From: Chlamydiota bacterium
Lineage (GTDB): Bacteria > Auribacterota > JACPWU01
NCBI GenBank assembly: GCA_016178055.1
Contig: JACOUC010000048.1
Coordinates: forward strand, 425-64,424
Direction of reading: 5' to 3'
DNA: 64,000 bases
Shown: in pieces, positions 1 through 64,000 of the stretch
Layout of the letters: each line of letters begins with the position of its first letter
Position numbering within the stretch: the stretch's first letter is position 1
Program-made: the position numbers and the translations under genes
Notes under the pieces: model-generated
What the model was told of the DNA's origin: nothing
Databases searched by the model: none
Seen by the model: only the letters and a program-made list of their open reading frames with translations

Positions 1-1
1 T

Positions 2-1030
2 GCTTGTTGCCAAACCACTCCTAAAAAATGGGTCTGGTACAGGGATCAATTGATCATCTCTTTGGTCTTTTTGGCTGTTTTTTTATCCTTAGGGCGTTTC
101 GTTTCGCTGCTCAACCCCTTTCAACTTGCGTTCTGGCATTTTGTTCGAATGATTTGGTGGGCCGTTCTGGCTGGGATGATTTTGGGTGGGTTGATTGATT
201 ATTATATTCCTAAAATTTACATCTCAAAATATTTGGCTCGTCGTCGAAAGCAAACCATTTTTTATTCGGTGGGACTCGGTTTTTTAATGAGTGCTTGCAG
301 CCATGGTATTTTGGCCCTTGCGATGGAGCTTCATAAAAAGGGGGCTGGGGGCCCCGCGGTAGTGAGTTTCCTTTTGGCCAGTCCCTGGGCCAATCTACCT
401 GTGACATTCCTTCTTGTAGGATTTTTTGGGATCAAAGGGGTTCTCATTATTTTTTGTGCTTTGGTTGTGGCGATTGTGACGGGGCTCATTTTTCAAAAAT
501 TGGAGGCCAGAGGTCTCATAGAGAAAAATATTCATGAAATTTCAGTGGATGAAGATTTTTCGATTTTGGAGGATGTGAAACATCGCTGGCAAGCCTACCC
601 TTTCAGTTCAAAAGCTCTTTGGAAAGATGCCCTAGGCATTGTTCGGGGGATGTGGGAACTTTCAGAGATGATCCTGGGTTGGATTTTAATCGGGTCTATT
701 TTAGCAAGCCTCGTTTCTGCGTATGTTCCCTCCCATTTTTTTCATCATTTTCTAGGATCTTCTTTCATGGGGTTGGGCGTAACGCTTGCCTTTTCAGCTC
801 TTCTGGAAGTATGCTCCGAAGGGACAGCTCCGTTGGCTTTTGAAATTTACAAACAAACAGGGGCCTTAGGAAATAGCCTCGTTTTTCTAATGGCGGGAGT
901 AGCGACAGACTATACAGAAATCGGACTCATTTGGACAAATCTTGGAAAAAAAACAGCGCTTTGGATGATGGGGATTTCTATTCCTCAGATATTATTTTTG
1001 GGATGGTTATTAAATCTATTAAGGGTTTAA
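2..1030 (+). CDS. Predicted permease (COG0701/DUF318, YraQ/ArsP-like); 5' end cut by window edge
   Basis: Frame of tracked ORF 50..1030 stays open back to nt 2 (ACCQTTPKKWVWYRDQL...). Many hydrophobic helices. Paired Cys motifs SACSHG and EVCSEGTAP as I recall for this permease family. Confidence 0.6.
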   Translation, partial: ACCQTTPKKWVWYRDQLIISLVFLAVFLSLGRFVSLLNPFQLAFWHFVRMIWWAVLAGMILGGLIDYYIPKIYISKYLARRRKQTIFYSVGLGFLMSACSHGILALAMELHKKGAGGPAVVSFLLASPWANLPVTFLLVGFFGIKGVLIIFCALVVAIVTGLIFQKLEARGLIEKNIHEISVDEDFSILEDVKHRWQAYPFSSKALWKDALGIVRGMWELSEMILGWILIGSILASLVSAYVPSHFFHHFLGSSFMGLGVTLAFSALLEVCSEGTAPLAFEIYKQTGALGNSLVFLMAGVATDYTEIGLIWTNLGKKTALWMMGISIPQILFLGWLLNLLRV

Positions 1031-1692
1031 GAGCTGCTCTTTTTCCTCAGATAAATTTCTCTTAGTTCAGATTCAAGAATTTCAGTGAGTCGATCAAGTT
1101 TTTTTCCTAAATCAAAGGTTTCTAATATTTCTTGTTTGGCATGAAAATCAATATTTGAAGTATGGGCTACAATGCTGGAGAGTTCTTCCGAATCGGTCAT
1201 TTTTTCAAGGGTACGTAGTTCATCTTCGTGACCCTTTTTTGTTCTTAACACTTTTTCAATGAAGAGCTTTAAGAGTTTCTTCGTTTTTGTGACAATCTCT
1301 TTAGATTCTGCGGACGTCTCTTCAATGGGATTCACCTTTGCAATTGGATAAGGTTCCCACTGAAGATATTCAGAAATTTTTGCACGGGTAATCCCTTTTA
1401 AAATGATGTTGGAATTCCCTTCTGTATTTTGAATCGAGAGTTTGACATATCCAACACCGACCACATCATAAGCCGGAAATGGCTCTTGATAAGCCTCCCA
1501 TCCTTTTTTGAGAAGAGAAATAGCCATCAGGGAATTCCCCTTCATACAGTCCTCTAGCATTTGTTGGTAACGTGGCTCAAAGATATAGAGCGGTAATTCT
1601 ACATGGGGAAAGAGAATGGCATTGGGTAGGGGAAAAACAGGAACCTTCTCCCCTGCATGTACTTTTAATCTTTCAACAACCTGAGATTTCAT
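1027..1692 (-). CDS. Lon N-terminal (LON substrate-binding) domain protein
   Basis: VPVFPLPNAILFPHVELPLYIFEPRYQQM matches the Lon N-domain signature. No AAA+ or protease part (221 aa). Confidence 0.7.
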   Translation of the reverse strand: MKSQVVERLKVHAGEKVPVFPLPNAILFPHVELPLYIFEPRYQQMLEDCMKGNSLMAISLLKKGWEAYQEPFPAYDVVGVGYVKLSIQNTEGNSNIILKGITRAKISEYLQWEPYPIAKVNPIEETSAESKEIVTKTKKLLKLFIEKVLRTKKGHEDELRTLEKMTDSEELSSIVAHTSNIDFHAKQEILETFDLGKKLDRLTEILESELREIYLRKKSSS

Positions 1693-1817
1693 AGTTATAA
1701 TCTAACCTGATTTGGTAAGATATTCAAGGGAGGATTAAATAAAATTTAGCCTAACCTTCTATTAAGTCCATAACAAAAAGTATGTTTATTTCTTGCAAAT
1801 TGGTAAAATGAACCCTT

Positions 1818-1864
1818 GTCTCCAGTTTCCTGTCGACAGGCAACCGTAACTGGTGACCGGTGAC
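1818..1864. repeat. Heptamer-periodic hairpin element, GGTGACC flavour (P1)
   Basis: gtctccagtttcctgtcgacaggcaaccgtaactggtgaccggtgac. Shares ctggtgac...gaccggtgac with 39136-39177 and 50393-50429. Lies just upstream of a gene start. Confidence 0.55.
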
Positions 1865-1890
1865 TTTTTTGTACTAGAAAGGGGGTTAGA

Positions 1891-3081
1891 ATGAAAACCT
1901 TGATGCAAATTTTAGTAGGGATGATCGTTCTCTTTAGCATTTTATTTGTGACAGCCCAAATCGTTATCAACCGCCCTTTCTTTTGTGAAAAAATAACGCA
2001 TGCTTTAAGTGAAAAGCTTCATCGCCAGGTTTCTCTCGAAGGATTAAGTTTAAGTGTCTTTCCTTCCATCGGCCTCCACTTGAAGGAATTCAAGATTTTA
2101 GAGAAAAATAAAAGTGATGTTTTTGCCCGGTTGGGTGATTTACAAATTCGGGCAAAATTCTTTCCTTTATTCAAAAAGCAGGTGATCGTCAATGACATCA
2201 TTATAGAAGAGCCCGAAATGAATATTGTTAAAGAAAGTCAGGGAATTTTTAATTTTAGTGATTTGGTTTCTTCATCTCCAGCTCCTTCCACTCCTTCTAC
2301 TCCTGCGAAAGGGATTTTAGAGAGATCTTCTAGTCCTCGTACGGTCTCCGTTGGGAAAATACACATCAACAATGCCAAATTTTCTTACAAAGAAGTTCTT
2401 CCTTCAGGGGAAACCCAACTTTTTGAGATCAAAGGTTTAGATATTCATATCGACCATTTTTCTCTAACAGATCCTGTTCAAGTTCGTGCGGTTTCATCCT
2501 CAGGAAAAGCCTCTCTTAAAGGGATCGGTTTAAGTCGGTATGATCTAGAAAAAACCCTTACGGGTCATGCTAAACTTGAATCGAAAGAGGGAAAAATTCT
2601 TGGCAAAAATATAACACAGGAAATTTTGTCTAAAATGAATCAACCTATTTTAATAAAATTTTTGCCTGGGCTTGCCAAATTGATTCAGGAGAGAGATCAA
2701 GTTCTTCCGGAAACTCGATTTACCGATTTTGTTGTCGATCTCGATATTGGAAATGGAAAGATCAATCTCGAAAAAGCAGGTCTTACGACAGCAGATCTTT
2801 CTTTAAGGGCCAGTGGCCCCATTGATTTTTCCTTTCAAGCTAATCTCGGTGCCCATATTGTTTTTTCAAAAGAACTCACAGAAAAAATGACACAAGGACA
2901 GGACCTTTCCAATAAGCTTCCTTATGAAAATGGAGGTCTTCATATCCCTGTTAGAATTACAGGACCGCTCTCCAAACCGGTTATTGTCCCTGATTTGGGG
3001 GTCATTTTAAGTACTCTGACCAAGGGTGAGCTTTCAGACAAAATAGGGGGTTTTTTAAGAGGTGGAAAAGGAAAGAAATGA
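1891..3081 (+). CDS. AsmA-family outer-membrane biogenesis protein (short form)
   Basis: N-terminal membrane anchor, then a long beta-rich region. The N-terminal ~100 aa resemble the AsmA family. RBS aaaggggg upstream. Confidence 0.55.
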   Translation: MKTLMQILVGMIVLFSILFVTAQIVINRPFFCEKITHALSEKLHRQVSLEGLSLSVFPSIGLHLKEFKILEKNKSDVFARLGDLQIRAKFFPLFKKQVIVNDIIIEEPEMNIVKESQGIFNFSDLVSSSPAPSTPSTPAKGILERSSSPRTVSVGKIHINNAKFSYKEVLPSGETQLFEIKGLDIHIDHFSLTDPVQVRAVSSSGKASLKGIGLSRYDLEKTLTGHAKLESKEGKILGKNITQEILSKMNQPILIKFLPGLAKLIQERDQVLPETRFTDFVVDLDIGNGKINLEKAGLTTADLSLRASGPIDFSFQANLGAHIVFSKELTEKMTQGQDLSNKLPYENGGLHIPVRITGPLSKPVIVPDLGVILSTLTKGELSDKIGGFLRGGKGKK

Positions 3082-3117
3082 CAATCAATCAGTTCTTAAG
3101 CTTTTTCAATTATTCTA

Positions 3118-3150
3118 TTCTTAACTCATTATAAGAAAATGAGTTAAGAA
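3118..3150 (+). terminator. Perfect 12-bp stem hairpin after asmA-like gene
   Basis: ttcttaactcat-tataagaaa-atgagttaagaa followed by atttt. Confidence 0.5.
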
Positions 3151-3169
3151 ATTTTAAAATGATAATTTT

Positions 3170-3205
3170 AAGAATATATCGTTCAATATTGAACGATATA
3201 TTCTT
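3170..3205. repeat. Perfect 36-nt palindrome
   Basis: aagaatatatcgttcaat|attgaacgatatattctt, exact reverse-complement symmetry. Possible bidirectional terminator or protein site. Confidence 0.8.
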
Positions 3206-3288
3206 CTTAAGAGTAAAAAAATAAAACTTTACAGCTCTGGGGAGTGTCTATATAAGTGAAAGCTTAAAAAGGAGGCTACCCAAACAAG

Positions 3289-3720
3289 ATGAAAATAACC
3301 CAAAGGATTCTAGTATTTGTTACAGCGATGATTTTTTTATATGACATCAGTGCTTCGGCTATTACCACGAATTTTACCTTTAAGAAAAAGGAGATTCAAA
3401 GTCACATCAATGTTGCAAATTTTGGCAAATTGAGTGAAGCCGTGGATTATTTCTTAGAGGCTTCTTGCGGGGATAAAATTGATCCAGCCTCTCGTCAGGA
3501 ATTTGGAGTTCTCTTTGAAACAGAAGCTGTTGAAATGCATCTTTATGGAAAAATTGTTTTTAACGAATTAAATCTTTTGAAAAGCCGTGAAGAACGATTG
3601 TCCGTTCGGTACCAACTTTGCAAAAAGATTTTTATTTCCCTCTGGAAAAAAACACACGACAATCCTAGAATGAGAGAGCTTTTTAAAATCCTTAGGGCCT
3701 CTCAGAATGCGAAAAGGTAA
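3289..3720 (+). CDS. Hypothetical secreted protein
   Basis: RBS aaaaggagg about 10 nt upstream. Signal-peptide-like N-terminus MKITQRILVFVTAMIFLYDISASA. No family recognised. Confidence 0.5.
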   Translation: MKITQRILVFVTAMIFLYDISASAITTNFTFKKKEIQSHINVANFGKLSEAVDYFLEASCGDKIDPASRQEFGVLFETEAVEMHLYGKIVFNELNLLKSREERLSVRYQLCKKIFISLWKKTHDNPRMRELFKILRASQNAKR

Positions 3721-4849
3721 TTTAGATTTGGATGTAAAAATAAAATTTTCTTGTTCGACGCTTTTTTTTCTATTCGCTTTTCTATATTTTAACTGTTTTG
3801 GGATAGAGGGGAGCCCCTCGCAAAATGATTACAAAATCTATATCGTAAAGAAAGGGGACACCCTTTTTTCCATTAGCCACAGATGGGGTATTCAATTAAC
3901 AAGATTAATGGAAGTGAATCATCTTCAAAATCCTAACAAGATTCATCAGGGTCAGAGTCTTATGATTCCTGTTGTTGTGAAAGAGATGGTAAAACCTCCT
4001 TTAAAAGTCGATTTATCTCCAAAAAAGGTTGTTGCACCTCTCCCCTCTATTGCCCCTCCTCTTTCTAAAGATGAATTGGATTTAGATCCTTCTATTTCTC
4101 CAGAGAAGGACGCCTTGTCTCAAAAAGGAGTACCTGCCTCTCCCAAAATGGATCATTTTGGGGTCGGTTTTGGATGGTGGTTTGGTTTTCTGGATGCGAA
4201 GGCCAAGGTTTCTGTCACAGGACTTGAGGGAACGGAGATTGATTTGGCAGATGATTTAGGTGTCGATGATTCTGTGGGGCTTCCCGTGGTGAATTTCTGG
4301 CTTCAACCTTTGCCGTACTTGCGTTTTTCAGGTGAGTATATGGAGTTAGGAATGGAGGGCGCGGCCACGATTGATGAGAAAATTGTTTTTGATGGAGAAA
4401 CGTATTCTATTTCAGATGAAGTCAGTGGAAAGTTAGACATTCAGAGATTCAGTGGTTGGGTTGAAATCAATCCTTTTCGCGGTTCTTGGGGATATGTAGG
4501 AGGGATGATTGGAGGAGAATATGTTCAGCTTGATGCAGAGCTTTCATCCCAGTTGGTAGGAAGTGCAAGTCACAGTCTTGATGCTGTAACACTCACATTA
4601 GGAGCCCAAATGCGTTTAGATATGACTTCGCATTGGGCTATTGATGGACGGATTCGAGGGATGAGTTTTGAATTTGATAATGCCCAAGTTGATGTTTTTG
4701 ACGGCCAAATGGGTCTTGTGTGGAGTCCGATCGAACCTTTAGAATTTTCACTGGCCTATCGCTTCCTCTTTTTTGATTGGGTTCAAACAGAGGATTCGGG
4801 GGATTTAACCTTACAGGGGCCGGTCATCAGTGGTTTAGTAAAGTTTTAA
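3707..4849 (+). CDS. LysM domain protein with C-terminal outer-membrane beta-barrel
   Basis: LysM motif YIVKKGDTLFSISHRWGIQLTRLMEVNHLQNPNKIHQGQSLMIP. Pro-rich linker. About 230 aa of alternating-hydrophobic strands ending in terminal Phe (LVKF). Confidence 0.65.
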   Translation: MRKGNLDLDVKIKFSCSTLFFLFAFLYFNCFGIEGSPSQNDYKIYIVKKGDTLFSISHRWGIQLTRLMEVNHLQNPNKIHQGQSLMIPVVVKEMVKPPLKVDLSPKKVVAPLPSIAPPLSKDELDLDPSISPEKDALSQKGVPASPKMDHFGVGFGWWFGFLDAKAKVSVTGLEGTEIDLADDLGVDDSVGLPVVNFWLQPLPYLRFSGEYMELGMEGAATIDEKIVFDGETYSISDEVSGKLDIQRFSGWVEINPFRGSWGYVGGMIGGEYVQLDAELSSQLVGSASHSLDAVTLTLGAQMRLDMTSHWAIDGRIRGMSFEFDNAQVDVFDGQMGLVWSPIEPLEFSLAYRFLFFDWVQTEDSGDLTLQGPVISGLVKF

Positions 4850-5907
4850 TTTAGCCTTCCATTTTCTTTCAGTAAAGTAGACATTAATCCTAGGAGCGCA
4901 GAAAAGATTTTGATCATTTTCTTTGTATTTTGGGTTGGAAGTGTTAAATGGAGAATTTGAGAACGTTCAATGGATTTTTCAATAATATCGTTGATCCCTG
5001 TAAGATGTTTAGAAGAACGTTTGGAGGGATGAAGGGTTTGGCGAATAAGACGAGCTTTATTTTTTTCTAAGAATTCGGCCGCAGTCCTTTTCCCACGCGA
5101 AATTGAAGAGGGCATTGAAAAAACTTCTTTGAGATGATGATCCAGAAAACCAGTTGCTTTTTGGCGGAAGGACTCAAGATCAAAGGCTCCAAAATATTTT
5201 CTAAAAAAAAATTCTAAGGTCTCTTTCATTTCACTTTGAGGTTTGTGAAGATCTTGAGAGGAGGGATGCGGCTTTTTTCGGGCATAGCGATGAGCTATTT
5301 TCTCGATGAACTTCAATTTTTTTAGGGCATTTCCTTGGTAGGAAGAGTGATCTTCATGAGGGTCTAACCAGGCTGCAAAGGTATCAGAAAAATCCTCTTC
5401 AGGGTGCGTTCTTGAATAGCCCATGGATGCGGCTCCCCAGCGCTCAAGATAATTCACGTAATTTGTAGTCAGGGGGTCAACTTCGCTCAAAGGAATGCGT
5501 TTAGAATTGAAACGTCCAAATAGTTTCCGAGCAGTTTTATTTTTCCCAAGGTTATAAGCGTAGAAAAGGGCATGGCCGCATTCATGCCGTAAAAGGGCTT
5601 TGATTTGGTGATCTTCTAAAGTCTCCCGCCGCTCACTTCCAACCCATCGATTTAATTCTACCAGTTCGGGACGAGCGAGATAAAAAGGGATTCCAATATT
5701 AACGGTATCTTGGACGCATCCAAATTCATCTGAAAGATAGAAAAAAGGTTTATAGATTAAATCATGTTTTTTGAGTTCTTGGCGAATATTTTTAATGAGG
5801 GGTTCGTATCTTGAGCCGGCAATTTTTAAGGGAAGAAGAAAAAGGGGGGTCATCAGAAACTCATACTGCAACGTTTCTTTGCTGTAGAGGGTCTTTTGTA
5901 TGCTCAC
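4846..5907 (-). CDS. Putative zinc metallopeptidase (HExxH)
   Basis: LRHECGHALFY contains HExxH. The overall family call is recollection only. Confidence 0.5.
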   Translation of the reverse strand: MSIQKTLYSKETLQYEFLMTPLFLLPLKIAGSRYEPLIKNIRQELKKHDLIYKPFFYLSDEFGCVQDTVNIGIPFYLARPELVELNRWVGSERRETLEDHQIKALLRHECGHALFYAYNLGKNKTARKLFGRFNSKRIPLSEVDPLTTNYVNYLERWGAASMGYSRTHPEEDFSDTFAAWLDPHEDHSSYQGNALKKLKFIEKIAHRYARKKPHPSSQDLHKPQSEMKETLEFFFRKYFGAFDLESFRQKATGFLDHHLKEVFSMPSSISRGKRTAAEFLEKNKARLIRQTLHPSKRSSKHLTGINDIIEKSIERSQILHLTLPTQNTKKMIKIFSALLGLMSTLLKENGRLN

Positions 5908-5965
5908 GTCTTCTATTTTGATCTAAGTTGTAGAAATCGGCAATTAAAAAGAGCACCCTTTTTAA

Positions 5966-6092
5966 ATTTAAAATTCAAAAGTCAAAATGCAAAATGACAA
6001 CCTAAAATCCAAAATTTATAATGCTATTGCAGGGGAGACATTTTAAGTTTTACATTGTCCGACAAGATTTTTGATGTTTGATTTTTGGATTA
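5966..6092. repeat. Heptamer-periodic hairpin element, AAAATCA flavour, subfamily 2 (D)
   Basis: Arms aaaattc|aaaagtc|aaaatgc|aaaatga and tttttga|tgtttga|tttttgg. Centre aatgctattgcaggggagacatttt is shared with 60753-60914 and, inverted, with 55315-55435. Confidence 0.8.
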
Positions 6093-6250
6093 GCCCGGAT
6101 TTCTCATCAGATTTCTTGAGCTCGACCGCCCGAGTCCGCTTTGGATGCTAGGAAGACGCTCCGTGCCGTGTGAGGCGTACTTTACAGTACGTTGAGCAAG
6201 GCCGACCTCTCTTGCGAAGCAGACGAGGCGGAATTGGCAAAGAGCAGTAG
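6093..6250. repeat. GC-rich structured island (R1)
   Basis: Abrupt GC-rich stretch in AT-rich spacer. Sub-hairpin ggcgtac-tttaca-gtacg. Shares ttgcgaagca, ggcgg and cagacgag words with 28723-28783. Confidence 0.5.
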
Positions 6251-6398
6251 AAAGGTGACATTTCTAAATTGGCTTTACACAGCCCTATTAGGACTTGAGT
6301 TTTAAAATTCATTTTGCTATATTCTTTCCTGTTATTCTCTTGGGGGGATAACGGAATAATATAAAGTGGTGTACCCTAATCGAGGAGGTATGTTTTAC

Positions 6399-6674
6399 AT
6401 GAAATCTTATCGTAGTTTATTGACAGTGGCCTTGGGGCTTTTATTAGGTTTTTCCGTAATGAGCAGCTATGCGGGTATGACGTGTCCTGCTTGTAAAGCT
6501 TCCATGCCGGCTTCTAGTAAGCCCGTTTTGGAGATGCTGAAGGAAGATGCGAAATGCTCCATGTGCAGCGCTGAATTAAAGGTAGGGACCGAAGTGAGCA
6601 AGATGACTTGCCCGGCTTGCAAAGCTGAGATGATTGTTTGTTCAACGTGTGCAAAAGCAAACCAAGAGTCCTAA
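6399..6674 (+). CDS. Small secreted protein with four CxxC motifs
   Basis: RBS gaggagg 10 nt upstream of ATG 6399. Signal peptide MKSYRSLLTVALGLLLGFSVMSSYA. Mature ~65 aa carries CPAC, CSMC, CPAC, CSTC. MTCPACKA occurs twice. Confidence 0.6.
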   Translation: MKSYRSLLTVALGLLLGFSVMSSYAGMTCPACKASMPASSKPVLEMLKEDAKCSMCSAELKVGTEVSKMTCPACKAEMIVCSTCAKANQES

Positions 6675-6698
6675 GAATATTTTCTTAGATTCTTCAAG

Positions 6699-6733
6699 AC
6701 ACCCCTGGGATAAAATCCCGGGGGTGTTTTTTT
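6699..6733 (+). terminator. Rho-independent terminator
   Basis: acacccctggga-taaaa-tcccgggggtgt followed by ttttttt. Confidence 0.8.
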
Positions 6734-6765
6734 ATGCATTTTCATGTTTCTTAAAGATATTCATC

Positions 6766-6794
6766 TTGACATTCTTATAATTTTAATTAATACT
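6766..6794 (+). promoter_or_regulatory. Candidate sigma-70 promoter of fur
   Basis: TTGACA (6766-6771), 17-nt spacer, AATACT (6789-6794). The operator palindrome follows immediately. Confidence 0.4.
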
Positions 6795-6809
6795 GAGACT
6801 CAATCTCAA
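6794..6809. promoter_or_regulatory. Fur-family operator candidate (7-1-7 inverted repeat), site 1
   Basis: tgagactcaatctcaa is the exact reverse complement of the 16-mer at 7310-7325. It abuts the fur start codon. Confidence 0.6.
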
Positions 6810-7243
6810 TGGATAACGCGATACTTTCGCAACAGGATTATAGGATTAAGTTAAAAGAAAGCGGTTTAAAGCCGACGCAGGCGAGATTATTGATTTTTAA
6901 AGAGGTTCTTAAAATGCCACATCACTTCAATGCGGATGATTTGGCTTTGCGAGTACGGAGTCAAAACGAAAGGGTTTCTCGGGCAACGGTATATCGGGCG
7001 CTTCCTATTCTGGTTGAATTTGGAATTTTAAGGGAAGTCGTTTTTAGTGAAAAACATCATAATTATGAATGCATGCTGGGAAGGAAACATCACGAGCATT
7101 TGATTTGTCTTAAATGTGGGACGATTATAGAGTTTTCAGATGAGAGAATGGAAATTCCTCTGGATGAAGCTTGTGAGAAGTATCATTTTAAGGCGGTGGC
7201 CCATAAGACGGAAGTGACAGGGTATTGCAGAAAGTGTCAGTGA
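6809..7243 (+). CDS. fur: Fur-family metalloregulator
   Basis: wHTH RVSRATVYRAL, HHEHLICLKCG and C-terminal YCRKCQ (two CxxC pairs), 144 aa. Confidence 0.85.
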   Translation: MDNAILSQQDYRIKLKESGLKPTQARLLIFKEVLKMPHHFNADDLALRVRSQNERVSRATVYRALPILVEFGILREVVFSEKHHNYECMLGRKHHEHLICLKCGTIIEFSDERMEIPLDEACEKYHFKAVAHKTEVTGYCRKCQ

Positions 7244-7309
7244 TGAAGAGGAGTTTTTCAGTAAATTTTCTTTACAGCAAAATCATTTCAGTTATTTTGT
7301 TATTCTTAT

Positions 7310-7326
7310 TTGAGATTGAGTCTCAA
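7310..7326. promoter_or_regulatory. Fur-family operator candidate, site 2
   Basis: ttgagattgagtctcaa reads as TGAGATT-g-AGTCTCA. Lies 75 nt upstream of the hemP-like ORF. Confidence 0.6.
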
Positions 7327-7400
7327 TATCTTTTAGATATGATGAACAGGAAGCGGCCTTATTGTGTAAAAAGACAGCTCTTTTGATTGGATTTTCTTAA

Positions 7401-7565
7401 ATGAACAAGCAAAGTTTTGTGGAGAGTATGAAACCCTTTTTAAGTGAAAAATTTGTGTATTCAGAAGAGTTATTCGGCAAGGAAAAAGTTGTTTATATTC
7501 AGCATGAAAATTTAGTTTATCGGTTAATGAGGACACGAAACGGAAAATTAATTTTGAATAAGTGA
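7401..7565 (+). CDS. hemP: HemP/HmuP-like hemin-uptake small protein (54 aa, below ORF-track cutoff)
   Basis: My translation: MNKQSFVESMKPFLSEKFVYSEELFGKEKVVYIQHENLVYRLMRTRNGKLILNK. The C-terminal pattern Y-R-L-x-x-T-x-x-GKLIL-x-K is the HemP family signature as I recall it. Confidence 0.6.
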   Translation: MNKQSFVESMKPFLSEKFVYSEELFGKEKVVYIQHENLVYRLMRTRNGKLILNK

Positions 7566-7659
7566 TGATTTTACACCGGCACTTAAACAGAGCAAGGGAT
7601 GGCCGGTAGAAATATCATAAAAAGTACCTAGCTAAAATTGAAAATTTAAGGAGGTTCAT

Positions 7660-8436
7660 ATGTTGTGGAAGAAGGGATTTTTAGTCTTTGTTTTTGCCGG
7701 AATTTTGGGCGGGCTTGTGCAAGCTGATGAGCGGCATTTTACCTATAGCTATGAGGCGGATTCGATTTTGCCCAAGGGGCATTGGGAATTGGAGCAGTGG
7801 GTGACGTTGAAAGAGGGAAAAGATGAGGGGAAGTTTCATCGCTGGGATTTCCGTGAAGAGATTGAATATGGTTTGACGGATCGGCTGACAACAGCCTTGT
7901 ATCTCAATTTCAGAGATACGACGGTGGATCTTAAAGAGGATGGGAACGATTCAGAGGCCTTTGAATTTAGGGGCGTTTCTTCAGAATGGAAATATATGTT
8001 GTTCAGTCCGCATCTTTGTCCCATCGGTGTCCTCTTCTATTTTGAGACACGTTATGATGGTGAGGAGTTGGAACTTGAGGAAAAGCTTATTTTAGAGCAT
8101 ATCTTTTTCGAGAAATGGATCGGGGTCGTTAACGTTGTGGGTGAAGAGGAGTGGGAGTTTGAGGAAGAGGAAACCAAGACGGAAGGTGCGTTGGAGTTTG
8201 ATTTAGGACTTTCTTATCTGATCAATGGACATTGGTCTGTCGGGGTGGAGGCGAGAAATCATCGTGAGTATCCCGAGTTTGAGGAAGAAGAACATTCTGC
8301 GTGGTTTGTGGGACCCAATATTCATTATGGGAGCTCAAAATGGTGGGCAACCTTCACGGTGCTCCCTCAGGTGACGGATGTCCTTGATGAGCATGAGGAG
8401 GTTGAAGTGAGGTTTATTGCGGGAGTATTATTTTAA
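7660..8436 (+). CDS. Putative outer-membrane beta-barrel protein, acidic loops
   Basis: RBS aaggagg. Signal peptide ...GGLVQA|DE. Alternating strands. Glu-rich loops (EEEWEFEEEETKTE, EFEEEEH). Terminal Phe (AGVLF). Confidence 0.6.
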   Translation: MLWKKGFLVFVFAGILGGLVQADERHFTYSYEADSILPKGHWELEQWVTLKEGKDEGKFHRWDFREEIEYGLTDRLTTALYLNFRDTTVDLKEDGNDSEAFEFRGVSSEWKYMLFSPHLCPIGVLFYFETRYDGEELELEEKLILEHIFFEKWIGVVNVVGEEEWEFEEEETKTEGALEFDLGLSYLINGHWSVGVEARNHREYPEFEEEEHSAWFVGPNIHYGSSKWWATFTVLPQVTDVLDEHEEVEVRFIAGVLF

Positions 8437-8572
8437 GGATAGAATATTTTTAGTTTTCTTTGCGCAAGGTGCTTTCTCTGGCTATATGAGGGATGGCCCT
8501 TGCGTTGTCCATGGTAAATTTTTAGGCTAATGCAGAAGATTCTAGAGAAGAGCCAGATAAAGGGTAACAGGT

Positions 8573-9985
8573 ATGTTTGAGTCTTTAATCATTATGTTGC
8601 GAGAGGGGATTGAGGCCTCTCTTGTGATTGGAATTCTTTTGGGGAGTTTAAGAAAAATGGGGCGGATGGACCTTGCCCCTTTTGTTTATTATGGTTTAGG
8701 GTTGGCTCTTTTTGGGAGCATACTGGGTGCCGTGCTTCTTCAATTTTTTGTCGTGAGTGAAGAGATTTATGAAGGTTTTCTTTATCTTGGCGCTGCATTA
8801 TTTGTTTCGACCATGCTTTATTGGATGCTTCAGCATTCAAAGAAATTGAAGGGAGAGATTGAGCAAGCGGTTGAAAGAGCTACACAGGAAAAGGGGGCTC
8901 GATCTCAAAAGTGGGGACTTTTTGCGTTTACTTTTTTTATGGTCTTTAGAGAGGGGATTGAGGCCGTTCTTTTTTTAAGTGCGGTGGGCTTAACGACTGA
9001 AAAACTTTTATCATTGATCGGAGGTCTTTTAGGATTAGCTCTTGCCATTCTTTTTTGCGTCGCATTTGTCAAGGGAACGGTTAAAGTCGATTTAAATCGA
9101 TTTTTCAAGGTTAGCACCGTTGTTTTGGTTATTTTCATTGTTCAGCTTTTAATCAATGGATTTCATGAATTATCGGAAGCTCAGATTTTACCCGCAAGCC
9201 AGTGGGAAATGGCACTGATAGGTCCTGTGGTTAGAAATAATGCCTTGTTTATTTTGGCCATTTTAAGTATTCCAATTCTCATTTTTTTATTTCCCTCGCG
9301 TAAAAAAGAGGAAATTTCTGCTGATTTAGAGGGTCCTCAAAGACGACTTCTTTTAGCCAAATTAAAAGGACAAAAAAAATGGCGTTGGTTTTGGGCTTTT
9401 ACTTCTATCACGATTATGATTCTTTTAGGAACTCATGCGGTCTATTCAGGGCGTGGTCAGACGCTTGATCCACCTCTTTTGGTGAATGCAATGGGGGAAG
9501 AGATTCGCATTCCTTTTGAGGAGGTTTCGGATGAAAAGCTTCATCGATTTGCCTTTAAAGATGGAGAGACTCTGATTCGCTTTCTGGTTATCAAAACCGA
9601 AAAAGATCACTATCGAACGGCTTTTGATCTTTGTGAGATTTGTGGTGATTATGGTTACGTTCAAGAAGGGGAGAACGTGATTTGCCTTAATTGCACAGCA
9701 GCAATCTATCCGCCTACGATTGGGGTTCCCGGAGGCTGCAATCCTATTCCCCTTAAGTCAATTTTAGAGGGAGAGCAAATTGTGATTCGTAAAAGTGATT
9801 TGCGAGAGATGTCGGGTCGTTTTAAACAGAAAATGCTTCCACAAGTCGAATGTGAAATTTGCCGCATGAAACTTCATCTAGAAGAGGCTCATTCAATCGA
9901 AATTCAGGGTCGAACATTTTATTTATGCTCGATGGACTCGTGCAGGAAGGAGTTTGAGCGTCGTGCTTCTCAGAATACTCCGTGA
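8573..9985 (+). CDS. FTR1/EfeU-type iron permease fused to Cys-rich DUF2318-like domain and C-terminal YHS/TRASH-like domain
   Basis: Two REGIE (RExxE) motifs (LREGIEASL, FREGIEAVL) in a polytopic N-half. Then CEICGDYGY...ICLNC...GGCNPIP. Then CEICRMK...YLCSMDSCRKEF. Confidence 0.75.
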   Translation: MFESLIIMLREGIEASLVIGILLGSLRKMGRMDLAPFVYYGLGLALFGSILGAVLLQFFVVSEEIYEGFLYLGAALFVSTMLYWMLQHSKKLKGEIEQAVERATQEKGARSQKWGLFAFTFFMVFREGIEAVLFLSAVGLTTEKLLSLIGGLLGLALAILFCVAFVKGTVKVDLNRFFKVSTVVLVIFIVQLLINGFHELSEAQILPASQWEMALIGPVVRNNALFILAILSIPILIFLFPSRKKEEISADLEGPQRRLLLAKLKGQKKWRWFWAFTSITIMILLGTHAVYSGRGQTLDPPLLVNAMGEEIRIPFEEVSDEKLHRFAFKDGETLIRFLVIKTEKDHYRTAFDLCEICGDYGYVQEGENVICLNCTAAIYPPTIGVPGGCNPIPLKSILEGEQIVIRKSDLREMSGRFKQKMLPQVECEICRMKLHLEEAHSIEIQGRTFYLCSMDSCRKEFERRASQNTP

Positions 9986-11222
9986 GTCTTTTCTTCGGCG
10001 AAAACGTCGTAAGACCATTGGAATTTTAGCGGTTGCCTTGGGATCTAGTCTTGCAACGGCCCTCATCGGTATTTCCATTGAGATGGGGGATAAAATAGAG
10101 CAGCAATTAAAAGTTTATGGGTCCAATATCCGAGTTCATGCCGTCGAGCCCCCTCTAAAAAGGGAGTGGGGTCCTTCCCTGAAGGAAGCTTATCTTTCCC
10201 AGAAGGATCTTCCTAGAATCAAAGAAATTTTTTGGACGAATAATATTATTGATTTTGCACCTTTTTTATCACTTCCTGTGGATTGTCAAGGGAAACGCAT
10301 CTTTTTATATGGAACTTGGTTTTCAAAAGAACTTTCTAATCAGCAAAAAATGAAAACAGGAATTCAATCCCTATTCAAATTTTGGAAGGTTGAAGGAGCG
10401 TGGCCTCAAGATGATCAGGTTTTTCCCCAAGCCCTGATGGGAAAAGATTTGGCACGGGTTTTAAATATTCATGTGGGTGATCCCCTTTCTTTGAAGTATG
10501 AGGGAAAAGAACTGAGCGTTAAAGTGGTAGGCCTTCTGGATTCAGGGGAAGAATTTGATACGGCTATTTTGGTTGATTTGACTCAAGTTCAGGTCTTAAC
10601 AGGTCTTACGAATGCCATCCATGAAATTTTTGTGAGTGCACTGACGATTCCCTCAGATTCTCTTGAAAAGACTTTTCGAAAGAGCCCGACAGCACTTTCT
10701 CCCCAAGAATACGAACGTTGGTCTTGTTCCCCTTATGTTTCAAGTATTGCCCGTCAAATCCAAGAGGTTTTTCCTCATTCTGTGGCAGAGCCCATTTTAA
10801 CAGTGGTTCAAAGGGAGGGGTTGATCTTGAGCAAATTGAAGTTTCTCTTTATTTATATTTGCTTATCGGCTCTTCTAACGGCGGGCATTGGTTTTGCAAG
10901 CACCTTAATGGCCACAGTGGTAGAGAGACGTCAAGAAGTGGGCCTCTTACGTGCATTAGGGGCAAGTGTATGGAGTATTCTCCTCATTTTCCTTTCAGAA
11001 ATGTTGGTGATTGCCATTGTAGGATCCACTTTGGGGGGAATTTTAGGATATCTTTTAGGTCAAATGATTTCTTTTAGAATTTTTGAGACAGGTATTCATC
11101 CAAATCTTATTGTAGTTTTTGTGGTCGGGGGAGTGACTTTATTGATTTCCATTCTAGGAGGACTTTTTCCGTTAAGGACTTCTCTTAAATTAGATCCTGC
11201 GAGAGTGCTTCATGAAAATTAA
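9954..11222 (+). CDS. ABC transporter permease, FtsX/MacB type
   Basis: TM1, a large extracytoplasmic domain, three C-terminal TMs. Ends LKLDPARVLHEN. Start (TTG 9954 or GTG 9963) overlaps the upstream stop. Confidence 0.75.
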   Translation: MSVVLLRILRESFLRRKRRKTIGILAVALGSSLATALIGISIEMGDKIEQQLKVYGSNIRVHAVEPPLKREWGPSLKEAYLSQKDLPRIKEIFWTNNIIDFAPFLSLPVDCQGKRIFLYGTWFSKELSNQQKMKTGIQSLFKFWKVEGAWPQDDQVFPQALMGKDLARVLNIHVGDPLSLKYEGKELSVKVVGLLDSGEEFDTAILVDLTQVQVLTGLTNAIHEIFVSALTIPSDSLEKTFRKSPTALSPQEYERWSCSPYVSSIARQIQEVFPHSVAEPILTVVQREGLILSKLKFLFIYICLSALLTAGIGFASTLMATVVERRQEVGLLRALGASVWSILLIFLSEMLVIAIVGSTLGGILGYLLGQMISFRIFETGIHPNLIVVFVVGGVTLLISILGGLFPLRTSLKLDPARVLHEN

Positions 11223-12327
11223 GATGTTTATGAGGTTATGCTTTAAGGCCATGCTGCGTGGGAGAAACAAAACACTTTTACTCATGGGAGTTTCAATGAT
11301 GGCGGTTGCCGTGAGTACAAGCCTTCTTGGACTTATTGATGATATTCGTCTTCAGATGGAAAATGAATTAAAAGTTTTCGGGCCCAATTTTGTGATTCGT
11401 CCCTCTTTGGGATATGATCAAGAAGGAATTTCTCGAGGATGTTTTCCTTTTTTAAAGCGAAAGTTAAAGGAGGCCGAGGCGATCTATTCTCCTTGTCTTT
11501 TGGGAACGATGCAATTCAAAGGAGAACTTGTGGGGGTCATGGGATTGGAAATTGAATCCTATCAGAAATTTTCCCAAAGTTTTGATCTGGAGGGAAGATG
11601 GATTCTCCAACCTCGGGAAGCAATGATTGGGCAGGGCGTTGCTCAAAAATTCGAATTAAAATTAGGGGAACCATTTCAATGGGATGAATATGCTTCTTCT
11701 TTTCATGTCTGTGGAATTTTTCAATCAGGAGGGAAAGAAGATGAACAGATTATTTTAAGACTTTCAGAGGCTCAAGAGGTGATGGGTCAAAAAAATAAAG
11801 TATCCTCATTCTTAGCTCGGATTCCAGGCTCTTTAAAAGAATTAGAAGAGTTAGCGAGAAAAATTGAAGGGCGTTTTCCTTCTCTTAAGGCAAGTCCTAT
11901 TCGAAAAGTAGCTCTTTCTGAAGGAGAGATTCTAGATCGGATTGAAGGGCTTGTTTGGATGGTGACTTTGCTGATCTTTATCATGACAGGACTCACGCTG
12001 ATGGCAACTTCCAATGCACTGGTTTCAGAGCGCCGTCAAGAATTTGGGTTGTCTCGGGTTTTAGGTGCTTCTGGATTTCATTTGAGCCTTCTTTTTTATG
12101 TGCAAGCTCTTTTATCAAGTTGGACAGCTGCCCTGCCCGGATTTTTTCTTGGATTCTGGAGTTTAGACCAATTAGTTCAGAATCTTTTTTCAGTTCATGC
12201 CTCTTTTCGTTGGGAATTGGTTCCCGTGATTTTAGTGTTTATGCTGGTTGTTGTTCTTTTTGGGGGAAGTGTTGCTGTGAGAAGAATCATTAAGATTGAG
12301 CCTGCTATGGTTTTAAAAGGGGAGTAA
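11212..12327 (+). CDS. ABC transporter permease, FtsX/MacB type (second copy)
   Basis: Same architecture. Ends IKIEPAMVLKGE. Overlaps the upstream gene by 11 nt. Confidence 0.75.
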   Translation: MKIKMFMRLCFKAMLRGRNKTLLLMGVSMMAVAVSTSLLGLIDDIRLQMENELKVFGPNFVIRPSLGYDQEGISRGCFPFLKRKLKEAEAIYSPCLLGTMQFKGELVGVMGLEIESYQKFSQSFDLEGRWILQPREAMIGQGVAQKFELKLGEPFQWDEYASSFHVCGIFQSGGKEDEQIILRLSEAQEVMGQKNKVSSFLARIPGSLKELEELARKIEGRFPSLKASPIRKVALSEGEILDRIEGLVWMVTLLIFIMTGLTLMATSNALVSERRQEFGLSRVLGASGFHLSLLFYVQALLSSWTAALPGFFLGFWSLDQLVQNLFSVHASFRWELVPVILVFMLVVVLFGGSVAVRRIIKIEPAMVLKGE

Positions 12328-12453
12328 AATAAATTAAAAATCAAAACGCAAAAATCAAAATGACAAATTAAAATTCAAAAAAATAAATAGCTTTAAAAGT
12401 TTTTCATAAATCTCTACCATAATTTTGATTTTTGATGTTTGATTTTTGGATTT
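12328..12453. repeat. Heptamer-periodic hairpin element, AAAATCA flavour, subfamily 1 (A)
   Basis: Arms tcaaaac|gcaaaaa|tcaaaat|gacaaat and aattttg|atttttg|atgtttg|atttttg. Core aaaaaaataaatagctttaaaag (12377-12399). Shares gtttttcataaatctctaccataattttgat with 13526-13647 and 49932-50044. Confidence 0.85.
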
Positions 12454-12457
12454 TCTT

Positions 12458-13528
12458 ATGAACACACTTATTCATGCAAGGAAATTGACGCGGCGCTATG
12501 GGGATCAGGTTTTGGCCCTGGATCAAGTGGATCTTACTATTCATCAGGGGGAATGGCTGGCGATGATGGGGCCTTCAGGATCAGGGAAAACGACCTTGCT
12601 TAATTTGCTAGGCTGTTTGGATCAACCTACGGATGGAGAAATCTGGTTTGAGGGTAAGCTTACGACAGCTTTAGATCGAACAGAGCTTACCCGTTTTCGA
12701 AGAGAAAATGTGGGGTTTGTTTTTCAGCAATTTCATCTGGTGGATTATCTAACTGCTTTAGAAAATGTGATGGTGGCCCAGTATTATCACAGCATGGTGG
12801 ATGAAGAAGAAGCAAAAAGGGCCTTAACTGAGGTAGGATTGTCTGAGCGTCTTCATCATTATCCCTGTCAACTTTCTGGAGGAGAACAGCAAAGGGCCTG
12901 TATTGCCAGAGCTTTGATTAATCGTCCCAAACTGATTTTGGCTGATGAGCCTACGGGAAACCTGGATGAGAAGAGTGAAGAGGTGGTGCTGGACCTTTTT
13001 AGAAGTTTGCATAGAGAAGGTCATACCATTTTGATGGTGACCCACGATATCACCGTCGGTAAAATGGCCGATCGCCAAATCCAGCTTGAACATGGTAAAA
13101 TCATTGGTTCTTATCTCACTTCTCTTCAAGCCGAAGAGGATATCGAGAATCTCTTAAAAAAATTATGGGAATTAAAAGAGGAGGGCAAACTCTCTTATCA
13201 ATATTTAGAGAATGCTGATTTTCTGGATCATGCGGGAACATTAAAATATATGGGAATAAAAGGTCTGCTAGAGTTTTCCCCGGGGAAGGTTGCATTGACC
13301 GATGAGGGAGAGCGTCGAATGAAAGATGTGATTCGAAGACATCGACTGGCAGAGATCCTTTTTTCTCAAACCTTGCGGATGGATAAGGATCGCTCGGATA
13401 AGGAGGCGTGTCAATTCGAACATCTTCTTGATCCTGAAATGACGGAGAAGATTTGCTCTTTTCTTGAGCATCCGAAATTCTGTCCCCATGGCCGTTTGAT
13501 TCCACCGGGGGAATGCTGTAAAAAATAA
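12458..13528 (+). CDS. ABC transporter ATPase (MacB/LolD-like) fused to a complete DtxR/MntR-like metal-sensor module
   Basis: Walker A GPSGSGKTT, signature LSGGEQQR, Walker B LILADEPT. C-terminal ~140 aa reads IRRHRLAEILF...DKEACQFEHLLDPEMTEKI...CPHGRLIP and parallels DtxR (RKHRLAERLL...DEACRWEHVMSDEVERRL...PFGNPIP). Confidence 0.8.
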   Translation: MNTLIHARKLTRRYGDQVLALDQVDLTIHQGEWLAMMGPSGSGKTTLLNLLGCLDQPTDGEIWFEGKLTTALDRTELTRFRRENVGFVFQQFHLVDYLTALENVMVAQYYHSMVDEEEAKRALTEVGLSERLHHYPCQLSGGEQQRACIARALINRPKLILADEPTGNLDEKSEEVVLDLFRSLHREGHTILMVTHDITVGKMADRQIQLEHGKIIGSYLTSLQAEEDIENLLKKLWELKEEGKLSYQYLENADFLDHAGTLKYMGIKGLLEFSPGKVALTDEGERRMKDVIRRHRLAEILFSQTLRMDKDRSDKEACQFEHLLDPEMTEKICSFLEHPKFCPHGRLIPPGECCKK

Positions 13529-13647
13529 ATCAAAAATCAAAATGCAAATGTCAAAATGACAAATTAAAGTTCAAAAATCAAATGGTTTCGGAAGTTTTTC
13601 ATAAATCTCTACCATAATTTTGATTTTGATATTTAACTTTTGGATTT
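13526..13647. repeat. Heptamer-periodic hairpin element, AAAATCA flavour, subfamily 1 (B)
   Basis: Same orientation and centre as 12328-12453. Confidence 0.85.
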
Positions 13648-13669
13648 GTTTCTAGATAGAAAGGTCAAT

Positions 13670-14968
13670 ATGAAAAAAATGGAAAACGTCTATCAGAAAT
13701 TATGGACTCAGGCCCAATCGCTTATGCCGGGTGGGGTCAGCAGCCCGGTTCGCGCATTTCGTTCTGTTGGATTGGACCCTTTGATTGTTTCTCATGCAAA
13801 GGGATGTAAAATCTATGATGTAGAAGGGCGATGTTTTATCGATCTTGTGATGTCTTGGGGTCCGTTGATGTTGGGACATGCGGATCCAGAAGTGGTGCGT
13901 GAGGTTCAGAATGCCGTTCGTGAGGGCTCCACTTTTGGAGCTTTGTCAGAGAGAGAAATTAAACTTGCCCAGAAAATAAAAGAGGCGATACCTTCCATTG
14001 AGAAAATCAGGTTTGTTAATTCTGGGACCGAAGCGGCGATGACCGTGATTCGCTTGGCTCGTGCTTTTACGGGGCGATCTAAAATCATTAAGTTTGAAGG
14101 TTGTTATCATGGACACTCTGATTTTCTTTTGGCCAAGGCAGGTTCAGGGCTTGCGACTTACAGCCTGCCGGGAAGTTCAGGGGTTCCTGAAGAGGTTCTA
14201 AAATCGACATTGGTACTTGCTTACAATGATTTAGAAGCCCTCGAACGATCCTTCCATCGATTCCCAAATCAAATTGCAGCTGTTTTAGTCGAACCTATTG
14301 CAGCCAATATGGGGGTTGTTCCTCCTCGAGAGGGTTTTTTACAGGGTCTGCGCAGCTTGTGCAAACGATTTGGATGCCTGCTTATTTTTGACGAAGTGAT
14401 TACAGGATTTCGTGTCAGTTTTGGTGGGGCTCAGGGGCTTTACAAAGTTCAACCCGATTTGACCATTCTCGGTAAAATTATTGGAGGTGGGTTTCCTGTT
14501 GGCGCTGTGGGAGGGCGTGCAAAAATGATGGATCAATTAGCTCCCTCGGGTCCTGTTTATCAGGCAGGAACCCTTTCAGGAAATCCAGTGGCCATGGCAG
14601 CAGGCCTCCAAACACTTGAAATGTTACAGGGACAAAATCCTTACCGGAAGTTGGAGCACTTAGGGAGAGAATTGGAAGATGGGCTTTCTAAAATTCTTCA
14701 AATGAAGAAAATTCCATTCCGTCTCCATCGAATCGGTTCTTTGATGACACTCTTTTTCACAAGTCATGAGATTGAAAATTATGAGGATGTTTTGAAATCC
14801 GATTCTCAAAGGTTCAAACAATTTTTTAAAGAAATGTTCGAACAAGGTGTATTTCTTCCCCCTTCTCCTTTCGAAGCCTGGTTTTTGAGTCTGGCTCATT
14901 CTAAGTCAGATATTCAGAAGATTTTAAAAGCGGCTTCAAAAGCGTTGAATTTTAAGCCAAATTCATAA
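13670..14968 (+). CDS. hemL: Glutamate-1-semialdehyde 2,1-aminomutase
   Basis: MPGGVSSPVRAF N-terminus, class-III aminotransferase body, GKIIGGGFPVGA PLP-Lys region. Start chosen at ATG 13670, downstream of the repeat. Confidence 0.9.
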   Translation: MKKMENVYQKLWTQAQSLMPGGVSSPVRAFRSVGLDPLIVSHAKGCKIYDVEGRCFIDLVMSWGPLMLGHADPEVVREVQNAVREGSTFGALSEREIKLAQKIKEAIPSIEKIRFVNSGTEAAMTVIRLARAFTGRSKIIKFEGCYHGHSDFLLAKAGSGLATYSLPGSSGVPEEVLKSTLVLAYNDLEALERSFHRFPNQIAAVLVEPIAANMGVVPPREGFLQGLRSLCKRFGCLLIFDEVITGFRVSFGGAQGLYKVQPDLTILGKIIGGGFPVGAVGGRAKMMDQLAPSGPVYQAGTLSGNPVAMAAGLQTLEMLQGQNPYRKLEHLGRELEDGLSKILQMKKIPFRLHRIGSLMTLFFTSHEIENYEDVLKSDSQRFKQFFKEMFEQGVFLPPSPFEAWFLSLAHSKSDIQKILKAASKALNFKPNS

Positions 14969-15148
14969 GTTGTTCGTATTTGGACGATTATTTTCAGGAT
15001 AATTCAACAATAAAAATTGTAAAAATTATTCGTAACATCCCTCTTATTAATACTTTAAAAAATCGTTATTTTTTTAATATTTTTTTTTATCTTTTGCTTA
15101 TAAAGGGGGTCTATATCTATGGAGGGTGGGAGATAGGATGAGGAAGCC

Positions 15149-15292
15149 ATGTCAACCCGAGAATATATTTTGAACCAGGTAGAGATGATGAGAAAAGAAT
15201 GTAAGAAGCTTCATATTACCCCTGAAGAGTGGGTCATTCGATATGCCGAAAAATATCATGATGAGCATGTTTCAGAAGTTGCTTTATCATAA
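15149..15292 (+). CDS. Hypothetical 47-aa protein (below ORF-track cutoff)
   Basis: My translation: MSTREYILNQVEMMRKECKKLHITPEEWVIRYAEKYHDEHVSEVALS. gagga lies 4 nt upstream. No family recognised. Confidence 0.3.
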   Translation: MSTREYILNQVEMMRKECKKLHITPEEWVIRYAEKYHDEHVSEVALS

Positions 15293-15301
15293 ACTAATGA
15301 T

Positions 15302-16156
15302 CTATTTAAGAAGTTTCTTGTAAAGGGATCTTAAACTTTGGGTTAGGGGGCCGGGTTTTCCACTTCCAATCTTCTTTCCGTTGGATTCAACCCAGGGGAC
15401 AATTCCCATGAGGGCATTGGTAAGAAAGGCTTCATTGGCTTGAATAATCTCATCAGGGTGAATGGATCTTATCTCAGGTTTAAGATCCAAAGAGGGACAT
15501 CGTTCTAAAATAATTTTTCGTGTAATGCCACCCAAAATACCATCTTCCTGAGGAGGGGTGATCAGTTTCTTTCCTTGGATTAAGAAGAGATTACTGGCTG
15601 TTCCTTCGGTGACACCATTTTTTGTATTGAGGAAAATTCCTTCATCCACTTCTTTTTCGAGGGCCTCCATTCTTCCTAAAATATTATCGAGATAATTAAG
15701 CGATTTAATTTGTGAGAGGGGTGAAGTCTCATTTCTGCGGATGGGAAGTGTGAGGGTGCGATAGCCTCGTTCGTAAATTTCTTCACGAAAGGGGAGAAAT
15801 TTCCTACTAATAATGATGAGGTTAGGTTTCCCTGAAACGATAGGGGGGATAGACCCCATCCATTTTCCGCGTGTGACGCTTAGACGAATGTAACAATCAT
15901 CCAGTCCACTTTCCAAAACGGTTTTATTAATCAGAGAAAGAATTTCTTCCGGTTTCCAGGCGGGTTCAATTTTGAGAATTTCCATCCCATAGAAGAGTCT
16001 TTGGATATGAGCTTCAAGCCCGATCGCTTTTTCATTTATGAACCTGAGACTCTCAAAAATTCCATCTCCAAAGAAAAGTCCTCGGTCTAAAATCAATTCT
16101 GGAGCTTCATTTTCCTTGAAAAACCGGTTGTTGAAATAAATAAGATTTTGAGACAT
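15302..16156 (-). CDS. pabC: Class IV aminotransferase-fold protein, likely aminodeoxychorismate lyase
   Basis: FGDGIFESLR and the class-IV fold pattern. Sits immediately downstream of, and overlapping, the pabB-like gene. Confidence 0.7.
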   Translation of the reverse strand: MSQNLIYFNNRFFKENEAPELILDRGLFFGDGIFESLRFINEKAIGLEAHIQRLFYGMEILKIEPAWKPEEILSLINKTVLESGLDDCYIRLSVTRGKWMGSIPPIVSGKPNLIIISRKFLPFREEIYERGYRTLTLPIRRNETSPLSQIKSLNYLDNILGRMEALEKEVDEGIFLNTKNGVTEGTASNLFLIQGKKLITPPQEDGILGGITRKIILERCPSLDLKPEIRSIHPDEIIQANEAFLTNALMGIVPWVESNGKKIGSGKPGPLTQSLRSLYKKLLK

Positions 16157-17528
16157 TAAAAAAGATACTCCCCTTTGCCAGTGTTTCCTCATACTCCTTT
16201 TCAGGATCGGAATCGGCTACGATTCCCCCTCCCACCTGAAATGAAATTTTATTCTGGCTCCGGATTAAGGTTCGAATCAGGATTGAAAGATCACTGACTC
16301 CATTGAATCCAATGGTACCGAAGATACCCGTATAAAGATTCCGTCGAGTGGGCTCAAGTTCCTCAATGATTTCCATCGCACGGATTTTAGGAGCGCCCGT
16401 AATAGAGCCACCTGGAAAAATAGCTCTGAGGCAATCAAAGGGGTCGACTTTTTGTTTTAAAATTCCTTGAACGGTTCCTACCAAATGGAAAACATTGGGG
16501 TGAGACTCGATGCGTTTTTGTTCTAAGACTTGAACGGAGCCATATTCACAAACCTTGCCCAAGTCATTTCTTTCTAGATCAATAATCATGAGGAGTTCAG
16601 CCGCATCCTTGCGGCTTTCAAGTAATTCTTGTTTAAGTTGAGAGTCCTCAAGAGGGGTCTTGCCTCGAGGTCGAGTTCCTTTAATGGGACGAGTTTCGAT
16701 TTGACGATTTTCTATCCTTAAAAATCGTTCAGGGGACAGGCTGACGAGATCAAGCTCTGGAGTATGAAAATAGGACGCAAAGGGAGCCGGCTGATTTGTA
16801 GCCAGGGTCTTGAATAAGGAAAAGGAATCTCCCGAAAAAGTGGCTGAGAATCTTTGAGAGAGATTGGCTTGGTAAATGTCCCCTTCAGCAATGTAGTTTT
16901 TAATCTTTTGAATGGTGTTGAGATAATTCTCTTTGGTGAAGTTTGAAACAAAGGGTTGAATTTCTAGTTCGTTTTGGTCCTCTGTCTTCTGTCTTCTGTC
17001 TTCTTCTGATAGCGCCTGCTTCAGCCATTGAATCTTATTCAGAGCTTGTTGAGAATTTTCTCCTGGAAGTGGAATAGCAATCAACATTCCTTTTTTTTTA
17101 AGGTGATCATAAAGATAAGCCCGATCATAAAAACCAACGCAGATATCGGGATAGTTTTGATCGTCTTTTGAAAACGAAGGAATTTTTTCGAGCATTCGGG
17201 CTAGATCATACCCAAAGTAACCGACCAGTCCTCCTTGAAAGAAGGGAATGTTTTGAAAAGGAAGGACATATTCTTTAAAAAGATTTTGAAGGATGGAAAG
17301 GGGATCCTGAGAAAAAATTTTTTCTATTTTTTGGTCAGAGTTTTCAATTTTGATATGAGGGCCTTTACTTTTAAAGGTTAAGAAAGGATCCCATCCCAAG
17401 AGGCAGTACCGCTCATGATGAAGAAAAAAGGCGTAAGGTTTTTTGCTCAGGGTTTGGAAAAGGTTGAATAAATCAATTTCGTTTAAGGGGTCAATGAAGG
17501 GGTTAAGCTCTGACATTTTAGTTTTCAT
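16107..17528 (-). CDS. pabB: Aminodeoxychorismate synthase component I (chorismate-binding enzyme)
   Basis: FPGGSITGAPKIRAMEII motif. Pairing with pabC favours PabB over TrpE. Start set at ATG 17528, beyond the neighbouring stop at 17548. Confidence 0.8.
   Translation of the reverse strand: MKTKMSELNPFIDPLNEIDLFNLFQTLSKKPYAFFLHHERYCLLGWDPFLTFKSKGPHIKIENSDQKIEKIFSQDPLSILQNLFKEYVLPFQNIPFFQGGLVGYFGYDLARMLEKIPSFSKDDQNYPDICVGFYDRAYLYDHLKKKGMLIAIPLPGENSQQALNKIQWLKQALSEEDRRQKTEDQNELEIQPFVSNFTKENYLNTIQKIKNYIAEGDIYQANLSQRFSATFSGDSFSLFKTLATNQPAPFASYFHTPELDLVSLSPERFLRIENRQIETRPIKGTRPRGKTPLEDSQLKQELLESRKDAAELLMIIDLERNDLGKVCEYGSVQVLEQKRIESHPNVFHLVGTVQGILKQKVDPFDCLRAIFPGGSITGAPKIRAMEIIEELEPTRRNLYTGIFGTIGFNGVSDLSILIRTLIRSQNKISFQVGGGIVADSDPEKEYEETLAKGSIFFNVSKSYLFQQPVFQGK
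16979..17006. repeat. In-frame heptamer array inside pabB
   Basis: cctctgt|cttctgt|cttctgt|cttcttc on the + strand. Encodes part of EEDRRQKTEDQ. Confidence 0.6.
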
Positions 17529-17547
17529 CTTTTGTGATGTTGTAATG

Positions 17548-19254
17548 TCAAATGTCAAGACTTGACCCCAGGTGCGTTTTCTCGAGAAGTTCAAGGATTT
17601 CTTTGCGTTTAATTTTGAGGGTGGTTGTTTTGGGGAGTTCATTCCAGATTTCAAAACCTCGGATTTTTTTGTAGTCGGCGAGTCGAAGATTCGCTCTTTT
17701 TACAGCCTCAGAAAGAGTTTCTTGAATAAGAGGAAGGTCAATCGACATTTTTTCGAGAGGGGTTCCCTCCGGATAAAAGGAAGTAAGCTTTGGAACGAGA
17801 AGGGCATAGACAACCTCATCTCCGGCAAACCCTTTCGAATCTTTCTTGAGGCCGACGATACAAGATTCTTGAATGGAAGAGGAGCGGTTGAGTTCTTCTT
17901 CCAATTCTTCAGGGTACACATTTTTCCCTCCCCGCGTGACGATAATATTCTTGAGTCGACCTGAAATATAGAGGTACCCTTTTGAATCAAAAAAGCCAAT
18001 GTCACCCGTATGGAACCAGCCGTCTTTCATAATTTCAGAGGTCGCCTCAGGATTTTTGTAATAACCTTTCATGATGTTGGGACCCCGTGCAATAATTTCT
18101 CCATTCATGATTTTGATCTCGACACCTGGGATGGGTCGGCCCACAGAGCCAATGGTGTTGTGGCTCGGGCTGTTCACGGTCAAGATAGGACTGGTTTCTG
18201 TGAGCCCATAGCCTTGATAGATCGGGATTCCAAGGATGAAAAATTCTTCGATGATTTTAGGGTCAATAGGGGCTCCTCCTGAAATGAAAAATCTAAGCCG
18301 ATGGCTCATTTTATCTCGGAGGGATTTAAAAAGGAGTCGACCCAAGGGAAAACCGGCCGAGAGGGAAATTTTGGAAAGTTTTTTTAAAATCTTAAAAATA
18401 ATTTTTTTCTTTTGAGGAAGTATTTCAATTTTTGAAATCATTTGGTGATACATCAATTGAATCAGGGCTGGAACAGCAACTAGTAGGGTTCCTCTGTTTT
18501 CATGCATTCTTTCTAAAAGAATAGGACCTTTTAAATTCTCAACATAGGTGATGGTTCCCCCGGTATAAAGGGGAATCAGAAAATCGGCTGTGATGGCATA
18601 GGTATGGCAAAGGGGTAGAACAGAGATAAAGTGATCATTAGATGAGAAAGGAAAAACGGATGAAACAGATTTGACATTAGAGATGAGATTCCCGTGGCTG
18701 AGCATGACCCCTTTAGGAGATCCAGTCGTGCCAGAAGTATAAAGAATAATGGCAAGATCCTCAGATGTTATTTTTTCAAAAGGAATGGATTGATTTTTAC
18801 CTTCTTTGACAAGTTGATCTAGGGAAAGCCATTTCCCTTTAGAGTCTTTCCCATCTAAAATGATGATGTTGGGATGAATGGGACTTCGCTCAGAAATGGA
18901 TGAGACCGTATCAAGGAATTTGAGAGAACTGAAAATGAATTTACATTCAGCATGGTCGATGATGTTTTGAATGGAGTGGTCCTTCAGTTTGTTGTCGATC
19001 GGGACAACGACCCCTCCACATAAAAGAATGCTGAAAAATGCCATTCCCCAATAGGGAGAGTTTTCCGTGATGATCCCGATACGGTCCCCATGGATTACTT
19101 TAAGTTTTTTTAAAGCCGTGGCAACTTGAAAGGCTTTTTCATAGAGATCATGGTAAGTGACGCTAAAATAAGTTTTTCCCTCCTTAATTTGGAGAGCGAT
19201 TCGTGCACCAAAGGACGAATTGGCCGTTTGAATAAGGTGTGTGAGTGTATCCAT
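17548..19254 (-). CDS. Long-chain acyl-CoA synthetase (AMP-forming)
   Basis: AMP-binding motif ILYTSGTTGSPKGVMLSH, plus GYGLTE and GWFHTGD. Confidence 0.8.
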   Translation of the reverse strand: MDTLTHLIQTANSSFGARIALQIKEGKTYFSVTYHDLYEKAFQVATALKKLKVIHGDRIGIITENSPYWGMAFFSILLCGGVVVPIDNKLKDHSIQNIIDHAECKFIFSSLKFLDTVSSISERSPIHPNIIILDGKDSKGKWLSLDQLVKEGKNQSIPFEKITSEDLAIILYTSGTTGSPKGVMLSHGNLISNVKSVSSVFPFSSNDHFISVLPLCHTYAITADFLIPLYTGGTITYVENLKGPILLERMHENRGTLLVAVPALIQLMYHQMISKIEILPQKKKIIFKILKKLSKISLSAGFPLGRLLFKSLRDKMSHRLRFFISGGAPIDPKIIEEFFILGIPIYQGYGLTETSPILTVNSPSHNTIGSVGRPIPGVEIKIMNGEIIARGPNIMKGYYKNPEATSEIMKDGWFHTGDIGFFDSKGYLYISGRLKNIIVTRGGKNVYPEELEEELNRSSSIQESCIVGLKKDSKGFAGDEVVYALLVPKLTSFYPEGTPLEKMSIDLPLIQETLSEAVKRANLRLADYKKIRGFEIWNELPKTTTLKIKRKEILELLEKTHLGSSLDI

Positions 19255-19441
19255 TTTTGTAATGACCTTTGAGAGTAGAAATATATCTTTTTTTCAGCTA
19301 GAATCATAGGAAAATCGATTTTGGAGATTCGGACTTTCTTTTGTTGAATTCAAAGGGCTTGGTGGTAGAATGAATTCATTTTACCCGTTTAGGAAGTTTG
19401 CATATATCCTTGTCTAAAGGGCTATTTTTGCGGATGGTCTT

Positions 19442-20665
19442 ATGCCTTTGGTTTTGACTTTGATTTTCCTTTTGGTGGGTTACGGTATTTCGGAATATTT
19501 CTTCCATTTTAGAAATCGAAATTCTATCCCTCTCAGAATCCATGTGAATGGCACCCGTGGAAAATCCAGTGTAACCCGTTTGATTACAGCGGGATTGAGA
19601 GAGGGGGGCTTTAAGGTATTGGCCAAGACGACGGGGACAGAACCTAGAGTAATTTTTGAAGATGGTTCTGAAACTCAAATTTATAGGCCAGGGTCGGCCA
19701 ATATTATTGAGCAGGTCAAATTTTTCTCAAGGGCTCGTTCCAGAGGCGCCAAGGCCGTGGTTGTGGAATGCATGGCCTTACAGCCTGTTCTTCAGTGGTT
19801 GACGGAAGATCGGATGGTTTGTGCTCAAATAGGCGTGATTACAAATGTTCGACCGGATCATATGGATGTGATGGGTGAAACGTTAGAGGATGTTGCCAGG
19901 GCCCTTTCGAATACGATTCCACTCAAAGGAAAACTTTTTACTGCAGAAAGCAATTCTAAAATTTTGAAGCAATTGGAAGATGAGTGCCAAACCCGTAGCA
20001 CAGAAATTGTGACCTGTGGGGAAGAAGAAGTTTCATGGGATGCGATGCGGGGTTTTAGCTATATTGAACATCGTGAAAATGTAGCGCTTGCTTTAAAGGT
20101 GTGTCAGTCTTGTGGCGTGGAGAGTAAAAAGGCTTTTTCAGGAATGGTGAAGGCTATTCCCGATCCAGGGGTCTTAAGGGTTTATCAGATTCATTTCTTC
20201 GACAAAGATATTCAGTTTGTAAATGCCTTTGCAGCCAACGATCCTGATTCTACGCTGCTGATTTGGAAACTCATGGGCGAGAGAATGGAGCCCGATCGTA
20301 AAAAAATTGTGATGGTGAATGCCCGTGCAGATCGAATTCAGAGAAGTGAGCAGATGGGAATTTTAATTGCTCAAGCATTAAAGGCAGATGCCTATCTTTT
20401 GGTAGGGGATTACACCAAGGCGATAGAAGATGAAGCGATTCGGTTGGGATTAGACGGAGATAAGATTGAAAATTTAGGGGGGCAATCCGTTTCGGATATT
20501 TTCGAGCAAGTTTTACATCATACCCCTTTAAAATCAATGGTTTTTGCGATCGGAAATATTGGGGGGCTGGGTCAACAAATTGTAGATTTTTTTAAACATC
20601 GAGGGGCATCGGATGATCGAACAGTCAATCGGCTTGGGACTGGTATTGAGCCTTATATTTTCTGA
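19442..20665 (+). CDS. pgsB: Poly-gamma-glutamate synthase PgsB/CapB
   Basis: N-terminal TM, Mur-ligase P-loop VNGTRGKSSVTRL. Followed by pgsC. Confidence 0.85.
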   Translation: MPLVLTLIFLLVGYGISEYFFHFRNRNSIPLRIHVNGTRGKSSVTRLITAGLREGGFKVLAKTTGTEPRVIFEDGSETQIYRPGSANIIEQVKFFSRARSRGAKAVVVECMALQPVLQWLTEDRMVCAQIGVITNVRPDHMDVMGETLEDVARALSNTIPLKGKLFTAESNSKILKQLEDECQTRSTEIVTCGEEEVSWDAMRGFSYIEHRENVALALKVCQSCGVESKKAFSGMVKAIPDPGVLRVYQIHFFDKDIQFVNAFAANDPDSTLLIWKLMGERMEPDRKKIVMVNARADRIQRSEQMGILIAQALKADAYLLVGDYTKAIEDEAIRLGLDGDKIENLGGQSVSDIFEQVLHHTPLKSMVFAIGNIGGLGQQIVDFFKHRGASDDRTVNRLGTGIEPYIF

Positions 20666-21056
20666 AATTTTTGGACTGGCAGCTGGAGGAATGGTGGTTC
20701 CTGGCTATTTGGCTTTGACCCTTCACCGGCCTGAGAAAGTCATCGCAACGATTTTAATCAGTCTTGCAACCTATGGTCTGGTTAAGTTTTTGTCGAATTT
20801 CATGTTTATCTATGGACGAAGACGAACGGTACTCACCATTTTAGTTTCGTTTGTTTTTGGGGCGATCAGCCGATCATTTTTTACATGGCATTTGGATGGA
20901 TTTCACATAGAAATTCATGCCATTGGGTTTGTTATTCCGGGGTTGATTGCCATTTGGATGGAACGTCAAGGCGTTACGGCGACTCTTTCTACAATGATTA
21001 CGGTGAGTGTTTTGGTTCGACTTGTTCTCATGATTGTTTCAGGAGGCAAGGTCTAA
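20613..21056 (+). CDS. pgsC: Poly-gamma-glutamate synthase PgsC/CapC
   Basis: Small polytopic protein. LIFSEIFGLAAGGMVVPGYLAL parallels B. subtilis CapC LIFAERTGIVPAGLVVPGYLAL. Confidence 0.85.
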   Translation: MIEQSIGLGLVLSLIFSEIFGLAAGGMVVPGYLALTLHRPEKVIATILISLATYGLVKFLSNFMFIYGRRRTVLTILVSFVFGAISRSFFTWHLDGFHIEIHAIGFVIPGLIAIWMERQGVTATLSTMITVSVLVRLVLMIVSGGKV

Positions 21057-22168
21057 TGCAAACGACACATCGGGTTTCTAAAATAACCCTGATCGGGCTC
21101 TCTATCATTTCGATCTTCCTTTTTTTACTGGCGTATCACTCCCATGAATTAGTTCGTCAGCCTTGGCATGCTGAGAAATTAAAAGCAGCTCGGTTAAACC
21201 TTGTGGCTCAGAATGCAATTAAGACAAGGGCTGTTGAAAAGGGATTGGTGATTGATGCGGTGAATGACCCCAATTTGACGGGCCTCATTGGCCAAGAGTA
21301 TACAGATATTACGACCGATCGTGGAGTTTTAAAGGCGAAGCTTACAGCGACCAATCCTAATTTTGCGGCGGTCGTTGTGGATATGTTGAAACAGGCGGGG
21401 CTCAATAAGGGAGATGTTGTTGCGGTTGGATTTACGGGATCGATGCCGGCCATGAACGTTGCTGTTTTGGCTGCTCTTGAAGCTTTAGATCTAAAGCCCA
21501 TGATGATTGCCTCGGTGGGAGCCTCAACGTGGGGGGCCACTAACCCGGATTTTAACTGGCTGGATATAGAGTCTTATCTTTTCGAAAAAAAGATTTTTCA
21601 TTTTCAATCGATTGCAGCTTCCATCGGAGGGGGTAGGGACGAGGGGCGAGGCTTAAGTTCCTTGGCGCGTCAACTCATTGAAGATTCTATTCGACGCTCA
21701 GGCGTTATTTTGATTCATGAAAACAGTTTGGAAGAATCCATTCAAAAAAGATTAGAGCTTTATGATCACTATGCTAAAACGAGGTCCATTAAGGCTTATA
21801 TCAACGTTGGAGGAGGCCTGGCCAGTTTAGGGGCTGCGATCAATGGTCGTTTGATTCCACCCGGTTTGTCAAAAAATTTGGCCATGAAAAATTTGCCTGT
21901 CAAGGGAGTTGTTGTCGAGATGGCTGAACGAGGAATTCCGGTGATTCATCTTCTCAATATTGAAAGGCTTGCAAGGGCCTATGGTCTCCCCATTGCTCCT
22001 CAGCCTCTTCCTGAAATTGGAGAGGGAAGGGTTTTCTTTGAAGAAAGGCATCATGTGATGATTGCTGTTTTGTGTACTTTGATTTTAATTGGATCCATCA
22101 CTGTTTTTGTTCGGCTGGATTTATTTCATCGACTTTTTATTCGCAGGGTCACTCGACCCGCTCTTTAA
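21056..22168 (+). CDS. Poly-gamma-glutamate system protein (non-PgsA third component)
   Basis: TAATG overlap with the pgsC stop. N- and C-terminal TM helices around a soluble domain. Unlike the PgsA/CapA metallophosphatase fold. I recall a TIGRFAM 'poly-gamma-glutamate system protein' for this position. Confidence 0.6.
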   Translation: MQTTHRVSKITLIGLSIISIFLFLLAYHSHELVRQPWHAEKLKAARLNLVAQNAIKTRAVEKGLVIDAVNDPNLTGLIGQEYTDITTDRGVLKAKLTATNPNFAAVVVDMLKQAGLNKGDVVAVGFTGSMPAMNVAVLAALEALDLKPMMIASVGASTWGATNPDFNWLDIESYLFEKKIFHFQSIAASIGGGRDEGRGLSSLARQLIEDSIRRSGVILIHENSLEESIQKRLELYDHYAKTRSIKAYINVGGGLASLGAAINGRLIPPGLSKNLAMKNLPVKGVVVEMAERGIPVIHLLNIERLARAYGLPIAPQPLPEIGEGRVFFEERHHVMIAVLCTLILIGSITVFVRLDLFHRLFIRRVTRPAL

Positions 22169-22190
22169 TTTTTTTGGAGTTTGATCAAAC

Positions 22191-23123
22191 ATGGAAATAT
22201 TCAATAAGATGTTTTTGGCCATTGGTTTTTTGATTTTTTTTAATGTGAATGTTTTGGATGCTAAAAGCCTTGCATGGGAAGAATATCCCCTTGTTCAGTA
22301 CCATGAGAAAATAGAGGTCAATATTAAGAAGAATTTAGTGACCTATTATTCTGTCAGTCATGAGAATCCCTTAGAACTCAAAATAAAAGGGCCCCGCCGT
22401 CTTTTTGTACAGTTGAGAAATTCTTTTTCCTCTGGAAATGAATCAGAGATTGCTTATCGTATTGATACCCTTCAGGATGAACGGAACTTTGATGAATTTA
22501 TTTTTCAATCCTCCTCGAGCTCTTCTCTTTTTTTTAAAAGCATCGAAGGGAAGGAGCGTTTTTTAGGACGGCTTCGTAAATTGGTAATTAATATTCCAGA
22601 AGGGGTTCACCATTTCAAATTTTTTCTTCCTGAAGGAGAAAGTCAGGAAAGACTTTTCTTGAGGTTCTTCCTTTCTGAACCTATTTCTGGAAAGGCCCAT
22701 CGCACTTTGATGAGTCCTGATCAGTATGACAAGGTCGTCGATTTAGTTTATAAAGAAAAAGAATTCACGTATTATCGGTTTAGCCCAGAAAAGCCTCTTC
22801 AAATTTCTGTGACGGGCTCAACGGAATTAAAGGTGATTAGCCGTTTAGAATTTCATCAGAGGATGAAAGGAAAGTTTTCTTATCAAATTCAAGTTTTCGA
22901 AGACGAAAAATTAATTCAAACCCGGCAGTATCGAACCTATAAATCAGATGTTGCTTCCTATCGGGAAGTAACCCATATGACTCCTGGGAGGTCACGCTCT
23001 TTTTTTATTTCTGTTTCAAAAGGTAAACATATTTATCGCTTAGTTCCAGTTGTTTTGAGTAGTGAAACAGTGATTGCGAAGGTTTTGATTCCAAAAAAAG
23101 ATGTAGGGATTAAGAGAGAATAG
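22191..23123 (+). CDS. Hypothetical secreted protein with internal duplication
   Basis: Signal peptide. Two related modules (YYSVSHENPLELKIKGPRRLFVQLR and YYRFSPEKPLQISVTGSTELKVISRLEF). Confidence 0.6.
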   Translation: MEIFNKMFLAIGFLIFFNVNVLDAKSLAWEEYPLVQYHEKIEVNIKKNLVTYYSVSHENPLELKIKGPRRLFVQLRNSFSSGNESEIAYRIDTLQDERNFDEFIFQSSSSSSLFFKSIEGKERFLGRLRKLVINIPEGVHHFKFFLPEGESQERLFLRFFLSEPISGKAHRTLMSPDQYDKVVDLVYKEKEFTYYRFSPEKPLQISVTGSTELKVISRLEFHQRMKGKFSYQIQVFEDEKLIQTRQYRTYKSDVASYREVTHMTPGRSRSFFISVSKGKHIYRLVPVVLSSETVIAKVLIPKKDVGIKRE

Positions 23124-23145
23124 ATTTTGTTTTTGTCGCCTGGCG

Positions 23146-23194
23146 CTCAAGGTTAAACGTTGAACATTTAACCTTGAACTTTGAACAATGTTCT
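23146..23194. repeat. Heptamer-periodic hairpin element, GTTYAAA flavour (K1)
   Basis: ctcaagg|ttaaacg|ttgaaca|tttaacc|ttgaact|ttgaaca. Perfect 10-bp stem caaggttaaa/tttaaccttg. Confidence 0.7.
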
Positions 23195-23214
23195 TATTTT
23201 GTAGGGGGGACGAT

Positions 23215-23676
23215 ATGAGATTCCGAGATTTTCTAAAACTGGAGGGAATTAAGATTCATTTGAAGGCAATCGACAAAAAAGAAGTGATTGAAAAATTGGT
23301 GGATACTCTGGTCGAGACTTATCATTTAAATAATCGTCAAGAGGTCTTGACTTCTGTTCTTGAGCGGGAAGCGCTGATGAGTACGGGGGTCGGTAAGGGG
23401 GTGGCTATTCCCCATGGAAAAGTGGATTCTGTTCAGGAGGTGATTGGAAGTATGGTCATTTTGGATTCGGGGGTTGATTTTGAAGCCCCTGATGGTGCCC
23501 CTGTCGAAATGGCGATACTCCTTGTAGCGTCTGCCAAGGAAACGGGTCCCCACATTCGTGCCCTGGCCCATATTTCAAGGGTTCTTCAAGATGAAAAAGT
23601 TCGCCAAGGTCTGGTCAGTTCCCTTCAACCCAAAGAAGTTTTTGAAATTTTGGAACGCAAGGAAAAAGAACTGTAA
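23215..23676 (+). CDS. ptsN: PTS EIIA-Ntr type nitrogen regulatory protein
   Basis: EIIA type-2 fold with active-site GKGVAIPHGK. Confidence 0.75.
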   Translation: MRFRDFLKLEGIKIHLKAIDKKEVIEKLVDTLVETYHLNNRQEVLTSVLEREALMSTGVGKGVAIPHGKVDSVQEVIGSMVILDSGVDFEAPDGAPVEMAILLVASAKETGPHIRALAHISRVLQDEKVRQGLVSSLQPKEVFEILERKEKEL

Positions 23677-23721
23677 AACAAGTTTGGATTATTTGATAAA
23701 ATAGGGCGAAAAGCAAAGGAT

Positions 23722-24210
23722 ATGAAAATGAAAAAAAGCATGGTTTTTGTTCTTATTCTTTTAGGGATTTTATTTCCCCTCAATATTTTTTCTGAAGGAC
23801 GGAAGGCCCCTGATTTTACCTTGACGGATTTAGAGGGTAAAACGTTTAAACTTTCTGATTTAGCAGGAAAAATCGTTGTTCTCGATTTTTGGGCTACGTG
23901 GTGTCCTCCTTGCCAAGATGAAATTCCTCATTTTGTAGAGTTAAAAAATCAATATGGCTCTAAAGGTCTTGAAATTGTGGGGATTGCCTTGGATCGTCAA
24001 GGGGTACGGGTGGTCAAACCCTTTGTTGAAAGATTTAAAGTGAATTATACCATTTTAATAGGGGATTATGATCAAGTGATCAACGACTACGGGGGTGTGG
24101 TGGGCATTCCAACAACTTTTTTGATCAATCGAGAAGGCCATATTGTGAAACAGTTTGTGGGGTATATTGAAAAAGAAGAATTTGAGGAGGAAGTTAAGAA
24201 ACTGCTATGA
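23722..24210 (+). CDS. TlpA/ResA-like periplasmic thiol:disulfide oxidoreductase
   Basis: Signal peptide and the WATWCPPC thioredoxin motif. Confidence 0.8.
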   Translation: MKMKKSMVFVLILLGILFPLNIFSEGRKAPDFTLTDLEGKTFKLSDLAGKIVVLDFWATWCPPCQDEIPHFVELKNQYGSKGLEIVGIALDRQGVRVVKPFVERFKVNYTILIGDYDQVINDYGGVVGIPTTFLINREGHIVKQFVGYIEKEEFEEEVKKLL

Positions 24211-24222
24211 TGGAATATTGAC

Positions 24223-24483
24223 ATGCCTGAAATTTGTAGATTTTTCGGAATCATTGTTAGAATGTTTTATAATGAACACGATCCCCCTCATTTTCATGTT
24301 GAATATCAGGGAAATAAGGCGGTCTTTGATTTTCTGGGTAATTTAATTAAAGGAAACTTAAAATCTCGTACGGCTGTAAAACTTGTAAGAGAATGGATAG
24401 ATTTACGCAATCAGGAATTACAAGTGGACTGGAATTTGGCGAAAAAGGGAAAACCCTTGAATAAAATTGCACCCCTTGATTAA
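24223..24483 (+). CDS. DUF4160 domain protein
   Basis: MPEICRFFGIIVRMFYNEHDPPHFHV is the typical DUF4160 N-terminus. Confidence 0.75.
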   Translation: MPEICRFFGIIVRMFYNEHDPPHFHVEYQGNKAVFDFLGNLIKGNLKSRTAVKLVREWIDLRNQELQVDWNLAKKGKPLNKIAPLD

Positions 24484-24495
24484 CTTGGAGTTTTT

Positions 24496-24747
24496 GTGTG
24501 GAATCTAAATGATGTAATCCTGATCAAATATAAAAAAGATTATATCTATTTTGTCGAATTTGATGATGGGAAAAAAGGGGAGATTAATTTTCAAAATATT
24601 GATCGCTGGGGCCCTATTTTTAAACCTCTCAAGGACAAAAATGTATTTAAAACTGCAAGAATCCAGGGCGGTACTTTGTCTTGGCCTAATGGAGCAGACA
24701 TTGCTCCCGAGACTCTCTATGAAAGATTAGATGTTTCCTTCAAATAA
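24496..24747 (+). CDS. DUF2442 domain protein
   Basis: About 83 aa, GTG start. Pattern ...FDDG..G.I.F......LSWPNGADIAPE.LY. It is the usual partner of DUF4160. Confidence 0.7.
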   Translation: MWNLNDVILIKYKKDYIYFVEFDDGKKGEINFQNIDRWGPIFKPLKDKNVFKTARIQGGTLSWPNGADIAPETLYERLDVSFK

Positions 24748-24813
24748 GGTGATAGCAGATTGTATGATATGTGAATTTCGTCTGCATTTCTATTCGTAAA
24801 GTCCAGAGGAATT

Positions 24814-27800
24814 GTGGGAAATGCGAAAAAGAGAAAATCAAATCATTCTTGTTTAGATGTAAAGTTCTTAAAAGATAATCTCCTCTCTGGGAAGTACACC
24901 TCTCAAATTAGCCGTTTCCTTCGTCAATGTGGTTTTTCTGATCCTGATCAAGCTTTTCGTGACCTCGCTTCATTAATTAAAGAAACCCGTTCTCAAGAAG
25001 AAGGTCTGGATCTCATTCATTTTCTTTTACCTCTTTTTGGAAAAATTCCTTCTCCCAATCAGGCCTTAAATTATTTCGAGCGATTTGCCTGCGTTCATAC
25101 CCATCCCGAGATGTTGTATTCTTTTTTGAAAAAGGTTCCGCGTACGCGTGAGATTCTAGTCCATCTTTTCTCAATGAGTCCTGCCCTTTCTGAAAGTTTA
25201 ATTAAAAACCCAGAATATTTTTCTTGGGTTTTTGACCCCCAAATTCTTGAGGTTTCGTGGGATAAAGAGGCCTTTCGTCAAGATATTGACAATACCCTTA
25301 AGAATCTGATGTCCTGGCCTGCCCGGCTCAATGCGCTTAAAAGGTTTAAACGTCGTCACATGCTTCGAATCGGTCTTAAGGATTTGCTTCAAAAAGAGTC
25401 AATCGAAGAAACAATATGCGAGCTATCCCTTCTTGCCGATATTTGCTTGGAATGGGCGTATCAATTTTCCAAAGAGGACATGGAAAAGAAATTTGGTTCT
25501 CCCAAAAATGAAAATGAACCTCATCAAATTTCTAATTTGGCTGTGATTGCGATGGGGAAATGGGGAGGGCTTGAACTGAATTTCAGTTCGGATATCGATA
25601 TGATGTTTGTTTATTCCTTTGAGGGGAAAACATCCGGAGGAAATTTGGGAGTTTTAGATAACCATATTTTTTTCACTCAGTTGGCTCAAGGCATTTTAAA
25701 AATATTAAGCGAGAGAACTCAAGAAGGCTATCTTTATCGTGTGGATACGCGTCTAAGACCTGAAGGGCCGACCGGACCCTTGGTCAGGTCTCTCGAGAGT
25801 TATGAACATTATTATGCAAGTTGGGGAGCCAGTTGGGAAAGGCAGGCCTTGATGAAGGGAAGATGTGCGGCTGGAGATGAACAGATGGGCGAGGAATTTT
25901 TAAAGAGGGTAGAACCTTTTATCTATCGAAAGTACATGGATCACATGGCCCTTGAGGATATGAGGCTTATTAAAACAAAAATTGATGAGGAGGTCGCAGG
26001 TCGAAACAAGAAGGGGAGGGATGTTAAATTGGGGGAAGGGGGTATTCGTGAAATTGAATTTGGGGTCCAAATTCTCCAGCTTCTTTATGGCGGAAAGAGG
26101 GAGTCTTTAAGACAAAGAGGCTCGCTTGACGCCCTTTTTTATTTGGCCAAATCAGGTCTTCTTCAAGAAAAAACATCGCAAAATTTGAAGCGCGCTTATC
26201 TTTTTTTGAGGCGTGTTGAGCATGCACTTCAACTTGAATTTGAAAGACAGACGCATGTCTTGCCAGAAGATTCAAAAAAACTTTTTCTTTTTAGTCAATG
26301 TTTAGGTTATTCGACTCCCGAGGCCTTTTTAAGAGATTATGATCGAGAGACTCAATGGGTTCATCAATTTTATCAGGATCTTTTTAAGTCTTTGAGCTTT
26401 TTAAAAAGTGGGGATCATTCGTCTATTTTATTCGGACATCTTTTTGAGAGAAAGCGTCTTTCCGAAGAGGAGGAAGTTCTCTTAACAAATTGTGGGTTCA
26501 AGAATATTGAAAGTGCTAAGCGCAATTTGCTTCTCCTTCGAAATGGAACCGAGGAAGTTCTTGTATCAGCCGATTCAAAAATCTTTCAAGAAATCCTTCC
26601 TCAATTCATCGAGTCTTTAAAGAAGGCATTGGATCCAGATCAAGCCCTCATTGGCTTTGAACGTTTTGTCTCTTCCTATAAAGCCAGGCATGTTTTCTAT
26701 GAAATGTTGAGAGCTTCCCCTCGTATCTTAGATCTTTTAATCATGCTTTTTGGAACCAGCCTTCTTTTAACAGAAATTTTAATCAGAAATCCAAATTATT
26801 TTGACTGTCTTACCTCCGGGATTTTAGACGAGAAGGGTTTAGACGAGGCAAGGCATTCAGGTCTTTTAGAAGTGATCGATAGCTCCATCTCTTTGGAAAA
26901 AAAGATTATGGCTTTGAGTGATTACAAAAATTTAGAGATGTTAAAAACAGGCTTAAGGGACATTTTAGGTTTTAATCTTTGCATGGAAATCCTCGAACAG
27001 TTGAGTCTCTTAGCTGAAAGAATGGTAGGGGATGCTTTTAAGATGGCCGTTCAAATTTTTAGAAAAAGGTATCGAAAAAAACCCCCTTCTTTTGGAGTGG
27101 TCGGACTTGGAAAGTTAGGGGGAAGGGAATTGGGGTATGGTTCTGATCTAGATATTGTTTTTGTTTGTGAAACGGATGCAGCTCATTTGGAGGATGCAAA
27201 TAGACTGGGTTCAATTATCTTAGAGATTCTTGAGAGGAGTTCTTTAGAGGGACCGATTTATAAAATGGATCCTCGACTAAGACCGGATGGAAGCAAAGGT
27301 CCTTTGGTTCAAGACATTGAAACATTTAAATCTTATTATCAGAATTCTAATTCAATTTGGGAAAGAATGGCCTTGACGCGTGCCCGATGGATTGTGGGAA
27401 TAGATTCTTTAGGGAAAAACATCATGAAAATTCTAGGAGATTTTATCTTCAAATCTCCCGTGAGTCAGAGTCAGGCACAAGAAATTAGAAGTATTCGAGA
27501 CCAGATTGTCCAGGAACGTTGTCGAGGGGTTCGAGAAGGTTTTGAACTAAAATCAGGGCTGGGAGGTTTATTGGACATTGAATTTTTGGCCCAATTTCTT
27601 CAATTAAAATGGGGTCGAAAATATTCAGAGTTAAAAGAGACACATACCTTGAAATTACTTGAGAAACTTTCTTCTAGAAATCTTATTTCAGGTGAAGAAG
27701 TTGATTTTTTGATGAAAGCCTATCTTTTTTATCGGGAGGTGGAATGCACTTTGCGTCTCATTAAAAATCGTCCAACGGATTTTCTTCCAAAGGATGAAGA

Positions 27801-27942
27801 ATTAGTGATTAAAATTCAAAGGAAGATGAATAGGGCTCTTGATCCCGAGCAATTTTATAAGTTGTTAGACCATTTTGCAACAAGGGTCAGACATATTTAT
27901 GATCAAAATTTGATTGTAAAAAGGAGTGAGAATGAAAATTAA
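24814..27942 (+). CDS. glnE: Glutamine synthetase adenylyltransferase/adenylyl-removing enzyme
   Basis: Two nucleotidyltransferase modules (GKWGGLELNFSSDIDMMFVY and GKLGGRELGYGSDLDIVFV). About 1040 aa. The start codon (GTG 24814) is uncertain. Confidence 0.85.
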   Translation: MGNAKKRKSNHSCLDVKFLKDNLLSGKYTSQISRFLRQCGFSDPDQAFRDLASLIKETRSQEEGLDLIHFLLPLFGKIPSPNQALNYFERFACVHTHPEMLYSFLKKVPRTREILVHLFSMSPALSESLIKNPEYFSWVFDPQILEVSWDKEAFRQDIDNTLKNLMSWPARLNALKRFKRRHMLRIGLKDLLQKESIEETICELSLLADICLEWAYQFSKEDMEKKFGSPKNENEPHQISNLAVIAMGKWGGLELNFSSDIDMMFVYSFEGKTSGGNLGVLDNHIFFTQLAQGILKILSERTQEGYLYRVDTRLRPEGPTGPLVRSLESYEHYYASWGASWERQALMKGRCAAGDEQMGEEFLKRVEPFIYRKYMDHMALEDMRLIKTKIDEEVAGRNKKGRDVKLGEGGIREIEFGVQILQLLYGGKRESLRQRGSLDALFYLAKSGLLQEKTSQNLKRAYLFLRRVEHALQLEFERQTHVLPEDSKKLFLFSQCLGYSTPEAFLRDYDRETQWVHQFYQDLFKSLSFLKSGDHSSILFGHLFERKRLSEEEEVLLTNCGFKNIESAKRNLLLLRNGTEEVLVSADSKIFQEILPQFIESLKKALDPDQALIGFERFVSSYKARHVFYEMLRASPRILDLLIMLFGTSLLLTEILIRNPNYFDCLTSGILDEKGLDEARHSGLLEVIDSSISLEKKIMALSDYKNLEMLKTGLRDILGFNLCMEILEQLSLLAERMVGDAFKMAVQIFRKRYRKKPPSFGVVGLGKLGGRELGYGSDLDIVFVCETDAAHLEDANRLGSIILEILERSSLEGPIYKMDPRLRPDGSKGPLVQDIETFKSYYQNSNSIWERMALTRARWIVGIDSLGKNIMKILGDFIFKSPVSQSQAQEIRSIRDQIVQERCRGVREGFELKSGLGGLLDIEFLAQFLQLKWGRKYSELKETHTLKLLEKLSSRNLISGEEVDFLMKAYLFYREVECTLRLIKNRPTDFLPKDEELVIKIQRKMNRALDPEQFYKLLDHFATRVRHIYDQNLIVKRSENEN

Positions 27943-28426
27943 AAAAGTGTTGAGAAGTTTTTTTTTAAAGAGGGGGTTGATAGGGTTTTTATTTTTCTTG
28001 TCCTTTTTGCATATAGGAAAATCAGACGATAAAAATTATTACGTGACTCGAGTGATTGATGGAGACACGATTGAGCTTGAGACTGGGGAGCTTGTCCGAT
28101 ATATCGGAATCGACACCCCTGAAGTCAGAGAAAAAAAGAATGGACGTTGGATTTATCGACCTCAGCCTTTTGCTGAAGAGGCAAAGGCCCTTAATGAAAA
28201 ATGGGTAGAAGGGAAAAAAGTTCATCTTGAACGAGATGTTGAGAAATTTGATAAATATGGTCGCGTGCTCGCTTATGTGTATGTCGATGACTTTTTTGTT
28301 AATGAAGCATTGGTTCGTCAGGGATATGCGAGGCTTTTAACCATTCGTCCTGACGTGAAACATGCCCATGATTTTAAGAAGGCCTTGGAGGAAGCTAAAA
28401 AAAATCACCGAGGGATGTGGAAGTGA
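27926..28426 (+). CDS. Membrane-anchored thermonuclease (SNase-like)
   Basis: VIDGDTIEL...RYIGIDTPE...YGRVLAYVY...LVRQGYA are staphylococcal-nuclease motifs. N-terminal TM. Overlaps the glnE stop by 17 nt. Confidence 0.8.
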   Translation: MRMKIKKVLRSFFLKRGLIGFLFFLSFLHIGKSDDKNYYVTRVIDGDTIELETGELVRYIGIDTPEVREKKNGRWIYRPQPFAEEAKALNEKWVEGKKVHLERDVEKFDKYGRVLAYVYVDDFFVNEALVRQGYARLLTIRPDVKHAHDFKKALEEAKKNHRGMWK

Positions 28427-28453
28427 AAAGGCGTTTTGGAATAGTTTAGTTTC

Positions 28454-28602
28454 GGGAACCGAGGCAGTTTCTGTCGGGGACGCTCGTCTGAGACCAGCGA
28501 TCGGGACGAGCTCGGGCTGAGTCGTTCGCTCTAGCTCGACTATTTGTCGAAGTACCCTGCTCGCGAGCGACTTCAACGCCCCCAAAAACCGCCTCGGTTC
28601 CC
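28454..28602. repeat. GC-rich structured island (R2) closed by a 12-bp stem
   Basis: gggaaccgaggc (28454-28465) pairs with gcctcggttccc (28591-28602). Internal helices gctcgtc/gacgagc, gggg/cccc, tcgac-tatttg-tcga. Confidence 0.6.
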
Positions 28603-28722
28603 TTGAAGGAGAATGGCATTTATAAACTATTACGGTGTTTTGTAAGATTGACATATATCCAAAATTCTGCGATAGAAAAATTAAATTGGGTGGAAAACCT
28701 TTGAAGATGAAGTCTCCCGCTT

Positions 28723-28783
28723 GTCATTGCGAAGCAATCTTGGGCGGACAGACGAGATTGATTCGGATCTGCCTCGCAATGAC
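28723..28783. repeat. GC-rich hairpin (R3), cattgcga-type
   Basis: gtcattgcgaagc pairs with gcctcgcaatgac (12 of 13). Confidence 0.6.
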
Positions 28784-28807
28784 GGCTTTCTATCGCTGTT
28801 TTCGGGT

Positions 28808-28841
28808 ATATATTTTCCGAGCTATATCTCGGAAAATATAT
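28808..28841. repeat. Perfect 14-bp inverted repeat
   Basis: atatattttccgag-ctatat-ctcggaaaatatat. Confidence 0.8.
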
Positions 28842-28936
28842 TGATTTTCATAACCTATTGCAGTAGAAGATGATTTGTGAATAGAGTTCTTCAAAAATCT
28901 CTATGAATAATAAGGGGTATGGTATGTACGAGGTAA

Positions 28937-28984
28937 GAAAAAAAGACAGCGGATATGTTTTTCTCTCGAACGCTATCCGCTGTC
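28937..28984 (-). terminator. Rho-independent terminator of glnB-glnA
   Basis: Minus strand reads gacagcggata-(18 nt)-tatccgctgtc followed by ttttttt. Lies 17 nt after the glnA stop. Confidence 0.8.
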
Positions 28985-29000
28985 CGCTAAACGCTATACC

Positions 29001-30413
29001 TTAAGCATCATAATACAAGAAGAATTCATAAGGATGGGGTCTTAAACGGACCGCATCAAACTCATTTCTGGTCTTGTACTCGATCCATGTATCAAGCACA
29101 TCCTGTGTAAAAACATCTCCCTTGAGTAAGAATTCATGATCCTTTTCTAAGGCTTTCAACGAAGCGTCAAGAGAAGAAGGAACACTGGGTACCTTCTTTA
29201 ATTCCTGAGGAGGAAGATCATAAATGTTCTTGTCCAAAGGTTCCCCGGGATGAATCTTATTTTGAATTCCATCGAGCCCGGCCATTAACATGGCTGAAAA
29301 AGCCAAGTAAGGGTTGCAGGAAGGATCCGGAAACCGGACTTCAATGCGTTTGGCTTTGGGATTGGCCGAATACATTGGAATACGAATGGAAGCACTTCGA
29401 TTTCTCGAAGAGTAAGCGAGGTTGACCGGAGCTTCATAGCCCGGAACCAATCTCTTGTAAGAGTTGGTTGTGGGTGCAACAATCGCGCAGAGCGCTGCTG
29501 CATGCTTGAGAATGCCTCCGATATAATAAAGACACATATCGCTTAAACCTGCATAACCCTTTCCAGCAAAGAGGGGTTTTCCACCCTTCCAAATACTTTG
29601 ATGGGTATGCATTCCTGAACCGTTATCTCCAAAGAGAGGCTTGGGCATAAAGGTCGCTGTTTTTCCATACTTCCAGGCGATATTTTTAACAACGTACTTG
29701 TAAAGCATGGTTTTATCAGCCATACGTGTTAGTGAATCGAACCGAAGATCAATTTCAGCCTGACCGGCCGTTGCAACTTCATGATGCTGGCGTTCAATGG
29801 TAATTCCACATTGTTCCATGACCATGATCATTTCATTTCGAATGTCCTGAAGTTGATCCGTTGGGGCAACAGGAAAATAACCTTCTTTATGCCGGGGCTT
29901 ATAGCCGAGATTTGGAAGATCACTTCTTCCACTTTCCCAAATACCTTCTCGAGATTCGATGTGGTAATAACCTTCATGGCTATTTTGATCAAAACGAACA
30001 CCGTCAAAAATAAAAAACTCAGGTTCAGGTCCAATGTAAGCAGTATCGCCCAGTCCTGTGCTCTTAAGATAACTTTCGGCCTTCTGAGCAATATTGCGAG
30101 GATCTCGGGTATAACGCTCCTTGGTAATGGGGTCAATGATGTTACATAATAGAGAGAGGGTAGGTCTTTGATTAAAAGGATCGATCATAGCGGTGTCAGG
30201 ATCTGGCATCACCAACATGTCACTGGCGTGAATGGCTTGCCAGCCACGGATACTGGAACCATCAAATCCAAGTCCTTCTTCAAAAACTTCTTCTGTCAAT
30301 TCATGAGTTGGGACAGAAAAATGCTGCCACGTCCCTGGGAAATCGTTGAATTTCAGATCAACGATTTGAATTTTTTTTTCCTTGAGCATCTGTATCACTT
30401 CTTTTGCTGTCAT
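29001..30413 (-). CDS. glnA: Glutamine synthetase type I
   Basis: GSI motifs throughout. [10 protein letters not shown] keeps the adenylylation Tyr. RBS aggagg 9 nt upstream of ATG 30413. Confidence 0.95.
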
Positions 30414-30440
30414 CTTAAAGCGCCTCCTTTTTAGACTCAA

Positions 30441-30788
<348 letters not shown>

Positions 30789-30897
30789 CTATTCTAACGG
30801 GCCAGAAAAACCCGAACATCCTAGCAACTTTTGTTTTTAAGTTAAACAAATTTATTTGTTTAATAATAAACACTGCATAAATTCATTAGCAATTTTA

Positions 30898-30913
30898 AGC
30901 AATTTTAGTGCCG
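30898..30913 (-). promoter_or_regulatory. Sigma-54 promoter candidate for glnB-glnA
   Basis: Minus strand cGGCAC-taaaa-TTGCT matches TGGCAC-N5-TTGCW in everything except the first T. About 120 nt upstream of glnB. Confidence 0.65.
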
Positions 30914-30990
30914 AAATTTTTGAGCTAAATTTACTTATGCTTACGAAATATTTTTGATGTTTTTTGATCAGGTTGGAGAAAAAGGAACAG

Positions 30991-31030
30991 CTTAAAAAAG
31001 TTAAAAGTTTAAAGTTGAAAGTTAAAAGAA
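30991..31030. repeat. Heptamer array, GTTYAAA flavour, single arm (K2)
   Basis: aaaaagt|taaaagt|ttaaagt|tgaaagt|taaaaga. Confidence 0.6.
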
Positions 31031-31606
31031 CTACTCTTCTAACTCCTGCTTCTCACTTTTTTTAAATAAATTTAGTATCGTCTTGAACCAATTATTCTTT
31101 GATGAAAGATTTTTTTGGCGTAGGGCCTCAAAGTCAGGGCGATAAAAACGCCTTTTATCCAATTCTTTCTGCTCTTTTTGAATCTTTTCGATCGTTCGCC
31201 TTTCGGATAACGATGGATCCGAGATTAGGGCTTTTTCCATTTGTTGATGTCCTTTGGCAATAATCCCCAGACGGTAATAGAGCTGACCGAGCTGAATGTA
31301 TCCTCGAACATATTTTGGATGATTTGAAAGTAAGGCGTCAAAAACTCCAATCGCTTCATAAATCTTGTTATGCATGGCCAGACTCATCGCTACTCCAATC
31401 CAATTTTCCAGATTGTCGGGATTAAGTTCTTTGGCTTTAGAAAAATCAGAGAGGGACAAAGACCAGTTTTTAAGTTGAAAATAGGCTTGTGCACGTCCCT
31501 CGTAGGCATTCGCCTGAAGGGAATTTTGAGCGACACATTCGCTAAAAGCTTCAATCGCTCTTTCGAAGTGTCCTTCTTTTAATTTTTGATAGGCGTTTTC
31601 AATCAT
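31031..31606 (-). CDS. TPR repeat protein
   Basis: Several 34-aa TPR-like units (AYEGRAQAYFQLKNWSLSLSDFSKAKELNPDN and others). Confidence 0.7.
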   Translation of the reverse strand: MIENAYQKLKEGHFERAIEAFSECVAQNSLQANAYEGRAQAYFQLKNWSLSLSDFSKAKELNPDNLENWIGVAMSLAMHNKIYEAIGVFDALLSNHPKYVRGYIQLGQLYYRLGIIAKGHQQMEKALISDPSLSERRTIEKIQKEQKELDKRRFYRPDFEALRQKNLSSKNNWFKTILNLFKKSEKQELEE

Positions 31607-31671
31607 ATAAATTTCAATAATCTTTCTAGATTATCGTTTGGAAGCGAAAGTTCTCCCCATCATACTTTTTT

Positions 31672-31730
31672 TGTAGTCGCCCGATTTATCGGGCAGTCCA
31701 TGTAACGGCCCCATAAATGGGGCGACTACA
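31672..31730. repeat. Composite GC palindrome (two hairpins inside a closing stem)
   Basis: tgtagtc [gcccgat-tt-atcgggc] agtccatgtaacg [gccccat-aa-atggggc] gactaca. Confidence 0.75.
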
Positions 31731-31765
31731 AATCAAAATGGGTCTAATTTAAATTAAATTCTTTT

Positions 31766-31803
31766 AGAAAAGAAAAAGGGCGTGTGGGTCTCCTCACACG
31801 CCC
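31766..31803 (-). terminator. Rho-independent terminator of the glnK-amtB operon
   Basis: Minus strand reads gggcgtgtg-aggagacc-cacacgccc followed by tttttctttt. Confidence 0.75.
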
Positions 31804-31822
31804 TTCATCATATCACATCCCT

Positions 31823-31915
31823 TTATTTACTGAATATGCTCTTCCCTGACTTATATACGCCTAGAGCAATGAAGAGCACAATCGAGACAACTAAAGTAAG
31901 TAATGTTCCGTTCAT
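31823..31915 (-). CDS. 30-aa single-TM micropeptide, apparently translationally coupled to amtB (below ORF-track cutoff)
   Basis: Minus strand reads gaaTAGGAGGatatATG. The AGGAGG overlaps the amtB stop. Product MNGTLLTLVVSIVLFIALGVYKSGKSIFSK. The terminator follows. Confidence 0.45.
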   Translation of the reverse strand: MNGTLLTLVVSIVLFIALGVYKSGKSIFSK

Positions 31916-31923
31916 ATATCCTC

Positions 31924-33537
31924 CTATTCAGCTTTTAATTGGAAATCAGGATAGCACAGAGCGCCCATTTCTGGAATATCGAGTCCTTCCATTTCCGCCT
32001 GAGCACTCGAACGCTGCCCAACCACAGCATCAACAATCCAATTAAACACGAAGGACAGAGTAAATATAATTCCCACGAGTGTAGCGACACCAATGAGCTG
32101 TGCGACGAGCTGACCTGGATCTCCATAAAACAAGCCTTTGACGCCTCCGCTAACCCCATTCCAACTTCCACCGTAATTGCTTCGTCCATCGGCAAAGAGT
32201 CCTACGGAGACAACACCCCATAAACCGTTAACTCCATGAACGGACATAGCTCCGACCGGATCATCGATTCTTGGAACACGGTCAAGGAATTCAACCGATA
32301 AGCATACGAGAATGCCAGCGATCCAACCGATGACGGCTGCAGCCAAGGGATTCACAAAACCACTGGGTGCGGTAATTGCAACGAGTCCTGCCAGTAAGCC
32401 ATTTCCGGCCATTGATGCATCGGGCTTTCCATAGCGCATCCACATGTAAAGAAGAGCTCCGAAAGAACCCGTGCACCCTGCTAACATGGTGTTGACAGCA
32501 ATGCTTCCAATGCGTAAGGCTCCATTACCCGAAGCTCCGAGGGTGCTTCCTGGATTAAATCCAAACCAACCAAACGCAAGGATAAAACATCCGCAAAGGA
32601 CTAAAACGATGTCATGTCCCGGGATGGCATTGGGTGTCCCGTTTTTGTTGAATTTTCCGATGCGAGGACCCAGAATCATTGAGACTGCAAGTGCGGTGAC
32701 GCCTCCGATAGAGTGCACAACACCGGATCCTGCAAAATCACAATATCCATGACCCAGATTAAAGTTAACTCCAAGCTGAGAAAGCCATCCGCATCCCCAA
32801 GCCCAGTTGCCGAATAAAGGATAAACCAGGGCTCCTAAGAAAATGGTGGAAATGCAAAAGGCTGAGTATTTCCAGCGTTCTGCGCAAGAACCTGTCACGA
32901 TGGTGGTGGTGGTATCCATGAATACCATTTGGAATAAGAAAAGAACCAGGGCACCGACATCATAGGTAGTCCCGCTCAAGAAAAACCCCTTTGTGCCAAA
33001 TAAAGCCCATGGCTTTCCAAAAAGATTCATCGTAAATTCACCGTTTAGGGGGTAAACGCCCCCCAAATTTGCGATCGGTGCGCATCCCCCCATTTGAATG
33101 GCAAATCCACAAACGTAATAAGCAAACAACCCTAAGCCATAGACCATAAAATTCATCATCATGGTATGGTTCGCATTTTTTGCTCTTATGAGACCCGTTT
33201 CAACGAGAGCAAAACCAGCCTGCATGAACATCACCAAAAATCCAGCGATCAGTGTCCATACAAAATTAATTGCGATCTTATTTTGTCCCACCTGATTGAC
33301 GAGATCTGCCAGTGACAAACCTTTTTTTGTGTCAGAGATAGTGACATCATTGGCTGTTCCTGTCATCTCTGCTCCAGGATCACCTTTGGCCGCTATTTCA
33401 GTCGTATCAGGACCTTTGACTGCACTTAAATCTTCCTCTGTTAATGCACCTGCCCTTAAGGAAGCAGCGCACGATAAAAATGTGCCGATTCCAATAACGG
33501 CTAGAAGGATTCTGGCCTTCATCTTTAACGATTTCAT
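31924..33537 (-). CDS. amtB: Ammonium transporter with signal peptide and N-terminal extension
   Basis: Amt signature DFAGSGVVH, 11 TM pattern, 537 aa. Confidence 0.9.
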   Translation of the reverse strand: MKSLKMKARILLAVIGIGTFLSCAASLRAGALTEEDLSAVKGPDTTEIAAKGDPGAEMTGTANDVTISDTKKGLSLADLVNQVGQNKIAINFVWTLIAGFLVMFMQAGFALVETGLIRAKNANHTMMMNFMVYGLGLFAYYVCGFAIQMGGCAPIANLGGVYPLNGEFTMNLFGKPWALFGTKGFFLSGTTYDVGALVLFLFQMVFMDTTTTIVTGSCAERWKYSAFCISTIFLGALVYPLFGNWAWGCGWLSQLGVNFNLGHGYCDFAGSGVVHSIGGVTALAVSMILGPRIGKFNKNGTPNAIPGHDIVLVLCGCFILAFGWFGFNPGSTLGASGNGALRIGSIAVNTMLAGCTGSFGALLYMWMRYGKPDASMAGNGLLAGLVAITAPSGFVNPLAAAVIGWIAGILVCLSVEFLDRVPRIDDPVGAMSVHGVNGLWGVVSVGLFADGRSNYGGSWNGVSGGVKGLFYGDPGQLVAQLIGVATLVGIIFTLSFVFNWIVDAVVGQRSSAQAEMEGLDIPEMGALCYPDFQLKAE

Positions 33538-33555
33538 ATCAATTATTCTCCTTTT

Positions 33556-33738
33556 TTATTTCTTCCAGATGGCACGTGCTAAATAATAACGGTTCAAGAT
33601 GCCTAAAATTCCAAAGATCGATACAGCGATACCCGCACAAGCAAAAATAAGCCGGCCGGCATTAGAAGAGGTCATGAATAAGCCAGACATGGCCAGGACC
33701 CAGCCTCCTAATACAAAGAGAATTCCGATCAGTCTCAT
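33556..33738 (-). CDS. Small two-TM membrane protein
   Basis: 60 aa, two hydrophobic helices. ATGA overlap with the upstream small ORF. Sits between glnK and amtB. Confidence 0.55.
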   Translation of the reverse strand: MRLIGILFVLGGWVLAMSGLFMTSSNAGRLIFACAGIAVSIFGILGILNRYYLARAIWKK

Positions 33739-33914
33739 ACACCCTCCTCTCTTCGGGCAGCTCTAAAGGTAAAGCCCGACAATACAATCAATGCTGATCC
33801 TGCAAGTAAGCCGATGATGCCTGTGCCTACCGCAGCCGTTCCAAAAATCGTAAATCCCAGTAAAAACCAGAACACTGCCCACCCGGATTTTTTAGTTGTT
33901 CCTACTACTGCCAT
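33735..33914 (-). CDS. Small two-TM membrane protein
   Basis: Start taken at MAVVGTTKKSG with ggaggac RBS. 59 aa, two helices. Confidence 0.5.
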   Translation of the reverse strand: MAVVGTTKKSGWAVFWFLLGFTIFGTAAVGTGIIGLLAGSALIVLSGFTFRAARREEGV

Positions 33915-33994
33915 AAGTCCTCCTTCTTTCCTTGAAGATTTTAAAACCTGACCCCTTAGAAAAGCCAACAACGACAGGAAAACTCTTCGGTGCT

Positions 33995-34351
<357 letters not shown>

Positions 34352-34423
34352 TTAACAGAAAGCCGTCATCCAGTGATTTTGGATGACAGAACATGTGATC
34401 ATTGTTAACAGAGCTAATAATCT

Positions 34424-34440
34424 AGCATCTTTTATACCAA
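34424..34440 (-). promoter_or_regulatory. Weaker sigma-54 promoter candidate for glnK-amtB
   Basis: Minus strand TGGTAT-aaaag-ATGCT has GG and GC at the correct spacing. About 90 nt upstream of glnK. Confidence 0.4.
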
Positions 34441-34580
34441 CTGCAATAAACTTTTTTTTGAATATAAAAAAACTTTGAAAAAATTTTAAGAGTGGCGATT
34501 TTCTGACAATCTGCTGTAGAAGTAACATTTTTTAGAAACAGATAGAACTTGAAAATCAATTTTGATAAACTGCTTTCTCA

Positions 34581-36425
34581 ATGATCCAGCTAACACGGGA
34601 CACACGACATCTCAATTGGATTTTAGGATGGGCGGTTGTATTTTGCGATATTGGAACCTCCATTTACTATGTCCCTGGGATTCTTTATGGACATGTAAAG
34701 GATGCCACTCCTTTTTTTGTCCTTCTCACCGCATTTGGTTTTATCCTTTTAGGGATTAAATACAGCGAAATTTCTTGGCGAAATCCTGAAGGAGGTGGGG
34801 TTGTCACTGTTGCCACCAAGGCATTTGGACCGATGTGGGGCTGCTTGGGAGGAATGCTCATCATCGTCGATTATTTTCTTACGACGGCGATTTCTTCTGT
34901 GTCGGGGTTTCAATACCTAGGGAGTCTTTTTCCATTGGCCGATCATCATATTGTTCTTTTGGCCTGTATTGGAACAGTTTTCCTTGCCGTTTTAAATATC
35001 ATCGGAATTAGAGAAAGTGCGGCTCTCTCTTTGGTGATGGCTGTGGGTGCCCTGATCGCTGATTTATTGGTGGTAGCGATTGCATTTGCTGTGATGGACA
35101 AGACCCAATGGACGAATGCGTTTCATTCGCTCTCTCATGCAGTTCATCCTTTGTCATCTTACGAGATTCTCGTTGGGTTTGCTTCGGCCTGGCTTGCTTT
35201 TTCAGGCCTGGAAAGTATCAGTCAATTAAGTCCGGCCATGCGTTTTCCCTTAAGAAAAACTGCATGGATGACCATGCTTGCGGTCATGATCACCATGATG
35301 ATCACCAGTCCTATTTTAACGACGCTCTCCATTGCTGTTTTATCCCCCGAAGTTAAAATTCACGAAAGCGAGCGATTTATTTCAGAGCTTGCCTTTGCGG
35401 TGGGTGGGCTTTGGCCCAAGCTGGCCGTGGTCTTTTCGGCTTCTTCTCTCCTTCTCTTTGCTTCCAATACCGCTATTATTGGAACTTATCATGTCTTTCT
35501 TTCTCTGGCCAATCGTGGATTTCTCCCCAAGTTTATTACGCTACGTAATACACGATTTAATACTCCCCATGTTGCAATTATCATTGCAACGCTCGTCCCT
35601 TTGGGGGTGATTATCATGACTCAAGGGAAATTAAGCATCCTTGGCGATTTATATGCCTTTGGTCTTTTGGGGGCCTTTGTTTTTTCTTCCCTGGGGCTCG
35701 ATGTGGTCCGGTGGCAGTTACGTCTTCGAGGATTTGGTTTTTGGATTGGACTCCTGACAACAGCGGTTGTGATTGTTGCTTGGGGCATTAATCTTAGAGA
35801 AAAGGAATTGGCGACCTTTTTTGGCGGTTCTGTAACAGCGATTGGGATGTTAACCGCGGTGGGGGTTCGCAATGGTTGGTTTTTAGATGCACTTCAGCGG
35901 GTTCCAGCTATTCAGCGGATACAAGCAAGGGCTTTTCAGGCCTCTGAAGATTTTGCAGAAGAGGTCAGCAAAGATATTGTGAGTGTATCTCAAGCCGTCG
36001 ATCTTCGTCCGCTCTATTCTTCGACGACTTTAATTGCCTTGAGAGGAGAAAATGTGAATCTCATTCAAGAGGGGGTCAACCGGGCAAAAGGGAAAGGGGA
36101 GCTTGCCATTTATTGTCTCTATGTCGAAGAATGGCCAGGTCTTTTTGCTGGGGATACACCGCATCGGCCCAATGAAGAGGGGATTAGGACCTTAAAATTT
36201 GCACTCGAGGCGGTACAGGATAAAGATATTCAGATCATTCCGATCTGGACCATTTCCCATAATTCTTCAGAAGCCATTGCGAAGGCAGCTCGAGATCTTT
36301 ATGTCGAGGCTGTGATGGTTGGGACCAGCCGTAGGTCCGCATTTTATCACATGCTTCGAGGCCATGTTGTGAAGGGGTTGGCTCGGAAGCTTCCCCTTAA
36401 CTGCAAGCTGATGATTTGTAATTAG
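34581..36425 (+). CDS. APC-superfamily permease fused to a C-terminal USP-like domain
   Basis: About 12 TM N-part (DIGTSIYYVPG). C-terminal ~150 aa have a universal-stress-protein-like pattern (VMVGTSRRSAFYHMLRGHVVKGLARKLP). Confidence 0.7.
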   Translation: MIQLTRDTRHLNWILGWAVVFCDIGTSIYYVPGILYGHVKDATPFFVLLTAFGFILLGIKYSEISWRNPEGGGVVTVATKAFGPMWGCLGGMLIIVDYFLTTAISSVSGFQYLGSLFPLADHHIVLLACIGTVFLAVLNIIGIRESAALSLVMAVGALIADLLVVAIAFAVMDKTQWTNAFHSLSHAVHPLSSYEILVGFASAWLAFSGLESISQLSPAMRFPLRKTAWMTMLAVMITMMITSPILTTLSIAVLSPEVKIHESERFISELAFAVGGLWPKLAVVFSASSLLLFASNTAIIGTYHVFLSLANRGFLPKFITLRNTRFNTPHVAIIIATLVPLGVIIMTQGKLSILGDLYAFGLLGAFVFSSLGLDVVRWQLRLRGFGFWIGLLTTAVVIVAWGINLREKELATFFGGSVTAIGMLTAVGVRNGWFLDALQRVPAIQRIQARAFQASEDFAEEVSKDIVSVSQAVDLRPLYSSTTLIALRGENVNLIQEGVNRAKGKGELAIYCLYVEEWPGLFAGDTPHRPNEEGIRTLKFALEAVQDKDIQIIPIWTISHNSSEAIAKAARDLYVEAVMVGTSRRSAFYHMLRGHVVKGLARKLPLNCKLMICN

Positions 36426-36437
36426 ACAGATAAATTC

Positions 36438-39125
36438 TTAGAATAGGGTTTCTCGAATGGCTTTTTCTATCTCTTCAGAAATGGTTTTTTGGACTTGGGG
36501 CTGGCTGATCTTTGCCCCTTTGGGATCGGTCAGATAAAAGATATCAAGGGCTTGATTTTTTTCTGTGGCAATTTTTGACAGATGGATATTGAGTCCTAAC
36601 TTTGAAAAGGTTCGTGTGATTTTATAGAGAAGTCCAATTTGGTCATCGGCTTGAATTTCAACGATGGTGGTTCCAAGAGAGCTTTCATTGTCAAACTTAA
36701 TAAGAGGAGAGCTGATGCTTACAGGCTTTTCTCTTTGAGAATATGCTTTTGATTTTAAGAGCCCTTCAATGGTGATTTGTTTTTGGATAATCTGTTTCAT
36801 TCCTTCTTCAATTTTCTTACGGGTTCTTTCGGGTAGAATTCCTTTTTCATAACGGTTTTCAAGCGAGAATTTATCCAGGATAATTCCATCTTTTCTTGTA
36901 AAGATATTGGCACTTAAAATATTGACCTCTTGGCTCGCAATCACTCCGGTCAGTTCAGAGAAGAGCCCGATGTGATCCTTGGTGCAAACGGTCAGTTCAG
37001 TGGTATTGGTCTTTTCTAAAAATTCCCAGAGAATTTTAGGATCCTCTTTTTTAATTTCAGCGATGATCTTTAAGTGTTCTAAAATAGTCTCTGGTCGGTA
37101 CGATTGAAGATAATTCAGAGGAAGCATTTCAAGATGTTGAAGCGTCTCATCGGGTGGAATATTTTTTCGGGTTAGGATTTCCACATAAGAATTTTTAATG
37201 GCTTCGATTTCAGAAGGAAGAAGAATGACTTTTTCTTCTAAATATCGCTTGGTCTTGTAAAAAAGTTCCCAAAGAAGAGACTCTCGCCACTCGTTCCAAA
37301 CCTCATCACTGGTGGCTCGCCAGTCGCAATAGGTCAAAAGAACGAGCATTTTCAGATTTTCGACATCGACCACCTTTTTCGAAAAATCGACAATCACCTT
37401 TTCTTCTGAAAGATCTCGTCTTTGAGAAAGATGAGACATGACGAGATGATGTTCTACGAGGAGTCGGATTCGCTCTCTTTTTTCAGAATCGTATTCTAGT
37501 TTTTTTAAAATTTCCTGCGTTATTTTAGCCCCGGTGACCGAGTGATTGTGCCCTTGAATTTTGCCAATGTCATGAAAAAATATGGCGAGAAAAAGAACTT
37601 CTCGATCTTGCACTTTTTTCAAAATTTCCGAGAAACCACTCAGGCGAGGATCCTGGGTTTTTTTTAAGTCGTCCATGAAAGAGAGGGCTTTAAGCGTATG
37701 TTCATCCAGCGTATATTTGTGATAAAAATCATGTTGAACCAGACAAGTTGCCCGTCCAAATTCAGGAATGTATTTTCCCAAGAGACCGCAAGTATGCATG
37801 GCTCGCAGTGCAGGGATGATTTCTCCCTCATAACCCATTAAGTTAACAAAAATATCTCGAATTTGAGGTGAAGTTCGAACTTTTTTATCAACGAGATGGA
37901 GATTTTCCCTGATTTGTTGAATGAGGCTTTGGCTGAGTTGATATTTTCCTTGGGCACAGTAGAGAAAAAGTTCGAAGAGTTTTTGGGGTTCTTCACGAAA
38001 GAGATTTGGATTTGTTCCAGGAAAGATTTCTTCTGTGGTAAATGAAAACCCATGTCGATGGATGAATTTCTCTGGGAATTGAATTTTGAGTTGAGTTTGA
38101 ATTTCTTCTCTGGCCAATAAGGCACGGACAACGAGATCGACATTCCGTGCATGAAGGTAGTAATCTTTCATGAAGCCTTCGGACATTTTTAAAAGGGGGG
38201 TATCTTGATAGCCTAGATTCTGAGCAACTTTGACCTGCAGATTTAAAGATAAAATATCAAAACATTTTCCTGTTAAGAAATGGAGTTCATTTCTGACCCG
38301 GTGGAGAAAATCAAGTGACTTTTGAATCATTTTGAAGTCTTTTTGAGAAAGAATTCCATTTTCTAATAATGTTTCGAAATGGTTGTATCGCGAAAGGGCT
38401 TGATAGAGCCAAAGGATGGATGAAAGATCTCGTAATCCGCCCACGCCTTCTTTAATATGGGGTTCTTGCAAATAAACGGTCCCTTGATACTTTTCATGGC
38501 GAAGACGTATTTCTTCCAATTTGAAAGAAATGTAGGACGAGAGATCATAAGCCAAACAGTTTCGGGAAAAATTTTCTTTAAATTTTTGAAAGAGAATTTC
38601 ATCCCCTGTGATAAAGCGGGCCTCCATCATGGCCGTGCGTGATTTAAAGTCTCGTCGTCCTTCTTCAACGGTTTCAGGAATGGTTCTCACTGCGTGGCCT
38701 ACTTTAAGGCCACTATCCCACAGAAGGTAGAGAATAGGCTTGATCATTCGATCTTCTAATGCGTTAGATTTTTCTTTGAGAAGAAAAAGAATATCGATAT
38801 CCGAAAAAGGATTTAACGTGGCTCGACCATATCCTCCCAAGGCAACGAGAGAAAAAGGAGCCGTTGTTTGAGGTCGGCCTTGTTGCAGTTCTTCTTCTTT
38901 ACAGGCAAGTTCAAAAATGTGTTGGATCAGAATATCCATGAGATAACTTCGATCTTGCGCAATCTCAAGGCCTGAAACCCCATAACGATGCGCCATTAAA
39001 AGGCGCTGCATCTCTATGTGAAGAAATTTTTTATAAAGCGAAAGCCAGTCTTGATCTCCGGATTCTGGCAGGACTTTGAGTTTTGACTCGGCGTGCTTAA
39101 GGACTTTTTCAGGATTAATCTTCAT
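36438..39125 (-). CDS. glnD: [Protein-PII] uridylyltransferase/uridylyl-removing enzyme
   Basis: NT domain ALGGYGRATLNPFSDIDILFL, HD domain FFHDIGK, two C-terminal ACT-like units. ATG 39125 preferred over GTG 39140, which lies inside a repeat. Confidence 0.9.
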   Translation of the reverse strand: MKINPEKVLKHAESKLKVLPESGDQDWLSLYKKFLHIEMQRLLMAHRYGVSGLEIAQDRSYLMDILIQHIFELACKEEELQQGRPQTTAPFSLVALGGYGRATLNPFSDIDILFLLKEKSNALEDRMIKPILYLLWDSGLKVGHAVRTIPETVEEGRRDFKSRTAMMEARFITGDEILFQKFKENFSRNCLAYDLSSYISFKLEEIRLRHEKYQGTVYLQEPHIKEGVGGLRDLSSILWLYQALSRYNHFETLLENGILSQKDFKMIQKSLDFLHRVRNELHFLTGKCFDILSLNLQVKVAQNLGYQDTPLLKMSEGFMKDYYLHARNVDLVVRALLAREEIQTQLKIQFPEKFIHRHGFSFTTEEIFPGTNPNLFREEPQKLFELFLYCAQGKYQLSQSLIQQIRENLHLVDKKVRTSPQIRDIFVNLMGYEGEIIPALRAMHTCGLLGKYIPEFGRATCLVQHDFYHKYTLDEHTLKALSFMDDLKKTQDPRLSGFSEILKKVQDREVLFLAIFFHDIGKIQGHNHSVTGAKITQEILKKLEYDSEKRERIRLLVEHHLVMSHLSQRRDLSEEKVIVDFSKKVVDVENLKMLVLLTYCDWRATSDEVWNEWRESLLWELFYKTKRYLEEKVILLPSEIEAIKNSYVEILTRKNIPPDETLQHLEMLPLNYLQSYRPETILEHLKIIAEIKKEDPKILWEFLEKTNTTELTVCTKDHIGLFSELTGVIASQEVNILSANIFTRKDGIILDKFSLENRYEKGILPERTRKKIEEGMKQIIQKQITIEGLLKSKAYSQREKPVSISSPLIKFDNESSLGTTIVEIQADDQIGLLYKITRTFSKLGLNIHLSKIATEKNQALDIFYLTDPKGAKISQPQVQKTISEEIEKAIRETLF

Positions 39126-39135
39126 TTTATCGCCT

Positions 39136-39177
39136 GTCACCAGTCTCCAGTCTTCAGTGACCGATGACCGGTGACCC
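39136..39177. repeat. Heptamer-periodic hairpin element, GGTGACC flavour (P2)
   Basis: ccagtct|ccagtct|tcagtga|ccgatga|ccggtga. The stem gtcaccagtc/gaccggtgac fills the ntrC-glnD spacer. Confidence 0.65.
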
Positions 39178-39178
39178 T

Positions 39179-40618
39179 TTAAGGTTTTTCATCGACTACA
39201 ATTTCTTTGATGATTTTATAAGCTTCAATTTTTTTACGTAAAGTAGATCGGTTCATGCCTAGTATCTGTGCTGCCTTGAGTTGATTTCCCTGGGTCTGTT
39301 TCAATGCCAGTTTAATGAGTTCTTTTTCGATATGATGCATGATTTCGCCTTGTTCACCACGGGCTTGAACTTCCAAAATGATGTCTAAAATAGATTGGGC
39401 GATGGCTTGAAGATTCCCTTTCGTAACGGATCCTTTAGAGGAAATGGAAGAGGGCTCTGTCATTTGAATATCTTCTAAAAGGATGAGATTTCCCTTGGTT
39501 GTAATAACGGCTCGCTTCAGCGTATTTTCAAGTTCTCGAATGTTCCCAGGCCAAGGATAATGGATGAGGGCCTTGAGTGCGGCGGTATGAATTCCTTGAA
39601 CTTCTTTATTAAATTCTAGTGAAAATCGTTTTAGAAAATATTGGCAGAGTTCTGAAACATCATCTTTTTTTTCTCTTAACGGGGGAAGCCAGATGGTAAT
39701 CGTATTGAGCCGATAAAAAAGATCCTCACGAAATTCATTTTTTTGAATAGCCTCCTCTAAATTTTTATTGGTAGCAGCGATCACTCTTACATTCACTCGA
39801 ATGGTGGCGATTCCTCCCACTCTTTGAAATTCCTTTTCCTGAAGAACGCGAAGGAATTTGGCCTGAGTCGATGGGGCAAGATCTCCGATTTCATCCAGGA
39901 AAATAGTTCCCTCGTCACATTGCTCGAATTTTCCAATTCTTTGAGCAGAGGCCCCCGTAAAGGCTCCTTTTTCATGGCCAAAGAGCTCGCTTTCTAACAA
40001 GGCTTCTGGAATGGCCGCACAGTTAATCGGTAAAAAGGGCTTCTCTTTTCTTCCACTATGGTGATAAATAGCTCGGGCGACAAGCTCTTTTCCGGTTCCA
40101 CTTTCTCCTCGGATCAGAACCGAGACATCTTTAGGAGCAATTTGCCCAATCATTTTATAAACTTCTTGCATTTTTTTTGAAGATCCCACAATCAAATCTT
40201 GTTCGAGATTGACAGTTCGTCCAGATTCAAAAATGACTTTTTGATGCATGGAGACTCTGGCATGAATGGCTTTTTGAATGAGATCTTTGAGTTCAGCAGG
40301 TTCAAAGGGTTTTAGGATATAATCAAAGGCGCCCCGCTTCATTGCTTCGATAGCGGTTTGAGTGGTTCCAAAGGCTGTCATTAAAATAACAGGAAGTTTT
40401 TCATCTGCCTTTTTTAGCTCACGCAAGGTTTCAAGTCCGGAAGTCGTGCCCATTCGAATGTCCATTAGAACGGTGTCGGGTAAGCTCGCGAGAGTCATCT
40501 CCAATGCCTCTTTCCCTGAAGAGGCGCAAAAGGTCTTATAACCTTCCTCAGAAAGCATTCTCGAAACCGAATAGCGAATCGATTCATCATCATCGACAAT
40601 CAATATTTTGAAAGACAT
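39179..40618 (-). CDS. ntrC: Sigma-54-dependent response regulator (NtrC family)
   Basis: Receiver (ILIVDDD...VLMDIRM), AAA+ GESGTGKE, GAFTGA, C-terminal Fis-type HTH AAQILGMNRSTLRKKI. Confidence 0.85.
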   Translation of the reverse strand: MSFKILIVDDDESIRYSVSRMLSEEGYKTFCASSGKEALEMTLASLPDTVLMDIRMGTTSGLETLRELKKADEKLPVILMTAFGTTQTAIEAMKRGAFDYILKPFEPAELKDLIQKAIHARVSMHQKVIFESGRTVNLEQDLIVGSSKKMQEVYKMIGQIAPKDVSVLIRGESGTGKELVARAIYHHSGRKEKPFLPINCAAIPEALLESELFGHEKGAFTGASAQRIGKFEQCDEGTIFLDEIGDLAPSTQAKFLRVLQEKEFQRVGGIATIRVNVRVIAATNKNLEEAIQKNEFREDLFYRLNTITIWLPPLREKKDDVSELCQYFLKRFSLEFNKEVQGIHTAALKALIHYPWPGNIRELENTLKRAVITTKGNLILLEDIQMTEPSSISSKGSVTKGNLQAIAQSILDIILEVQARGEQGEIMHHIEKELIKLALKQTQGNQLKAAQILGMNRSTLRKKIEAYKIIKEIVVDEKP

Positions 40619-40629
40619 TATTGCTCCTT

Positions 40630-40687
40630 AGACCACAGACCACGGACCACAGACCATTGTACGGACTGTCGACCGTCGACCGTGGTC
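40630..40687. repeat. Heptamer-periodic hairpin element, GTCNACN flavour (G1)
   Basis: agaccac|agaccac|ggaccac|agacc - attgtac - ggactgt|cgaccgt|cgaccgt|ggtct. Confidence 0.75.
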
Positions 40688-40785
40688 TCGCGTCTATCTT
40701 CTTGACTTCCGAGTATGTTTCCTCTTAAATTCTTACAGGTTTTATAGGGAAAACAAGTGGAAAACAAGAAAAAACGGATTTTCAT

Positions 40786-41394
40786 TTGAAGATTGGCATT
40801 TTAGGTTCAGGGAGAGGAACGAATTTCGAAGCGATTGCAGACGCTATTGACAGGGGTGTCCTTAAGGCTGAAATGGTCGTTGTGATTTCAGATGTTGAAA
40901 ATGCCTTGATTCTTGAAAAGGCAAAACAAAAAGGGATTCCTCATTTTTATATTCCTCCTGGAAAATATCAAACACGATTAGATCCTCAGGCAGAAAAAAA
41001 ATATGTAACGTGTTTAAAAGAGCATGGGGTTACATGGGTGGTGCTTGCTGGATTTATGAGAGTTTTGAAAGAGATTTTTTTTGAAAATTATTCAGGGAAG
41101 ATTTTAAATATTCATCCTTCTCTTTTACCTTCTTTCAGGGGATTAAAAGCCTGGTCTCAGGCCTTAGACTATGGAGTCAAAATCACAGGTTGTACGGTTC
41201 ATGCAGTCGATGGAGGAGTAGACACCGGGCCGATTATTCTTCAGGAAGCGGTTCGGGTGGAAGATTCGGACAATTCAGAAACCTTGCACGCTCGGATTCA
41301 AGAGCTTGAGCATCGACTCTACCCTCAAGCACTTCAATTGATTGCTGAAGGTAAGGTTGAATTTAGGGGAAGGCGAGTCGTGATGAAGAGATGA
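40786..41394 (+). CDS. purN: Phosphoribosylglycinamide formyltransferase
   Basis: GSGRGTNFEAI, NIHPSLLP. About 200 aa. TTG start. Confidence 0.85.
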   Translation: MKIGILGSGRGTNFEAIADAIDRGVLKAEMVVVISDVENALILEKAKQKGIPHFYIPPGKYQTRLDPQAEKKYVTCLKEHGVTWVVLAGFMRVLKEIFFENYSGKILNIHPSLLPSFRGLKAWSQALDYGVKITGCTVHAVDGGVDTGPIILQEAVRVEDSDNSETLHARIQELEHRLYPQALQLIAEGKVEFRGRRVVMKR

Positions 41395-42095
41395 ACATGA
41401 ATATCGAGCTTACACATGAAGAACTCAAAGGCCTGCGTGTTCAGGTTTTAAAAGTTCATGATCTTTTACAAGATCAATATGGAAAACAAGAAAGAGAGGG
41501 AAAGAAAAATCCCTTGGATGAATTGATCCTGACCATTCTTTCTCAGAATACAAGTCGGGCTCATGCCCAGGAATCCTTTGATAAGTTATGGAAAAAGTAT
41601 AAAGGATGGGAGGCCTTAATGAACGCCCCTTCTTTAGAAATTTCTAAAACCATTCAAAATGGGGGCCTACATCATACCAAGGCCATCCGAATGAGACGGA
41701 TTTTAAAAAGAATTTATAAGGATCGCGGCGATCTTTCTTTAGATTTTTTAAGGGAGAAAGATCAAAATGATGCGATGAAATATTTGATTTCCCTTAAAGG
41801 TCTGGGGCCCCGAACGGCAAGTCATATTCTTTTGTATTCGCTCAATCAACCCGTGATGCCTGTCGATACGCATGTGACGAGGGTATCGAAAAGATTGGGC
41901 TGGGTTTGGGATGGAGCAAATCGAGAGGTGATTCAGCAAGTGATGAATCGTGCAACTCCACGATATTTGATTTTGAGTCTCTATTCTCAACTGATGAAGC
42001 ATGGACAGGTTACGTGTAAATTAAAGGCCCCGCGTTGCATGGGTTGTGTGATTCGAAACGATTGTGAATATTATAAAAATAGGGATAAGCGTTAA
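41391..42095 (+). CDS. Endonuclease III-family HhH-GPD DNA glycosylase with [4Fe-4S] loop
   Basis: HhH LKGLGPRTASHILL. C-terminal C-x6-C-x2-C-x5-C (CKLKAPRCMGCVIRNDC). Confidence 0.75.
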   Translation: MNMNIELTHEELKGLRVQVLKVHDLLQDQYGKQEREGKKNPLDELILTILSQNTSRAHAQESFDKLWKKYKGWEALMNAPSLEISKTIQNGGLHHTKAIRMRRILKRIYKDRGDLSLDFLREKDQNDAMKYLISLKGLGPRTASHILLYSLNQPVMPVDTHVTRVSKRLGWVWDGANREVIQQVMNRATPRYLILSLYSQLMKHGQVTCKLKAPRCMGCVIRNDCEYYKNRDKR

Positions 42096-42134
42096 GGTTT
42101 AAGGGAAAAGTTCTAAAAGAGAGGATGATCTACG

Positions 42135-43016
42135 ATGAAGTTAAAACTCGGTTTACCTAAAGGAAGTTTGCAGGAATCAACCTTTGCTATTTTTAAGAAA
42201 GCAGGATATGCCATTCGTGTCGGGGAAAGGTCTTATAAGCCTTCGGTTGATGATCCTGAAATTGAAGCCATACTCATTCGGGCTCAGGAAATGTCACGTT
42301 ATGTTGAGTCAGGTGTTTTAGATTTGGGGCTGACCGGAAAGGATTGGGTTGTTGAAAATGGTTCGGATGTGCATGAAATAGCGGAATTGATTTATGCCAA
42401 ACAGGGTTTGCGACCTATTCGGTGGGTCATTGCGGTCCACAATGATTCTAAATTCCAAAAAGTTGAAGATCTTGTGGATAAGAAAATTGCAACGGAGGGG
42501 GTGAATCTTACCCGAAGTTTTCTTGAAAAGCGAGGCGTGAAGGCCCATGTAGAATTTTCATGGGGGGCAACGGAAATCAAGGTTCCTGAATTGGTAGACG
42601 CGATTTGTGAAATTACAGAAACCGGCTCGAGTTTAAGGGCTAATCATTTGCGCATTATCGAAACGGTTTTAGAATCAACCACACGTGTGATTGTCAACAA
42701 AAAGGCTTGGGAAGATCCATGGAAGAGAAAGAAAATTGAAAATTTGGCGCTTCTTTTAAAAGGGGCTTTGATGGCGGAAGAAAAAGTAGGGGTTAAGATG
42801 AATGTCCCTTCGGAGAAGTTGAAAGAAATTACCTCTTTACTGCCTGCGCTTCGAGAACCTACTATTTCAGAATTGATGAAGAAACCAGGTGAAAAGAGTT
42901 GGTTTGCCATTGAAACCATTGTGGACGAAAAAATTATTCGAGAGCTTATTCCAAAGTTGAAATCTAAAGGGGCTGAAGGGATTATTGAATATCCATTGAA
43001 TAAAGTGATATACTAA
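42135..43016 (+). CDS. hisG: ATP phosphoribosyltransferase, long form
   Basis: LGLPKGSL N-terminus. 293 aa with C-terminal regulatory domain. Confidence 0.9.
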
Positions 43017-43030
43017 ACGACAGTTTAAAG

Positions 43031-43085
43031 TTAGAAGTTGAAAGTTTAAAGTTCACCCGCCTCGCCTGCGGCGGGAGGCTGGGAA
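43031..43085. repeat. Heptamer array (GTTYAAA flavour, K3) plus GC mini-hairpin
   Basis: gtttaaa|gttagaa|gttgaaa|gtttaaa|gttcacc, then cccgcc-tcgcctgc-ggcggg (43066-43085). Confidence 0.65.
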
Positions 43086-43114
43086 GATAAAAGAGTTTAA
43101 AAAGGAGGTTTGTG

Positions 43115-43201
43115 ATGCCATGTGGTCGTAAGAAAAGAAAATCAAAGATGAATAAACACAAAAGAAAAAAGAGAAGTCGTCAAGATCGACATAAGAAATA
43201 A
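43115..43201 (+). CDS. 28-aa highly basic micro-protein, bS22 (AURKAIP1/COX24-domain)-like ribosomal protein candidate
   Basis: RBS aaggagg (43102-43108) 6 nt upstream of the ATG. Product MPCGRKKRKSKMNKHKRKKRSRQDRHKK. The KMNKHKRKK core resembles bS22/mS38 as I recall them. A terminator follows. Confidence 0.55.
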   Translation: MPCGRKKRKSKMNKHKRKKRSRQDRHKK

Positions 43202-43214
43202 TCCTTTTATCAAT

Positions 43215-43262
43215 CCCTGTTTTAGAGTGGAATACCCTCTCTGAAACAGGGGTTTGTGTTTT
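43215..43262 (+). terminator. Rho-independent terminator
   Basis: ccctgttt...aaacagggg followed by tttgtgttttc. Confidence 0.7.
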
Positions 43263-43294
43263 CTTATAGATTCTTAAGGAGAGAAAAATCAACT

Positions 43295-43393
43295 ATGAAA
43301 ACGAGCCCATAGTCAACGATCTACAGTCCATAGAAAATAAATGATTCCTTTAAAACTGTCGACCATTGACTGTGGACTGTAGACCATTTTCAT
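43295..43393. repeat. Heptamer-periodic hairpin element, GTCNACN flavour, full-length archetype (G2)
   Basis: atgaaaacgag - catagtc|aacgatc|tacagtc|catag - core aaaataaatgattcctttaaaa (43334-43355) - ctgtcga|ccattga|ctgtgga|ctgtaga - ccattttcat. Confidence 0.85.
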
Positions 43394-43441
43394 CTGCTGT
43401 AGATGAAAATTTATGATGACAAATTAAACGAGAAAATAGTT

Positions 43442-44323
43442 ATGACTCAAAGTGTGCATGTTCGCTCACCCGCGAAGGTCAATCTTTTCTTAGAGGTGAT
43501 TAGGAAAAGAGAGGATGGCTATCATGATCTCAAAACCGTTTTTCAAGAGATTGATTTATGTGATGAGATTGAGGTCAGCCTATGGGACAAAAAGGAAATT
43601 AGGATTAGCACGAATGTTTCGGATATTCCTACCGACTCGACCAATTTAGCCTATCGGGCCGCTCAGGCTTTTTTAGAGATAGTAGGGATCGACAGGGGCG
43701 TTCATATTCGAATCGATAAAAAAATTCCCGTTGCGGCTGGATTGGGTGGAGGTTCTAGTAATGCTGCGGCTACTTTAAAGGCCTTAACAAAGCTGTTTCA
43801 AACAGATTTGCCAAAAGATAAAATTTTCCAAATAGCCCGTCAATTAGGGGCTGATGTCCCTTTCTTTTTAATGGGTGGAACAGCTTTGGGAGAGGGGATT
43901 GGGGATCAATTAACACCGCTTGATATTTCTCCATCGCTTGATTTTCTCTTAGTGAATCCCAATTTTAAAGTTCCAACACCTAGGGTTTATCGGGCTTTAA
44001 AATTGGGCGAAACGAAAATAAATTTAGACATTCATCGGATGGTGGCCTCCCTTAAAAAAACAAATTTGCGGGAGTTATCATCTCTCCTTTATAATCGCTT
44101 GGAAGAGGTTGTCTTTGAATCTTTTCCTCAATTAGGAGAAATAAAGGAAGTCTTGAAACGTTTAGGGGCTGAGGGTGTCCTTTTGTCGGGAAGCGGTCCG
44201 ACCCTTTTTGCATTGGTGGGTTCACCCGAAGAGGGTTTAAAAATACAAACTCAATTCCATAAAAATTTTTCTTCTAAATTTTGGACCGCTTTAACTAAAA
44301 CAAACTTCACTTTTCCGTCTTAG
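43442..44323 (+). CDS. ispE: 4-diphosphocytidyl-2-C-methyl-D-erythritol kinase
   Basis: SPAKVNLFLEV N-terminus, GHMP motif PVAAGLGGGSSNAAA. The tracked upstream start 43403 lies inside a hairpin. Confidence 0.85.
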   Translation: MTQSVHVRSPAKVNLFLEVIRKREDGYHDLKTVFQEIDLCDEIEVSLWDKKEIRISTNVSDIPTDSTNLAYRAAQAFLEIVGIDRGVHIRIDKKIPVAAGLGGGSSNAAATLKALTKLFQTDLPKDKIFQIARQLGADVPFFLMGGTALGEGIGDQLTPLDISPSLDFLLVNPNFKVPTPRVYRALKLGETKINLDIHRMVASLKKTNLRELSSLLYNRLEEVVFESFPQLGEIKEVLKRLGAEGVLLSGSGPTLFALVGSPEEGLKIQTQFHKNFSSKFWTALTKTNFTFPS

Positions 44324-44377
44324 AAGGAGTATACTGGGCGTGTGTGGCTTTCCCAAACACAAAGAAAGGTGAACCCC

Positions 44378-44782
44378 ATGGAAATCACCAATGTCAAAGT
44401 TCATCTGAAAGAATCTCATGGGAGTAAGTTAAAAGCTTTTGTAACGATTACCTTTGATGAAATGTTCGTCGTCAGGGATTTAAAGGTGATCGAAGGTAAA
44501 AATGGCCCTTTCGTTGCTATGCCTAGCATCAAGATGAAAGAGCCCTGTGTTAAGTGTAGTCGAAAGATTCCCATCCGAAGTAAATTCTGTCCTGAGTGTG
44601 GAGCAAGGCTTCCCGAAGTATCATTCCATAATTATCATGATGAAGAGCATCGAGAAGACCACAAAGACATTGCCCACCCCATTACCGCCGAAGCCAGAGA
44701 CATTATCCAAAAGAAGGTCCTCGAGGCCTATTACGCTCTAACAGACAGTTCAAACAAATACGGTTCAAAGTCTAAGGTTTAA
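44378..44782 (+). CDS. spoVG: SpoVG family protein with inserted zinc-ribbon
   Basis: MEITNVKVHL...FVVRDLKVIEGKNGPFVAMPS and DIAHPITAEARDIIQKKVLEAY align to SpoVG. A 46-aa segment with CVKC-x12-CPEC replaces the usual ~9-aa loop. Confidence 0.8.
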   Translation: MEITNVKVHLKESHGSKLKAFVTITFDEMFVVRDLKVIEGKNGPFVAMPSIKMKEPCVKCSRKIPIRSKFCPECGARLPEVSFHNYHDEEHREDHKDIAHPITAEARDIIQKKVLEAYYALTDSSNKYGSKSKV

Positions 44783-44852
44783 AGTTCAAGGAAAAGACCT
44801 GAGCATGCAGAATCTTTAAACTTTGAACTTTAAACTTTAAACTTTGAACTGT
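44762..44852. repeat. Heptamer-periodic hairpin element, GTTYAAA flavour (K4)
   Basis: ggttcaa|agtctaa|ggtttaa|agttcaa - aaaagacctgagcatgcagaat - ctttaaa|ctttgaa|ctttaaa|ctttaaa|ctttgaa. The left arm encodes the last codons and stop of spoVG. Confidence 0.8.
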
Positions 44853-44857
44853 ATTGA

Positions 44858-44931
44858 TGGCTGCCCGGCTAGGACTCGAACCTAGAAAAGCAGACCCAAA
44901 TTCTGCTGTGTTACCATTACACCACCGGGCA
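44858..44931 (-). tRNA. tRNA-Gln (anticodon UUG), CCA encoded
   Basis: Manual cloverleaf on the minus strand: TGCCCGG TG GTGT AATGGTA ACAC A GCAGA ATTTGGG TCTGC TTTT CTAGG TTCGAGT CCTAG CCGGGCA G CCA. 74 nt, U1:A72 pair. Confidence 0.9.
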
Positions 44932-45036
44932 GTGGGAGACAGTATAAACGAGAAAGAGAAGATAAAAAAGTAGAAAGTGATTTTTCCGATGAAGAGAATA
45001 TTTTAAAATGTTATATTGTCGTCCCGTCTCGAAAGA

Positions 45037-45118
45037 CAGTTGAAGGTTTAAAGTTCAAAGTTCAAGGATTTCGAGGTCGGTTTTTTTCTTTAAACTTTCA
45101 ACCTTAAACTTTAAACAG
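45037..45118. repeat. Heptamer-periodic hairpin element, GTTYAAA flavour, inverted relative to K4 (K5)
   Basis: cagttga|aggttta|aagttca|aagttca - atttcgaggtcggttttttt - ctttaaa|ctttcaa|ccttaaa|ctttaaa. Confidence 0.8.
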
Positions 45119-45132
45119 TTTTAAGAGGAAGA

Positions 45133-46401
45133 ATGAACTCTCAAGATTTTGTTGTTGTTGTTTTGGCCGCGGGTCGTGGAACACGGATGAAATCGTCTCT
45201 TCCAAAGGTGTTGCACCCTTTATGTGGAAAATCTTTGATTAGAAGGACCCAAGAGTTATTAAAGGGGTTCAGCTTTAAGCATCAGATTTTTGTTCTTCCC
45301 CCGGATGGGGATAAAATTCGAGAAGAACTCCCTCAAACTGTTGAGTTTGTGATTCAAGAAAAACCTTTGGGGACGGCTCATGCAGTGCTGGCTTCGAAGC
45401 CTTTTTTAAAGGATTGGAAAGGCTCTGTTTTGATTCTTTGTGCAGATGTGCCTCTTCTTTCGAGAGAGACCATAAAAAAATTTATTGAAAAACATGAAGA
45501 AGATCACTATGATGGGACGGTTTTGACGGGGAGATTGGCAAATCCTACGGGTTATGGCCGCATTGTACGAAAGGCCTCTGGAGAAGTTAAAGCTATTGTA
45601 GAAGAGCTAGAGGCAACGGTTTACGAAAAGGCTATCGAAGAGATTAATTCTGGAATTTATTGTTTCAACTGGCCTGCCTTGTCTTCTGCCCTGAATGAGA
45701 TAGCGCTTCATCCAGAAAAAAATGAGCTTTATCTTACCGATGTGATTGAGATCATGACGGCTCGTCATCAATCTGTAGGCGCTTTTGAGGTCAAGGATTT
45801 TCGGGAGGTGATGGGAATTAATTCTCGTCATCAATTGGCCGAAGCTGAACGAGTTCTGAGGCGAAGAGTCTTAAATCATTGGATGGATGAGGGCGTCACC
45901 CTTCTTGATCCTGATTCCATTTTTATTGATGAGACCGTGGTAATCGGTCAGGATACCATCATTCATCCTTTTACGGTGATTGAAGGTGAAGTGGTGATTG
46001 GAAAAAATTGTGTGATTGGACCTTTTGCTCACTTAAGAGGAAAATGCCATTTAAAAGATAAGGTCGAGATTGGAAATTTTGTGGAAGTGAAGTCCTCTCA
46101 GATAAGCGGGCGTGTTAAGGCAAAGCATTTGACTTATTTGGGAGATGCTGTGATTGGTGAAGGCGTGAATGTAGGGGCAGGAACCATTACGGCTAATTAT
46201 GATGGGACTCATAAGTATCCGACGCATATCGAAGAGGGCGCTTTTATTGGAAGTGGGACCATTTTAGTCGCACCCGTGCGAGTGGGAAAGAAGGCTGTAA
46301 CGGGGGCGGGCTCTGTAGTCACCCGTGGCAAGGATGTTCCAGAGGGGGAGACAGTTGTTGGAGTCCCCGCAAAAGTTTTGGCGAAGAGAATTAAAAGCTG
46401 A
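45133..46401 (+). CDS. glmU: Bifunctional GlcNAc-1-P uridyltransferase/GlcN-1-P acetyltransferase
   Basis: LAAGRGTRMKSSLPKVLH, C-terminal left-handed beta-helix hexapeptides. Confidence 0.85.
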   Translation: MNSQDFVVVVLAAGRGTRMKSSLPKVLHPLCGKSLIRRTQELLKGFSFKHQIFVLPPDGDKIREELPQTVEFVIQEKPLGTAHAVLASKPFLKDWKGSVLILCADVPLLSRETIKKFIEKHEEDHYDGTVLTGRLANPTGYGRIVRKASGEVKAIVEELEATVYEKAIEEINSGIYCFNWPALSSALNEIALHPEKNELYLTDVIEIMTARHQSVGAFEVKDFREVMGINSRHQLAEAERVLRRRVLNHWMDEGVTLLDPDSIFIDETVVIGQDTIIHPFTVIEGEVVIGKNCVIGPFAHLRGKCHLKDKVEIGNFVEVKSSQISGRVKAKHLTYLGDAVIGEGVNVGAGTITANYDGTHKYPTHIEEGAFIGSGTILVAPVRVGKKAVTGAGSVVTRGKDVPEGETVVGVPAKVLAKRIKS

Positions 46402-46407
46402 TAACGA

Positions 46408-46497
46408 AATTGACAATAACAATAAAGGTAAAATAAATAAATTCCTAAATTATCCATTTTCAATTGTTAATTATCAATTAAGAATTATCAATTAAGT
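46408..46497. repeat. Heptamer-periodic hairpin element, CAATTAA flavour (N1)
   Basis: attgacaataacaataaagg - core aaaataaataaattcctaaa (46430-46449) - ccatttt - caattgt|taattat|caattaa|gaattat|caattaa. Includes an exact 14-nt tandem duplication at 46469-46496. Confidence 0.75.
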
Positions 46498-46512
46498 ACG
46501 ATGGGAGTTGTG

Positions 46513-47448
46513 ATGAAGGAGATGGCGGTTTTTTCAGGCACTTCGAATCCTGAATTGGCAAAAAAAATTGTCGATTATCTCAATATACCTCTTGGAGAAG
46601 TCGAGATCTCTCGATTTAGTGAGGGAGAGATTTTTGTTCGGGTGAAACAGGATGTTCGGGGACGCGATGTTTTTCTTGTTCAATCGACGTGTCCTCCGGT
46701 GAATGAAAACCTGATGGAACTTTTGATTATGATGGATGCTTTTTTGAGGGCCTCTGCGGCTCGTCTGACCGTGGTGCTTCCTTATTATGGCTATGCCCGT
46801 CAGGACCGTAAGGATCAGCCCCGTGTTCCGATTTCTGCGAAGCTTGTGGCCAATCTTATTACTGCCGCGGGGGCAGATCGAGTGCTGACCATGGATCTTC
46901 ATGCGGACCAGATTCAAGGTTTCTTTGATATTCCTCTCGATCATTTATTTTCGGCGCCTGTTTTCATTCGTTATCTCAAAAGTTTAAAATTGGACAATAT
47001 GGTCATTGTCACTCCGGATGTAGGAGGAATTAAACGGGCCAGGGCCTTTGCAACTCGTTTGGGAGCCGATTTGGCGATTGTCGATAAAAGACGGGTCAAT
47101 TCAGTTGATGCAGAAGTTCTTCATCTGATTGGAGATGTCCGAGGGAAAACAGCGATCATTGTGGACGATATGATTGCAACGGCTGGCTCTCTGGCGGAGG
47201 CAGCAAAAATTGTGGATGAAAATGGAGCAAGCCAGATTTATGCGACCGGGGCTCATGCGATTTTGTCGGGTCCAGCCACTGAGAGAATTCAGAAAACCCG
47301 TTTAAGAGAGTTGGTCGTGACAGACAGCGTTCCTTTAGGGGGAAAGGCCCTCGATCATAAAATCAGGGTTCTCACCGTTGCAGAGCTCTTGGGAGAAGCG
47401 ATTCGAAGAATACATGAGAATGAATCCGTCAGCTCACTTTTCATATAA
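46513..47448 (+). CDS. prs: Ribose-phosphate pyrophosphokinase
   Basis: FSGTSNPELAKKI, DLHADQIQGFF, PRPP loop VDDMIATAGS. Start could be 46501, 46513 or 46522. Confidence 0.9.
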   Translation: MKEMAVFSGTSNPELAKKIVDYLNIPLGEVEISRFSEGEIFVRVKQDVRGRDVFLVQSTCPPVNENLMELLIMMDAFLRASAARLTVVLPYYGYARQDRKDQPRVPISAKLVANLITAAGADRVLTMDLHADQIQGFFDIPLDHLFSAPVFIRYLKSLKLDNMVIVTPDVGGIKRARAFATRLGADLAIVDKRRVNSVDAEVLHLIGDVRGKTAIIVDDMIATAGSLAEAAKIVDENGASQIYATGAHAILSGPATERIQKTRLRELVVTDSVPLGGKALDHKIRVLTVAELLGEAIRRIHENESVSSLFI

Positions 47449-47530
47449 GTTTAAACTGTTTTTGATTTTGTTTTTTCTTTGAACTTTAAACTCTTGCCCC
47501 GTTGAATAACGGGGTTAAACTTTTAACTGT
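47448..47530. repeat. Heptamer element (GTTYAAA flavour, K6) with embedded GC hairpin
   Basis: aagtttaaactg...ctttgaactttaaactc, then ccccgtt-gaata-aacgggg (47497-47514). Probably serves as the prs terminator. Confidence 0.65.
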
Positions 47531-47547
47531 TTTTGAAGGAGGAATTT

Positions 47548-48276
47548 ATGTCAGAAATGTTAGCGTTGGGAGTTGAGGAACGTGTAGAAAAAGGTAAGTC
47601 CGTTAAAAGACTTAGAAAGAGCGGGTTGATCCCTGCCGTGATTTATGGAGAAGGAAAGCCAGGGATTTCTGTTAAAGTCGAAGCGAGGGAATTCACGCGT
47701 GCGATTAAAGGTCATTCGATTGAAAATTTAATTTTCAGTTTGAATTTATCTAATGAAAAAAATAAAAAAGGAACCACCGCCTTGGTTCGCGATGTTCAGA
47801 TCGATCCTTTGAAAGATTGTGTTCTTCACGTGGATTTTCTGCAAGTTTCGATGAAGAAAAAGTTAAGGACGAGGGTCAGAATTGAATCGAAGGGAGAACC
47901 CATGGGTGTTTCTCAGCAGGGAGGAATTTTGGAATGTACCTTGCGTGAAATTGAAATTGAGTGTTTTCCTCTCAATATTCCAGAAGCCCTGGTGGTCGAT
48001 GTCTCTCAAGTAGGATTAGGTCAATCTTTCTTTGTTCGTGATATCGAGCCCCCAGAGGGAGTCACGATTTTAACGGCTCCAGACATCAGCGTTTTCTCAG
48101 TGGCTATACCTAAGGTTGAAGAAGAAGTTCCCAAAGAGGGAGAGAAGACTGAACCTGAAGTGATTGCGAAGGGTAAAGAGCCTGCTCCCGGAGAAGCGGC
48201 TGAAGGAGCCCAGGTAGCAGCCCAAAAGAAAGAGGCTCCCGCACAGAAAGAAGCTGAGAAAAAGAAGGAGAAATGA
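47548..48276 (+). CDS. rplY: 50S ribosomal protein L25/Ctc form
   Basis: RBS aggagg. LRKSGLIPAVIYG motif. Lys/Glu/Ala-rich tail. Confidence 0.85.
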   Translation: MSEMLALGVEERVEKGKSVKRLRKSGLIPAVIYGEGKPGISVKVEAREFTRAIKGHSIENLIFSLNLSNEKNKKGTTALVRDVQIDPLKDCVLHVDFLQVSMKKKLRTRVRIESKGEPMGVSQQGGILECTLREIEIECFPLNIPEALVVDVSQVGLGQSFFVRDIEPPEGVTILTAPDISVFSVAIPKVEEEVPKEGEKTEPEVIAKGKEPAPGEAAEGAQVAAQKKEAPAQKEAEKKKEK

Positions 48277-48860
48277 AACTTATTATAGGGTTAGGGAACC
48301 CGGGGGAGAAGTATCAGTATACCCGTCATAATATTGGTTTTTGGTTGTTAGAAGAATTGGCAAAGGATTGGAAAATTCACTTTCATCGAAAAATGGATTG
48401 TGAATCTTTGTTAGCCGAAGGAAAGATTGGAGAAAAATCTTTTATTTTAGCAAAGCCGCTCACGTATATGAATAACAGCGGTCGGGCGGCTGAAAAGCTC
48501 CTTCAATCTTTTGGATTGTCTCATCAAGATACTTTGGTTATACTGGACGATGTTTTTTTGAAATTGGGCATGCTTCGATTTCGGTTGCAAGGAAGCTCAG
48601 GGGGACATAAGGGATTGGCATCTATTTTGAGTATGTGTCAATCAAATGAATTTCCCAGACTTCGCTTGGGTGTTGGACTTCCTCAAGAAGAGGGAAAAGA
48701 TTATGCAGATTATGTTTTGAGCCCCTTTGAGTTGGAGGAGTTGGAAGAGACGAGGAGAATGATTGAGACCGCACAGACTTGCGTCTCAATTTTTATTTCG
48801 CAGGGATCTATGGCTCTTCAAAAGTGGTTAAGCGATTATCAGTCAAGAAAGCAGATATAA
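48273..48860 (+). CDS. pth: Peptidyl-tRNA hydrolase
   Basis: LIIGLGNPGEKYQYTRHNIGF. Confidence 0.9.
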   Translation: MKLIIGLGNPGEKYQYTRHNIGFWLLEELAKDWKIHFHRKMDCESLLAEGKIGEKSFILAKPLTYMNNSGRAAEKLLQSFGLSHQDTLVILDDVFLKLGMLRFRLQGSSGGHKGLASILSMCQSNEFPRLRLGVGLPQEEGKDYADYVLSPFELEELEETRRMIETAQTCVSIFISQGSMALQKWLSDYQSRKQI

Positions 48861-48936
48861 GCTGTAGGTTGTAAGCGATAAGTTTTAAAGGAATTTTTTT
48901 TCTACTTACTACTTACTATTTACTACTTACTATTCT
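48861..48936. repeat. Heptamer-periodic hairpin element, GTAAG/CTTAC flavour (T1), core inverted
   Basis: ctgtagg|ttgtaag|cgataag - ttttaaaggaattttttttt (inverted core) - ctactta|ctactta|ctattta|ctactta|ctattct. Confidence 0.8.
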
Positions 48937-48951
48937 AAACGGAGGTATTCA

Positions 48952-49233
48952 GTGAAGCATTATGAAGCAATGGTCATTTTAGATCCAACGGTTGTAGACG
49001 CGGAAGCGGAAAAACTTGTCAAAGGGTTTGAAAGTGAATTGGTAGGCTCTGGGGGTTCCATTGTGTCTCGTGACCTTCAAGGGAAGCGTGCTCTTGCCTA
49101 TAAGGTTAAAGGTTTTCGGGAGGGGATTTATGCTCTTTTACTTTTTCAAGCTCCTTCTGATGGAATATTAAAGATCGAAAAGAAATTTAAAATAACTCCT
49201 CAGGTTTTAAGATATCTTTTGATAAAGAATTGA
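48952..49233 (+). CDS. rpsF: 30S ribosomal protein S6
   Basis: GTG start. KHYEAMVILDP N-terminus. Operon context rpsF-ssb-rpsR-rplI. Confidence 0.85.
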   Translation: MKHYEAMVILDPTVVDAEAEKLVKGFESELVGSGGSIVSRDLQGKRALAYKVKGFREGIYALLLFQAPSDGILKIEKKFKITPQVLRYLLIKN

Positions 49234-49359
49234 CATTTTGATGAAAAAGCCCAATCTGCTTCGTTGCATGCGGCGCTCCTTTGTGCGGCGTACGAAAAAA
49301 TGTACGCCTCCGCAGTCGCTTGCATGCGCCTCGCATCTTGGGACTTTTTGATCAAAATG
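49234..49359. repeat. GC-cored hairpin element with 21-nt terminal inverted repeats (R4)
   Basis: cattttgatgaaaaagcccaa ... ttgggactttttgatcaaaatg. Interior gcggcgtac-gaaaaaat-gtacgcctccgc. Starts at the first base after the rpsF stop. Confidence 0.8.
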
Positions 49360-49420
49360 TTCGTGTAGAGTATGTAAGGATTAAGTATGACAGGCGACTG
49401 TAGTCCAAGGGGAGGGTACA

Positions 49421-49855
49421 ATGGCAGATCTTAATAAAGTTTTTTTGGTGGGTCGATTAACGCGGGATCCTGAAGTAAGATATACCTCAGGAGGTCAGGC
49501 AGTAGCAGATCTTGGGCTTGCGACTGGGAGAACTTATTTATCAAAAACAGGGGAAAAGAAGGAAGAGGTTTGTTTTGTTGATGTTGTGGTTTGGGGACGT
49601 CAGGCAGAAACATCAGGTCAATATCTGACAAAGGGTTCTCCCATTTTGGTTGAAGGAAGATTGCAGTTGGATAGTTGGGAGACCAAAGAAGGTGAAAAGA
49701 GAAATCGTTTAAAGGTTGTTGCCTTGAGGGTTCAATTTCTAGGCCGTCCGCCTTCAAAAGGGACTTCTCCTGTCTCAGAGGAAGTAGGGGTCTCCTCTAA
49801 ATCTGAAGAAGGGGTAGAGAGTTCCGACGAAGCAGAGGATGATATCCCGTTCTAA
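49421..49855 (+). CDS. ssb: Single-stranded DNA-binding protein
   Basis: OB fold (NKVFLVGRLTRDPEVRYT) and an acidic tail ending DDIPF. Confidence 0.9.
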   Translation: MADLNKVFLVGRLTRDPEVRYTSGGQAVADLGLATGRTYLSKTGEKKEEVCFVDVVVWGRQAETSGQYLTKGSPILVEGRLQLDSWETKEGEKRNRLKVVALRVQFLGRPPSKGTSPVSEEVGVSSKSEEGVESSDEAEDDIPF

Positions 49856-49931
49856 GTCGATGTTGTCATCACTGAAAAGTAAATTTTGATATAAATTCAA
49901 AGTAAGTGTTCAACGTTTCTTTACTTAAGTC

Positions 49932-50044
49932 GAAAATCAAAAATTAAATATCAAAATGACAAATTAAAAATCAAAAATTAAATTGTTTCAGAAGTTTTTC
50001 ATAAATCTCTACCACAATTTTGATATTTGATGTTTGATTTTTGC
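49932..50044. repeat. Heptamer-periodic hairpin element, AAAATCA flavour, subfamily 1 (C)
   Basis: Shares gaagtttttcataaatctctacca-aattttgat with 12328-12453 and 13526-13647. Confidence 0.85.
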
Positions 50045-50068
50045 TATTTTAAAAAGAGGGAGTTTGTT

Positions 50069-50359
50069 ATGCCGTATATGGAAGAACGTCGTGAGCGAAG
50101 AGATGATCGGGATCGGCGCAGTGAGAAAACAGAACGCGAAGAGAAGGTTATTCGGAAGAAAAAGTGTAGATTCTGTATCGATCAAGTTGAAGGGATTGAT
50201 TATAAGGATACCTTAAAACTTCGAAAGAATTTGACAGAGCGCGGGAAAATTATTCCTCGTAGAATTACAGGTAATTGTTCTTTTCACCAAAGACAGATTG
50301 CAAGTGCGGTGAAGCGAGCAAGATTTATTGCACTGATTCCGCCGATCATTGATCAATAA
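50069..50359 (+). CDS. rpsR: 30S ribosomal protein S18 with Arg/Glu-rich N-terminal extension
   Basis: [17 protein letters not shown]...[14 protein letters not shown]...[16 protein letters not shown] 50069 chosen downstream of the repeat. Confidence 0.85.
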
Positions 50360-50392
50360 GTTGGTTTTTTTATTTATCGGAAAATTTATAAT

Positions 50393-50429
50393 GGCCGCGA
50401 CTGGTGACAGGCGACCGGTGACCATTTTT
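50393..50429. repeat. Heptamer-periodic element, GGTGACC flavour (P3)
   Basis: ggccgcgactggtgacaggcgaccggtgaccattttta. Shares the 16-mer gactggtgacaggcga with the minus strand at 39126-39141. Confidence 0.6.
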
Positions 50430-50442
50430 AGAGGAAAATCCT

Positions 50443-50886
50443 ATGGAAATATTACTGTTACAGACAATCGAGAAATTAGGTGAAGCAGGAACGGTTCGAA
50501 AAGTTTCGGATGGTTATGCAAGAAATTACCTTATTCCAAGACATTTTGCGATTCCCGCCGTAGAAGGTGTTGTTGCTATGGCTAAAACTTTGGCAGAAAA
50601 TCGGCAGGCCGAGGAACATGAAATTTTGGAAGAAGCAAAGGCTTTGAAAGAACGCTTGGAATCAATGACATGTAGTATTTCAGTTAAAGTGGGTCGCAAT
50701 GATCAATTGTTTGGGTCAGTCACCCATCAGGATATTGCAAAGGTTTTAGAAGAGGCTGGAGTAACGATTGACCGAAGAAGAATTCTGTTGGATGGACCCA
50801 TCAAGCATCTTGGAGATTTTTCCGCTGTGGTGAAGTTGCATCCCCAGGTCGAAGCTTCTTTGAAGGTTTCTGTTGTTCGTAAGTAA
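50443..50886 (+). CDS. rplI: 50S ribosomal protein L9
   Basis: MEILLLQTIEKLGEAGTVRKVSDGYARNYLIP. Confidence 0.9.
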   Translation: MEILLLQTIEKLGEAGTVRKVSDGYARNYLIPRHFAIPAVEGVVAMAKTLAENRQAEEHEILEEAKALKERLESMTCSISVKVGRNDQLFGSVTHQDIAKVLEEAGVTIDRRRILLDGPIKHLGDFSAVVKLHPQVEASLKVSVVRK

Positions 50887-50888
50887 CG

Positions 50889-51002
50889 ATGAAAAACGAG
50901 TCCACGGTCAACGGTCAACAGTCTACAGAAAATAAATAATTCTTTTAAACTGTCGACCATTGACTGTCGACTGTAGACCCATTTTCATCCACTTGGGTGG
51001 AC
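50889..51002. repeat. Heptamer-periodic hairpin element, GTCNACN flavour (G3) plus 22-mer attttcatccacttgggtggac
   Basis: atgaaaaacgag - gtccacg|gtcaacg|gtcaaca|gtctaca - core aaaataaataattcttttaaa (50929-50949) - ctgtcga|ccattga|ctgtcga|ctgtaga - cccattttcat. The 22-mer spans 50981-51002. Confidence 0.85.
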
Positions 51003-51078
51003 AACACGTTTATGGCTACAGCTATGAAAATGAGAGCTTACAACTCGCCGCTGTTTTTAGCATGGGAAGCTTTTTTTG

Positions 51079-52437
51079 ATGAAATCAGTTTCAGGTGTTT
51101 CGATTGAAAAGTTACCTCCTCAGAATATTGAGGCCGAAATCGGGGTCTTGGGTTCTATTCTGATTGACCGTGAAGTCGTTCCAACCGTGCTTGCCCAGTT
51201 AAGGTCGGAGAGCTTTTATCTAGATACCCATCAAAAAATTTTTAATGCATTGATCACGCTTTATGATCATAATCGCCCCTTGGACCTGATTACCTTGACG
51301 GAGGCGATTGAAAAGGCAGATGGGCTCGATGCGGTGGGAGGGGCCAGTACCTTGGTCGCTCTTCCCCAGGCGGTTCCGACCTCTGCACACGTGGAGGAAT
51401 ATGTTCGAATTGTTCATGAGAAAGCTGTTTTAAGAAACCTCATTCACACGTGTACAGAAATCATCACTCATAGTTACAGTACCGAAGAGGAAGTCGATCA
51501 GCTTTTAGATATGGCTGAACAGCGTATTTTCGATCTGGTTCAGAATCGGGCGAAAATTGATCAAAATGCGTCTTTCAAAGATTTGGTTCGTCAAACGATG
51601 GAATCGATTGATCGGGCCTATCAAAAGAAGGGAGCCCTTTTAGGGATCTCTTCTGGATTTAAAGATTTTGACGAGATAATGTCGGGCCTTCAGCGTTCAG
51701 ATATGATTGTGGTGGCAGCCCGTCCTTCCATGGGGAAAACGGCTTTTGCACTGAATATTGCAGAGCATGTGGTGGTGAATGAAAAATTACCCGTGGGCAT
51801 TTTTAGTTTAGAAATGTCGAGGGAGCAGCTGGTTCAAAGAATGTTGTGTGCTCATGCCAAGGTTAATCTTCAGCACGTTCGGCGGGGTTTTATATCACAC
51901 GAAAATTGGCGTCAACTGGTTCATTCGGCGAACGCTCTTTCAGAAGCTCCGCTTTATATTGATGATACACCGGGATTGTCAGCCACAGAGCTTAGGGCCA
52001 AGGCAAGGCGTTTTAAGTCTGCTTATAACATTGAACTTTTGATTGTAGATTATCTTCAACTCATGCAGAGTTTTCAAAGTAACAGGTCAGAGAATCGGCA
52101 GCAGGAAATTTCTGAAATTAGCCGTTCATTAAAAAGTTTGGCTCGGGAACTAAATATCCCGATCATTGTTCTTTCTCAGCTCAATCGTGCGGCTGAGAAT
52201 CGTCCTGAAAATAAACCGAGGCTATCCGATCTGAGGGAATCAGGTGCGATTGAGCAGGATGCCGATGCTGTGATTCTCTTGCTTCGACGCGAATATTATA
52301 ATCCGGAGGATTCTCCAGGAGAGGCCGATATTATTATTGCTAAACAAAGAAATGGTCCGACAGGGGATATGAAATTGACCTTTGTCAGTGAGTTTACTCG
52401 TTTTGAGAACCATAGTCCAAGAGAGGAAGGGGAATAA
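51079..52437 (+). CDS. dnaB: Replicative DNA helicase
   Basis: PPQNIEAEIGVLGSIL N-terminus, Walker A ARPSMGKTAF, RecA-like C-domain. Confidence 0.9.
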   Translation: MKSVSGVSIEKLPPQNIEAEIGVLGSILIDREVVPTVLAQLRSESFYLDTHQKIFNALITLYDHNRPLDLITLTEAIEKADGLDAVGGASTLVALPQAVPTSAHVEEYVRIVHEKAVLRNLIHTCTEIITHSYSTEEEVDQLLDMAEQRIFDLVQNRAKIDQNASFKDLVRQTMESIDRAYQKKGALLGISSGFKDFDEIMSGLQRSDMIVVAARPSMGKTAFALNIAEHVVVNEKLPVGIFSLEMSREQLVQRMLCAHAKVNLQHVRRGFISHENWRQLVHSANALSEAPLYIDDTPGLSATELRAKARRFKSAYNIELLIVDYLQLMQSFQSNRSENRQQEISEISRSLKSLARELNIPIIVLSQLNRAAENRPENKPRLSDLRESGAIEQDADAVILLLRREYYNPEDSPGEADIIIAKQRNGPTGDMKLTFVSEFTRFENHSPREEGE

Positions 52438-52439
52438 TC

Positions 52440-54719
52440 ATGAAGAGATTAGTTTATATCGTATTGGCTGTGTTTGGAATTTTATCGCTGGGGTTCTCCT
52501 TTGCTCAAGAAAAGGAGAAGGTTGTAAAAAAAGTAGAGGTTGCAGGAAATCTTTCAGTCAATAAAGACCTTATTCTATCTCGTGTAAAGACGCATTCAGG
52601 AAGTGCTCTTCTCCAGTCGGACTTGGACGATGATTTAAAACGCCTTTATTCCATGGGCCATTTTTCGGATGTCGAAGTGGATGTCAAAGATGAATTCGAT
52701 GGTTTTATCGTGACCTTTGTGGTTGTTGAAAAAGCGATTGTGAAGGAAATTGTTTTTGAGGGGAATAAGGCCTTTAATGAGAAAAAGCTAAAGAAACAGA
52801 TGAAATTAAATATGGGGGATCGCATCAATGAAACTCAGCTTAAAGAAGATGTTCAGGCCATTAAAGACTTTTATAAAGATAAGGGTTATCCGAATACCAA
52901 GGTCGACTATTCTTTAAGTGTGGATAAGGAAATTGGCCATGCAGCGATTGTGATTCATGTTCAAGAAGGGGTTCGAGTCAAAGTCGATCGAGTCGCGTTT
53001 GTTGGGAATAAGGCCTTTCGTGAAAAGCGCTTGAGAAAAGTGTTGAAGACCCGTCGTCCGATTCTTTTCTTTGGAGGAAATTTCAAAGAAGATGTGTTTG
53101 AAGAGGATAAAGACCGATTGCTTGATTTCTATCGCTCTGAAGGATATATCGATGCCAAGATTGATGATGTTAAGACAAGTTATGATGCCTCTGGGAAAAA
53201 AATGACTTTAACGATTTATGTGACAGAGGGAAAACAGTATCAGGTAGGAGAAGTGGTTTTAGAAGGAAATACGACCTTTCCCTCTGCGGATATTGCAAAA
53301 CTTTTTAAGATGACCTCAGGAATTATTTTTACTCCAGATAGGCTCAAAACGGATGTGAATCAAATTCGAGATTATTATTTGTCGAAAGGTTATGTGGATG
53401 CAACGGTTCGGCCTCAAACGGTCTTAAATGAAAAAACTCAAAGGATCGATGTTCTTTATTCCATTGAAGAATTGGGTATTTCTTATTTGGATCAGATTAA
53501 GATTCGAGGCAACACTAAAACGAAAGACATTGTGATTCGTCGTGAATTGGCTGTCAAGCCGGGCGAGGTTTTTAATGGCGTCAAAGTCCGTCGCAGTCAG
53601 GAACGGTTGATGAATTTGGGATATTTTAAGACGGTTTTAATGGATATTGAGCCGACGGACCGTCCTGAAAAGAAAAATCTTTTGGTGGATGTTGAGGAAA
53701 CAAAGACAGGAGAAATTGGATTTGGCGTTGGATTTAGCTCAATTGATAATCTGATTGGATTTGTAGAAATGACTCAGAAAAATTTTGACTGGAAAAATTT
53801 TCCAACTTTTACCGGTGACGGTCAAAAATTGAGAATACGGGCTCAGGTTGGAACTAAGAGACAGGATTACACCTTGAGTTGGACAGAGCCATGGCTTTTT
53901 GATCGGCCTATTTCTTTTGGAATGGATCTTTATCGAAGGGACAGCCGTTTTTTGAGTGACGTCTACGACGAAAGAAGGACCGGAGGAGATCTTCGATTAG
54001 GGAAAAAGATTGTGGAGTTTGTAAGGGCAGATTTGACGTATAAATTAGAGGAAGATGAAATTCGACATGTCTCGGACAGTGCTTCAGATGCGATTAAACA
54101 GGAGGCAGGGACTTTTGATGTCAGCAGTATGGAATTTTCACTGACCCGGGATACACGCAATAGTCCTCTTTCAGCCACTCAAGGAATGCGTAATTCGATT
54201 AGTTTAGAGGTGGCCGGAGGTCCTTTTGGTTTTGATCGTGATTTTACAAAATATACGACCCGTAACAGTCTATATATTCCTCTTCCACTGGATTTAGTGT
54301 TGCGTTTGAGTGGTCAGGCGGGCCTCGTGGATAACTTTGGGGATTCAGATCGAGTCCCACTTTTTGAGCGTTTCTTTTTGGGAGGGGCAAACACCATTCG
54401 AGGTTTCAAATTTAGGGATGTGGGGCCTAAGGATGAAGAAGGAGAGCCCATTGGAGGTAAGTCGATGATTACGGGAAGTGCAGAGTTGACTTATCCTATT
54501 TTTGAAAAATTGAGAGGGGCCGTATTTTATGATACGGGAAATGTATACGAAGATTATGCCGATTTTGATCTGGGTGATTTAAGAACCGGTGTAGGTGTAG
54601 GATTAAGGTTAGACCTTCCTATTGGACCGATTCGGTTGGACTATGGATGGCCGATTGATCGGGATGAATTTCAGGATAGCGATGGTCGATTTGATTTTAA
54701 CATTGGATATTCATTTTAA
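52440..54719 (+). CDS. bamA: Outer membrane protein assembly factor BamA
   Basis: Signal peptide, five POTRA-like repeats, C-terminal barrel ending FNIGYSF. Confidence 0.9.
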   Translation: MKRLVYIVLAVFGILSLGFSFAQEKEKVVKKVEVAGNLSVNKDLILSRVKTHSGSALLQSDLDDDLKRLYSMGHFSDVEVDVKDEFDGFIVTFVVVEKAIVKEIVFEGNKAFNEKKLKKQMKLNMGDRINETQLKEDVQAIKDFYKDKGYPNTKVDYSLSVDKEIGHAAIVIHVQEGVRVKVDRVAFVGNKAFREKRLRKVLKTRRPILFFGGNFKEDVFEEDKDRLLDFYRSEGYIDAKIDDVKTSYDASGKKMTLTIYVTEGKQYQVGEVVLEGNTTFPSADIAKLFKMTSGIIFTPDRLKTDVNQIRDYYLSKGYVDATVRPQTVLNEKTQRIDVLYSIEELGISYLDQIKIRGNTKTKDIVIRRELAVKPGEVFNGVKVRRSQERLMNLGYFKTVLMDIEPTDRPEKKNLLVDVEETKTGEIGFGVGFSSIDNLIGFVEMTQKNFDWKNFPTFTGDGQKLRIRAQVGTKRQDYTLSWTEPWLFDRPISFGMDLYRRDSRFLSDVYDERRTGGDLRLGKKIVEFVRADLTYKLEEDEIRHVSDSASDAIKQEAGTFDVSSMEFSLTRDTRNSPLSATQGMRNSISLEVAGGPFGFDRDFTKYTTRNSLYIPLPLDLVLRLSGQAGLVDNFGDSDRVPLFERFFLGGANTIRGFKFRDVGPKDEEGEPIGGKSMITGSAELTYPIFEKLRGAVFYDTGNVYEDYADFDLGDLRTGVGVGLRLDLPIGPIRLDYGWPIDRDEFQDSDGRFDFNIGYSF

Positions 54720-54748
54720 ACTAACGATGATAAAGGAGAGAAAATCGG

Positions 54749-55312
54749 ATGAAAAAAATGGCAATGTGGGCCGCGGTGTTGTTACTAGGATGTGCTGGGG
54801 TTTCTCAAGGGGAACTTAAGATTGCTTATGTGGATGTAGAGAAGGTTTTTAATGAATATGATGTCACTAAACAAAATGATGCAAAGTTGAAAGAAGAAGG
54901 AAAAGGTAAGACCCAAGAAAGAACAGGCATGGTTGATGAGATTAAGAAGTTGAAAGATGAGGCAGAACTTTTAAGCGAAGGAGCTCGTAAAGAAAAAGAG
55001 GCCGCCATTGAAGAAAAATTGAAAACCCTTCGTGAATTTGATGAGAAAACGAAAGGGGAATTAAAAAATAAAAGAGATTATCTTCTAAAGAAAATTTTTG
55101 ACGATATTCGAGTGACCATTGAAGAAATTGGGAAAAGTGAAAAATACGATCTTATTTTTAATGATCGGGCTTTGCTTTATAAAACCGCTTCTTTCGACAT
55201 TACGGATAAAGTGACTCAAGCCATGAATGAAAAGGCAAAGAAAGAACCTGCTTCATCTGAGAAATCTTCTGAAGAAAAAGCAAAGGTGGAAGCAAAGGAA
55301 AAGAAGAAATAA
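54749..55312 (+). CDS. skp: Periplasmic chaperone Skp (OmpH family)
   Basis: Signal peptide, coiled-coil Lys/Glu-rich body, position after bamA. Confidence 0.75.
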   Translation: MKKMAMWAAVLLLGCAGVSQGELKIAYVDVEKVFNEYDVTKQNDAKLKEEGKGKTQERTGMVDEIKKLKDEAELLSEGARKEKEAAIEEKLKTLREFDEKTKGELKNKRDYLLKKIFDDIRVTIEEIGKSEKYDLIFNDRALLYKTASFDITDKVTQAMNEKAKKEPASSEKSSEEKAKVEAKEKKK

Positions 55313-55314
55313 CT

Positions 55315-55435
55315 TTAAAAATCCAAAAATCAAATATCAAAAATCAAAATGACAATCTAAAACTTAAAATGTTTCCCTTGCAATGGCACTGGAGATTTTG
55401 GATTTTGATATGTCATTTTGCATTTTGATTTTTGT
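55315..55435. repeat. Heptamer-periodic hairpin element, AAAATCA flavour, subfamily 2, inverted (F)
   Basis: The centre cttaaaatgtttcccttgcaatggcactggagat is the reverse complement of the centres at 5966-6092 and 60753-60914. Confidence 0.8.
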
Positions 55436-55450
55436 CATCATGAACTTTCA

Positions 55451-55506
55451 GTCCACCCAAGTGGATGAAAATAAAGAACATTATTGTACATTTTTTCTAT
55501 TTTCAT
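55451..55506. repeat. Inverted copy of the 22-mer plus an arm-less minimal hairpin with the family termini
   Basis: gtccacccaagtggatgaaaat (55451-55472) is the exact reverse complement of 50981-51002. atgaaaat...attttcat (55465-55506) encloses only ~26 nt. Confidence 0.7.
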
Positions 55507-55526
55507 GACTGGATTTTAAATTAAAA

Positions 55527-55558
55527 ATGAAAATAGCTATAGGTTGTAAGTTGTAAGT
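55527..55558. repeat. Truncated element, GTAAG flavour (T2)
   Basis: atgaaaatag - ctatagg|ttgtaag|ttgtaag. No complementary arm before lpxD. Confidence 0.5.
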
Positions 55559-55610
55559 AAAAAATAATATGTAGGAAAATAATATGCAGGGTAGAGAAGA
55601 GAGAAATAGA

Positions 55611-56639
55611 ATGGTTTTTACACTCAAAGAACTCACAGAACTCGTTGATGGACGTTTAATTGGAGATGGACAGATTTCCATTAAAGGAGTTAGTGGAATT
55701 AAAGAAGCTCAAGAAGGCGATATTACCTTTCTTGCAAATTTGAAATATCTTCCTTTTTTAGATGGGACACAGGCAAGTGCTGTCATCTTGGGTGAGGACA
55801 TTTCTTTTAATGGGAAAAGGCCGCTCATCATTTGTAAAAATCCCTCTCTTGCCTTTTCAAAGGTTGTTGAAAAATTAAAACCATCAACGAATGGGTTTCA
55901 TAAGGGAATTCATTCTACTGCTGTTATAGGAGAGCGTGTTCAGTTAGGGAAAGATGTTTCTGTGGGTCCTCATGCGGTGATTGAGGATGAGATCTCGATA
56001 GGTGATCAGACCGTTATAGGTGCAGGTTCTTTTGTGGGATATGGTTCTCATATTGGGAGGGAAACTTTGATCTATCCTCATGTGACGGTTCGTGAGGGAA
56101 CTCAAATAGGTGCTCGCGTGATTATTCATAGTGGGACAGTGATTGGCAGCGATGGTTTTGGATTTGAAACAGTGAATGGGGTTCATCACAAAATTCCTCA
56201 AGTTGGAGTTGTTGTGATTGAGGATGATGTTGAAATAGGTGCAAATGTAACCGTTGACCGTGCGCGTTTTGGAAAGACGATGATTAAAAAGGGAACTAAA
56301 ATTGATAATTTGGTCCAGGTGGCCCACAATGTTGAGATTGGTGAGCATTGTTTGATCGTCGCACAGGTTGGAATTTCTGGAACGACTAAGATTGGGCATC
56401 ATGTGATCATTGGCGGCCAAGCAGGGCTTGTGGGACATGTTGAAGTAGGAGAGGGTTCGATTTTAGCTGCTAAAACGGGAATTTCTAAAGATGTACCCAA
56501 AGGGTCTATCATGTGGGGAAGTCCAGCCCTTCCCATTCAAGAAGAAAAGAAAAACATTGCCTATGTGCGTCGTTTAGGAAAGATGTTTGAAAAAATAAAA
56601 GAATTAGAAAAAAGAATTCAGGCTTTTGAAGGGAAATAA
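55611..56639 (+). CDS. lpxD: UDP-3-O-acylglucosamine N-acyltransferase
   Basis: MVFTLKELTELVDGRLIGDG N-terminus, hexapeptide beta-helix. Alternative start at 55584. Confidence 0.85.
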   Translation: MVFTLKELTELVDGRLIGDGQISIKGVSGIKEAQEGDITFLANLKYLPFLDGTQASAVILGEDISFNGKRPLIICKNPSLAFSKVVEKLKPSTNGFHKGIHSTAVIGERVQLGKDVSVGPHAVIEDEISIGDQTVIGAGSFVGYGSHIGRETLIYPHVTVREGTQIGARVIIHSGTVIGSDGFGFETVNGVHHKIPQVGVVVIEDDVEIGANVTVDRARFGKTMIKKGTKIDNLVQVAHNVEIGEHCLIVAQVGISGTTKIGHHVIIGGQAGLVGHVEVGEGSILAAKTGISKDVPKGSIMWGSPALPIQEEKKNIAYVRRLGKMFEKIKELEKRIQAFEGK

Positions 56640-56643
56640 CGTC

Positions 56644-57513
56644 ATGTTTCAGCGGCAGAAGACGATTAAAAAGAAGGTAAGTTATTCGGGTATTGCCCTT
56701 CATACGGGCAATAAGACACGCGTTTCTTTTCTTCCGGCCCCTCATAATTATGGAATTGAGTTTGTTCGAATCGATCTTGCGAATCGTCCTGTCGTTAAAG
56801 CCAAACTTGAAAATGTAACAGGAGTAACGAGGGGAACAACGATTGAGGAAAATGGGGTGAAGGTTCATACCGTTGAACATGTCCTGGCGGCCCTCATGGG
56901 ATGCGGCATTGACAATCTGATCATTGAAATGGAGGCCAATGAACCTCCGGTTGCCGATGGCAGTTCTCTGGCTTTTGTTGAAATGATTAAGGAGGCAGGG
57001 ATTCAAGAACAGTCTTCTCCTAAAAAAAGTTTAAAGCTGATGAGACCGATTTATTATGAAGAAGGGGGAGCCAGTCTCGTTGCTCTTCCTTACGAAGGCT
57101 GCAGGATTTCTTTCACCCTTTCTTATAAAGATACGAGGATTAAGGATCAATATTATACCGTTGAGGTGAATGAGGAAAATTTTATTAAGGAAATTGCTCC
57201 GTGCCGCACCTTTTGTTTTTACCATGAAGTTGAGTATTTGATGAAAGAGGGATTGATCAAAGGGGGTAGCCTGGACAATGCAGTTGTGGTGGGACGAGAT
57301 GCTATTTTTAGTAAAGAGAAACTTCGTTTTCCTGATGAATGTGTTCGTCATAAAATTTTAGATATCATTGGCGACCTCTATCTTTTAGGTAAACCGTTTA
57401 AGGCCCATGTCATTGCAATTAAGTCAGGGCATGCCATGAATTTTGAATTTGCAAAACGGTTGTTAGGGACTTTGACCCAAGAAGACCTGATTCACGAGTT
57501 TGTAACTTCTTAA
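56644..57513 (+). CDS. lpxC: UDP-3-O-acyl-GlcNAc deacetylase
   Basis: SGIALHTG, HTVEHVLAAL, HKILDIIGDL. Confidence 0.9.
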   Translation: MFQRQKTIKKKVSYSGIALHTGNKTRVSFLPAPHNYGIEFVRIDLANRPVVKAKLENVTGVTRGTTIEENGVKVHTVEHVLAALMGCGIDNLIIEMEANEPPVADGSSLAFVEMIKEAGIQEQSSPKKSLKLMRPIYYEEGGASLVALPYEGCRISFTLSYKDTRIKDQYYTVEVNEENFIKEIAPCRTFCFYHEVEYLMKEGLIKGGSLDNAVVVGRDAIFSKEKLRFPDECVRHKILDIIGDLYLLGKPFKAHVIAIKSGHAMNFEFAKRLLGTLTQEDLIHEFVTS

Positions 57514-57555
57514 AAAACGATAGAAACTTACTTCTAAACAAGGCGAGGTCAATTT

Positions 57556-58020
57556 ATGGAAGTTCTTCTTGATAATGTGGCCATTCAGAACATCTTACCT
57601 CATCGTTATCCTTTCCTTTTAGTCGATCGAATTTTGGAGATGGATGATGAAACTGGAAAAGTGATTGGCCTCAAGAATGTGACCCTAAATGAGAGTTTTT
57701 TTGTCGGACATTTTCCAGGCCATCCCGTGATGCCAGGGGTCTTGATTATAGAATCCATGGCCCAAGTGGCAGGGGTTCTTTTATTGAGTAAGGCGGAGCA
57801 GAAAGGAAAACTTGCTTATTTTACAGCGATCGACAATGCGAGATTCCGAAAGGTCGTTGTTCCAGGGGATCAATTGAGAATGGAAGTTCAGTTGACGCGG
57901 TGTCGAAGCAAAACCGGGGTTGTTCAAGGAAAAGCTTTTGTAGGAGATCAACTTGCTGCTGAAGCCGATTTGATGTTTGCGTTAGTAGGGAGAACCGAAA
58001 CAACAGCTGCAAAGGTTTGA
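57556..58020 (+). CDS. fabZ: 3-hydroxyacyl-ACP dehydratase
   Basis: LPHRYPFLLVDRI, FFVGHFPGHPVMPGVL. Confidence 0.9.
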   Translation: MEVLLDNVAIQNILPHRYPFLLVDRILEMDDETGKVIGLKNVTLNESFFVGHFPGHPVMPGVLIIESMAQVAGVLLLSKAEQKGKLAYFTAIDNARFRKVVVPGDQLRMEVQLTRCRSKTGVVQGKAFVGDQLAAEADLMFALVGRTETTAAKV

Positions 58021-58023
58021 ATT

Positions 58024-58794
58024 ATGCCGATTGATCCGAGGGCGGTGATTGATCCAACCGCTAAAATTGCCCCGAATGTAGAGATGGGTCCTTTTACTGT
58101 GGTGGGGCCAAATTCTGAAATTGCCTCGGGTTGTCGCATTGATTCTCATGTGGTCATTGGTCAAGATACCTTTATCGGTCCCGATGTACGCATTTACCCT
58201 TGGGCTTCTGTGGGGAGTGATTCCCAAGATAAAAAGTTTAAAGGTGAAAAAGTTTATGCCCGCATTGGTGCAAGGACGGTCATTCGTGAATTTGTAACCA
58301 TTAATCGTGGGACAGGGGAGGGGACCCAGACCGTTATTGGCGAAGATTGTTTGATTATGGCTTATGCCCACGTCGCTCATAATTGTAGGGTGGGTAATCA
58401 CGTGATTTTAGCAAATGTAGGAACTTTGGCAGGACATGTTGAAATTGAGGATGGGGCTGTGGTTGGTGGGCTTGTTGCGATCCATCAATTTTGTCGAATC
58501 GGAGCTCTTTCGATTATTGGAGGTTGCTCAAAAGTGGTTCAAGATGTTCCGCCCTTTTCCATGACAGATGGTCACCCTGCTATTGTGAGGACGATCAATT
58601 CAGTGGGTTTGACTCGAAAGGGAATAAGTCAGGATTTACAAAATCATATTAAAAAGGCATTTAAAATTCTTTTTCGATCAGGCTTAACCATCACCCATGC
58701 TATTAAAAAGGTTGAAGAAGAAATTCCCTCCTCCCCAGAGATTCACCATCTGATTGAGTTTATCCGAAAGGCTGAACGAGGCATTTGCCGCTGA
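58024..58794 (+). CDS. lpxA: Acyl-ACP--UDP-GlcNAc O-acyltransferase
   Basis: Hexapeptide repeats plus a C-terminal helical domain. Position after fabZ. Confidence 0.9.
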   Translation: MPIDPRAVIDPTAKIAPNVEMGPFTVVGPNSEIASGCRIDSHVVIGQDTFIGPDVRIYPWASVGSDSQDKKFKGEKVYARIGARTVIREFVTINRGTGEGTQTVIGEDCLIMAYAHVAHNCRVGNHVILANVGTLAGHVEIEDGAVVGGLVAIHQFCRIGALSIIGGCSKVVQDVPPFSMTDGHPAIVRTINSVGLTRKGISQDLQNHIKKAFKILFRSGLTITHAIKKVEEEIPSSPEIHHLIEFIRKAERGICR

Positions 58795-58795
58795 G

Positions 58796-58896
58796 TGAAT
58801 AAAAAGAGTCTACGGTCCACTGTCTATAGTCCATAGAAATAAACGATTTCCTTGAAACTGTCGACTGTGGACTGTGGACTGTGGACTCGTTTTCAT
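58796..58896. repeat. Heptamer-periodic hairpin element, GTCNACN flavour (G4)
   Basis: aataaaaagag - tctacgg|tccactg|tctatag|tccatag - core aaataaacgatttccttgaaa (58837-58857) - ctgtcga|ctgtgga|ctgtgga|ctgtgga - ctcgttttcat. Confidence 0.85.
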
Positions 58897-59758
58897 GCGT
58901 TTCAAACTTTTTTTAAAGGATGTTTGTAATGTGAACTCTTTAGCCATCATTGCAGGAAATCGTGACTTCCCTATCCTTGTGGCTCGTCAAGCTCGAGGAG
59001 AAGGGGTTCAAACCATTTTAGGAATAGGGTTTTCTGGAATCACTTCTCCTGAATTATCTCAAGCAGTCGACAGAATGGTCTGGATGGGTCTTGGGCAGCT
59101 TGGAAAAATGAAAAAGATTTTAAAAGATGCGGGGATTCGTGAATTGGTGATGGCTGGACAAATTCCTCATCGACTGACTCTAAGGTCTTTAAAATTTGAT
59201 TTAGAGGGCTTAAAATTTTTTAAAGCAATTAAAGAAAAAAATGCGCGGACTCTTCTGGGTGGGCTTGTTTTAGAATTAGAGAGGGAAGGTTTTCAATTCC
59301 TTGATTCGACTCAATTTCTGACTCAATCCCTTGTGAAAAAAGGGGTTTTGACTTCTAAAAAACCAACTCAAAATCAATATCAAGATTTGTCTTATGGGTG
59401 GAAGGTCGCAAAGGTTTTGGCCGATCTTGAGGCAGGCCAAACCGTGGTGGTGAAGTCAGGGGTTCTTATTGCCTTAGAGGGATTAGAAGGAACGGATGAG
59501 GCCATTTTAAGAGGGGGCGCTTTGGCTGGCAAGGGAACGACGGTTGTAAAAGTAGCTCGTTCTCGTCAGGATATGAGATATGATATTCCGGTTGTTGGTT
59601 TAGAAACTTTGCAGGTTCTCCAAAAAATTAAATCTGCTGTACTAGGTCTTGAAGCTGGAAAGACGCTTCTTTTGGATCAGGAAGAATTTTTTGAAAGGGC
59701 TCATAAAATGGGTTTAATTGTCGTTGGGATGGTCCCACCACCTCCGGCCGACCCTTGA
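58895..59758 (+). CDS. lpxI: UDP-2,3-diacylglucosamine pyrophosphatase LpxI (DUF1009)
   Basis: LAIIAGNRDFPILVA N-terminus, typical of LpxI. Lies between lpxA and lpxB. The true start may be GTG 58931. Confidence 0.7.
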   Translation: MRFKLFLKDVCNVNSLAIIAGNRDFPILVARQARGEGVQTILGIGFSGITSPELSQAVDRMVWMGLGQLGKMKKILKDAGIRELVMAGQIPHRLTLRSLKFDLEGLKFFKAIKEKNARTLLGGLVLELEREGFQFLDSTQFLTQSLVKKGVLTSKKPTQNQYQDLSYGWKVAKVLADLEAGQTVVVKSGVLIALEGLEGTDEAILRGGALAGKGTTVVKVARSRQDMRYDIPVVGLETLQVLQKIKSAVLGLEAGKTLLLDQEEFFERAHKMGLIVVGMVPPPPADP

Positions 59759-59805
59759 GGGGCGATGGAATATGATAGCGCAATTACTTTGTTTTGTAGA
59801 ATTAA

Positions 59806-59822
59806 GCCCGCCTTTGGCGGGC
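59806..59822. repeat. GC mini-hairpin
   Basis: gcccgcc-tttg-gcgggc, the same type as 43066-43085 and 60863-60893. Confidence 0.6.
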
Positions 59823-59837
59823 CTCGGAGGTGGTGGG

Positions 59838-60752
59838 ATGAAAACACTTAAAGTTGCTGTAGTAGGGGTGGGCTATTTGGGAAAGGAACATGCTCGAATC
59901 TATAGCCAACTTTCTTCTGTCGAGCTTATAGGCCTTGTTGATATTGATTTTGAAAAGGTCTCTAAAATAGCCCATCGTTATGGGACTCAAGCTTATCCCA
60001 ATTGTGAAGCTTTGCCTCCAGGAATTGATTTAGTCAGTGTGGCTGTTCCAACGGTGGAACATTTTCATGTTGCCGATACCCTTTTGGAAAAAGGGGTTCA
60101 TGTCCTGGTCGAAAAACCGATTGCTCAAACGATTGAGCAGGCTTCTCGCCTTGTTGAAAAGGCAAGAGCGAAAGGTCTTGTTTTTCAAGTGGGACACATC
60201 GAGCGCTATAATCCTGCATTTAAAGCACTCGAAGGAATTTTAGACAAGCCACGTTTCATTGAGTGCCATCGTTTAAGTCCTTTTCCTGAGCGTGGGACAG
60301 ACGTTGGTGTTGTGTTAGATCTCATGATTCATGATATTGAAGCGGTTCTTCATTTGGTTCGTTCTCCTTTGAAAGAAATTCGTGCAGTGGGTGTTCCGGT
60401 TTTAAGCCCCTATGAAGATATTGCGAATGCGAGGCTCGAATTCGAAAATGGATGCATTGCAAATTTAACGACGAGTCGTATTTCAATTGAGAAGATGAGG
60501 AAGATTCGGGTTTTTCAAGCCAATGCCTATATCTCTCTTGATTATTTTAAGCAAGAAGGAAAAATTTATCATAAAGAAGGACAAAAAATTACTTGTCAGC
60601 CTATTCCTTTTGAAAAGGCAGAACCTCTCCAATTGGAAATTGCTTCTTTTGTCGATTGTGTGAAACATCAGAAAAATCCTTTAGTCTCTGGAGAGCATGG
60701 AAAACAGGCTTTGGAAGTTGCCATGGAAGTGTTAAAGATGATTAAATCATGA
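59838..60752 (+). CDS. Gfo/Idh/MocA family NAD(P)-dependent oxidoreductase
   Basis: Rossmann N-terminus MKTLKVAVVGVGYLGKEHA, EKP motif VLVEKPIA. RBS ggaggtgg. Confidence 0.75.
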   Translation: MKTLKVAVVGVGYLGKEHARIYSQLSSVELIGLVDIDFEKVSKIAHRYGTQAYPNCEALPPGIDLVSVAVPTVEHFHVADTLLEKGVHVLVEKPIAQTIEQASRLVEKARAKGLVFQVGHIERYNPAFKALEGILDKPRFIECHRLSPFPERGTDVGVVLDLMIHDIEAVLHLVRSPLKEIRAVGVPVLSPYEDIANARLEFENGCIANLTTSRISIEKMRKIRVFQANAYISLDYFKQEGKIYHKEGQKITCQPIPFEKAEPLQLEIASFVDCVKHQKNPLVSGEHGKQALEVAMEVLKMIKS

Positions 60753-60914
60753 AAATTCAAAATCCAAAAATCAAAATGCAAAATGACATATTAAAATCCA
60801 AAATTTCTAATGCTATTGCATGGGAGACATTTTAAATTTTACATTGTCCGACAAGATTTTTGCCGCCTGTGGCGAGCCACGCCCTTGGGCGGGATGTTTG
60901 ATTTTTGGATTTTT
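60753..60914. repeat. Heptamer-periodic hairpin element, AAAATCA flavour, subfamily 2 (E), carrying a nested 31-nt GC hairpin
   Basis: Collinear with 5966-6092 except for ccgcctgtggcgagccacgcccttgggcggg (60863-60893), inserted between atttttg and atgtttg. Confidence 0.85.
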
Positions 60915-60970
60915 CATAATTGAATTTATTTTATCTTCGCTCGCGTTGGTATGGACCCATGGATGGTACT

Positions 60971-62101
60971 ATGAAAATCATGATTATTGCAGGAGAGCCC
61001 TCTGGAGACCAGATTGGGGCTCTTTTGGCTCAGGCTTTGAGGAAGGAAAACCCGCATTTGAAACTTGAGGGGCTGGGGGGAGAAATGATGAAGGAGGCCG
61101 GTGTCCAGATTTTAGAGGATATAACAAAATGGGCAGTGGTCGGTCTTTTTGAGGTTTTTAAAAACTATTGGAATTTTAAAAAAGTTTTTCGTCTTATTTG
61201 TGAACGGCTGGATGAGGAACGACCTCAAGGGGTTGTCCTGATTGACTTTCCAGGCTTTAATTTAAGATTGGCGAAAGTTATTCGCCAAAAGGGCATTCGG
61301 GTGATTTATTATGTTAGTCCTCAAATTTGGGCGTGGGGGAAGCGAAGGATTAAGACAATTCTTAACACGGTTCATCGAATGTTAGTGATTTTACCTTTTG
61401 AAGAGGCCTTTTATAAAGCTTCGGGAGTTAGCGTTAATTTTGTGGGGCATCCATTAGTCGATTTCTATGAGACTTATAGGAACAAACTCGATTTGAAAAA
61501 GGATTTGAATTTAGCTGGGAGAGATCCCATCATTGCCATTCTTCCAGGGAGTCGGGTGAATGAGATTGAAAAACATTGGGAAACACTTTCTAAGGCTACG
61601 GATCGGGTACGAGAAAAACACCCCAATGCTCATTTTGTGATTCCTTGTGCGACCAGGCCTATTTATGAGACACTCTCTAAAAAGTTGGAACAACATTTAT
61701 TTATTCATCTCTATCAAAATGGGATGAAAGAATGTCTAGTGGCCTCAAGGCTTGCCTGGGTTTGTTCAGGGACAGCCACTTTGGAAACAGCTTTCTTAGG
61801 AGTTCCTATGATTGTCTTCTATAAAATTTTTGGATTGACGGCTTTCTTGATCCGTCGGTTGATTCGGGTTCCCTTTGTCGGGTTGGTTAATTTAGTTGCA
61901 GACAAGAAAATTGTGCCGGAGCTCTTACAACAAGATTTTAATCCGGAAATGCTTTCAAAAACGACGGAAGAATTTTTGTCTCATCCTGCCTTGCTGGATC
62001 AAATCATCATAGAGGAAGGCCATGTCCGAGACCGTTTAGGTCCTCCAGGGGCCAGCAAAAGGGCGGCCCTGATGATTCTAGAGGAGGTGAGTGCTGCATG
62101 A
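60971..62101 (+). CDS. lpxB: Lipid-A-disaccharide synthase
   Basis: MKIMIIAGEPSGD N-terminus, GT19 pattern. Confidence 0.85.
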   Translation: MKIMIIAGEPSGDQIGALLAQALRKENPHLKLEGLGGEMMKEAGVQILEDITKWAVVGLFEVFKNYWNFKKVFRLICERLDEERPQGVVLIDFPGFNLRLAKVIRQKGIRVIYYVSPQIWAWGKRRIKTILNTVHRMLVILPFEEAFYKASGVSVNFVGHPLVDFYETYRNKLDLKKDLNLAGRDPIIAILPGSRVNEIEKHWETLSKATDRVREKHPNAHFVIPCATRPIYETLSKKLEQHLFIHLYQNGMKECLVASRLAWVCSGTATLETAFLGVPMIVFYKIFGLTAFLIRRLIRVPFVGLVNLVADKKIVPELLQQDFNPEMLSKTTEEFLSHPALLDQIIIEEGHVRDRLGPPGASKRAALMILEEVSAA

Positions 62102-63798
62102 TTTATCGACGTCTGCTTCAGTTTTCTAAACCTTATCGATCTCGGCTTTTGATGGCCTTCATGTGCATGATTTTTTTTGCTGTTTTTAATACGGGAGTGG
62201 TATGGGCGTTAAAATTTGTTCTTGATGTTGCTTTTGTATCTAAAAATTCTGCGCTTTATTTTTTCGTTCCGGTTTTGATTTTAGTGATTTTCTTGATGCG
62301 AGGTCTAGCTGATTTTGGGCAGGCCTATTATATGAATTGGGTGGGACTTCGCGTGGTCGCTGATATTCGGGAAAAACTCTATCGAAAGTTTCACGAGCTT
62401 TCACTCAATTTTTTTTCGGATCGTAAAACAGGGCATCTCATTTCTCGTGTTACCAATGATGTGGGTCTCATTCAATATGCGATTTCCAATGCCATTACGG
62501 ATTTAGTCAAAGAACCTCTCTCGCTTTTGGGTCTCATGATTTCTCTTTTCTATTTTGATCCGATCTTGGCCTCGGTCTCCCTTTTTGTTTTTCCAATGGC
62601 GGTCATTCCCATTGTCAAGTTTGGTAAACGGGTTGAAGAGGCGACGCGTAAAGCACAAAATCAAGTGGGGGACTTAACTTCCATTTTGCACGAAACCATT
62701 ACAGGTATTCGTGTGGTGAAGGCCTTTTCGATGGAAGGCTATGAAATTGAGCGTTTTAGAGTGGAGAATCATCATTTTTTTAAATCGATGATTGAGGCCA
62801 TACGTTCAGCGGAGGCGACCCGACCTGTGATTGAGGTGATTGGCTCTTGTGCGGCAGGTTTTTGCTTTTGGTATGGAGCCAAGCATTTGAGTGTCGATGC
62901 CTTTTTTTCATTTTTGACCGCCCTCTTCTTAACCTATGAGCCCCTTAAGAAAATAGGAAAGTTAAACAGTGTGATTCAACAAGCCAATGCAGCGGGCGTG
63001 CGAGTTTTTGAGATTTTAGATGAGGTCCCGACCGTCCAGGATTCTTCCCATCCGATTGAACTTCAAGGGATTGAAAAGGGAATTTCTTTTTCAAACGTTT
63101 CTTTTCGATATGGAACGGATTGGGTTTTACAAAACATCAATTTTGAGATTAAAGCGGGCGAAATTACAGCCCTTGTTGGACCCAGTGGATCTGGGAAGTC
63201 AACCCTGGCCAATCTTATCTTACGTTTTTACGATGTTCAGGAGGGAGAGGTTGAAATTGATGGGGGGAATATTACTGAATATTCACTTAAGTCTTTACGG
63301 ACTTTTTTGGGGATGGTGACTCAAGAAGTGATTCTGTTCAATGACACGGTCAAAAATAATATTGCCTATGGTCGTAAAGATATGTCGGATGCAAAAATCA
63401 TAGAGGCGGCTCGAGCCGCTCATGCCCATGACTTTATTGTGGGACTTCCTAAAGGGTATGATACGGTCATTGGAGAAAAAGGGTTTAAGATTTCTGGAGG
63501 GGAAAGGCAGCGTCTGGCCATTGCCAGGGCCATTTTAAAAAATCCACGTTTTTTAATTTTGGATGAGGCGACCTCCTCTTTGGATTCTCACTCGGAACAA
63601 TTTGTTCAAGACGCCTTGAATCATTTAATGGTGGGACGGACTGTTTTAGTGATTGCCCACCGTTTGTCAACAGTTCGAAATGCGCATAAAATTTTGGTTT
63701 TAAATCAGGGAAGGATTGTTGAAACAGGAACGCATGAAGCTCTGATTGAAAAGGGGGGGCTTTATAAAAGGCTTTATGAAGTTCAATTCTCTATCTGA
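62098..63798 (+). CDS. msbA: Lipid A export ABC transporter (permease-ATPase)
   Basis: Six-TM domain plus NBD (GPSGSGKST, ISGGERQRLAIARA, LILDEATS). Follows lpxB with a 4-nt overlap. Confidence 0.85.
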   Translation: MIYRRLLQFSKPYRSRLLMAFMCMIFFAVFNTGVVWALKFVLDVAFVSKNSALYFFVPVLILVIFLMRGLADFGQAYYMNWVGLRVVADIREKLYRKFHELSLNFFSDRKTGHLISRVTNDVGLIQYAISNAITDLVKEPLSLLGLMISLFYFDPILASVSLFVFPMAVIPIVKFGKRVEEATRKAQNQVGDLTSILHETITGIRVVKAFSMEGYEIERFRVENHHFFKSMIEAIRSAEATRPVIEVIGSCAAGFCFWYGAKHLSVDAFFSFLTALFLTYEPLKKIGKLNSVIQQANAAGVRVFEILDEVPTVQDSSHPIELQGIEKGISFSNVSFRYGTDWVLQNINFEIKAGEITALVGPSGSGKSTLANLILRFYDVQEGEVEIDGGNITEYSLKSLRTFLGMVTQEVILFNDTVKNNIAYGRKDMSDAKIIEAARAAHAHDFIVGLPKGYDTVIGEKGFKISGGERQRLAIARAILKNPRFLILDEATSSLDSHSEQFVQDALNHLMVGRTVLVIAHRLSTVRNAHKILVLNQGRIVETGTHEALIEKGGLYKRLYEVQFSI

Positions 63799-64000
63799 AA
63801 AACCTTGGCTTCGCAAGAGAATATTTTGTTTAGGTGTTTCCTATATTCAATGGATAGGAAGTTCCCTTGTTTGGAGGATTGAAGGAGAAAAACATTATTT
63901 ATTAGAGCGCTGTAAAAATAAGCCCATCATCTTTGCTTTTTGGCACAACCAGTTAATGATGATGCCGTTTTGCTATTTGGCTTTGACCCGACGTCAAAAA
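63776..64000 (+). CDS. DUF374-like (lysophospholipid acyltransferase superfamily) protein, 3' end beyond window; not in ORF track
   Basis: My translation from ATG 63776: MKFNSLSEKPWLRKRIFCLGVSYIQWIGSSLVWRIEGEKHYLLERCKNKPIIFAFWHNQLMMMPFCYLALTRRQ. Open to the window end. The IIFAFWH motif matches the family as I recall it. Confidence 0.55.
   Translation, partial: MKFNSLSEKPWLRKRIFCLGVSYIQWIGSSLVWRIEGEKHYLLERCKNKPIIFAFWHNQLMMMPFCYLALTRRQK

Follow-up and report, generated by a model that had tools for sequence, protein, structure and literature searches.

The closest described system to the locus analyzed here is Fet, encoded by cj1658-1665 in Campylobacter jejuni, in E. coli and Salmonella plasmids, and as FetMP-Fls in Yersinia. 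In this homologous system, fetA, fetB, fetC, and fetD are each required for growth in low iron (PMC10783030, PMC6083913). The published FetA already combines eight transmembrane (TM) helices with a DUF2318 and a YHS domain (PMC10783030). Fur control is common to the Fet system and the present locus (PMC6083913; PMC10783030), as is the gene order FetA-FetB-FetC-FetD.

The locus lies in a Chlamydiota MAG, within a stretch of 64 kb that was analyzed as a whole (the window), and is most likely a Fur-controlled, P19-free, Fet-type iron uptake gene cluster in an environmental Chlamydiota bacterium. Eight ORFs, all on the + strand, were present where the sequence-only reading had placed them, and each of its calls was supported by Pfam. 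HMM searches run for each product supported FTR1, PF10080 (the former DUF2318), FtsX, ABC_tran, Fe_dep_repr_C, and hemP, and the YHS/TRASH tail was supported through homologues and a structural model. The core is a four-gene cassette (8573-13528, + strand) encoding an FTR1 permease, two FtsX/MacB-type permeases, and an ABC ATPase. By homology, this cassette is a pared-down and little-studied relative of the Fet system known from Campylobacter and E. coli. Compared to Fet, the locus is without FetM, FetP/P19, and the FetE/F thioredoxins, whereas a DtxR module has been added to the ATPase, and linked genes encode a CxxC mini-protein, hemP, and an outer-membrane barrel. The cassette arrangement is common and widespread, and is not peculiar to this locus. 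The upstream part (mini-protein, Fur, hemP, and DUF6662 barrel) is particular to the present chlamydial lineage.

The FetA-type permease (470 aa; 8573..9985, + strand) consists of an FTR1 domain, an FtrD-like/DUF2318 domain, and a TRASH/YHS-like tail. Pfam placed FTR1 at aa 1-203 (E 2.6e-38) in a membrane part of eight TM helices (aa 1-294), and the two REGIE motifs are found at aa 10-14 and 126-130 (nt 8600-8614 and 8948-8962). The FtrD-like Cys domain (PF10080, aa 318-417, E 7e-30; nt 9524-9823) contains CxxC-x13-CxxC-x14-C, which is exactly the published FetA motif (PMC6083913) and is shared with FetA along with the eight helices and the YHS-type tail. Pfam gave no YHS/TRASH match in the tail of the 470-aa permease (CxxC-x21-CxxxxC, nt 9842-9973); homologues aligning end to end bear PF04945, and the model of the tail can be superposed on eL24, a ribosomal protein with the TRASH fold. 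Across 35 homologues, whose consensus tail is CxM...CxMxxC, neither RExxE motif varies, nor does any of the five Cys residues. Since two loops (aa 89-108 and 240-264) are K/R-rich, the C-terminal domains are predicted to be periplasmic, as published for FetA (PMC6083913).

In an hhalign comparison with FetA, aa 139-470 of the permease aligned (probability 99.95%); as a counterpoint, no alignment to the FTR1 half was obtained for the first 110 residues of E. coli FetA. The membrane part scores as FTR1 and retains both RExxE motifs, whereas E. coli FetA has lost these, and the tail has Cys (TRASH-like), whereas the YHS domain of E. coli FetA is Cys-free. The permease has the FetA architecture with an FTR1 domain that still looks functional. 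The earlier proposal that a DUF2318-like part is fused to the permease held insofar as the domains are contiguous (PF10080); the protein is not a join of FetM and FetA, and its architecture is of the FetA type (PMC10783030). EfeU was the top NCBIfam model (8e-42), under its cut-off. The FTR1 fold and two RExxE motifs are shared with FTR1/EfeU-type permeases (yeast Ftr1-Fet3, EfeUOB, FtrABCD). In contrast to these, the permease has an extra eighth TM helix, built-in periplasmic Cys domains, and an obligatory link to a MacB-type ABC unit, and the 64 kb yielded no partner of the multicopper oxidase, EfeO/EfeB, cupredoxin, or P19 type.

Both FtsX/MacB-type permeases match MacB_PCD and FtsX in Pfam. 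The first (9954..11222, + strand) shares 37% identity with E. coli FetB along the full length and 25% with FetC, while the second (11212..12327, + strand) is 29% identical to FetC and 25% to FetB. The ABC ATPase (12446..13528, + strand; translation probably begins from the ATG at 12458) has an NBD (nt 12446-13117; ABC_tran 1.7e-35) with 58% identity to E. coli FetD and a DtxR-type module (nt 13118-13525; Fe_dep_repr_C 3.9e-24). Reciprocal best matching pairs the three proteins, in order, with FetB, FetC, and FetD of E. coli, of which they are orthologues; this, with the FetA alignment, supports the sequence-only reading's view of a condensed, P19-less variant of ftr1-p19-cj1660-65 (fetMP-fetABCDEF). 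The FtsX fold and MacB periplasmic core domain are common to the type VII systems MacB/LolCDE/FtsEX, and the NBD is closest to MJ0796, MacB, and LolD. Unlike in those systems, the FtsX heterodimer has a dedicated FTR1-type partner and the NBD a predicted metal-sensor extension; TolC/MFP partners are absent. The DtxR module matched IdeR/DtxR structures with E values of 1e-12 to 1e-9. Its metal ligands are conserved among 67 fused ATPases (H79 in 60, E83 in 67, C102 in 55, E105 in 62, and H106 in 58), in line with the suggestion that a metal sensor is wired into the ATPase, with metal sensing itself being a prediction.

Relatives of the fused permease occur in at least 592 species-level genomes, and neighbourhoods were counted in the best 80 loci. 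FtsX came next in all 80, and an ATPase followed in 70, the remaining contigs being truncated; the ATPase was DtxR-fused in 60 of those 70 loci. P19 was not near the permease in any of the 80. In the window, no P19, second FTR1, or FMN_bind gene turned up when every ORF of 45 aa or longer was searched by phmmer, using E. coli FetP among the queries, and neighbouring genes were run against Pfam, so the claim that the locus has no P19 held. A P19/EfeO-type partner may lie outside the 64-kb window, which is a counterpoint to a P19-independent reading.

Upstream of the cassette are genes for a Fur-family regulator (144 aa; 6809..7243, + strand; Pfam FUR, E 1.7e-29), a hemP-family small protein (54 aa; 7401..7565, + strand; Pfam hemP, E 1.2e-12, 47.8 bits against a cut-off of 25), and an acidic outer-membrane barrel, DUF6662 (7660..8436, + strand; Pfam E 1.2e-15). 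The operator noticed in the sequence-only reading is real and has two copies. The element TTGAGATTGAGTCTCARTAT is present at 6790-6809 and 7310-7329, an outcome matched by none of 100 shuffles. O1 (TTGAGATTGAGTCTCAGTAT; 6790..6809, - strand) sits on the fur promoter (TTGACA-17-AATACT, 6766-6794), overlapping its predicted -10 box, and abuts the fur start codon. O2 (TTGAGATTGAGTCTCAATAT; 7310..7329, + strand) overlaps a site resembling a promoter (7316-7343) ahead of hemP and sits on the promoter of the hemP-to-ATPase gene string. The core ATTGAGNCTCAAT is perfect immediately 5' of fur in L001 (4442) and L094 (9404) and 5' of hemP in L001 (4924). L014, where no fur is nearby, has a perfect core 20 bp ahead of the FTR1/FtrD start. 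Judged by its sequence, the 20-bp element is a real Fur-type operator conserved in these three related genomes. The top NCBIfam models for Fur were ferric uptake regulators, every one under its equivalog cut-off. DtxR-family sensors are often Mn sensors, and this, with the sub-cut-off Fur score, is a counterpoint on the metal specificity of the locus.

The AF2 model of DUF6662 is a 12-strand barrel (pLDDT 89.3, pTM 0.80), and the mature protein has a pI of 4.4 and 18% Glu. Foldseek matched the model to FapF and a COG4313 channel (E 2e-9 to 6e-7), and it superposes on the 12-strand channels FapF and COG4313 (Pput2725) with TM 0.6-0.7; some homologues also match Phenol_MetA_deg and OMP_b-brl in Pfam. 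However, sequence identity to FapF/COG4313 is just ~10%, DUF6662 is strongly acidic, and its genomic partners are iron importers and not amyloid or hydrocarbon pathways. DUF6662 adjoined FeoAB, FTR1-type, or flavoprotein genes in six of the six contexts examined, and the modelled barrel is a candidate outer-membrane iron channel. The sister genome L094 has the same flanks, and its gene order is mini-protein-Fur-DUF6662-FeoA-FeoB-hemL. There FeoAB stands in place of the cassette, so the cassette fills the slot of a ferrous iron importer, and this replacement argues for Fe(II) import by the cassette. The mini-protein, Fur, and barrel make up a Fur iron island that is specific to the lineage and, in L094, serves FeoAB in place of the cassette. 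These three are not cassette add-ons, contrary to the earlier view that the mini-protein and barrel had been added to the system.

We favor, with moderate confidence, Fur-repressed, P19-independent iron uptake with a MacB-like motor and a DtxR-module brake. Iron would cross the outer membrane through the DUF6662 barrel and be captured, and perhaps redox-processed, by the periplasmic Cys/TRASH domains of the permease, which would stand in for P19 and possibly also for the FetEF thioredoxins. It would then enter the cytoplasm via the RExxE channel. By analogy, the FtsX pair and ATPase may form a MacB-like mechanotransmitter, with no substrate carried by the ABC unit, and cytosolic ATP hydrolysis would drive or gate the periplasmic domains of the permease. 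Rising cytosolic Fe(II)/Mn(II) would bind the pair of DtxR modules beneath the NBD dimer, shutting the motor. Such a shut-off would be a MetNI/ModBC-like trans-inhibition, a fast post-translational brake on top of slower Fur control. MetNI, ModBC, and MalK have a C-terminal dimerising ligand-binding domain on the NBD that could part the NBDs when solute is plentiful. The likeness of the present ATPase to these trans-inhibited importers (MetNI C2, ModBC, and MalK regulatory domains) is by analogy only, as the sensor fold differs, being DtxR domains 1 and 2, and the ABC unit probably does not itself carry solute.

Another possible explanation is that the DtxR module is a true transcriptional repressor fused to a transporter subunit, either membrane-tethered or proteolytically released. 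The host is a Chlamydiota MAG, and in C. trachomatis, of the same phylum, a DtxR-like repressor forms a C-terminal extension of a metal-uptake ABC subunit, the permease YtgC, and is then cleaved off; fusions of this kind were reported in 11 phyla (PMC5599777). In addition, the module can be aligned with IdeR from aa 12 to 133, over the whole winged-helix plus dimerisation region, and the winged-helix fold seems topologically complete, so the module may bind DNA. Unlike YtgR, however, the module is attached to a cytoplasmic ATPase, that of a type VII (MacB-like) system, instead of a TroC-type permease, and the head that would read DNA lacks conservation. Its helix-turn-helix part varies: indels occur, 3 residues are missing from the turn, and the net charge is negative. 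The recognition-helix region is the least conserved stretch of the fused ATPases, with deletions, insertions of up to ~28 aa, and a mean net charge of -2.1 compared to +1 in DtxR. A separate regulator is retained at fused-module loci (Fur here, canonical DtxR in L007/L008), the fusions are mostly in Acidobacteriota and not Chlamydiota, and the promoters that were read showed no recognisable DtxR-type palindrome. We consider a repressor unlikely, and it is the leading alternative.

It is improbable, and second among the alternatives, that the FtsX2-ATPase unit is a true transporter (a reductant/thiol exporter, or a chelator importer/exporter) instead of a mechanotransmitter. The published FetBCD model suggests that reducing power is delivered to the periplasm via FetA/FetEF (PMC10783030), and the permease and mini-protein have redox-capable CxxC pairs. 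Yet thioredoxin genes are absent here and from 77 of the best 80 related loci, and a cytosolic metal sensor on the ATPase would be a more natural fit for gating metal entry than for exporting a reductant. The ATPase and permeases also belong to the MacB/LolCDE/FtsEX class, of which we know of no solved member that moves substrates across the inner membrane, and this speaks against a true transporter. The cassette could also handle another metal (Mn, Cu, Zn, or Pb), or serve metal export or detoxification and not iron import, which we rank last and find doubtful. TRASH/YHS domains and CxM motifs have a classic copper link, and here these domains and the tail consensus suggest soft metals; DtxR relatives are mostly annotated as Mn-dependent, and a CzcCBA-type efflux pump and a P-type ATPase flank the cassette in L002-L004. 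The invariant FTR1 RExxE motifs, the iron-dependent growth phenotypes of Fet orthologues (PMC10783030), the hemP gene and Fur-type operator, the FeoAB genes in the same slot of L094, and the recurrence of DUF6662 with FeoAB and FTR1-type genes all stand against another metal.

The first gene of the locus encodes a secreted mini-protein (91 aa; 6399..6674, + strand) with a signal peptide and four CxxC pairs (CPAC/CSMC/CPAC/CSTC), for which Pfam gave zinc-ribbon matches only, all weak. A hairpin plus T-run lies 3' of the gene at ~6699-6733. The mini-protein is kept in L001 (63%) and also in L094 (51%), where FeoAB replaces the cassette.

Eight ORFs on the plus strand occupy positions 6399-13528 of the window. 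The first four encode a CxxC mini-protein (6399-6674), Fur (6809-7243), HemP (7401-7565), and a DUF6662 barrel (7660-8436), and the remaining four (8573-13528) form a cassette of a permease, two FtsX-type proteins, and an ATPase with a DtxR-like module. The sequence-only reading had proposed FTR1, FUR, hemP, DUF2318-type, FtsX, ABC, and DtxR-like domains for these products, and Pfam supported them all; the two FtsX-type proteins each matched MacB_PCD as well as FtsX. The 470-aa permease matched FTR1 (PF03239) over aa 1-203 with 132.4 bits against a gathering cut-off of 25.3 (E 2.6e-38) and FtrD-like (PF10080, formerly DUF2318) over aa 318-417 (E 7e-30). The two REGIE motifs described previously were located at aa 10-14 and 126-130. 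These RExxE motifs lie in transmembrane helices 1 and 4, and all of 35 homologues keep their R, E, G, and E. The protein has eight transmembrane helices and a periplasmic DUF2318 domain with the Cys motif CEIC-x13-CLNC-x14-C at C354-C389. This pattern is identical to the motif reported for the DUF2318 domain of Campylobacter FetA, which has the form CxxC-x13-CxxC-x14/15-C (PMC6083913). FetA itself was described as eight transmembrane helices followed by DUF2318 and YHS domains (PMC10783030) and, therefore, the window permease is FetA-type and not a join of FetM and FetA. The fusion of DUF2318 to a permease was correctly recognized in that both domains are in one protein, but the architecture is that of FetA.

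The YHS/TRASH tail that had been suggested for the permease was recovered in part. Pfam gave no PF04945 (YHS) match in the window permease at E<=0.1, but homologues co-linear with it bear PF04945, and the tail itself has the pattern CxxC-x21-CxxxxC. When the AF2 model (pLDDT 81) was compared with known structures, the tail superposed on eL24, a ribosomal protein with the TRASH fold (probability 0.99, TM 0.55-0.58, E about 1). The permease sequence matched nothing in the PDB at E<=1, and a Foldseek search with the model returned nothing at E<=0.001; thus, the permease has no solved relative at those cut-offs. The positive-inside loops at aa 89-108 and 240-264 of the model would place the DUF2318/TRASH part in the periplasm, and this topology agrees with the periplasmic placement of DUF2318 already published. 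Proteins of this kind carry generic database labels, either 'Fe-S-containing protein' or 'FTR1 family protein'.

The cassette was then compared with the fet cluster of an E. coli plasmid (L005), which has the order NqrC-like FMN_bind, FetM, FetP/P19, FetA, FetB, FetC, FetD, and TlpA. The plasmid search reached only EfeU genes with the full permease as the query, and the fet clusters were reached with the Cys domain. Reciprocal best matches in the same order were found for FtsX1 and FetB (37%), FtsX2 and FetC (29%), and the NBD and FetD (58%). The permease aligned with E. coli FetA from aa 139 to its end (BLASTP 1e-28, hhalign probability 99.95%). The two proteins differ in their FTR1 character: the window permease keeps both the FTR1 score and the two RExxE motifs, whereas E. 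coli FetA has no FTR1 match and no RExxE in its membrane part. Residues 1-110 of E. coli FetA failed to align with the permease, so the case for FetA as a decayed FTR1 is incomplete. As had been reported for this locus, no P19 gene was recognised; the E. coli FetP query had no match in the window, and no P19/EfeO partner was found within the 64 kb. A second FTR1, corresponding to a separate FetM, was present neither in the window nor among 80 related loci. No FetE/FetF thioredoxins were found in the cluster, and the sole TlpA/AhpC-like gene in the window (23722-24210) is 10 kb away and adjoins a PTS EIIA gene. The NqrC-like FMN_bind gene of the E. coli plasmid (L005 2480-3241) lies upstream of fetM.

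The spread of the cassette was surveyed with phmmer, using the window and E. coli proteins as queries. At least 817 permease relatives are present in the protein collection, and PF03239 and PF10080 were found together in all 120 of the best relatives among them. Permease relatives occur in at least 592 species-representative genomes, from which the best 80 loci were surveyed. The FtsX and ATPase genes were expected beside FTR1-DUF2318 genes in relatives, and the neighbourhoods bore this out: FtsX followed the permease in 80/80 loci, with two FtsX genes in 72, and an ATPase was present in 70, the other contigs ending too early. P19, hemP, DUF6662, and the mini-protein were each found in 0/80 loci, while Fur was found in eight, a stand-alone DtxR in three, and TlpA in three. 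These counts indicate that FetA plus FetBCD is the conserved functional core. The FetA-type proteins of the 80 loci have retained the appearance of functional permeases. Fused ATPases that were looked up separately had FtsX directly 5' every time and the whole cassette wherever the contig was long enough. Together, the survey and these look-ups indicate that the four-gene cassette is an old, widespread, and P19-independent unit. Its hosts among the sampled genomes are mostly Acidobacteriota, along with Chlamydiota, Planctomycetota, Nitrospirota, Omnitrophota, and others. The best genome match of the permease was a groundwater 'Chlamydiae bacterium' (64%) with the same synteny of cassette and hemL. 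The ammonium transporter encoded in the window likewise belongs to a 90% cluster with the name 'Chlamydiae bacterium', and both matches point to a Chlamydiota host.

The ABC-DtxR fusion was considered rare at one point because the best 150 matches from an exhaustive search of 1.84 billion representatives included about six fusions at full length and four partial ones. That list was dominated by two-NBD proteins, and a query with the DtxR module alone found only stand-alone regulators among the matches listed. Rarity was rejected, since 60 of the 70 surveyed loci with an ATPase carry the DtxR module. A marine 7.4-Mb genome (L002-L004; 14826-16988 and 923-7063) has the cassette with an ATPase lacking the module, followed by a P-type ATPase; a few genes upstream, it encodes a CzcCBA-type efflux pump. 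This context hints at a broader role in metal homeostasis for some members of the family.

Evidence for the substrate came from the neighbourhood of the cassette. The mini-protein is a secreted protein of 91 aa with four CxxC pairs and only weak zinc-ribbon matches in Pfam; the other upstream products matched FUR (1.7e-29), hemP (1.2e-12), and DUF6662 (1.2e-15). In the related locus L001 (61-74% identity), the order is mini-protein, Fur, hemP, DUF6662, an unknown gene, FMN_bind, Aq_1264_TM, the cassette, and hemL. In a sister genome (L094) with the same flanks as the window, FeoA-FeoB and hemL come after the mini-protein (51%), Fur, and DUF6662. The ferrous iron importer FeoAB thus occupies the exact slot of the cassette; among the comparative arguments for iron import by the cassette, this one is the strongest. 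The same arrangement suggests that the mini-protein, Fur, and the barrel form a general iron island. The mini-protein and barrel had been regarded as additions to the uptake locus, and both are indeed present, but the island is shared with FeoAB. A specific association of the mini-protein with the cassette was rejected because it is also found where FeoAB replaces the cassette. Directly upstream of the island, a minus-strand gene for a 353-aa protein with a weak match to the zinc metallopeptidase family Peptidase_Mx (4846-5907) is present in the window and in L001 (56% identity), and a 345-aa gene occupies the corresponding position in L094.

The DUF6662 protein has a signal peptide, a pI of 4.4, and a closed antiparallel barrel of 12 strands in its AF2 model (pLDDT 89.3, pTM 0.80), which matched FapF and a COG4313 channel with E 2e-9 to 6e-7 in Foldseek. 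In 6/6 contexts examined (window 7660-8436; L094 10001-10777; L095 8001-10706; L096 2598-8804; L098 8001-12835; L001 5533-8657), its gene adjoins FeoAB, an FTR1-type gene, or a trio of FMN_bind, Aq_1264_TM, and ApbE that looks like a flavinylated extracytoplasmic reductase. The FTR1-type neighbours include a 702-aa fusion of cytochrome c and FTR1 in L098. No literature was found on DUF6662/Aq_1264. The published Fet model includes an 'unidentified outer-membrane transporter', a role for which the recurring barrel is a candidate.

An operator had been noted ahead of hemP, and a 20-bp element, TTGAGATTGAGTCTCARTAT, was found twice in the window, at 6790-6809 (-) and 7310-7329 (+); two matches were obtained in 0/100 shuffles. 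Ahead of fur, the best promoter-like site has a -10 box that overlaps with the first copy, and the second copy overlaps a promoter-like site 5' of hemP; only these two sites, which coincide with the operators, were used from a consensus promoter/terminator scan that was overall no richer than shuffles. Perfect copies of the core, ATTGAGNCTCAAT, precede both fur and hemP in L001 and fur in L094; in a third related locus (L014), which has no fur nearby, such a copy lies 20 bp ahead of the permease gene. We read TTGAGATTGAGTCTCARTAT as the putative operator of this lineage's Fur, and its positions suggest that fur would be autoregulated and that hemP to the ATPase gene would be repressed as one unit. 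Nothing convincing was found as a terminator or structured RNA within the hemP-to-ATPase string, and the fold between the barrel and permease genes was no better than shuffles for a regulatory RNA (z -0.46). An AT-rich 119-nt spacer before the ATPase gene (12328-12445) contains the long-range inverted repeat AAAAATCAAAACGCAAAAATCAAAAT ... ATTTTGATTTTTGATGTTTGATTTTT. Its RNA fold had z -2.2, with 4/200 shuffles folding as well, and the spacer is not conserved, with lengths of only 62 and 14 nt in L001 and L014, respectively.

The metal-sensor-like module predicted on the ATPase was identified at the C-terminus as PF02742 (Fe_dep_repr_C; E 3.9e-24) with its ligands kept. It matched IdeR/DtxR-family structures across the winged-helix and dimerisation domains (E 1e-12 to 1e-9). 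To count the ligands, 67 fused ATPases were aligned to the numbering of what we take to be the DtxR reference sequence, whose key positions checked out. H79 was kept in 60, E83 in 67, C102 in 55, E105 in 62, and H106 in 58, while H98 was replaced by E or D in 54; the corresponding segments of the window ATPase read RRHRLAE...EACQFEH. The fused ATPases also have an additional near-invariant set, C117/H122/C126/H128, and a terminal CC.

A module of this kind could be a sensor or a tethered repressor. The latter has a precedent in YtgC-YtgR within the same phylum (PMC5599777), but the DNA-reading region of the fused modules speaks against it. This region is variable and net negative across the fusions, several members have insertions or deletions, and there is a 3-residue deletion at the turn (DtxR 34-36); Q43 and P39 are not kept. 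The elements of the winged-helix fold seem present, and Pfam gave no match to the helix-turn-helix PF01325 in the window ATPase. Also, loci with the fusion keep a separate regulator, which is Fur in the window and a canonical DtxR in L007/L008. Given the kept ligands, the altered DNA-reading region, and the separate regulators, we consider the tethered repressor less likely and prefer a function in sensing or dimerisation on the NBD dimer, which would be analogous to trans-inhibition. The closest free-standing relatives of the module (P0121-P0240) combine Fe_dep_repr_C and FeoA domains without a PF01325 match. They have a strongly acidic 'recognition helix', end like the fused module in CPHGxPIPPGxCC, and bear the annotation of Mn-dependent regulators; these proteins may also not be DNA binders.

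From the components observed and their orthology, together with the operator and the linkage conserved among loci, we infer a possible uptake route. Iron would pass the outer membrane via the barrel; the periplasmic Cys/TRASH domains, standing in for P19, would capture it or handle its redox state; and it would enter through the RExxE channel. The FtsX pair and ATPase would act by mechanotransmission as in MacB, with metal feedback on the ATPase. A tentative extension, which we hold to be possible rather than probable, is that, in Fet systems, the FetA-type protein rather than FetM/P19 is the ancestral iron channel and is sufficient by itself. FetBCD would then be a MacB-like motor on the periplasmic domains of FetA, gated in most lineages by cytosolic metal through the DtxR-derived sensor of the ATPase. 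To our knowledge, no ligand-sensing regulatory domain has been described on a type VII ABC system, nor a DtxR fold that serves for allosteric switching rather than repression, and the module would be the first of each if this proposal is true. No description of the FTR1-bearing form or of a DtxR-fused ATPase was found in the DUF2318 papers retrieved, and literature searches on fusions of ABC ATPases with DtxR and on acidobacterial FTR1-FtsX systems returned nothing relevant. In Campylobacter, uropathogenic E. coli, Yersinia, and Salmonella, where FetA and a MacB-type FetBCD accompany an FTR1 channel, their purpose has yet to be explained. The value of the cassette is that it is a minimal, widespread version of a system with an unsolved mechanism. 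The FetA plus FetBCD core offers a simpler four-gene system to reconstitute, and the DtxR module of the ATPase is a concrete handle on what the motor senses.

The window and its sister genome also provide an environmental chlamydial member with Fur and either a Fet-type or a FeoAB importer. Pathogenic Chlamydia are without Fur and depend on YtgABCD-YtgR. Besides a true Fur, the window encodes GlnE, glutamine synthetase, and an ammonium transporter (24814-33537) as well as PabB/PabC-like genes (15302-17654), a set unlike the repertoire of the pathogenic Chlamydiaceae.

Follow-up and report, generated by a model that had tools for sequence, protein, structure and literature searches.

Control of iron uptake in bacteria is generally ascribed almost wholly to transcription, through Fur and DtxR. 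In a 2023 review of how transporters are regulated post-translationally, the control of FeoB by FeoC is the only such case given for iron uptake, and MetNI and ModABC are the only ABC transporters given as trans-inhibited; in these two, C-terminal dimerising ligand-binding domains lock the nucleotide-binding domains (NBDs), and ligand at the regulatory-domain dimer freezes the ATPase cycle (PMC10710835). In Chlamydia trachomatis, an ABC permease is fused to a DtxR-like repressor that is later cleaved off (YtgC-YtgR, CT069; PMC5599777). In the C. jejuni locus Cj1658-1665, which is preceded by a Fur box, an FTR1/P19 system is coupled to a MacB-like ABC made up of an ATPase and two FtsX-type permeases; what the MacB-like ABC does in FTR1/P19-type systems is expressly called unknown (PMC6083913).

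Here, we analysed a 64,000-nt stretch of DNA (the window) that contains, at 12458..13528 on the + strand, a gene for an ABC ATPase carrying a DtxR-like metal-sensor module (356 aa plus stop; PF00005 and PF02742). From its sequence, we give an even chance to the reading that the DtxR-derived module serves as an allosteric brake through which metal acts on the ATPase, and not as a repressor.

The open reading frame is uninterrupted on the + strand from 12446 (TTG) or 12458 (ATG) to 13528. Translation from the ATG at 12458 gives MNTLIHARKLTRRYG, which agrees with the family consensus MxxIxxxxLTKxYG and bears out the coordinates 12458-13528 given in a preliminary description of this DNA. That description had also allowed for a sequencing frameshift or missed stop joining two separate genes. 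Such an artefact is excluded by the continuous frame and because the same architecture recurs elsewhere: PF00005 plus PF02742 occurs in each of the 120 best homologues listed (52-74% identity, 320-386 aa), and 50 independent metagenome loci, found with a degenerate DNA pattern written by hand for CPHGxxIPxGxCC, encode the ATPase-module fusion too, with an in-frame stop between both halves in just one of them (L205). The gene thus encodes one genuine fusion protein. A further scan of a genome collection with the full-length alignment selected generic NBD peptides and was of little use for taxonomy, true fusions making up 3 of the 80 loci among the matches listed (Terriglobia and Acidoferrum MAGs).

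The N-terminal half (12458..13111, + strand; aa 1-218) is an NBD of the MacB/LolD/FtsE (type VII) kind according to NCBIfam, Foldseek and its invariant motifs. ABC_tran (PF00005) matches aa 21-166 with an E-value of 1.7e-35, and the catalytic motifs are all intact in the sequence: Walker A (G38-T46), Q90, the signature LSGGEQQR (L139-R146), the Walker B residues D163-E164 and H196 are invariant in 119 homologues. Partial matches to the NCBIfam models of MacB, LolD and FtsE reach 206-213 bits, which is under the equivalog cut-offs, and the protein is therefore an orthologue of none of the three. The best Foldseek matches for the NBD are MacB, MJ0796, LolD, FtsE, HrtA, BceA and YbbA, with an rmsd of 1.5-2.5 Å for the first five. 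Its motifs, its kinship with MacB/LolD/FtsE and the presence of two partner permeases with MacB_PCD and FtsX domains place the ATPase in this ABC group.

These partners are encoded upstream on the same strand, permease 1 at 9954..11222 and permease 2 at 11212..12327 (Pfam, MacB_PCD plus FtsX for both), preceded by an FTR1-family iron permease with a fused Cys-rich, FtrD-like domain (8573..9985, + strand; PF03239, 2.6e-38; PF10080, 7e-30). Wherever the flanking DNA suffices, the order of the cassette is fixed, with FTR1+FtrD-like, the two permeases and, last, the fusion ATPase; it is conserved in two related loci, L082 and L083, and in our metagenome survey, where permease 2 keeps its position in 18/18 loci with enough upstream DNA and FTR1+FtrD-like is present in all 12 fused loci having 4.2 kb or more of upstream DNA. 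In the window, the transporter unit opens with a gene (7660..8436, + strand) for a DUF6662 protein with an N-terminal signal-like sequence (PF20367, 1.2e-15). It is probably no core part of the cassette, since it was not seen at L082 or L083. As in C. jejuni Cj1658-1665, the genes for two FtsX-type permeases and an ATPase are linked to that of an FTR1-family permease, and as in FtrABCD of Bordetella and Brucella, an FtrD-like domain accompanies FTR1. Unlike either system, however, the locus has no P19 or cupredoxin gene and its FtrD-like domain is fused to FTR1; moreover, the ATPase carries the DtxR-like module, of which no mention is made for the C. jejuni ATPase.

The module comprises the C-terminal 138 residues (aa 219-356), after the last NBD strand, and is, judged by profile matches and predicted structure, a DtxR-derived two-domain unit. 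Fe_dep_repr_C (PF02742) matches aa 281-349 with an E-value of 3.8e-24 and 84.9 bits against a cut-off of 27, and was found in each of 26 family members scanned. The likeness to DtxR asserted in the preliminary description also held up in a PDB profile search, in which a profile of the 138 residues matched residues 7-133 of IdeR/DtxR with E-values of 8e-23 to 1.6e-20. Since Foldseek with the full-length AF2 model returned matches to the NBD only, a separate model of the module alone (pLDDT 87.8) was used for the fold search: the top 50 matches listed are all DtxR-family or DtxR-like entries, with TM scores of 0.78-0.81 over ~128 columns against DR2539, IdeR and DtxR. The two-domain Deinococcus protein D. 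radiodurans DR2539 (8PVT) lies within this DtxR-family range and shares 34% identity. The full-length model has a pTM of 0.64, so its inter-domain arrangement is uncertain.

How much of the metal chemistry of DtxR has been kept? The module begins with a variable linker (aa 219-225) and helix alpha1 (aa 226-241; together 13112..13180, + strand), delimited by AF2, column counts and mapping onto IdeR T7-G22. AF2 predicts a helix at 222-241 straight after the last NBD strand, with a short linker of few residues. In alpha1, W237 and E241 are invariant and E226, E227 and E230 are conserved acidic positions; the helix also carries N231, the equivalent of DtxR Met10, and K234, and its ligand positions co-vary as E/E versus N/K. 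The metal-binding and dimerisation domain (aa 281-356; 13298..13525, + strand), defined by PF02742, invariant columns and the IdeR/DtxR alignment, contains the motifs IRRHRLAEILF (aa 292-302), ACQFEH (aa 317-322) and CPHG (aa 342-345), all quoted previously. H295, E299, D314, C318, E321 and H322 are equivalent to DtxR H79, E83, H98, C102, E105 and H106, respectively; in DtxR, the primary site is made up of M10, C102, E105 and H106, and the ancillary site of H79, E83 and H98. The codons of three ligands can be read directly (C318, TGT at 13409-13411; E321, GAA; H322, CAT). The retention of C-x2-E-H and of the H79/E83 positions, proposed earlier, extends across the family at 92-100% conservation in 119 homologues (H295, 109; C318, 116; E299, E321 and H322, all 119). 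At the H98 position the family has D/E, and at the M10 position E/N/H/D. The ligand chemistry of DtxR thus appears to be kept at the level of sequence though these two identities have changed. Added to it is an invariant Cys4His2 set (C333, H338, C342, H344, C353 and C354) within the tail signature C-x4-HP-x2-CPHG-x2-IP-x-G-x-CC. DtxR, IdeR, MntR and the module have their ligand positions in common, as well as the motifs RRHRLAE and AC-x-FEH, but the module differs from these regulators in not being free-standing, in its shorter and unconserved winged helix, in the exchange of His98 for Asp/Glu and in the extra Cys4His2 tail. The DtxR model does not account for this tail, which may point to another cofactor (Zn or Fe-S) and another signal.

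What might such a module do on an ATPase? We propose that the ATPase would be the energising subunit of a MacB-type (FtsX-permease) ABC machine working with the FTR1+FtrD-like iron permease, and that its C-terminal 138 residues would have kept the metal-binding and dimerisation core of DtxR while losing DNA reading. Under the NBD pair, the two copies of the module would dimerise. A rise in cytoplasmic Fe2+ (or Mn2+) would let metal bridge alpha1 to the C318/E321/H322 and H295/E299 sites, and with alpha1 joined to the NBD by few residues only, the bridged metal might fix the geometry of the NBD pair and block the ATPase cycle or, less likely, permit it. Iron uptake would thereby be throttled within seconds, with the neighbouring Fur providing slower transcriptional control. 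We infer the dimerisation of the module, its bound metal and its coupling to the ATPase; the identity of the metal and the direction of regulation are suggested by physiology only.

MacB-type ABC proteins perform mechanical work in the periplasm and import no substrate. It follows that the ion sensed would be the product of the partner FTR1 and not of the ABC machine itself, and that trans-inhibition in its classical sense is not strictly applicable. Direct metal control of the pump was one of two functions offered in the preliminary description and fits the data better, with trans-inhibition holding as an analogy only. Like the C2 domain of E. coli MetNI and the regulatory domain of M. acetivorans ModABC, the module is an extra domain C-terminal to an NBD. 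The regulatory folds of those two systems (ACT-like C2; a different one in ModC) are, however, unrelated to the DtxR fold, and in Foldseek MetNI chains match the NBD half. Further, MetNI and ModABC are type I importers that sense their own substrate, while a type VII ABC would here sense the product of a partner permease; and where ligand in their case freezes the ATPase cycle (PMC10710835), ligand binding and inhibition in ours are proposals from sequence.

The same domain could instead be a constitutive dimerisation clamp that holds the NBDs in the manner of the C-terminal domains of MalK and FbpC, with a structural metal (e.g. Zn at the Cys/His cluster) and no sensing. In favour of a clamp, dimerisation is a function of the PF02742 domain, the residues C333/H338/C342/H344/C353/C354, all invariant, look like a site for structural Zn, and the C-terminal domain of FbpC entangles the NBDs of an iron ABC importer (PMC2896483). 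A clamp by itself, however, would need no regulatory-site ligands of DtxR, and yet there is little or no variation at H295, E299, C318, E321, H322 and the acidic positions of alpha1; the co-variation within alpha1, in addition, suggests tuning of a functional site. We therefore regard a purely structural role as unlikely.

The remaining part of the module is the diverged winged helix (alpha2, alpha3 and beta-wing, aa 242-280; 13181..13297, + strand), delimited by DSSP, entropy and a PF01325 scan. On the AF2 model, DSSP assigns helices at 247-252 and 255-267 and strands at 271-274 and 277-280, which gives the winged-helix order alpha1-alpha2-alpha3-beta-beta before the dimerisation domain, albeit with five residues fewer than in IdeR. 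Its sequence is the least conserved part of the protein, with a mean entropy of 2.73 bits, compared with 1.27 in domain 2 and 1.07 in the NBD. A control set of 120 IdeR homologues shows the opposite pattern (winged helix 0.25 bits, domain 2 0.62 bits), and alpha3 alone has 2.61 bits compared with 0.09 for the recognition helix of IdeR orthologues. PF01325 yields no match in the window protein even at E<=1 and is above cut-off in 0/26 members scanned (one at E 0.09); it is listed for none of the 120 best fused homologues listed, as against 120/120 IdeR homologues. Established IdeR/DtxR structures define S37, P39, T40, S42, Q43, R47 and R50 as DNA-contact residues, P39 and Q43 being those mutated in PDB entries 7B24 and 7B25. 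Their equivalents are D254, L256, D257, A259, G260, Y264 and I267; not one contact residue is kept, and there is no family consensus at these positions among 119 homologues. The region is also net acidic (mean net charge -1.6). Sequence and model together make it most likely that the winged helix keeps its predicted fold and has lost DNA reading. Since the fold is still predicted, some macromolecular binding role is possible. Accordingly, the term "complete DtxR/MntR-like module" used at the outset needs qualification: the fusion to an NBD is genuine and the two-domain fold is predicted to be complete, but PF01325 is undetected and the third, SH3/FeoA domain is absent.

These features bear on a second rival, modelled on YtgC-YtgR, in which the module would be a true iron-dependent repressor of its own cassette, either membrane-tethered or released by proteolysis at the linker. 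There is precedent for a DtxR-like repressor located C-terminally on an ABC subunit and then cleaved (PMC5599777), the predicted fold still includes the winged helix, and the variable linker at aa 219-225 (2.66 bits) could serve as the cleavage site. Against this stand a recognition helix and wing that are the least conserved elements, contrary to real IdeR, the loss of every residue aligned to a DNA contact, the acidic character of the region and the consistent failure of PF01325 to exceed its cut-off. The likeness to YtgC-YtgR itself extends to the C-terminal position of a DtxR-family module on an iron-related ABC subunit and to conserved metal ligands (PMC5599777). The partner, however, is the membrane permease of a TroCD/Mnt-type importer in YtgC and the cytoplasmic ATPase of a MacB/FtsX-type machine here. 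The HTH of YtgR is recognisable, and YtgR is cleaved off and binds its own promoter in an Fe2+-dependent manner, whereas the present HTH sequence has decayed and a separate Fur is encoded next door.

Regulatory DNA around the cassette points in the same direction. The Fur-family regulator lies immediately upstream (6809..7243, + strand; PF01475, 1.7e-29), and its start codon is abutted by the 15-bp 7-1-7 quasi-palindrome TGAGACTCAATCTCA (6794..6808, exact match), whose exact reverse complement lies between fur and the transporter genes (7311..7325). Within the 64 kb the palindrome occurs only at 6794 and 7311. These sites, the second placed at 7310, had been put forward for EMSA with the module, a choice that finds no support: they are exact inverted copies flanking fur, and their 7-1-7 architecture, typical of the Fur family and not of the 19-bp DtxR type, makes Fur the likelier ligand. 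Operators recognised in the window are thus Fur-type sites around fur only. In L082, too, a Fur gene precedes the cassette, but in L083 none adjoins it, which favours the repressor reading; nevertheless, no palindrome is shared among the upstream regions of the window, L082 and L083. Taken together, we find such a repressor decidedly improbable, and the "dual transporter and repressor" of the preliminary description is disfavoured because its winged helix is unconserved, lacks a PF01325 match (0/26 above cut-off) and retains no DNA-contact residue. As for other regulatory elements, Rfam detects one tRNA in the whole window and no riboswitch near the cassette, and a promoter and terminator scan of 12250-13700 gave none above shuffle expectation.

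The metal-dependent brake gains support from the closest free-standing relatives of the module, annotated as "DtxR family Mn-dependent transcriptional regulator" and composed of Fe_dep_repr_C plus FeoA (e.g. P0130 and P0378). Over the whole length of the module they share 37-44% identity with it, including EExLExxW, RRHRLAE, ACxFEH and CPHGxPIPxGxCC, and they likewise have no PF01325. In place of an N-terminal NBD, however, they possess a C-terminal FeoA/SH3 domain, and they adjoin feoB and not FTR1/FtsX genes. The FeoA-fused form adjoins FeoB in 20/37 loci, and in all 21 FeoB loci of the survey it is the only FeoA domain detected. With its sisters next to FeoB, the module occurs more than once on the part of an Fe2+ uptake machine that engages the NTPase, which suggests that both forms make up a clade of transporter-attached iron sensors. 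More specifically, proteins with the C-x4-HP-x2-CPHG-x2-IP-x-G-x-CC tail and a decayed winged helix might all be cytoplasmic sensors that exert direct post-translational feedback on their transporter and are not transcription factors, a generalisation we hold tentatively and somewhat below even chances; adjacency to FeoB is equally expected of a local transcription factor. A second input, for instance Fe-S or redox status, may come in through the Cys4His2 tail.

We know of no DtxR fold that acts as a metallochaperone, which speaks against a third reading, in which the module would take Fe2+ leaving FTR1 and hand it on as a chaperone or buffer, ATP hydrolysis driving release without being metal-regulated. 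Its obligatory link to FTR1+FtrD-like, several metal sites per chain, one of them thiolate-rich, and the unknown substrate of the homologous C. jejuni ABC (PMC6083913) would suit such an acceptor, but the same module also sits on FeoA, a regulatory partner of FeoB that forms no transport path (PMC8980893), and we deem the idea highly improbable.

If the allosteric brake is real, an iron sensor inside the ATPase would act quickly and on the protein itself, and evolution would clearly have turned a transcription-factor fold into an allosteric domain; with the FeoA-fused form included, two unrelated Fe2+ uptake systems, the FTR1-associated ABC and FeoB, would be under direct NTPase feedback. The sensor also offers an experimental entry to the role of the MacB-like ABC, via the metal dependence of its ATPase activity. 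The fusion family is widespread, and a literature search found no paper on an NBD plus Fe_dep_repr_C fusion; the earlier statement that no characterised example exists holds to this extent, YtgC-YtgR being a partial precedent (PMC5599777). Annotation pipelines at present name the fusion "ABC ATP-binding protein" and the FeoA-fused form "Mn-dependent transcriptional regulator", the latter probably wrongly. Both forms are abundant in soil and sediment metagenomes, in Acidobacteriota, Latescibacteria, Nitrospirota and others.

What does a DtxR-like module do at the C-terminus of an ABC ATPase? The concern that this fusion might be a frameshift or a missed stop has fallen away: the ORF (12458-13528, + strand, 356 aa) is unbroken, Pfam places both ABC_tran (aa 21-166, 1.7e-35) and Fe_dep_repr_C (PF02742; aa 281-349, 3.8e-24) in the one protein, and the same PF00005+PF02742 architecture is present in all of the best 120 listed database matches (52-74% identity, 320-386 aa). 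A degenerate DNA pattern for the C-terminal CPHGxxIPxGxCC, run against metagenome contigs, yielded 120 loci, among which an ORF/phmmer survey found 50 further fusions. The architecture is thus no artefact and not rare. We took ATG 12458 as the start because the family N-terminus MxxIxxxxLTKxYG is reproduced there; an alternative in-frame TTG lies at 12446. Where the best 120 homologues are named, it is solely as 'putative ABC transport system ATP-binding protein'. The domain combination is already visible in precomputed Pfam annotations, our literature search found no study of it, and a 2023 review of post-translational transporter control nowhere mentions DtxR (PMC10710835). Two related arrangements are known: ABC ATPases that bear a regulatory domain at the C-terminus, and the fusion of an ABC subunit to a DtxR module. 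As a side observation, one metagenome locus, L205, carries the ATPase half (2-541) and the module (545-1105) in one frame with a single in-frame stop between them, and a His-rich insertion of ~40 residues in the wing region; the stop may reflect a pseudogene, an error in sequencing or a natural split.

The ATPase half (NBD, residues 1-218) lies nearest to MacB, LolD and FtsE in NCBIfam, at 206-213 bits, under every equivalog cut-off, and the fusion protein is therefore orthologous to none of them. In an AlphaFold2 model of the full-length chain (mean pLDDT 87.9), the N-terminal half fits MacB, MJ0796, LolD, FtsE, HrtA, BceA and YbbA at 1.5-2.5 A (Foldseek). The 119 fused homologues show no variation at Walker A, the Q-loop, LSGGEQQR, Walker B (including Glu164) or His196, and the ATPase therefore appears functional.

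That the C-terminal region is DtxR-like was borne out by profile and model alike. A single-sequence search with the last 142 aa matched D. radiodurans DR2539 (8PVT, E 1.6e-12), IdeR and DtxR over their residues ~8-137, and a 26-sequence profile reached E 8e-23 to 1.6e-20 over IdeR/DtxR residues 7-133. The module-only AF2 model (aa 219-356; pLDDT 87.8, pTM 0.82) follows the DtxR order, alpha1-alpha2-alpha3-beta-beta-alpha4-alpha5-alpha6, and superposes on DR2539, IdeR and DtxR with TM 0.78-0.81 over ~128 columns. Together, profile matches, helix order and TM scores predict a two-domain DtxR fold; a third SH3/FeoA domain is lacking in the module. In the full-length model, alpha1 (aa 226-241) begins only a few residues past the last NBD strand.

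Retention of the metal ligands, proposed from the sequence alone, also holds in a profile alignment to IdeR/DtxR with column counts in the 119 fused sequences: DtxR H79, E83, C102, E105 and H106 correspond to H295 (109/119), E299 (119/119), C318 (116/119), E321 (119/119) and H322 (119/119). H98 is replaced by D314 (53 E and 44 D in the family) and M10 by N231 (44 E, 37 N, 21 H, 13 D). Position 231 (window 13148-13150), which aligns to DtxR M10/MntR D8, co-varies with 234 (13157-13159), which aligns to DtxR R13/MntR E11, as E/E in 43 sequences, N/K in 36 including ours, and H/E in 13; this may mark subfamilies of differing metal-site nuclearity or selectivity, or simply phylogeny. Other conserved alpha1 positions are E227 (107/119), D/E230 (118/119), W237 and E241. 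C333, H338, C342, H344, C353 and C354 are invariant (119/119) within a C-x4-HP-x2-CPHG-x2-IP-x-G-x-CC tail that IdeR and DtxR do not have, a wider set than the CPHG Cys and His quoted in the preliminary description, and may make up a structural Zn site or serve as an additional sensory one. It is unlikely that the module serves purely as a structural dimerisation clamp, as this would leave the invariance of the regulatory-site ligands unexplained.

The winged helix (aa 242-280), in turn, probably no longer reads DNA, as four independent lines indicate. PF01325 is absent from the fusion protein even at E<=1, stays under the cut-off in each of the 26 family members scanned, with E 0.09 for one of them, and occurs in none of the best 120 listed fused homologues, versus 120/120 homologues of M. 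tuberculosis IdeR. Conservation is inverted: mean column entropy in the fused family is 1.07 bits for the NBD, 1.27 for domain 2 (aa 281-356), 1.61 for alpha1, 2.73 for alpha2-alpha3-wing and 2.61 for alpha3, against 0.25 (wHTH), 0.09 (alpha3) and 0.62 (domain 2) among IdeR homologues, giving wHTH/domain-2 ratios of 2.15 versus 0.41; we compare ratios rather than absolute values because the IdeR control set (79-100% identity) is less diverged. S37, P39, T40, S42, Q43, R47 and R50, the DNA contacts in established DtxR/IdeR-DNA structures, align to D254, L256, D257, A259, G260, Y264 and I267, and at these seven columns the 119 fused sequences show no family consensus. PDB 7B24 and 7B25 carry mutations at P39 and Q43. 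Finally, the family's winged helix is 5 residues shorter than that of IdeR and net acidic (mean charge -1.6), its sole conserved positions being the hydrophobic core L262, M265 and L270, which fits a scaffold that was kept rather than a binding surface.

Could the module nevertheless act as a repressor? The preliminary description was aware of no characterised example of such a fusion, yet Chlamydia YtgC-YtgR, the closest characterised precedent, is a partial one: a DtxR-like repressor on an ABC permease that is cleaved and binds its own promoter with Fe2+ (PMC5599777). The decayed HTH speaks against a similar role here, as does an adjacent Fur-family gene (6809-7243) directly upstream of the transporter genes, and we regard this reading as quite improbable. 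The two 7-1-7 palindromes noted earlier are indeed present, as inverted copies of one 15-mer, TGAGACTCAATCTCA, at 6794-6808, abutting the fur ATG, and at 7311-7325, between fur and the transporter genes; the 64 kb hold no other exact copy. Their layout, however, is of the Fur-family type, DtxR/IdeR boxes being 19-bp 9-1-9 sites. At locus L082 a different palindrome precedes fur, and at L083 none was found upstream; the high conservation of domain 2 is therefore not matched by a conserved operator. Within 6767-6811 there is a TTGACA hexamer at 6767, and the 15-bp operator runs right up to the fur ATG (6809). Transcripts of fur may therefore have no leader or a very short one, and the operator may cover the transcription start.

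The fusion gene closes a series of fur, a DUF6662 gene (7660-8436), an FTR1 permease fused to an FtrD-like domain (8573-9985) and two MacB_PCD+FtsX permeases (9954-11222 and 11212-12327), all assigned by Pfam. The core order from FTR1+FtrD-like to the fusion is found again in L083 and in L082, where Fur lies upstream. Linkage to FTR1 and FtsX permeases is obligatory: a permease lies upstream in 18/18 survey loci with at least 1.3 kb of upstream sequence, and an FTR1+FtrD-like gene in 12/12 with at least 4.2 kb. FTR1 permeases are known to pair with MacB-like ABCs in C. jejuni cj1658-1665, where every gene is iron-regulated and the ABC substrate is stated as unknown (PMC6083913). A direct repeat inside the FTR1 gene (8583-8623/8931-8971) encodes two REGIEA motifs, LREGIEA and FREGIEA. 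Such pairs are expected for FTR1-family permeases. Just upstream of fur, a 102-aa protein (6366-6674, +) with a signal-like N-terminus, repeated MTCPACKA/CSxC motifs and weak zinc-ribbon matches could be a periplasmic metal-binding protein; a GC-rich terminator-like hairpin (6696-6730) follows its gene.

Where does the module come from? Searched alone against 1.84 billion cluster representatives, it gave 3094 matches at E<=0.001. The best free-standing ones (37-44% identity over the whole module) take two forms, two-domain proteins of ~135-140 aa and proteins of ~215-225 aa that end in a FeoA domain; like the module, they have EExLExxW, RRHRLAE, ACxFEH and the CPHGxPIPxGxCC tail and lack PF01325. 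For one of the latter, P0130, the best 120 homologues listed all carry PF02742+PF04023 and none PF01325; their pipeline name, 'DtxR family Mn-dependent transcriptional regulator', may be wrong. FeoB is encoded in 20/37 FeoA-type survey loci, mostly directly upstream on the same strand, and the order Fur-FeoB-module is frequent; L088, with Fur, FeoB, then module+FeoA (6001-6648) and no further FeoA gene called, is joined by L117, L126, L184 and 17 others in which the module adjoins feoB. By a family-specific HMM and within short flanks, the FeoA domain on the DtxR-like protein is the only one detected in 21/21 FeoB survey loci. PMC8980893 describes FeoA as an accessory protein that stabilises GTP-bound FeoB; the HTH-decayed module is therefore attached to an ATPase or to a GTPase's partner in two unrelated Fe2+ uptake systems. 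Conceivably, all members of this clade serve as iron sensors attached to transporters. L108 is a counter-example to the decay of the HTH: there, a free-standing DtxR-like protein (4499-4975) beside an FTR1-family gene pairs a canonical-looking HTH, VRQPSVVQMLHKL, with an HPxxCPHGxxIPxGxCC tail, making the tail older than the HTH decay. Separately, NCBI/UniRef gives the name 'dihydrofolate reductase' to P0409, P0422 and P0443, which are clear IdeR homologues (PF01325+PF02742+FeoA) of Mycolicibacterium and Rhodococcus; this is apparently a propagated annotation error.

We place about half of our confidence in a module that lets cytoplasmic metal switch the ATPase allosterically, stopping it when iron is replete. 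Two ATPase subunits would pair via PF02742 beneath the NBDs, and cytoplasmic Fe2+ (or Mn2+) would be held between alpha1 and the alpha4/alpha5 ligands, as in the DtxR primary site. Bound metal would stiffen alpha1 against the dimer core and so fix NBD-NBD geometry; in iron-replete cells, ATP hydrolysis would stop, and the FtsX permeases would no longer do the periplasmic work that supports FTR1-mediated uptake. ABCs of the MacB type act as mechanotransducers, so the ion that the module senses would be its partner permease's product. That control takes the form of inhibition is a physiological guess. The regulatory domains of MetNI (C2) and ModC follow a parallel logic, but their fold is unrelated (PMC10710835). 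Whatever probability remains goes to something else, such as a signal read via the Cys4His2 tail; a cytoplasmic iron acceptor or chaperone is very improbable.

Two repeat families occur in the window (~41% GC). The first is a dispersed AT-rich intergenic element of ~100-110 nt that looks MITE- or REP-like, with terminal inverted repeats AAAATCAAAAATCAAAA ... TTTTGATTTTTGATTTT and copies at 5960-6073, 12326-12432, 13522-13627, 49922-50027, 55315-55371 and 60749-60862. The second and third of these directly flank the fusion gene; in L082 and L083 the genes for ATPase and permease have a 4-nt overlap, so the element seems to have been inserted between the two here. The second family, rich in GTCGAC/GTGGAC-like units (ACTGTCGACCATTGACTGTGGACTGTAGAC), has three copies, 43298-43390, 50893-50984 and 58801-58892, spaced ~7.6 and ~7.9 kb apart.

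Follow-up and report, generated by a model that had tools for sequence, protein, structure and literature searches.

The stretch of DNA analysed here, 64 kb long and called the window below, is best explained as the site of a lineage-specific bloom of several small non-coding palindromic repeat families. Its exclusively intergenic period-7 signal, the anatomy of the elements, the complementarity of their arms and the existence of multi-copy families are real. Each element, 40-160 bp in all, has an AT-rich centre of about 15-60 nt, preceded by 3-6 degenerate 7-nt units and followed by 3-6 complementary ones. Near-identical whole copies lie in unrelated gaps, and one family recurs, inverted and at a different locus, in a related genome. 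Such heptamer-arm hairpins are a little-described kind of repeat that is also present in unrelated soil bacteria.

The period-7 signal and the elements that carry it

We scanned the whole 64-kb window for 21-nt segments with at least 17 of 21 matches at a given lag, for lags 2 to 12. Lag 7 was the sole enriched repeat period and its excess was confined to intergenic DNA: 18 segments were intergenic and one was coding, and lags 2-6 and 8-12 gave no segment in the same scan. TRF returned 65 rows for the window, 30 with period 7 and 4 with period 14. About 20 intergenic elements with period-7 arms were found, 3' of genes, in convergent gaps, in divergent promoter gaps and in intercistronic gaps, and their heptamers belong to at least 6 unrelated flavours. 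Coding repeats were rejected, the period of 7 being out of frame and only one array being in frame, as was a CRISPR array, regular spacers being absent. The in-frame array and a REP-like family are located as follows:

16977-17004: heptamer array within coding DNA, the sole in-frame case
31670-31732: GTAG-headed true REP-like family, separate from the heptamer hairpins

An earlier note on this DNA had stated that the larger gaps mostly hold palindromes of 40-160 nt. Occupancy agrees with this, since a listed element is present in 19 of the 34 gaps of at least 60 nt (16 of 17 between 39 and 61 kb), but several of the listed items lack a hairpin. Hairpin folding beat dinucleotide shuffles in 15 elements, with z from -1.8 to -11.9; the listed items at 46408-46497, 50393-50429 and 1818-1864 folded at shuffle level (z = 0.1, 0.0 and -1.1). 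Nor is the right arm always complementary to the left, as had been claimed: at 30991-31030, about 43022-43066 and 55527-55558 the units form a direct array, and a partner arm is absent. The list had also missed a partial element at about 28940-29000 and the coding array at 16977-17004.

Sequence families and the proposed common core

The elements had been described as one family. Instead, at least five sequence families (A, B, C, D and E) were found together with singletons, each with its own arms, loops and termini. Family A is present in three copies; a further hairpin matches its model weakly:

43295-43393, + strand: family A, copy 1, a 99-nt imperfect palindrome (covariance model, 107 bits)
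50889-50988, + strand: family A, copy 2, in the rplI-dnaB gap
58796-58896, + strand: family A, copy 3, in the lpxA-lpxI gap (z = -9.1)
40630-40687: GACCACN/GTCGACC hairpin in a divergent gap, without a long loop (27 bits with the family-A model)

The copy at 43295-43393 consists of a terminal inverted repeat (TIR) ATGAAAACGAG, four degenerate GTCNACN units, the core AAAATAAATGATTCCTTTAAAA, four complementary units and the TIR CCATTTTCAT. Its minimum free energy is -24.7 kcal/mol on the + strand and -40.1 kcal/mol on the - strand, compared to -12.9 ± 2.8 for dinucleotide shuffles (z = -4.2). Its neighbours are a tiny basic ORF, which has a classic terminator (43116-43262), and ispE; an exact-protein look-up of the ispE ORF as called gave no match, and its start is probably mis-called. 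In 58796-58896 the right arm is homogenised to three CTGTGGA units. The alignment of the three copies gave 84% mean column identity across about 100 nt, with unrelated flanks. Their termini are 11-nt terminal inverted repeats (ATGAAAACGAG/CTCGTTTTCAT), and the shared ends reported earlier, ATGAAAACGAG...CCATTTTCAT, were indeed found in all three. No direct repeat indicative of a target-site duplication was seen at the three family-A junctions, where an AT dinucleotide is inseparable from the palindromic terminus. A fourth copy, inverted, was found in the fabZ-lpxA gap of a related genome (L082), with 90 bits for the covariance model; mean column identity across the four sequences, window and L082 together, is 79%.

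Family B is represented by six copies that combine an A-rich left arm, including an invariant CAAAATGACA block, with a T-rich right arm (AAAATCA/TGATTTT). The arms are common to all copies, and the centres are of three different kinds:

5966-6092, + strand: family B, centre type 2, in a divergent gap
12328-12453, + strand: family B, centre type 1, in an intercistronic gap of an FtsX/ABC transporter operon, with the stop codon abutting
13526-13647, + strand: family B, centre type 1, its first triplet being the upstream stop codon TAA
49932-50044, + strand: family B, centre type 1, in the ssb-rpsR gap (z = -4.2)
55315-55435, + strand: family B, with its own centre, in the skp-lpxD gap (z = -5.4)
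60753-60914, + strand: family B, centre type 2, between a GFO-type oxidoreductase gene and lpxB

The last of these contains a nested 31-nt GC-rich mini-hairpin at 60863-60893. All nine copies of families A and B are oriented alike, on the + strand, which may point to transcription or replication constraining their direction. This is a point against a purely selfish model, which does not predict co-orientation.

The GTTYAAA, GTAAG and GGTGACC types form further groups beyond A and B. The remaining hairpins, partial elements and direct arrays are:

44757-44855: GTTYAAA/TTTRAAC hairpin, stronger than any other in the window (-46 kcal/mol, z = -11.9)
45037-45118: GTTYAAA/TTTRAAC hairpin upstream of glmU
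47448-47530: partial GTTYAAA palindrome with a GC-rich mini-hairpin, in the prs-L25 gap
23146-23194: short GTTRAAC-type hairpin (z = -3.8)
48861-48936: GTAAG/CTTAC-type hairpin in the pth-rpsF gap, with loop TTTTAAAGGAATTTTTTTT
39136-39177: short GGTGACC-type hairpin between two minus-strand genes (z = -3.4)
46408-46497: CAATTAA-type element with unequal arms (about 2.5 units in the left, 6.7 in the right)
28940-29000: partial copy of a family with AGCGTTY arms, found twice in L082 (pth-rpsF and rpsR-rplI gaps)
30991-31030: direct heptamer array of 4.7 AAAAGTT units, without hairpin
43022-43053: direct GTTTAAA-type array, followed by a small GC hairpin
55527-55558: direct GTTGTAA array preceded by ATGAAAATAG, without hairpin

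The left arm of 44757-44855 contains the spoVG stop codon, and the next gene is tRNA-Gln, on the minus strand. The prs-L25 gap measures 10 nt in L082, and the L082 site orthologous to 43022-43053 holds remnants of the GTTTAAA-type flavour.

A single core had been proposed to unite copies with different arms. A profile HMM of this core found only the three family-A copies and one copy in L082, and a pattern search gave 2 matches within 3 mismatches. In the HMM search the claimed cores at 48884-48899 and 46430-46445 came out at E = 15 and E = 95, which makes them indistinguishable from AT-rich background, and 12377-12399 was not found; the loop TTTTAAAGGAATTTTTTTT of 48861-48936 thus resembles the inverted family-A core only loosely. 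A looser motif, an A-run followed by TCCYT, is central in about 11 of 18 loops of the window and L082, and we cannot show that it is more than composition. The single-family model, with a core conserved throughout and arms replaced in a compensatory way, can draw on this motif, on its recurrence in one GC-rich metagenome contig (L114) and on the glmU-prs and pth-rpsF gaps, where the motif keeps its orientation between the window and L082 while the arms differ. However, the core profile is significant in family A alone and family B shows the reverse, shared arms with differing centres, and we find the model hardly credible. An IHF consensus in the core was also considered and rejected, as inspection revealed no fit across copies.

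Arm complementarity and the syntenic gaps of relatives

Comparison of the arms with shuffled arrays was a check named beforehand that could have refuted the observation and did not. With control arrays in which the units were internally permuted, keeping period and composition, the elements' own arms beat at least 97% of the controls in 14 of 15 elements. Pairing energies averaged -22.4 kcal/mol for an arm with its own partner and -7.0 kcal/mol for cross-flavour pairs. The earlier note had gone further and taken compensatory arm replacement as a sign of selection on structure. This interpretation was not supported: arms pair with those of other copies of their flavour at -19.3 kcal/mol, against -22.4 for their own partner, and the family-A alignment showed a change on both sides in only 2 of 21 stem pairs. 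G-U pairs numbered 41 in the + strand folds and 57 in the - strand folds, neither strand being consistently better. Elements in divergent gaps and uncompensated changes in Terriglobia (see below) also speak against it. Covariation this limited, together with the lack of strand bias, indicates that complementarity reflects DNA palindromes inherited as units and gives no evidence of a selected RNA fold.

The same data bear on the possibility that the elements are selected as RNA, for structure and not for sequence, as intercistronic mRNA stabilisers, RNase III/E processing sites or attenuators tuning operon expression. Their position between a stop codon and the next Shine-Dalgarno sequence in conserved housekeeping operons of two lineages, their long and stable stems, and the fact that every A and B copy points the same way as the flanking + strand genes are in keeping with such a role. 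We nevertheless consider it distinctly unlikely: neither folding nor G-U pairs favour the sense strand, L082 cores occur in both orientations relative to transcription, elements also occupy divergent promoter gaps, copy-specific compensation is absent and covariation minimal, the terminator pattern is not matched, and three related genomes run the same operons without the elements. Searches for known RNA features pointed the same way. At the gathering threshold Rfam returned tRNA-Gln and no family for the elements, and its E-value scan gave only sub-threshold miRNA-precursor noise. The intrinsic-terminator pattern (GC-rich stem, 3-8-nt loop, T-tract) matched 23 sites against 19 ± 4.5 expected, 50400-50419 alone overlapping a listed element, and a scan for terminator and promoter patterns revealed no excess at the elements.

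The host had been taken for a non-cyanobacterial genome, and its DnaB agrees: the best relatives are MAGs labelled Chlamydiae/Chlamydiota at 78% (GCA_016178005.1, rich in hairpins) and a further NCBI assembly at 71% (GCA_964640155.1, free of hairpins), followed by Omnitrophota at about 56%. A GlmU scan of a species-representative genome collection gave a best match of 43% and no close genome. The gene content (glnA, glnB, amt, glnD, glnE, lpx genes, bamA, skp) is of the free-living Gram-negative type. L082, with 78% identity in DnaB, is syntenic from hisG to msbA and shares the hairpin architecture with other units:

L082, glmU-prs gap: CAGAAGT/TTCTGAC
L082, pth-rpsF and rpsR-rplI gaps: AGCGTTY
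L082, ssb-rpsR gap: an 8-mer
L082, skp-lpxD gap: GTTRAAC
L082, lpxA-lpxI gap: GGGTCAT
L082, gfo-lpxB gap: a 14-mer

L139, another region from the same sample, carries a GGACGAT direct array and a CGTCKTT/GACGAAC hairpin at the exact sites of two family-B copies of the window. Heptamer arrays were thus found in L082 and L139 at 11 gaps orthologous to those of the window, most of them paired as hairpins; the units differ from those of the window in 10 of the 11, and only the hisG-side gap keeps its flavour. Nearly every intercistronic gap is occupied in two lineages, which could also mean that the hairpins are useful. Three other relatives at 71-74% identity (L084; L131; L132 with L138) have compact gaps in which no period-7 array was found, and in four relatives the rplI-dnaB gap measures 14-29 nt, compared with 192 nt in the window. 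Two families are common to the window and L082 at non-orthologous loci, namely family A and the AGCGTTY family (28940-29000). This sharing is our strongest evidence for the copying of whole elements to new sites. The upstream stop codon lies inside an array for spoVG in the window and for glmU, gfo, fabZ and fmt in L082, indicating that the elements reshape gene 3' ends.

An assembly artefact was rejected. An independent Logan assembly of the same organism (L081) reproduces 50889-50988 exactly, being identical from 6 nt inside the left terminus, and this element is therefore not the product of one assembler. On both sides its contigs end within repeat arms, the behaviour expected of multi-copy repeats.

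Distribution beyond the lineage and origin of the elements

When metagenomes were scanned for the arm pattern of family A, 44 loci with GC contents from 32 to 75% were returned. Because these loci were chosen by the arm pattern, only the partner arm and further arrays are informative; the family-A covariance model revealed full-length hairpins in many of the 44, with stems down to -75 kcal/mol. The same pattern gave 0 matches in a scan of viral contigs, and there is thus no sign of a phage vector. One of the loci (L095) belongs to Terriglobia, with 94% identity to a protein of a Terriglobia MAG; its gene boundaries, also inside the his operon, hold hairpins with several heptamer flavours. Terriglobia relatives at 94% protein identity have kept orthologous hairpins, but at two gaps one arm is longer by a single 7-nt unit, and the degenerate position of the units shows substitutions that the other arm does not compensate. 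These whole-unit indels are direct evidence for unit-wise slippage, obtained in another phylum. It is from Terriglobia, and not from the lineage of the window, that the direct evidence for slippage comes.

As a control we analysed a cyanobacteria-rich set of 80 loci (1.24 Mb), in which runs of period 7 numbered 57, of period 6 13 and of period 8 9. The density of period-7 runs per 10 kb was 0.46 in the control and 2.66 in the window, and by the same crude test an inverted partner was present for 6 of 63 arrays in the control and 7 of 17 in the window. Like the STRRs of heterocystous cyanobacteria, the elements of the window consist of tandem 7-nt units in non-coding DNA, as seen by TRF and by the lag-7 excess. 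They differ in their host, a PVC-group bacterium and not a cyanobacterium, in their short arrays (3-6 units) that are mostly paired and inverted where STRRs are mostly direct, and in forming dispersed families with conserved centres and termini. The units GTCAACA and AGTCAAC of the GTCNACN arm are rotations of CAACAGT, the putative STRR3 unit; the other flavours presumably have no such match. The contrast with STRRs drawn earlier was fair but too narrow, the same architecture being present in Terriglobia and in metagenome contigs of 32-75% GC.

In Nostoc, Elhai et al. (2008) reportedly described mobile repeats of very small size that go together with hairpins and heptamers. The tRNA-Leu(UAA) intron of Nostoc has a stem, P6b, formed by complementary heptamer repeats of the classes TDNGATT and NNTGAGT; this stem varies in length by single 7-nt repeats, and at one site one class has taken the place of the other (PMC4476775). 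An intergenic excess of heptamer simple sequence repeats (SSRs) is known for GGGAATC in Xanthomonas, GGGGAYT in Nostoc and TAACTGA in Beggiatoaceae (PMC4692102; PMC4679880). Those repeats, like ours, lie in the same gaps in related species, vary in length and sequence and include some inverted pairs (PMC4692102; PMC4679880), but one dominant unit, mostly direct, is found there, in contrast to the many flavours and the predominance of hairpins here. In 2015 heptameric repeats were said to lack a detailed literature, with some inverted pairs noted (PMC4692102), and our literature search found no description of such elements in PVC bacteria.

Geobacter metallireducens has 24, 21 and 8 pairs of opposite-strand tandem sites of 8, 8/9 and 7 nt, interpreted as putative IHF/HU sites and absent from G. 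sulfurreducens (PMC2700814). The resemblance to classes 1-3 extends to 3-5 tandem units of 7-9 nt in opposite-strand pairs of variable spacing, multi-copy and intergenic. It also includes occasional sites inside operons, such as proB-proA, and absence from a sister species, as here (PMC2700814). The match is one of form only, the class having no formal definition and the unit sequences being different; conserved termini or loops are not described in the passages concerned (PMC2700814). The elements of the window could by analogy be binding arrays for a nucleoid-associated or global regulatory protein, as proposed for G. metallireducens. Besides the architecture, which matches that of classes 1-3 (PMC2700814), three heptamers make 21 bp, which would correspond to about two helical turns. 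Yet the window holds its six or more unrelated flavours and L082 holds others, so that protein binding would need many specificities or none; a candidate binding protein was not found, and we regard this origin as very improbable.

REP, BIME and REPIN elements are mobilised by RAYT (Y1) transposases, and we know of no 7-nt periodicity in REPs. The heptamer hairpins are similar to them in being abundant extragenic imperfect palindromes, in inverted doublets that give long hairpins, intercistronic, lineage-specific and non-autonomous (PMC3116915), but they lack the conserved GTAG/CGTC head, and the window has no RAYT gene. Small size, non-coding nature, the TIRs of family A and multiple copies with unrelated flanks (A and B) are reminiscent of MITEs, from which they differ by being palindromic over the whole element and not at the ends alone, and neither a target-site duplication nor a parent IS was found in the window. 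The suggestion of REP/MITE-like elements is supported as regards dispersed palindromes with heptamer arms, of which family A has 3 copies at 84% and family B 6 copies.

The orthologous gaps raise the question of growth in place without mobility. Heptamer microsatellites, or small stem-loops of an ordinary kind, would lengthen in permissive gaps by 7-nt slippage, with fold-back template switching making the complementary arm; each site would evolve its own flavour, and multi-copy families would result from occasional gene conversion. Many elements are single-copy within the roughly 100 kb available, and could therefore have grown in place. The different heptamers of hairpins at orthologous gaps in the window and L082/L139, the direct-only arrays as possible precursors (30991, 43022 and L139 4483-4518) and the whole-unit indels in one arm in Terriglobia are all consistent with it. 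A general excess of heptamer SSRs in bacteria, for which polymerase slippage is proposed as the cause, is also on record (PMC4679880, PMC4692102, citing Mrazek 2007). However, families A and B can be aligned over arms, centre and termini at unrelated loci, and family A is found in a second genome at a different locus and inverted, which requires movement or copying of whole elements. We thus consider growth in place unlikely, while giving it real weight.

We lean, on balance, towards dispersed palindrome families of the MITE/REPIN kind, in which the arms resemble STRRs and are prone to slippage. They would be shaped as DNA, any effect on mRNA being incidental. The elements would spread as units, in the manner of MITEs or REPINs, by means of an enzyme encoded outside the window, and their arms would act as heptanucleotide microsatellites, gaining or losing whole units by replication slippage. 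Complementarity would persist because both arms are copied together, and hairpin-templated repair may also correct them. Selection would only purge the insertions that damage coding sequences or Shine-Dalgarno sites, and this purging would explain why elements exactly fill the space between stop codon and ribosome binding site. In polycistronic transcripts the elements would form long intercistronic stem-loops, which could have REP-like effects by blocking 3' exonucleases or serving as RNase III substrates. It also counts against mobile families that the 64 kb contain no transposase, RAYT, Y1 or other candidate mobilising gene and that family A shows no target-site duplication.

A broader hypothesis is that heptamer-arm hairpins constitute a widespread, unnamed intergenic class, either produced or spread by machinery of their own or recognised by a conserved host factor with a 7-nt footprint, and that they would act as real operon regulators, not junk, and spread horizontally. 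We hold this to be quite unlikely. It would span the PVC lineage, Terriglobia, Geobacter and some cyanobacteria, and if true, the GTCGACA-type arm, once with a family-A-like loop, found across GC contents of 32-75% would reflect horizontal spread.

For the host, the dispersed palindromes inflate intercistronic spacers in essential operons such as rplI-dnaB, can rewrite the 3' ends of genes and probably create long double-stranded RNA in polycistronic messages. They also break short-read assemblies, and variation in unit number could mark strains of uncultured lineages. They offer a natural system in which to ask why bacterial microsatellites favour a period of seven, and how cells tolerate palindromes and keep them complementary. 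If these elements are as widespread as the metagenome matches suggest, they would rank with REPs as a component of intergenic DNA in bacteria, one that is under-described.

Heptamer arrays at the ends of and within coding sequences

Several coding sequences, both in the window and in the syntenic region of the related MAG GCA_016178005.1 (L082), extend into heptamer arrays, which supply their stop codons. The proteins concerned are SpoVG in the window and, on the L082 side, GlmU, a GFO-type oxidoreductase, FabZ and Fmt; repeat units therefore encode their final few residues. The overlaps are as follows:

window 44757-44782, end of spoVG
L082 5538-5567
L082 19581-19615
L082 16826-16834
L082 478-487

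One array was noted within a coding region of the window:

16977-17004, GTCTTCT x4 (95% matches), in the minus-strand ORF 16107-17654

This ORF codes for a chorismate-binding enzyme, and the array, read in frame as EEDRRQKTED, lies in the linker joining its two domains.

Heptamer-arm hairpins on other contigs

Hairpins with heptamer arms of several flavours were also observed between his-operon genes on acidobacterial contigs (L095, from Terriglobia, and L133-L135). Among relatives sharing 94% protein identity, the hairpins differ by single 7-nt units. Another hairpin was located on a GC-rich metagenome contig (69% GC):

L114 2607-2709, GTCGACA-arm hairpin, 41% GC

Its loop, AAAAAGTAAATTCCTTATG, is similar to the core of family A, three GTCNACN-arm hairpins of the window, a likeness that could reflect either horizontal spread or chance.

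Other elements in the intergenic gaps

A very small and highly basic ORF (MPCGRKKRKSKMNKHKRKKRSRQDRHKK), equipped with a Shine-Dalgarno site of its own, lies in the hisG-ispE gap, and a classic terminator comes after it:

43116-43202, basic ORF
~43218-43262, terminator

The ORF is kept in the same gap of L082, and its product presumably resembles the small ribosome-associated basic proteins.

Palindromes headed by GTAG (TTTGTAGTCGCCCGATTTATCGGGCAGT, with an inverted partner at 7 nt distance) are common to the window and L082. They form a REP/REPIN-like family that is distinct from the heptamer-arm hairpins:

window 31670-31732
L082 1233-1330
L082 8433-8620

Small GC-rich hairpins were found in or beside the heptamer elements:

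60863-60893, 31-nt mini-hairpin inside the right arm of one family-B (AAAATCA/TGATTTT-arm) copy
43055-43077 and 47496-47515, similar hairpins adjoining GTTYAAA arrays

Because the first is nested in one family-B copy and missing from the other five, and similar hairpins lie beside GTTYAAA arrays, they suggest a second, still smaller insertion-prone element. A further dispersed repeat, GGTGACACGAGGTGTCATCCTGRGTGA..GCGAAGGATC, occurs twice in L082 and is inserted, at the hisG site, inside remnants of a GTTCAAR array:

L082 ~1340-1400
L082 ~2320-2385

Finally, element-like fragments adjoin full copies in the window:

43394-43442
51020-51040

They comprise ATGAAAAT.. termini and ATGACAAATTAAA from the family-B left arm. 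The gaps look like a patchwork of decayed elements.
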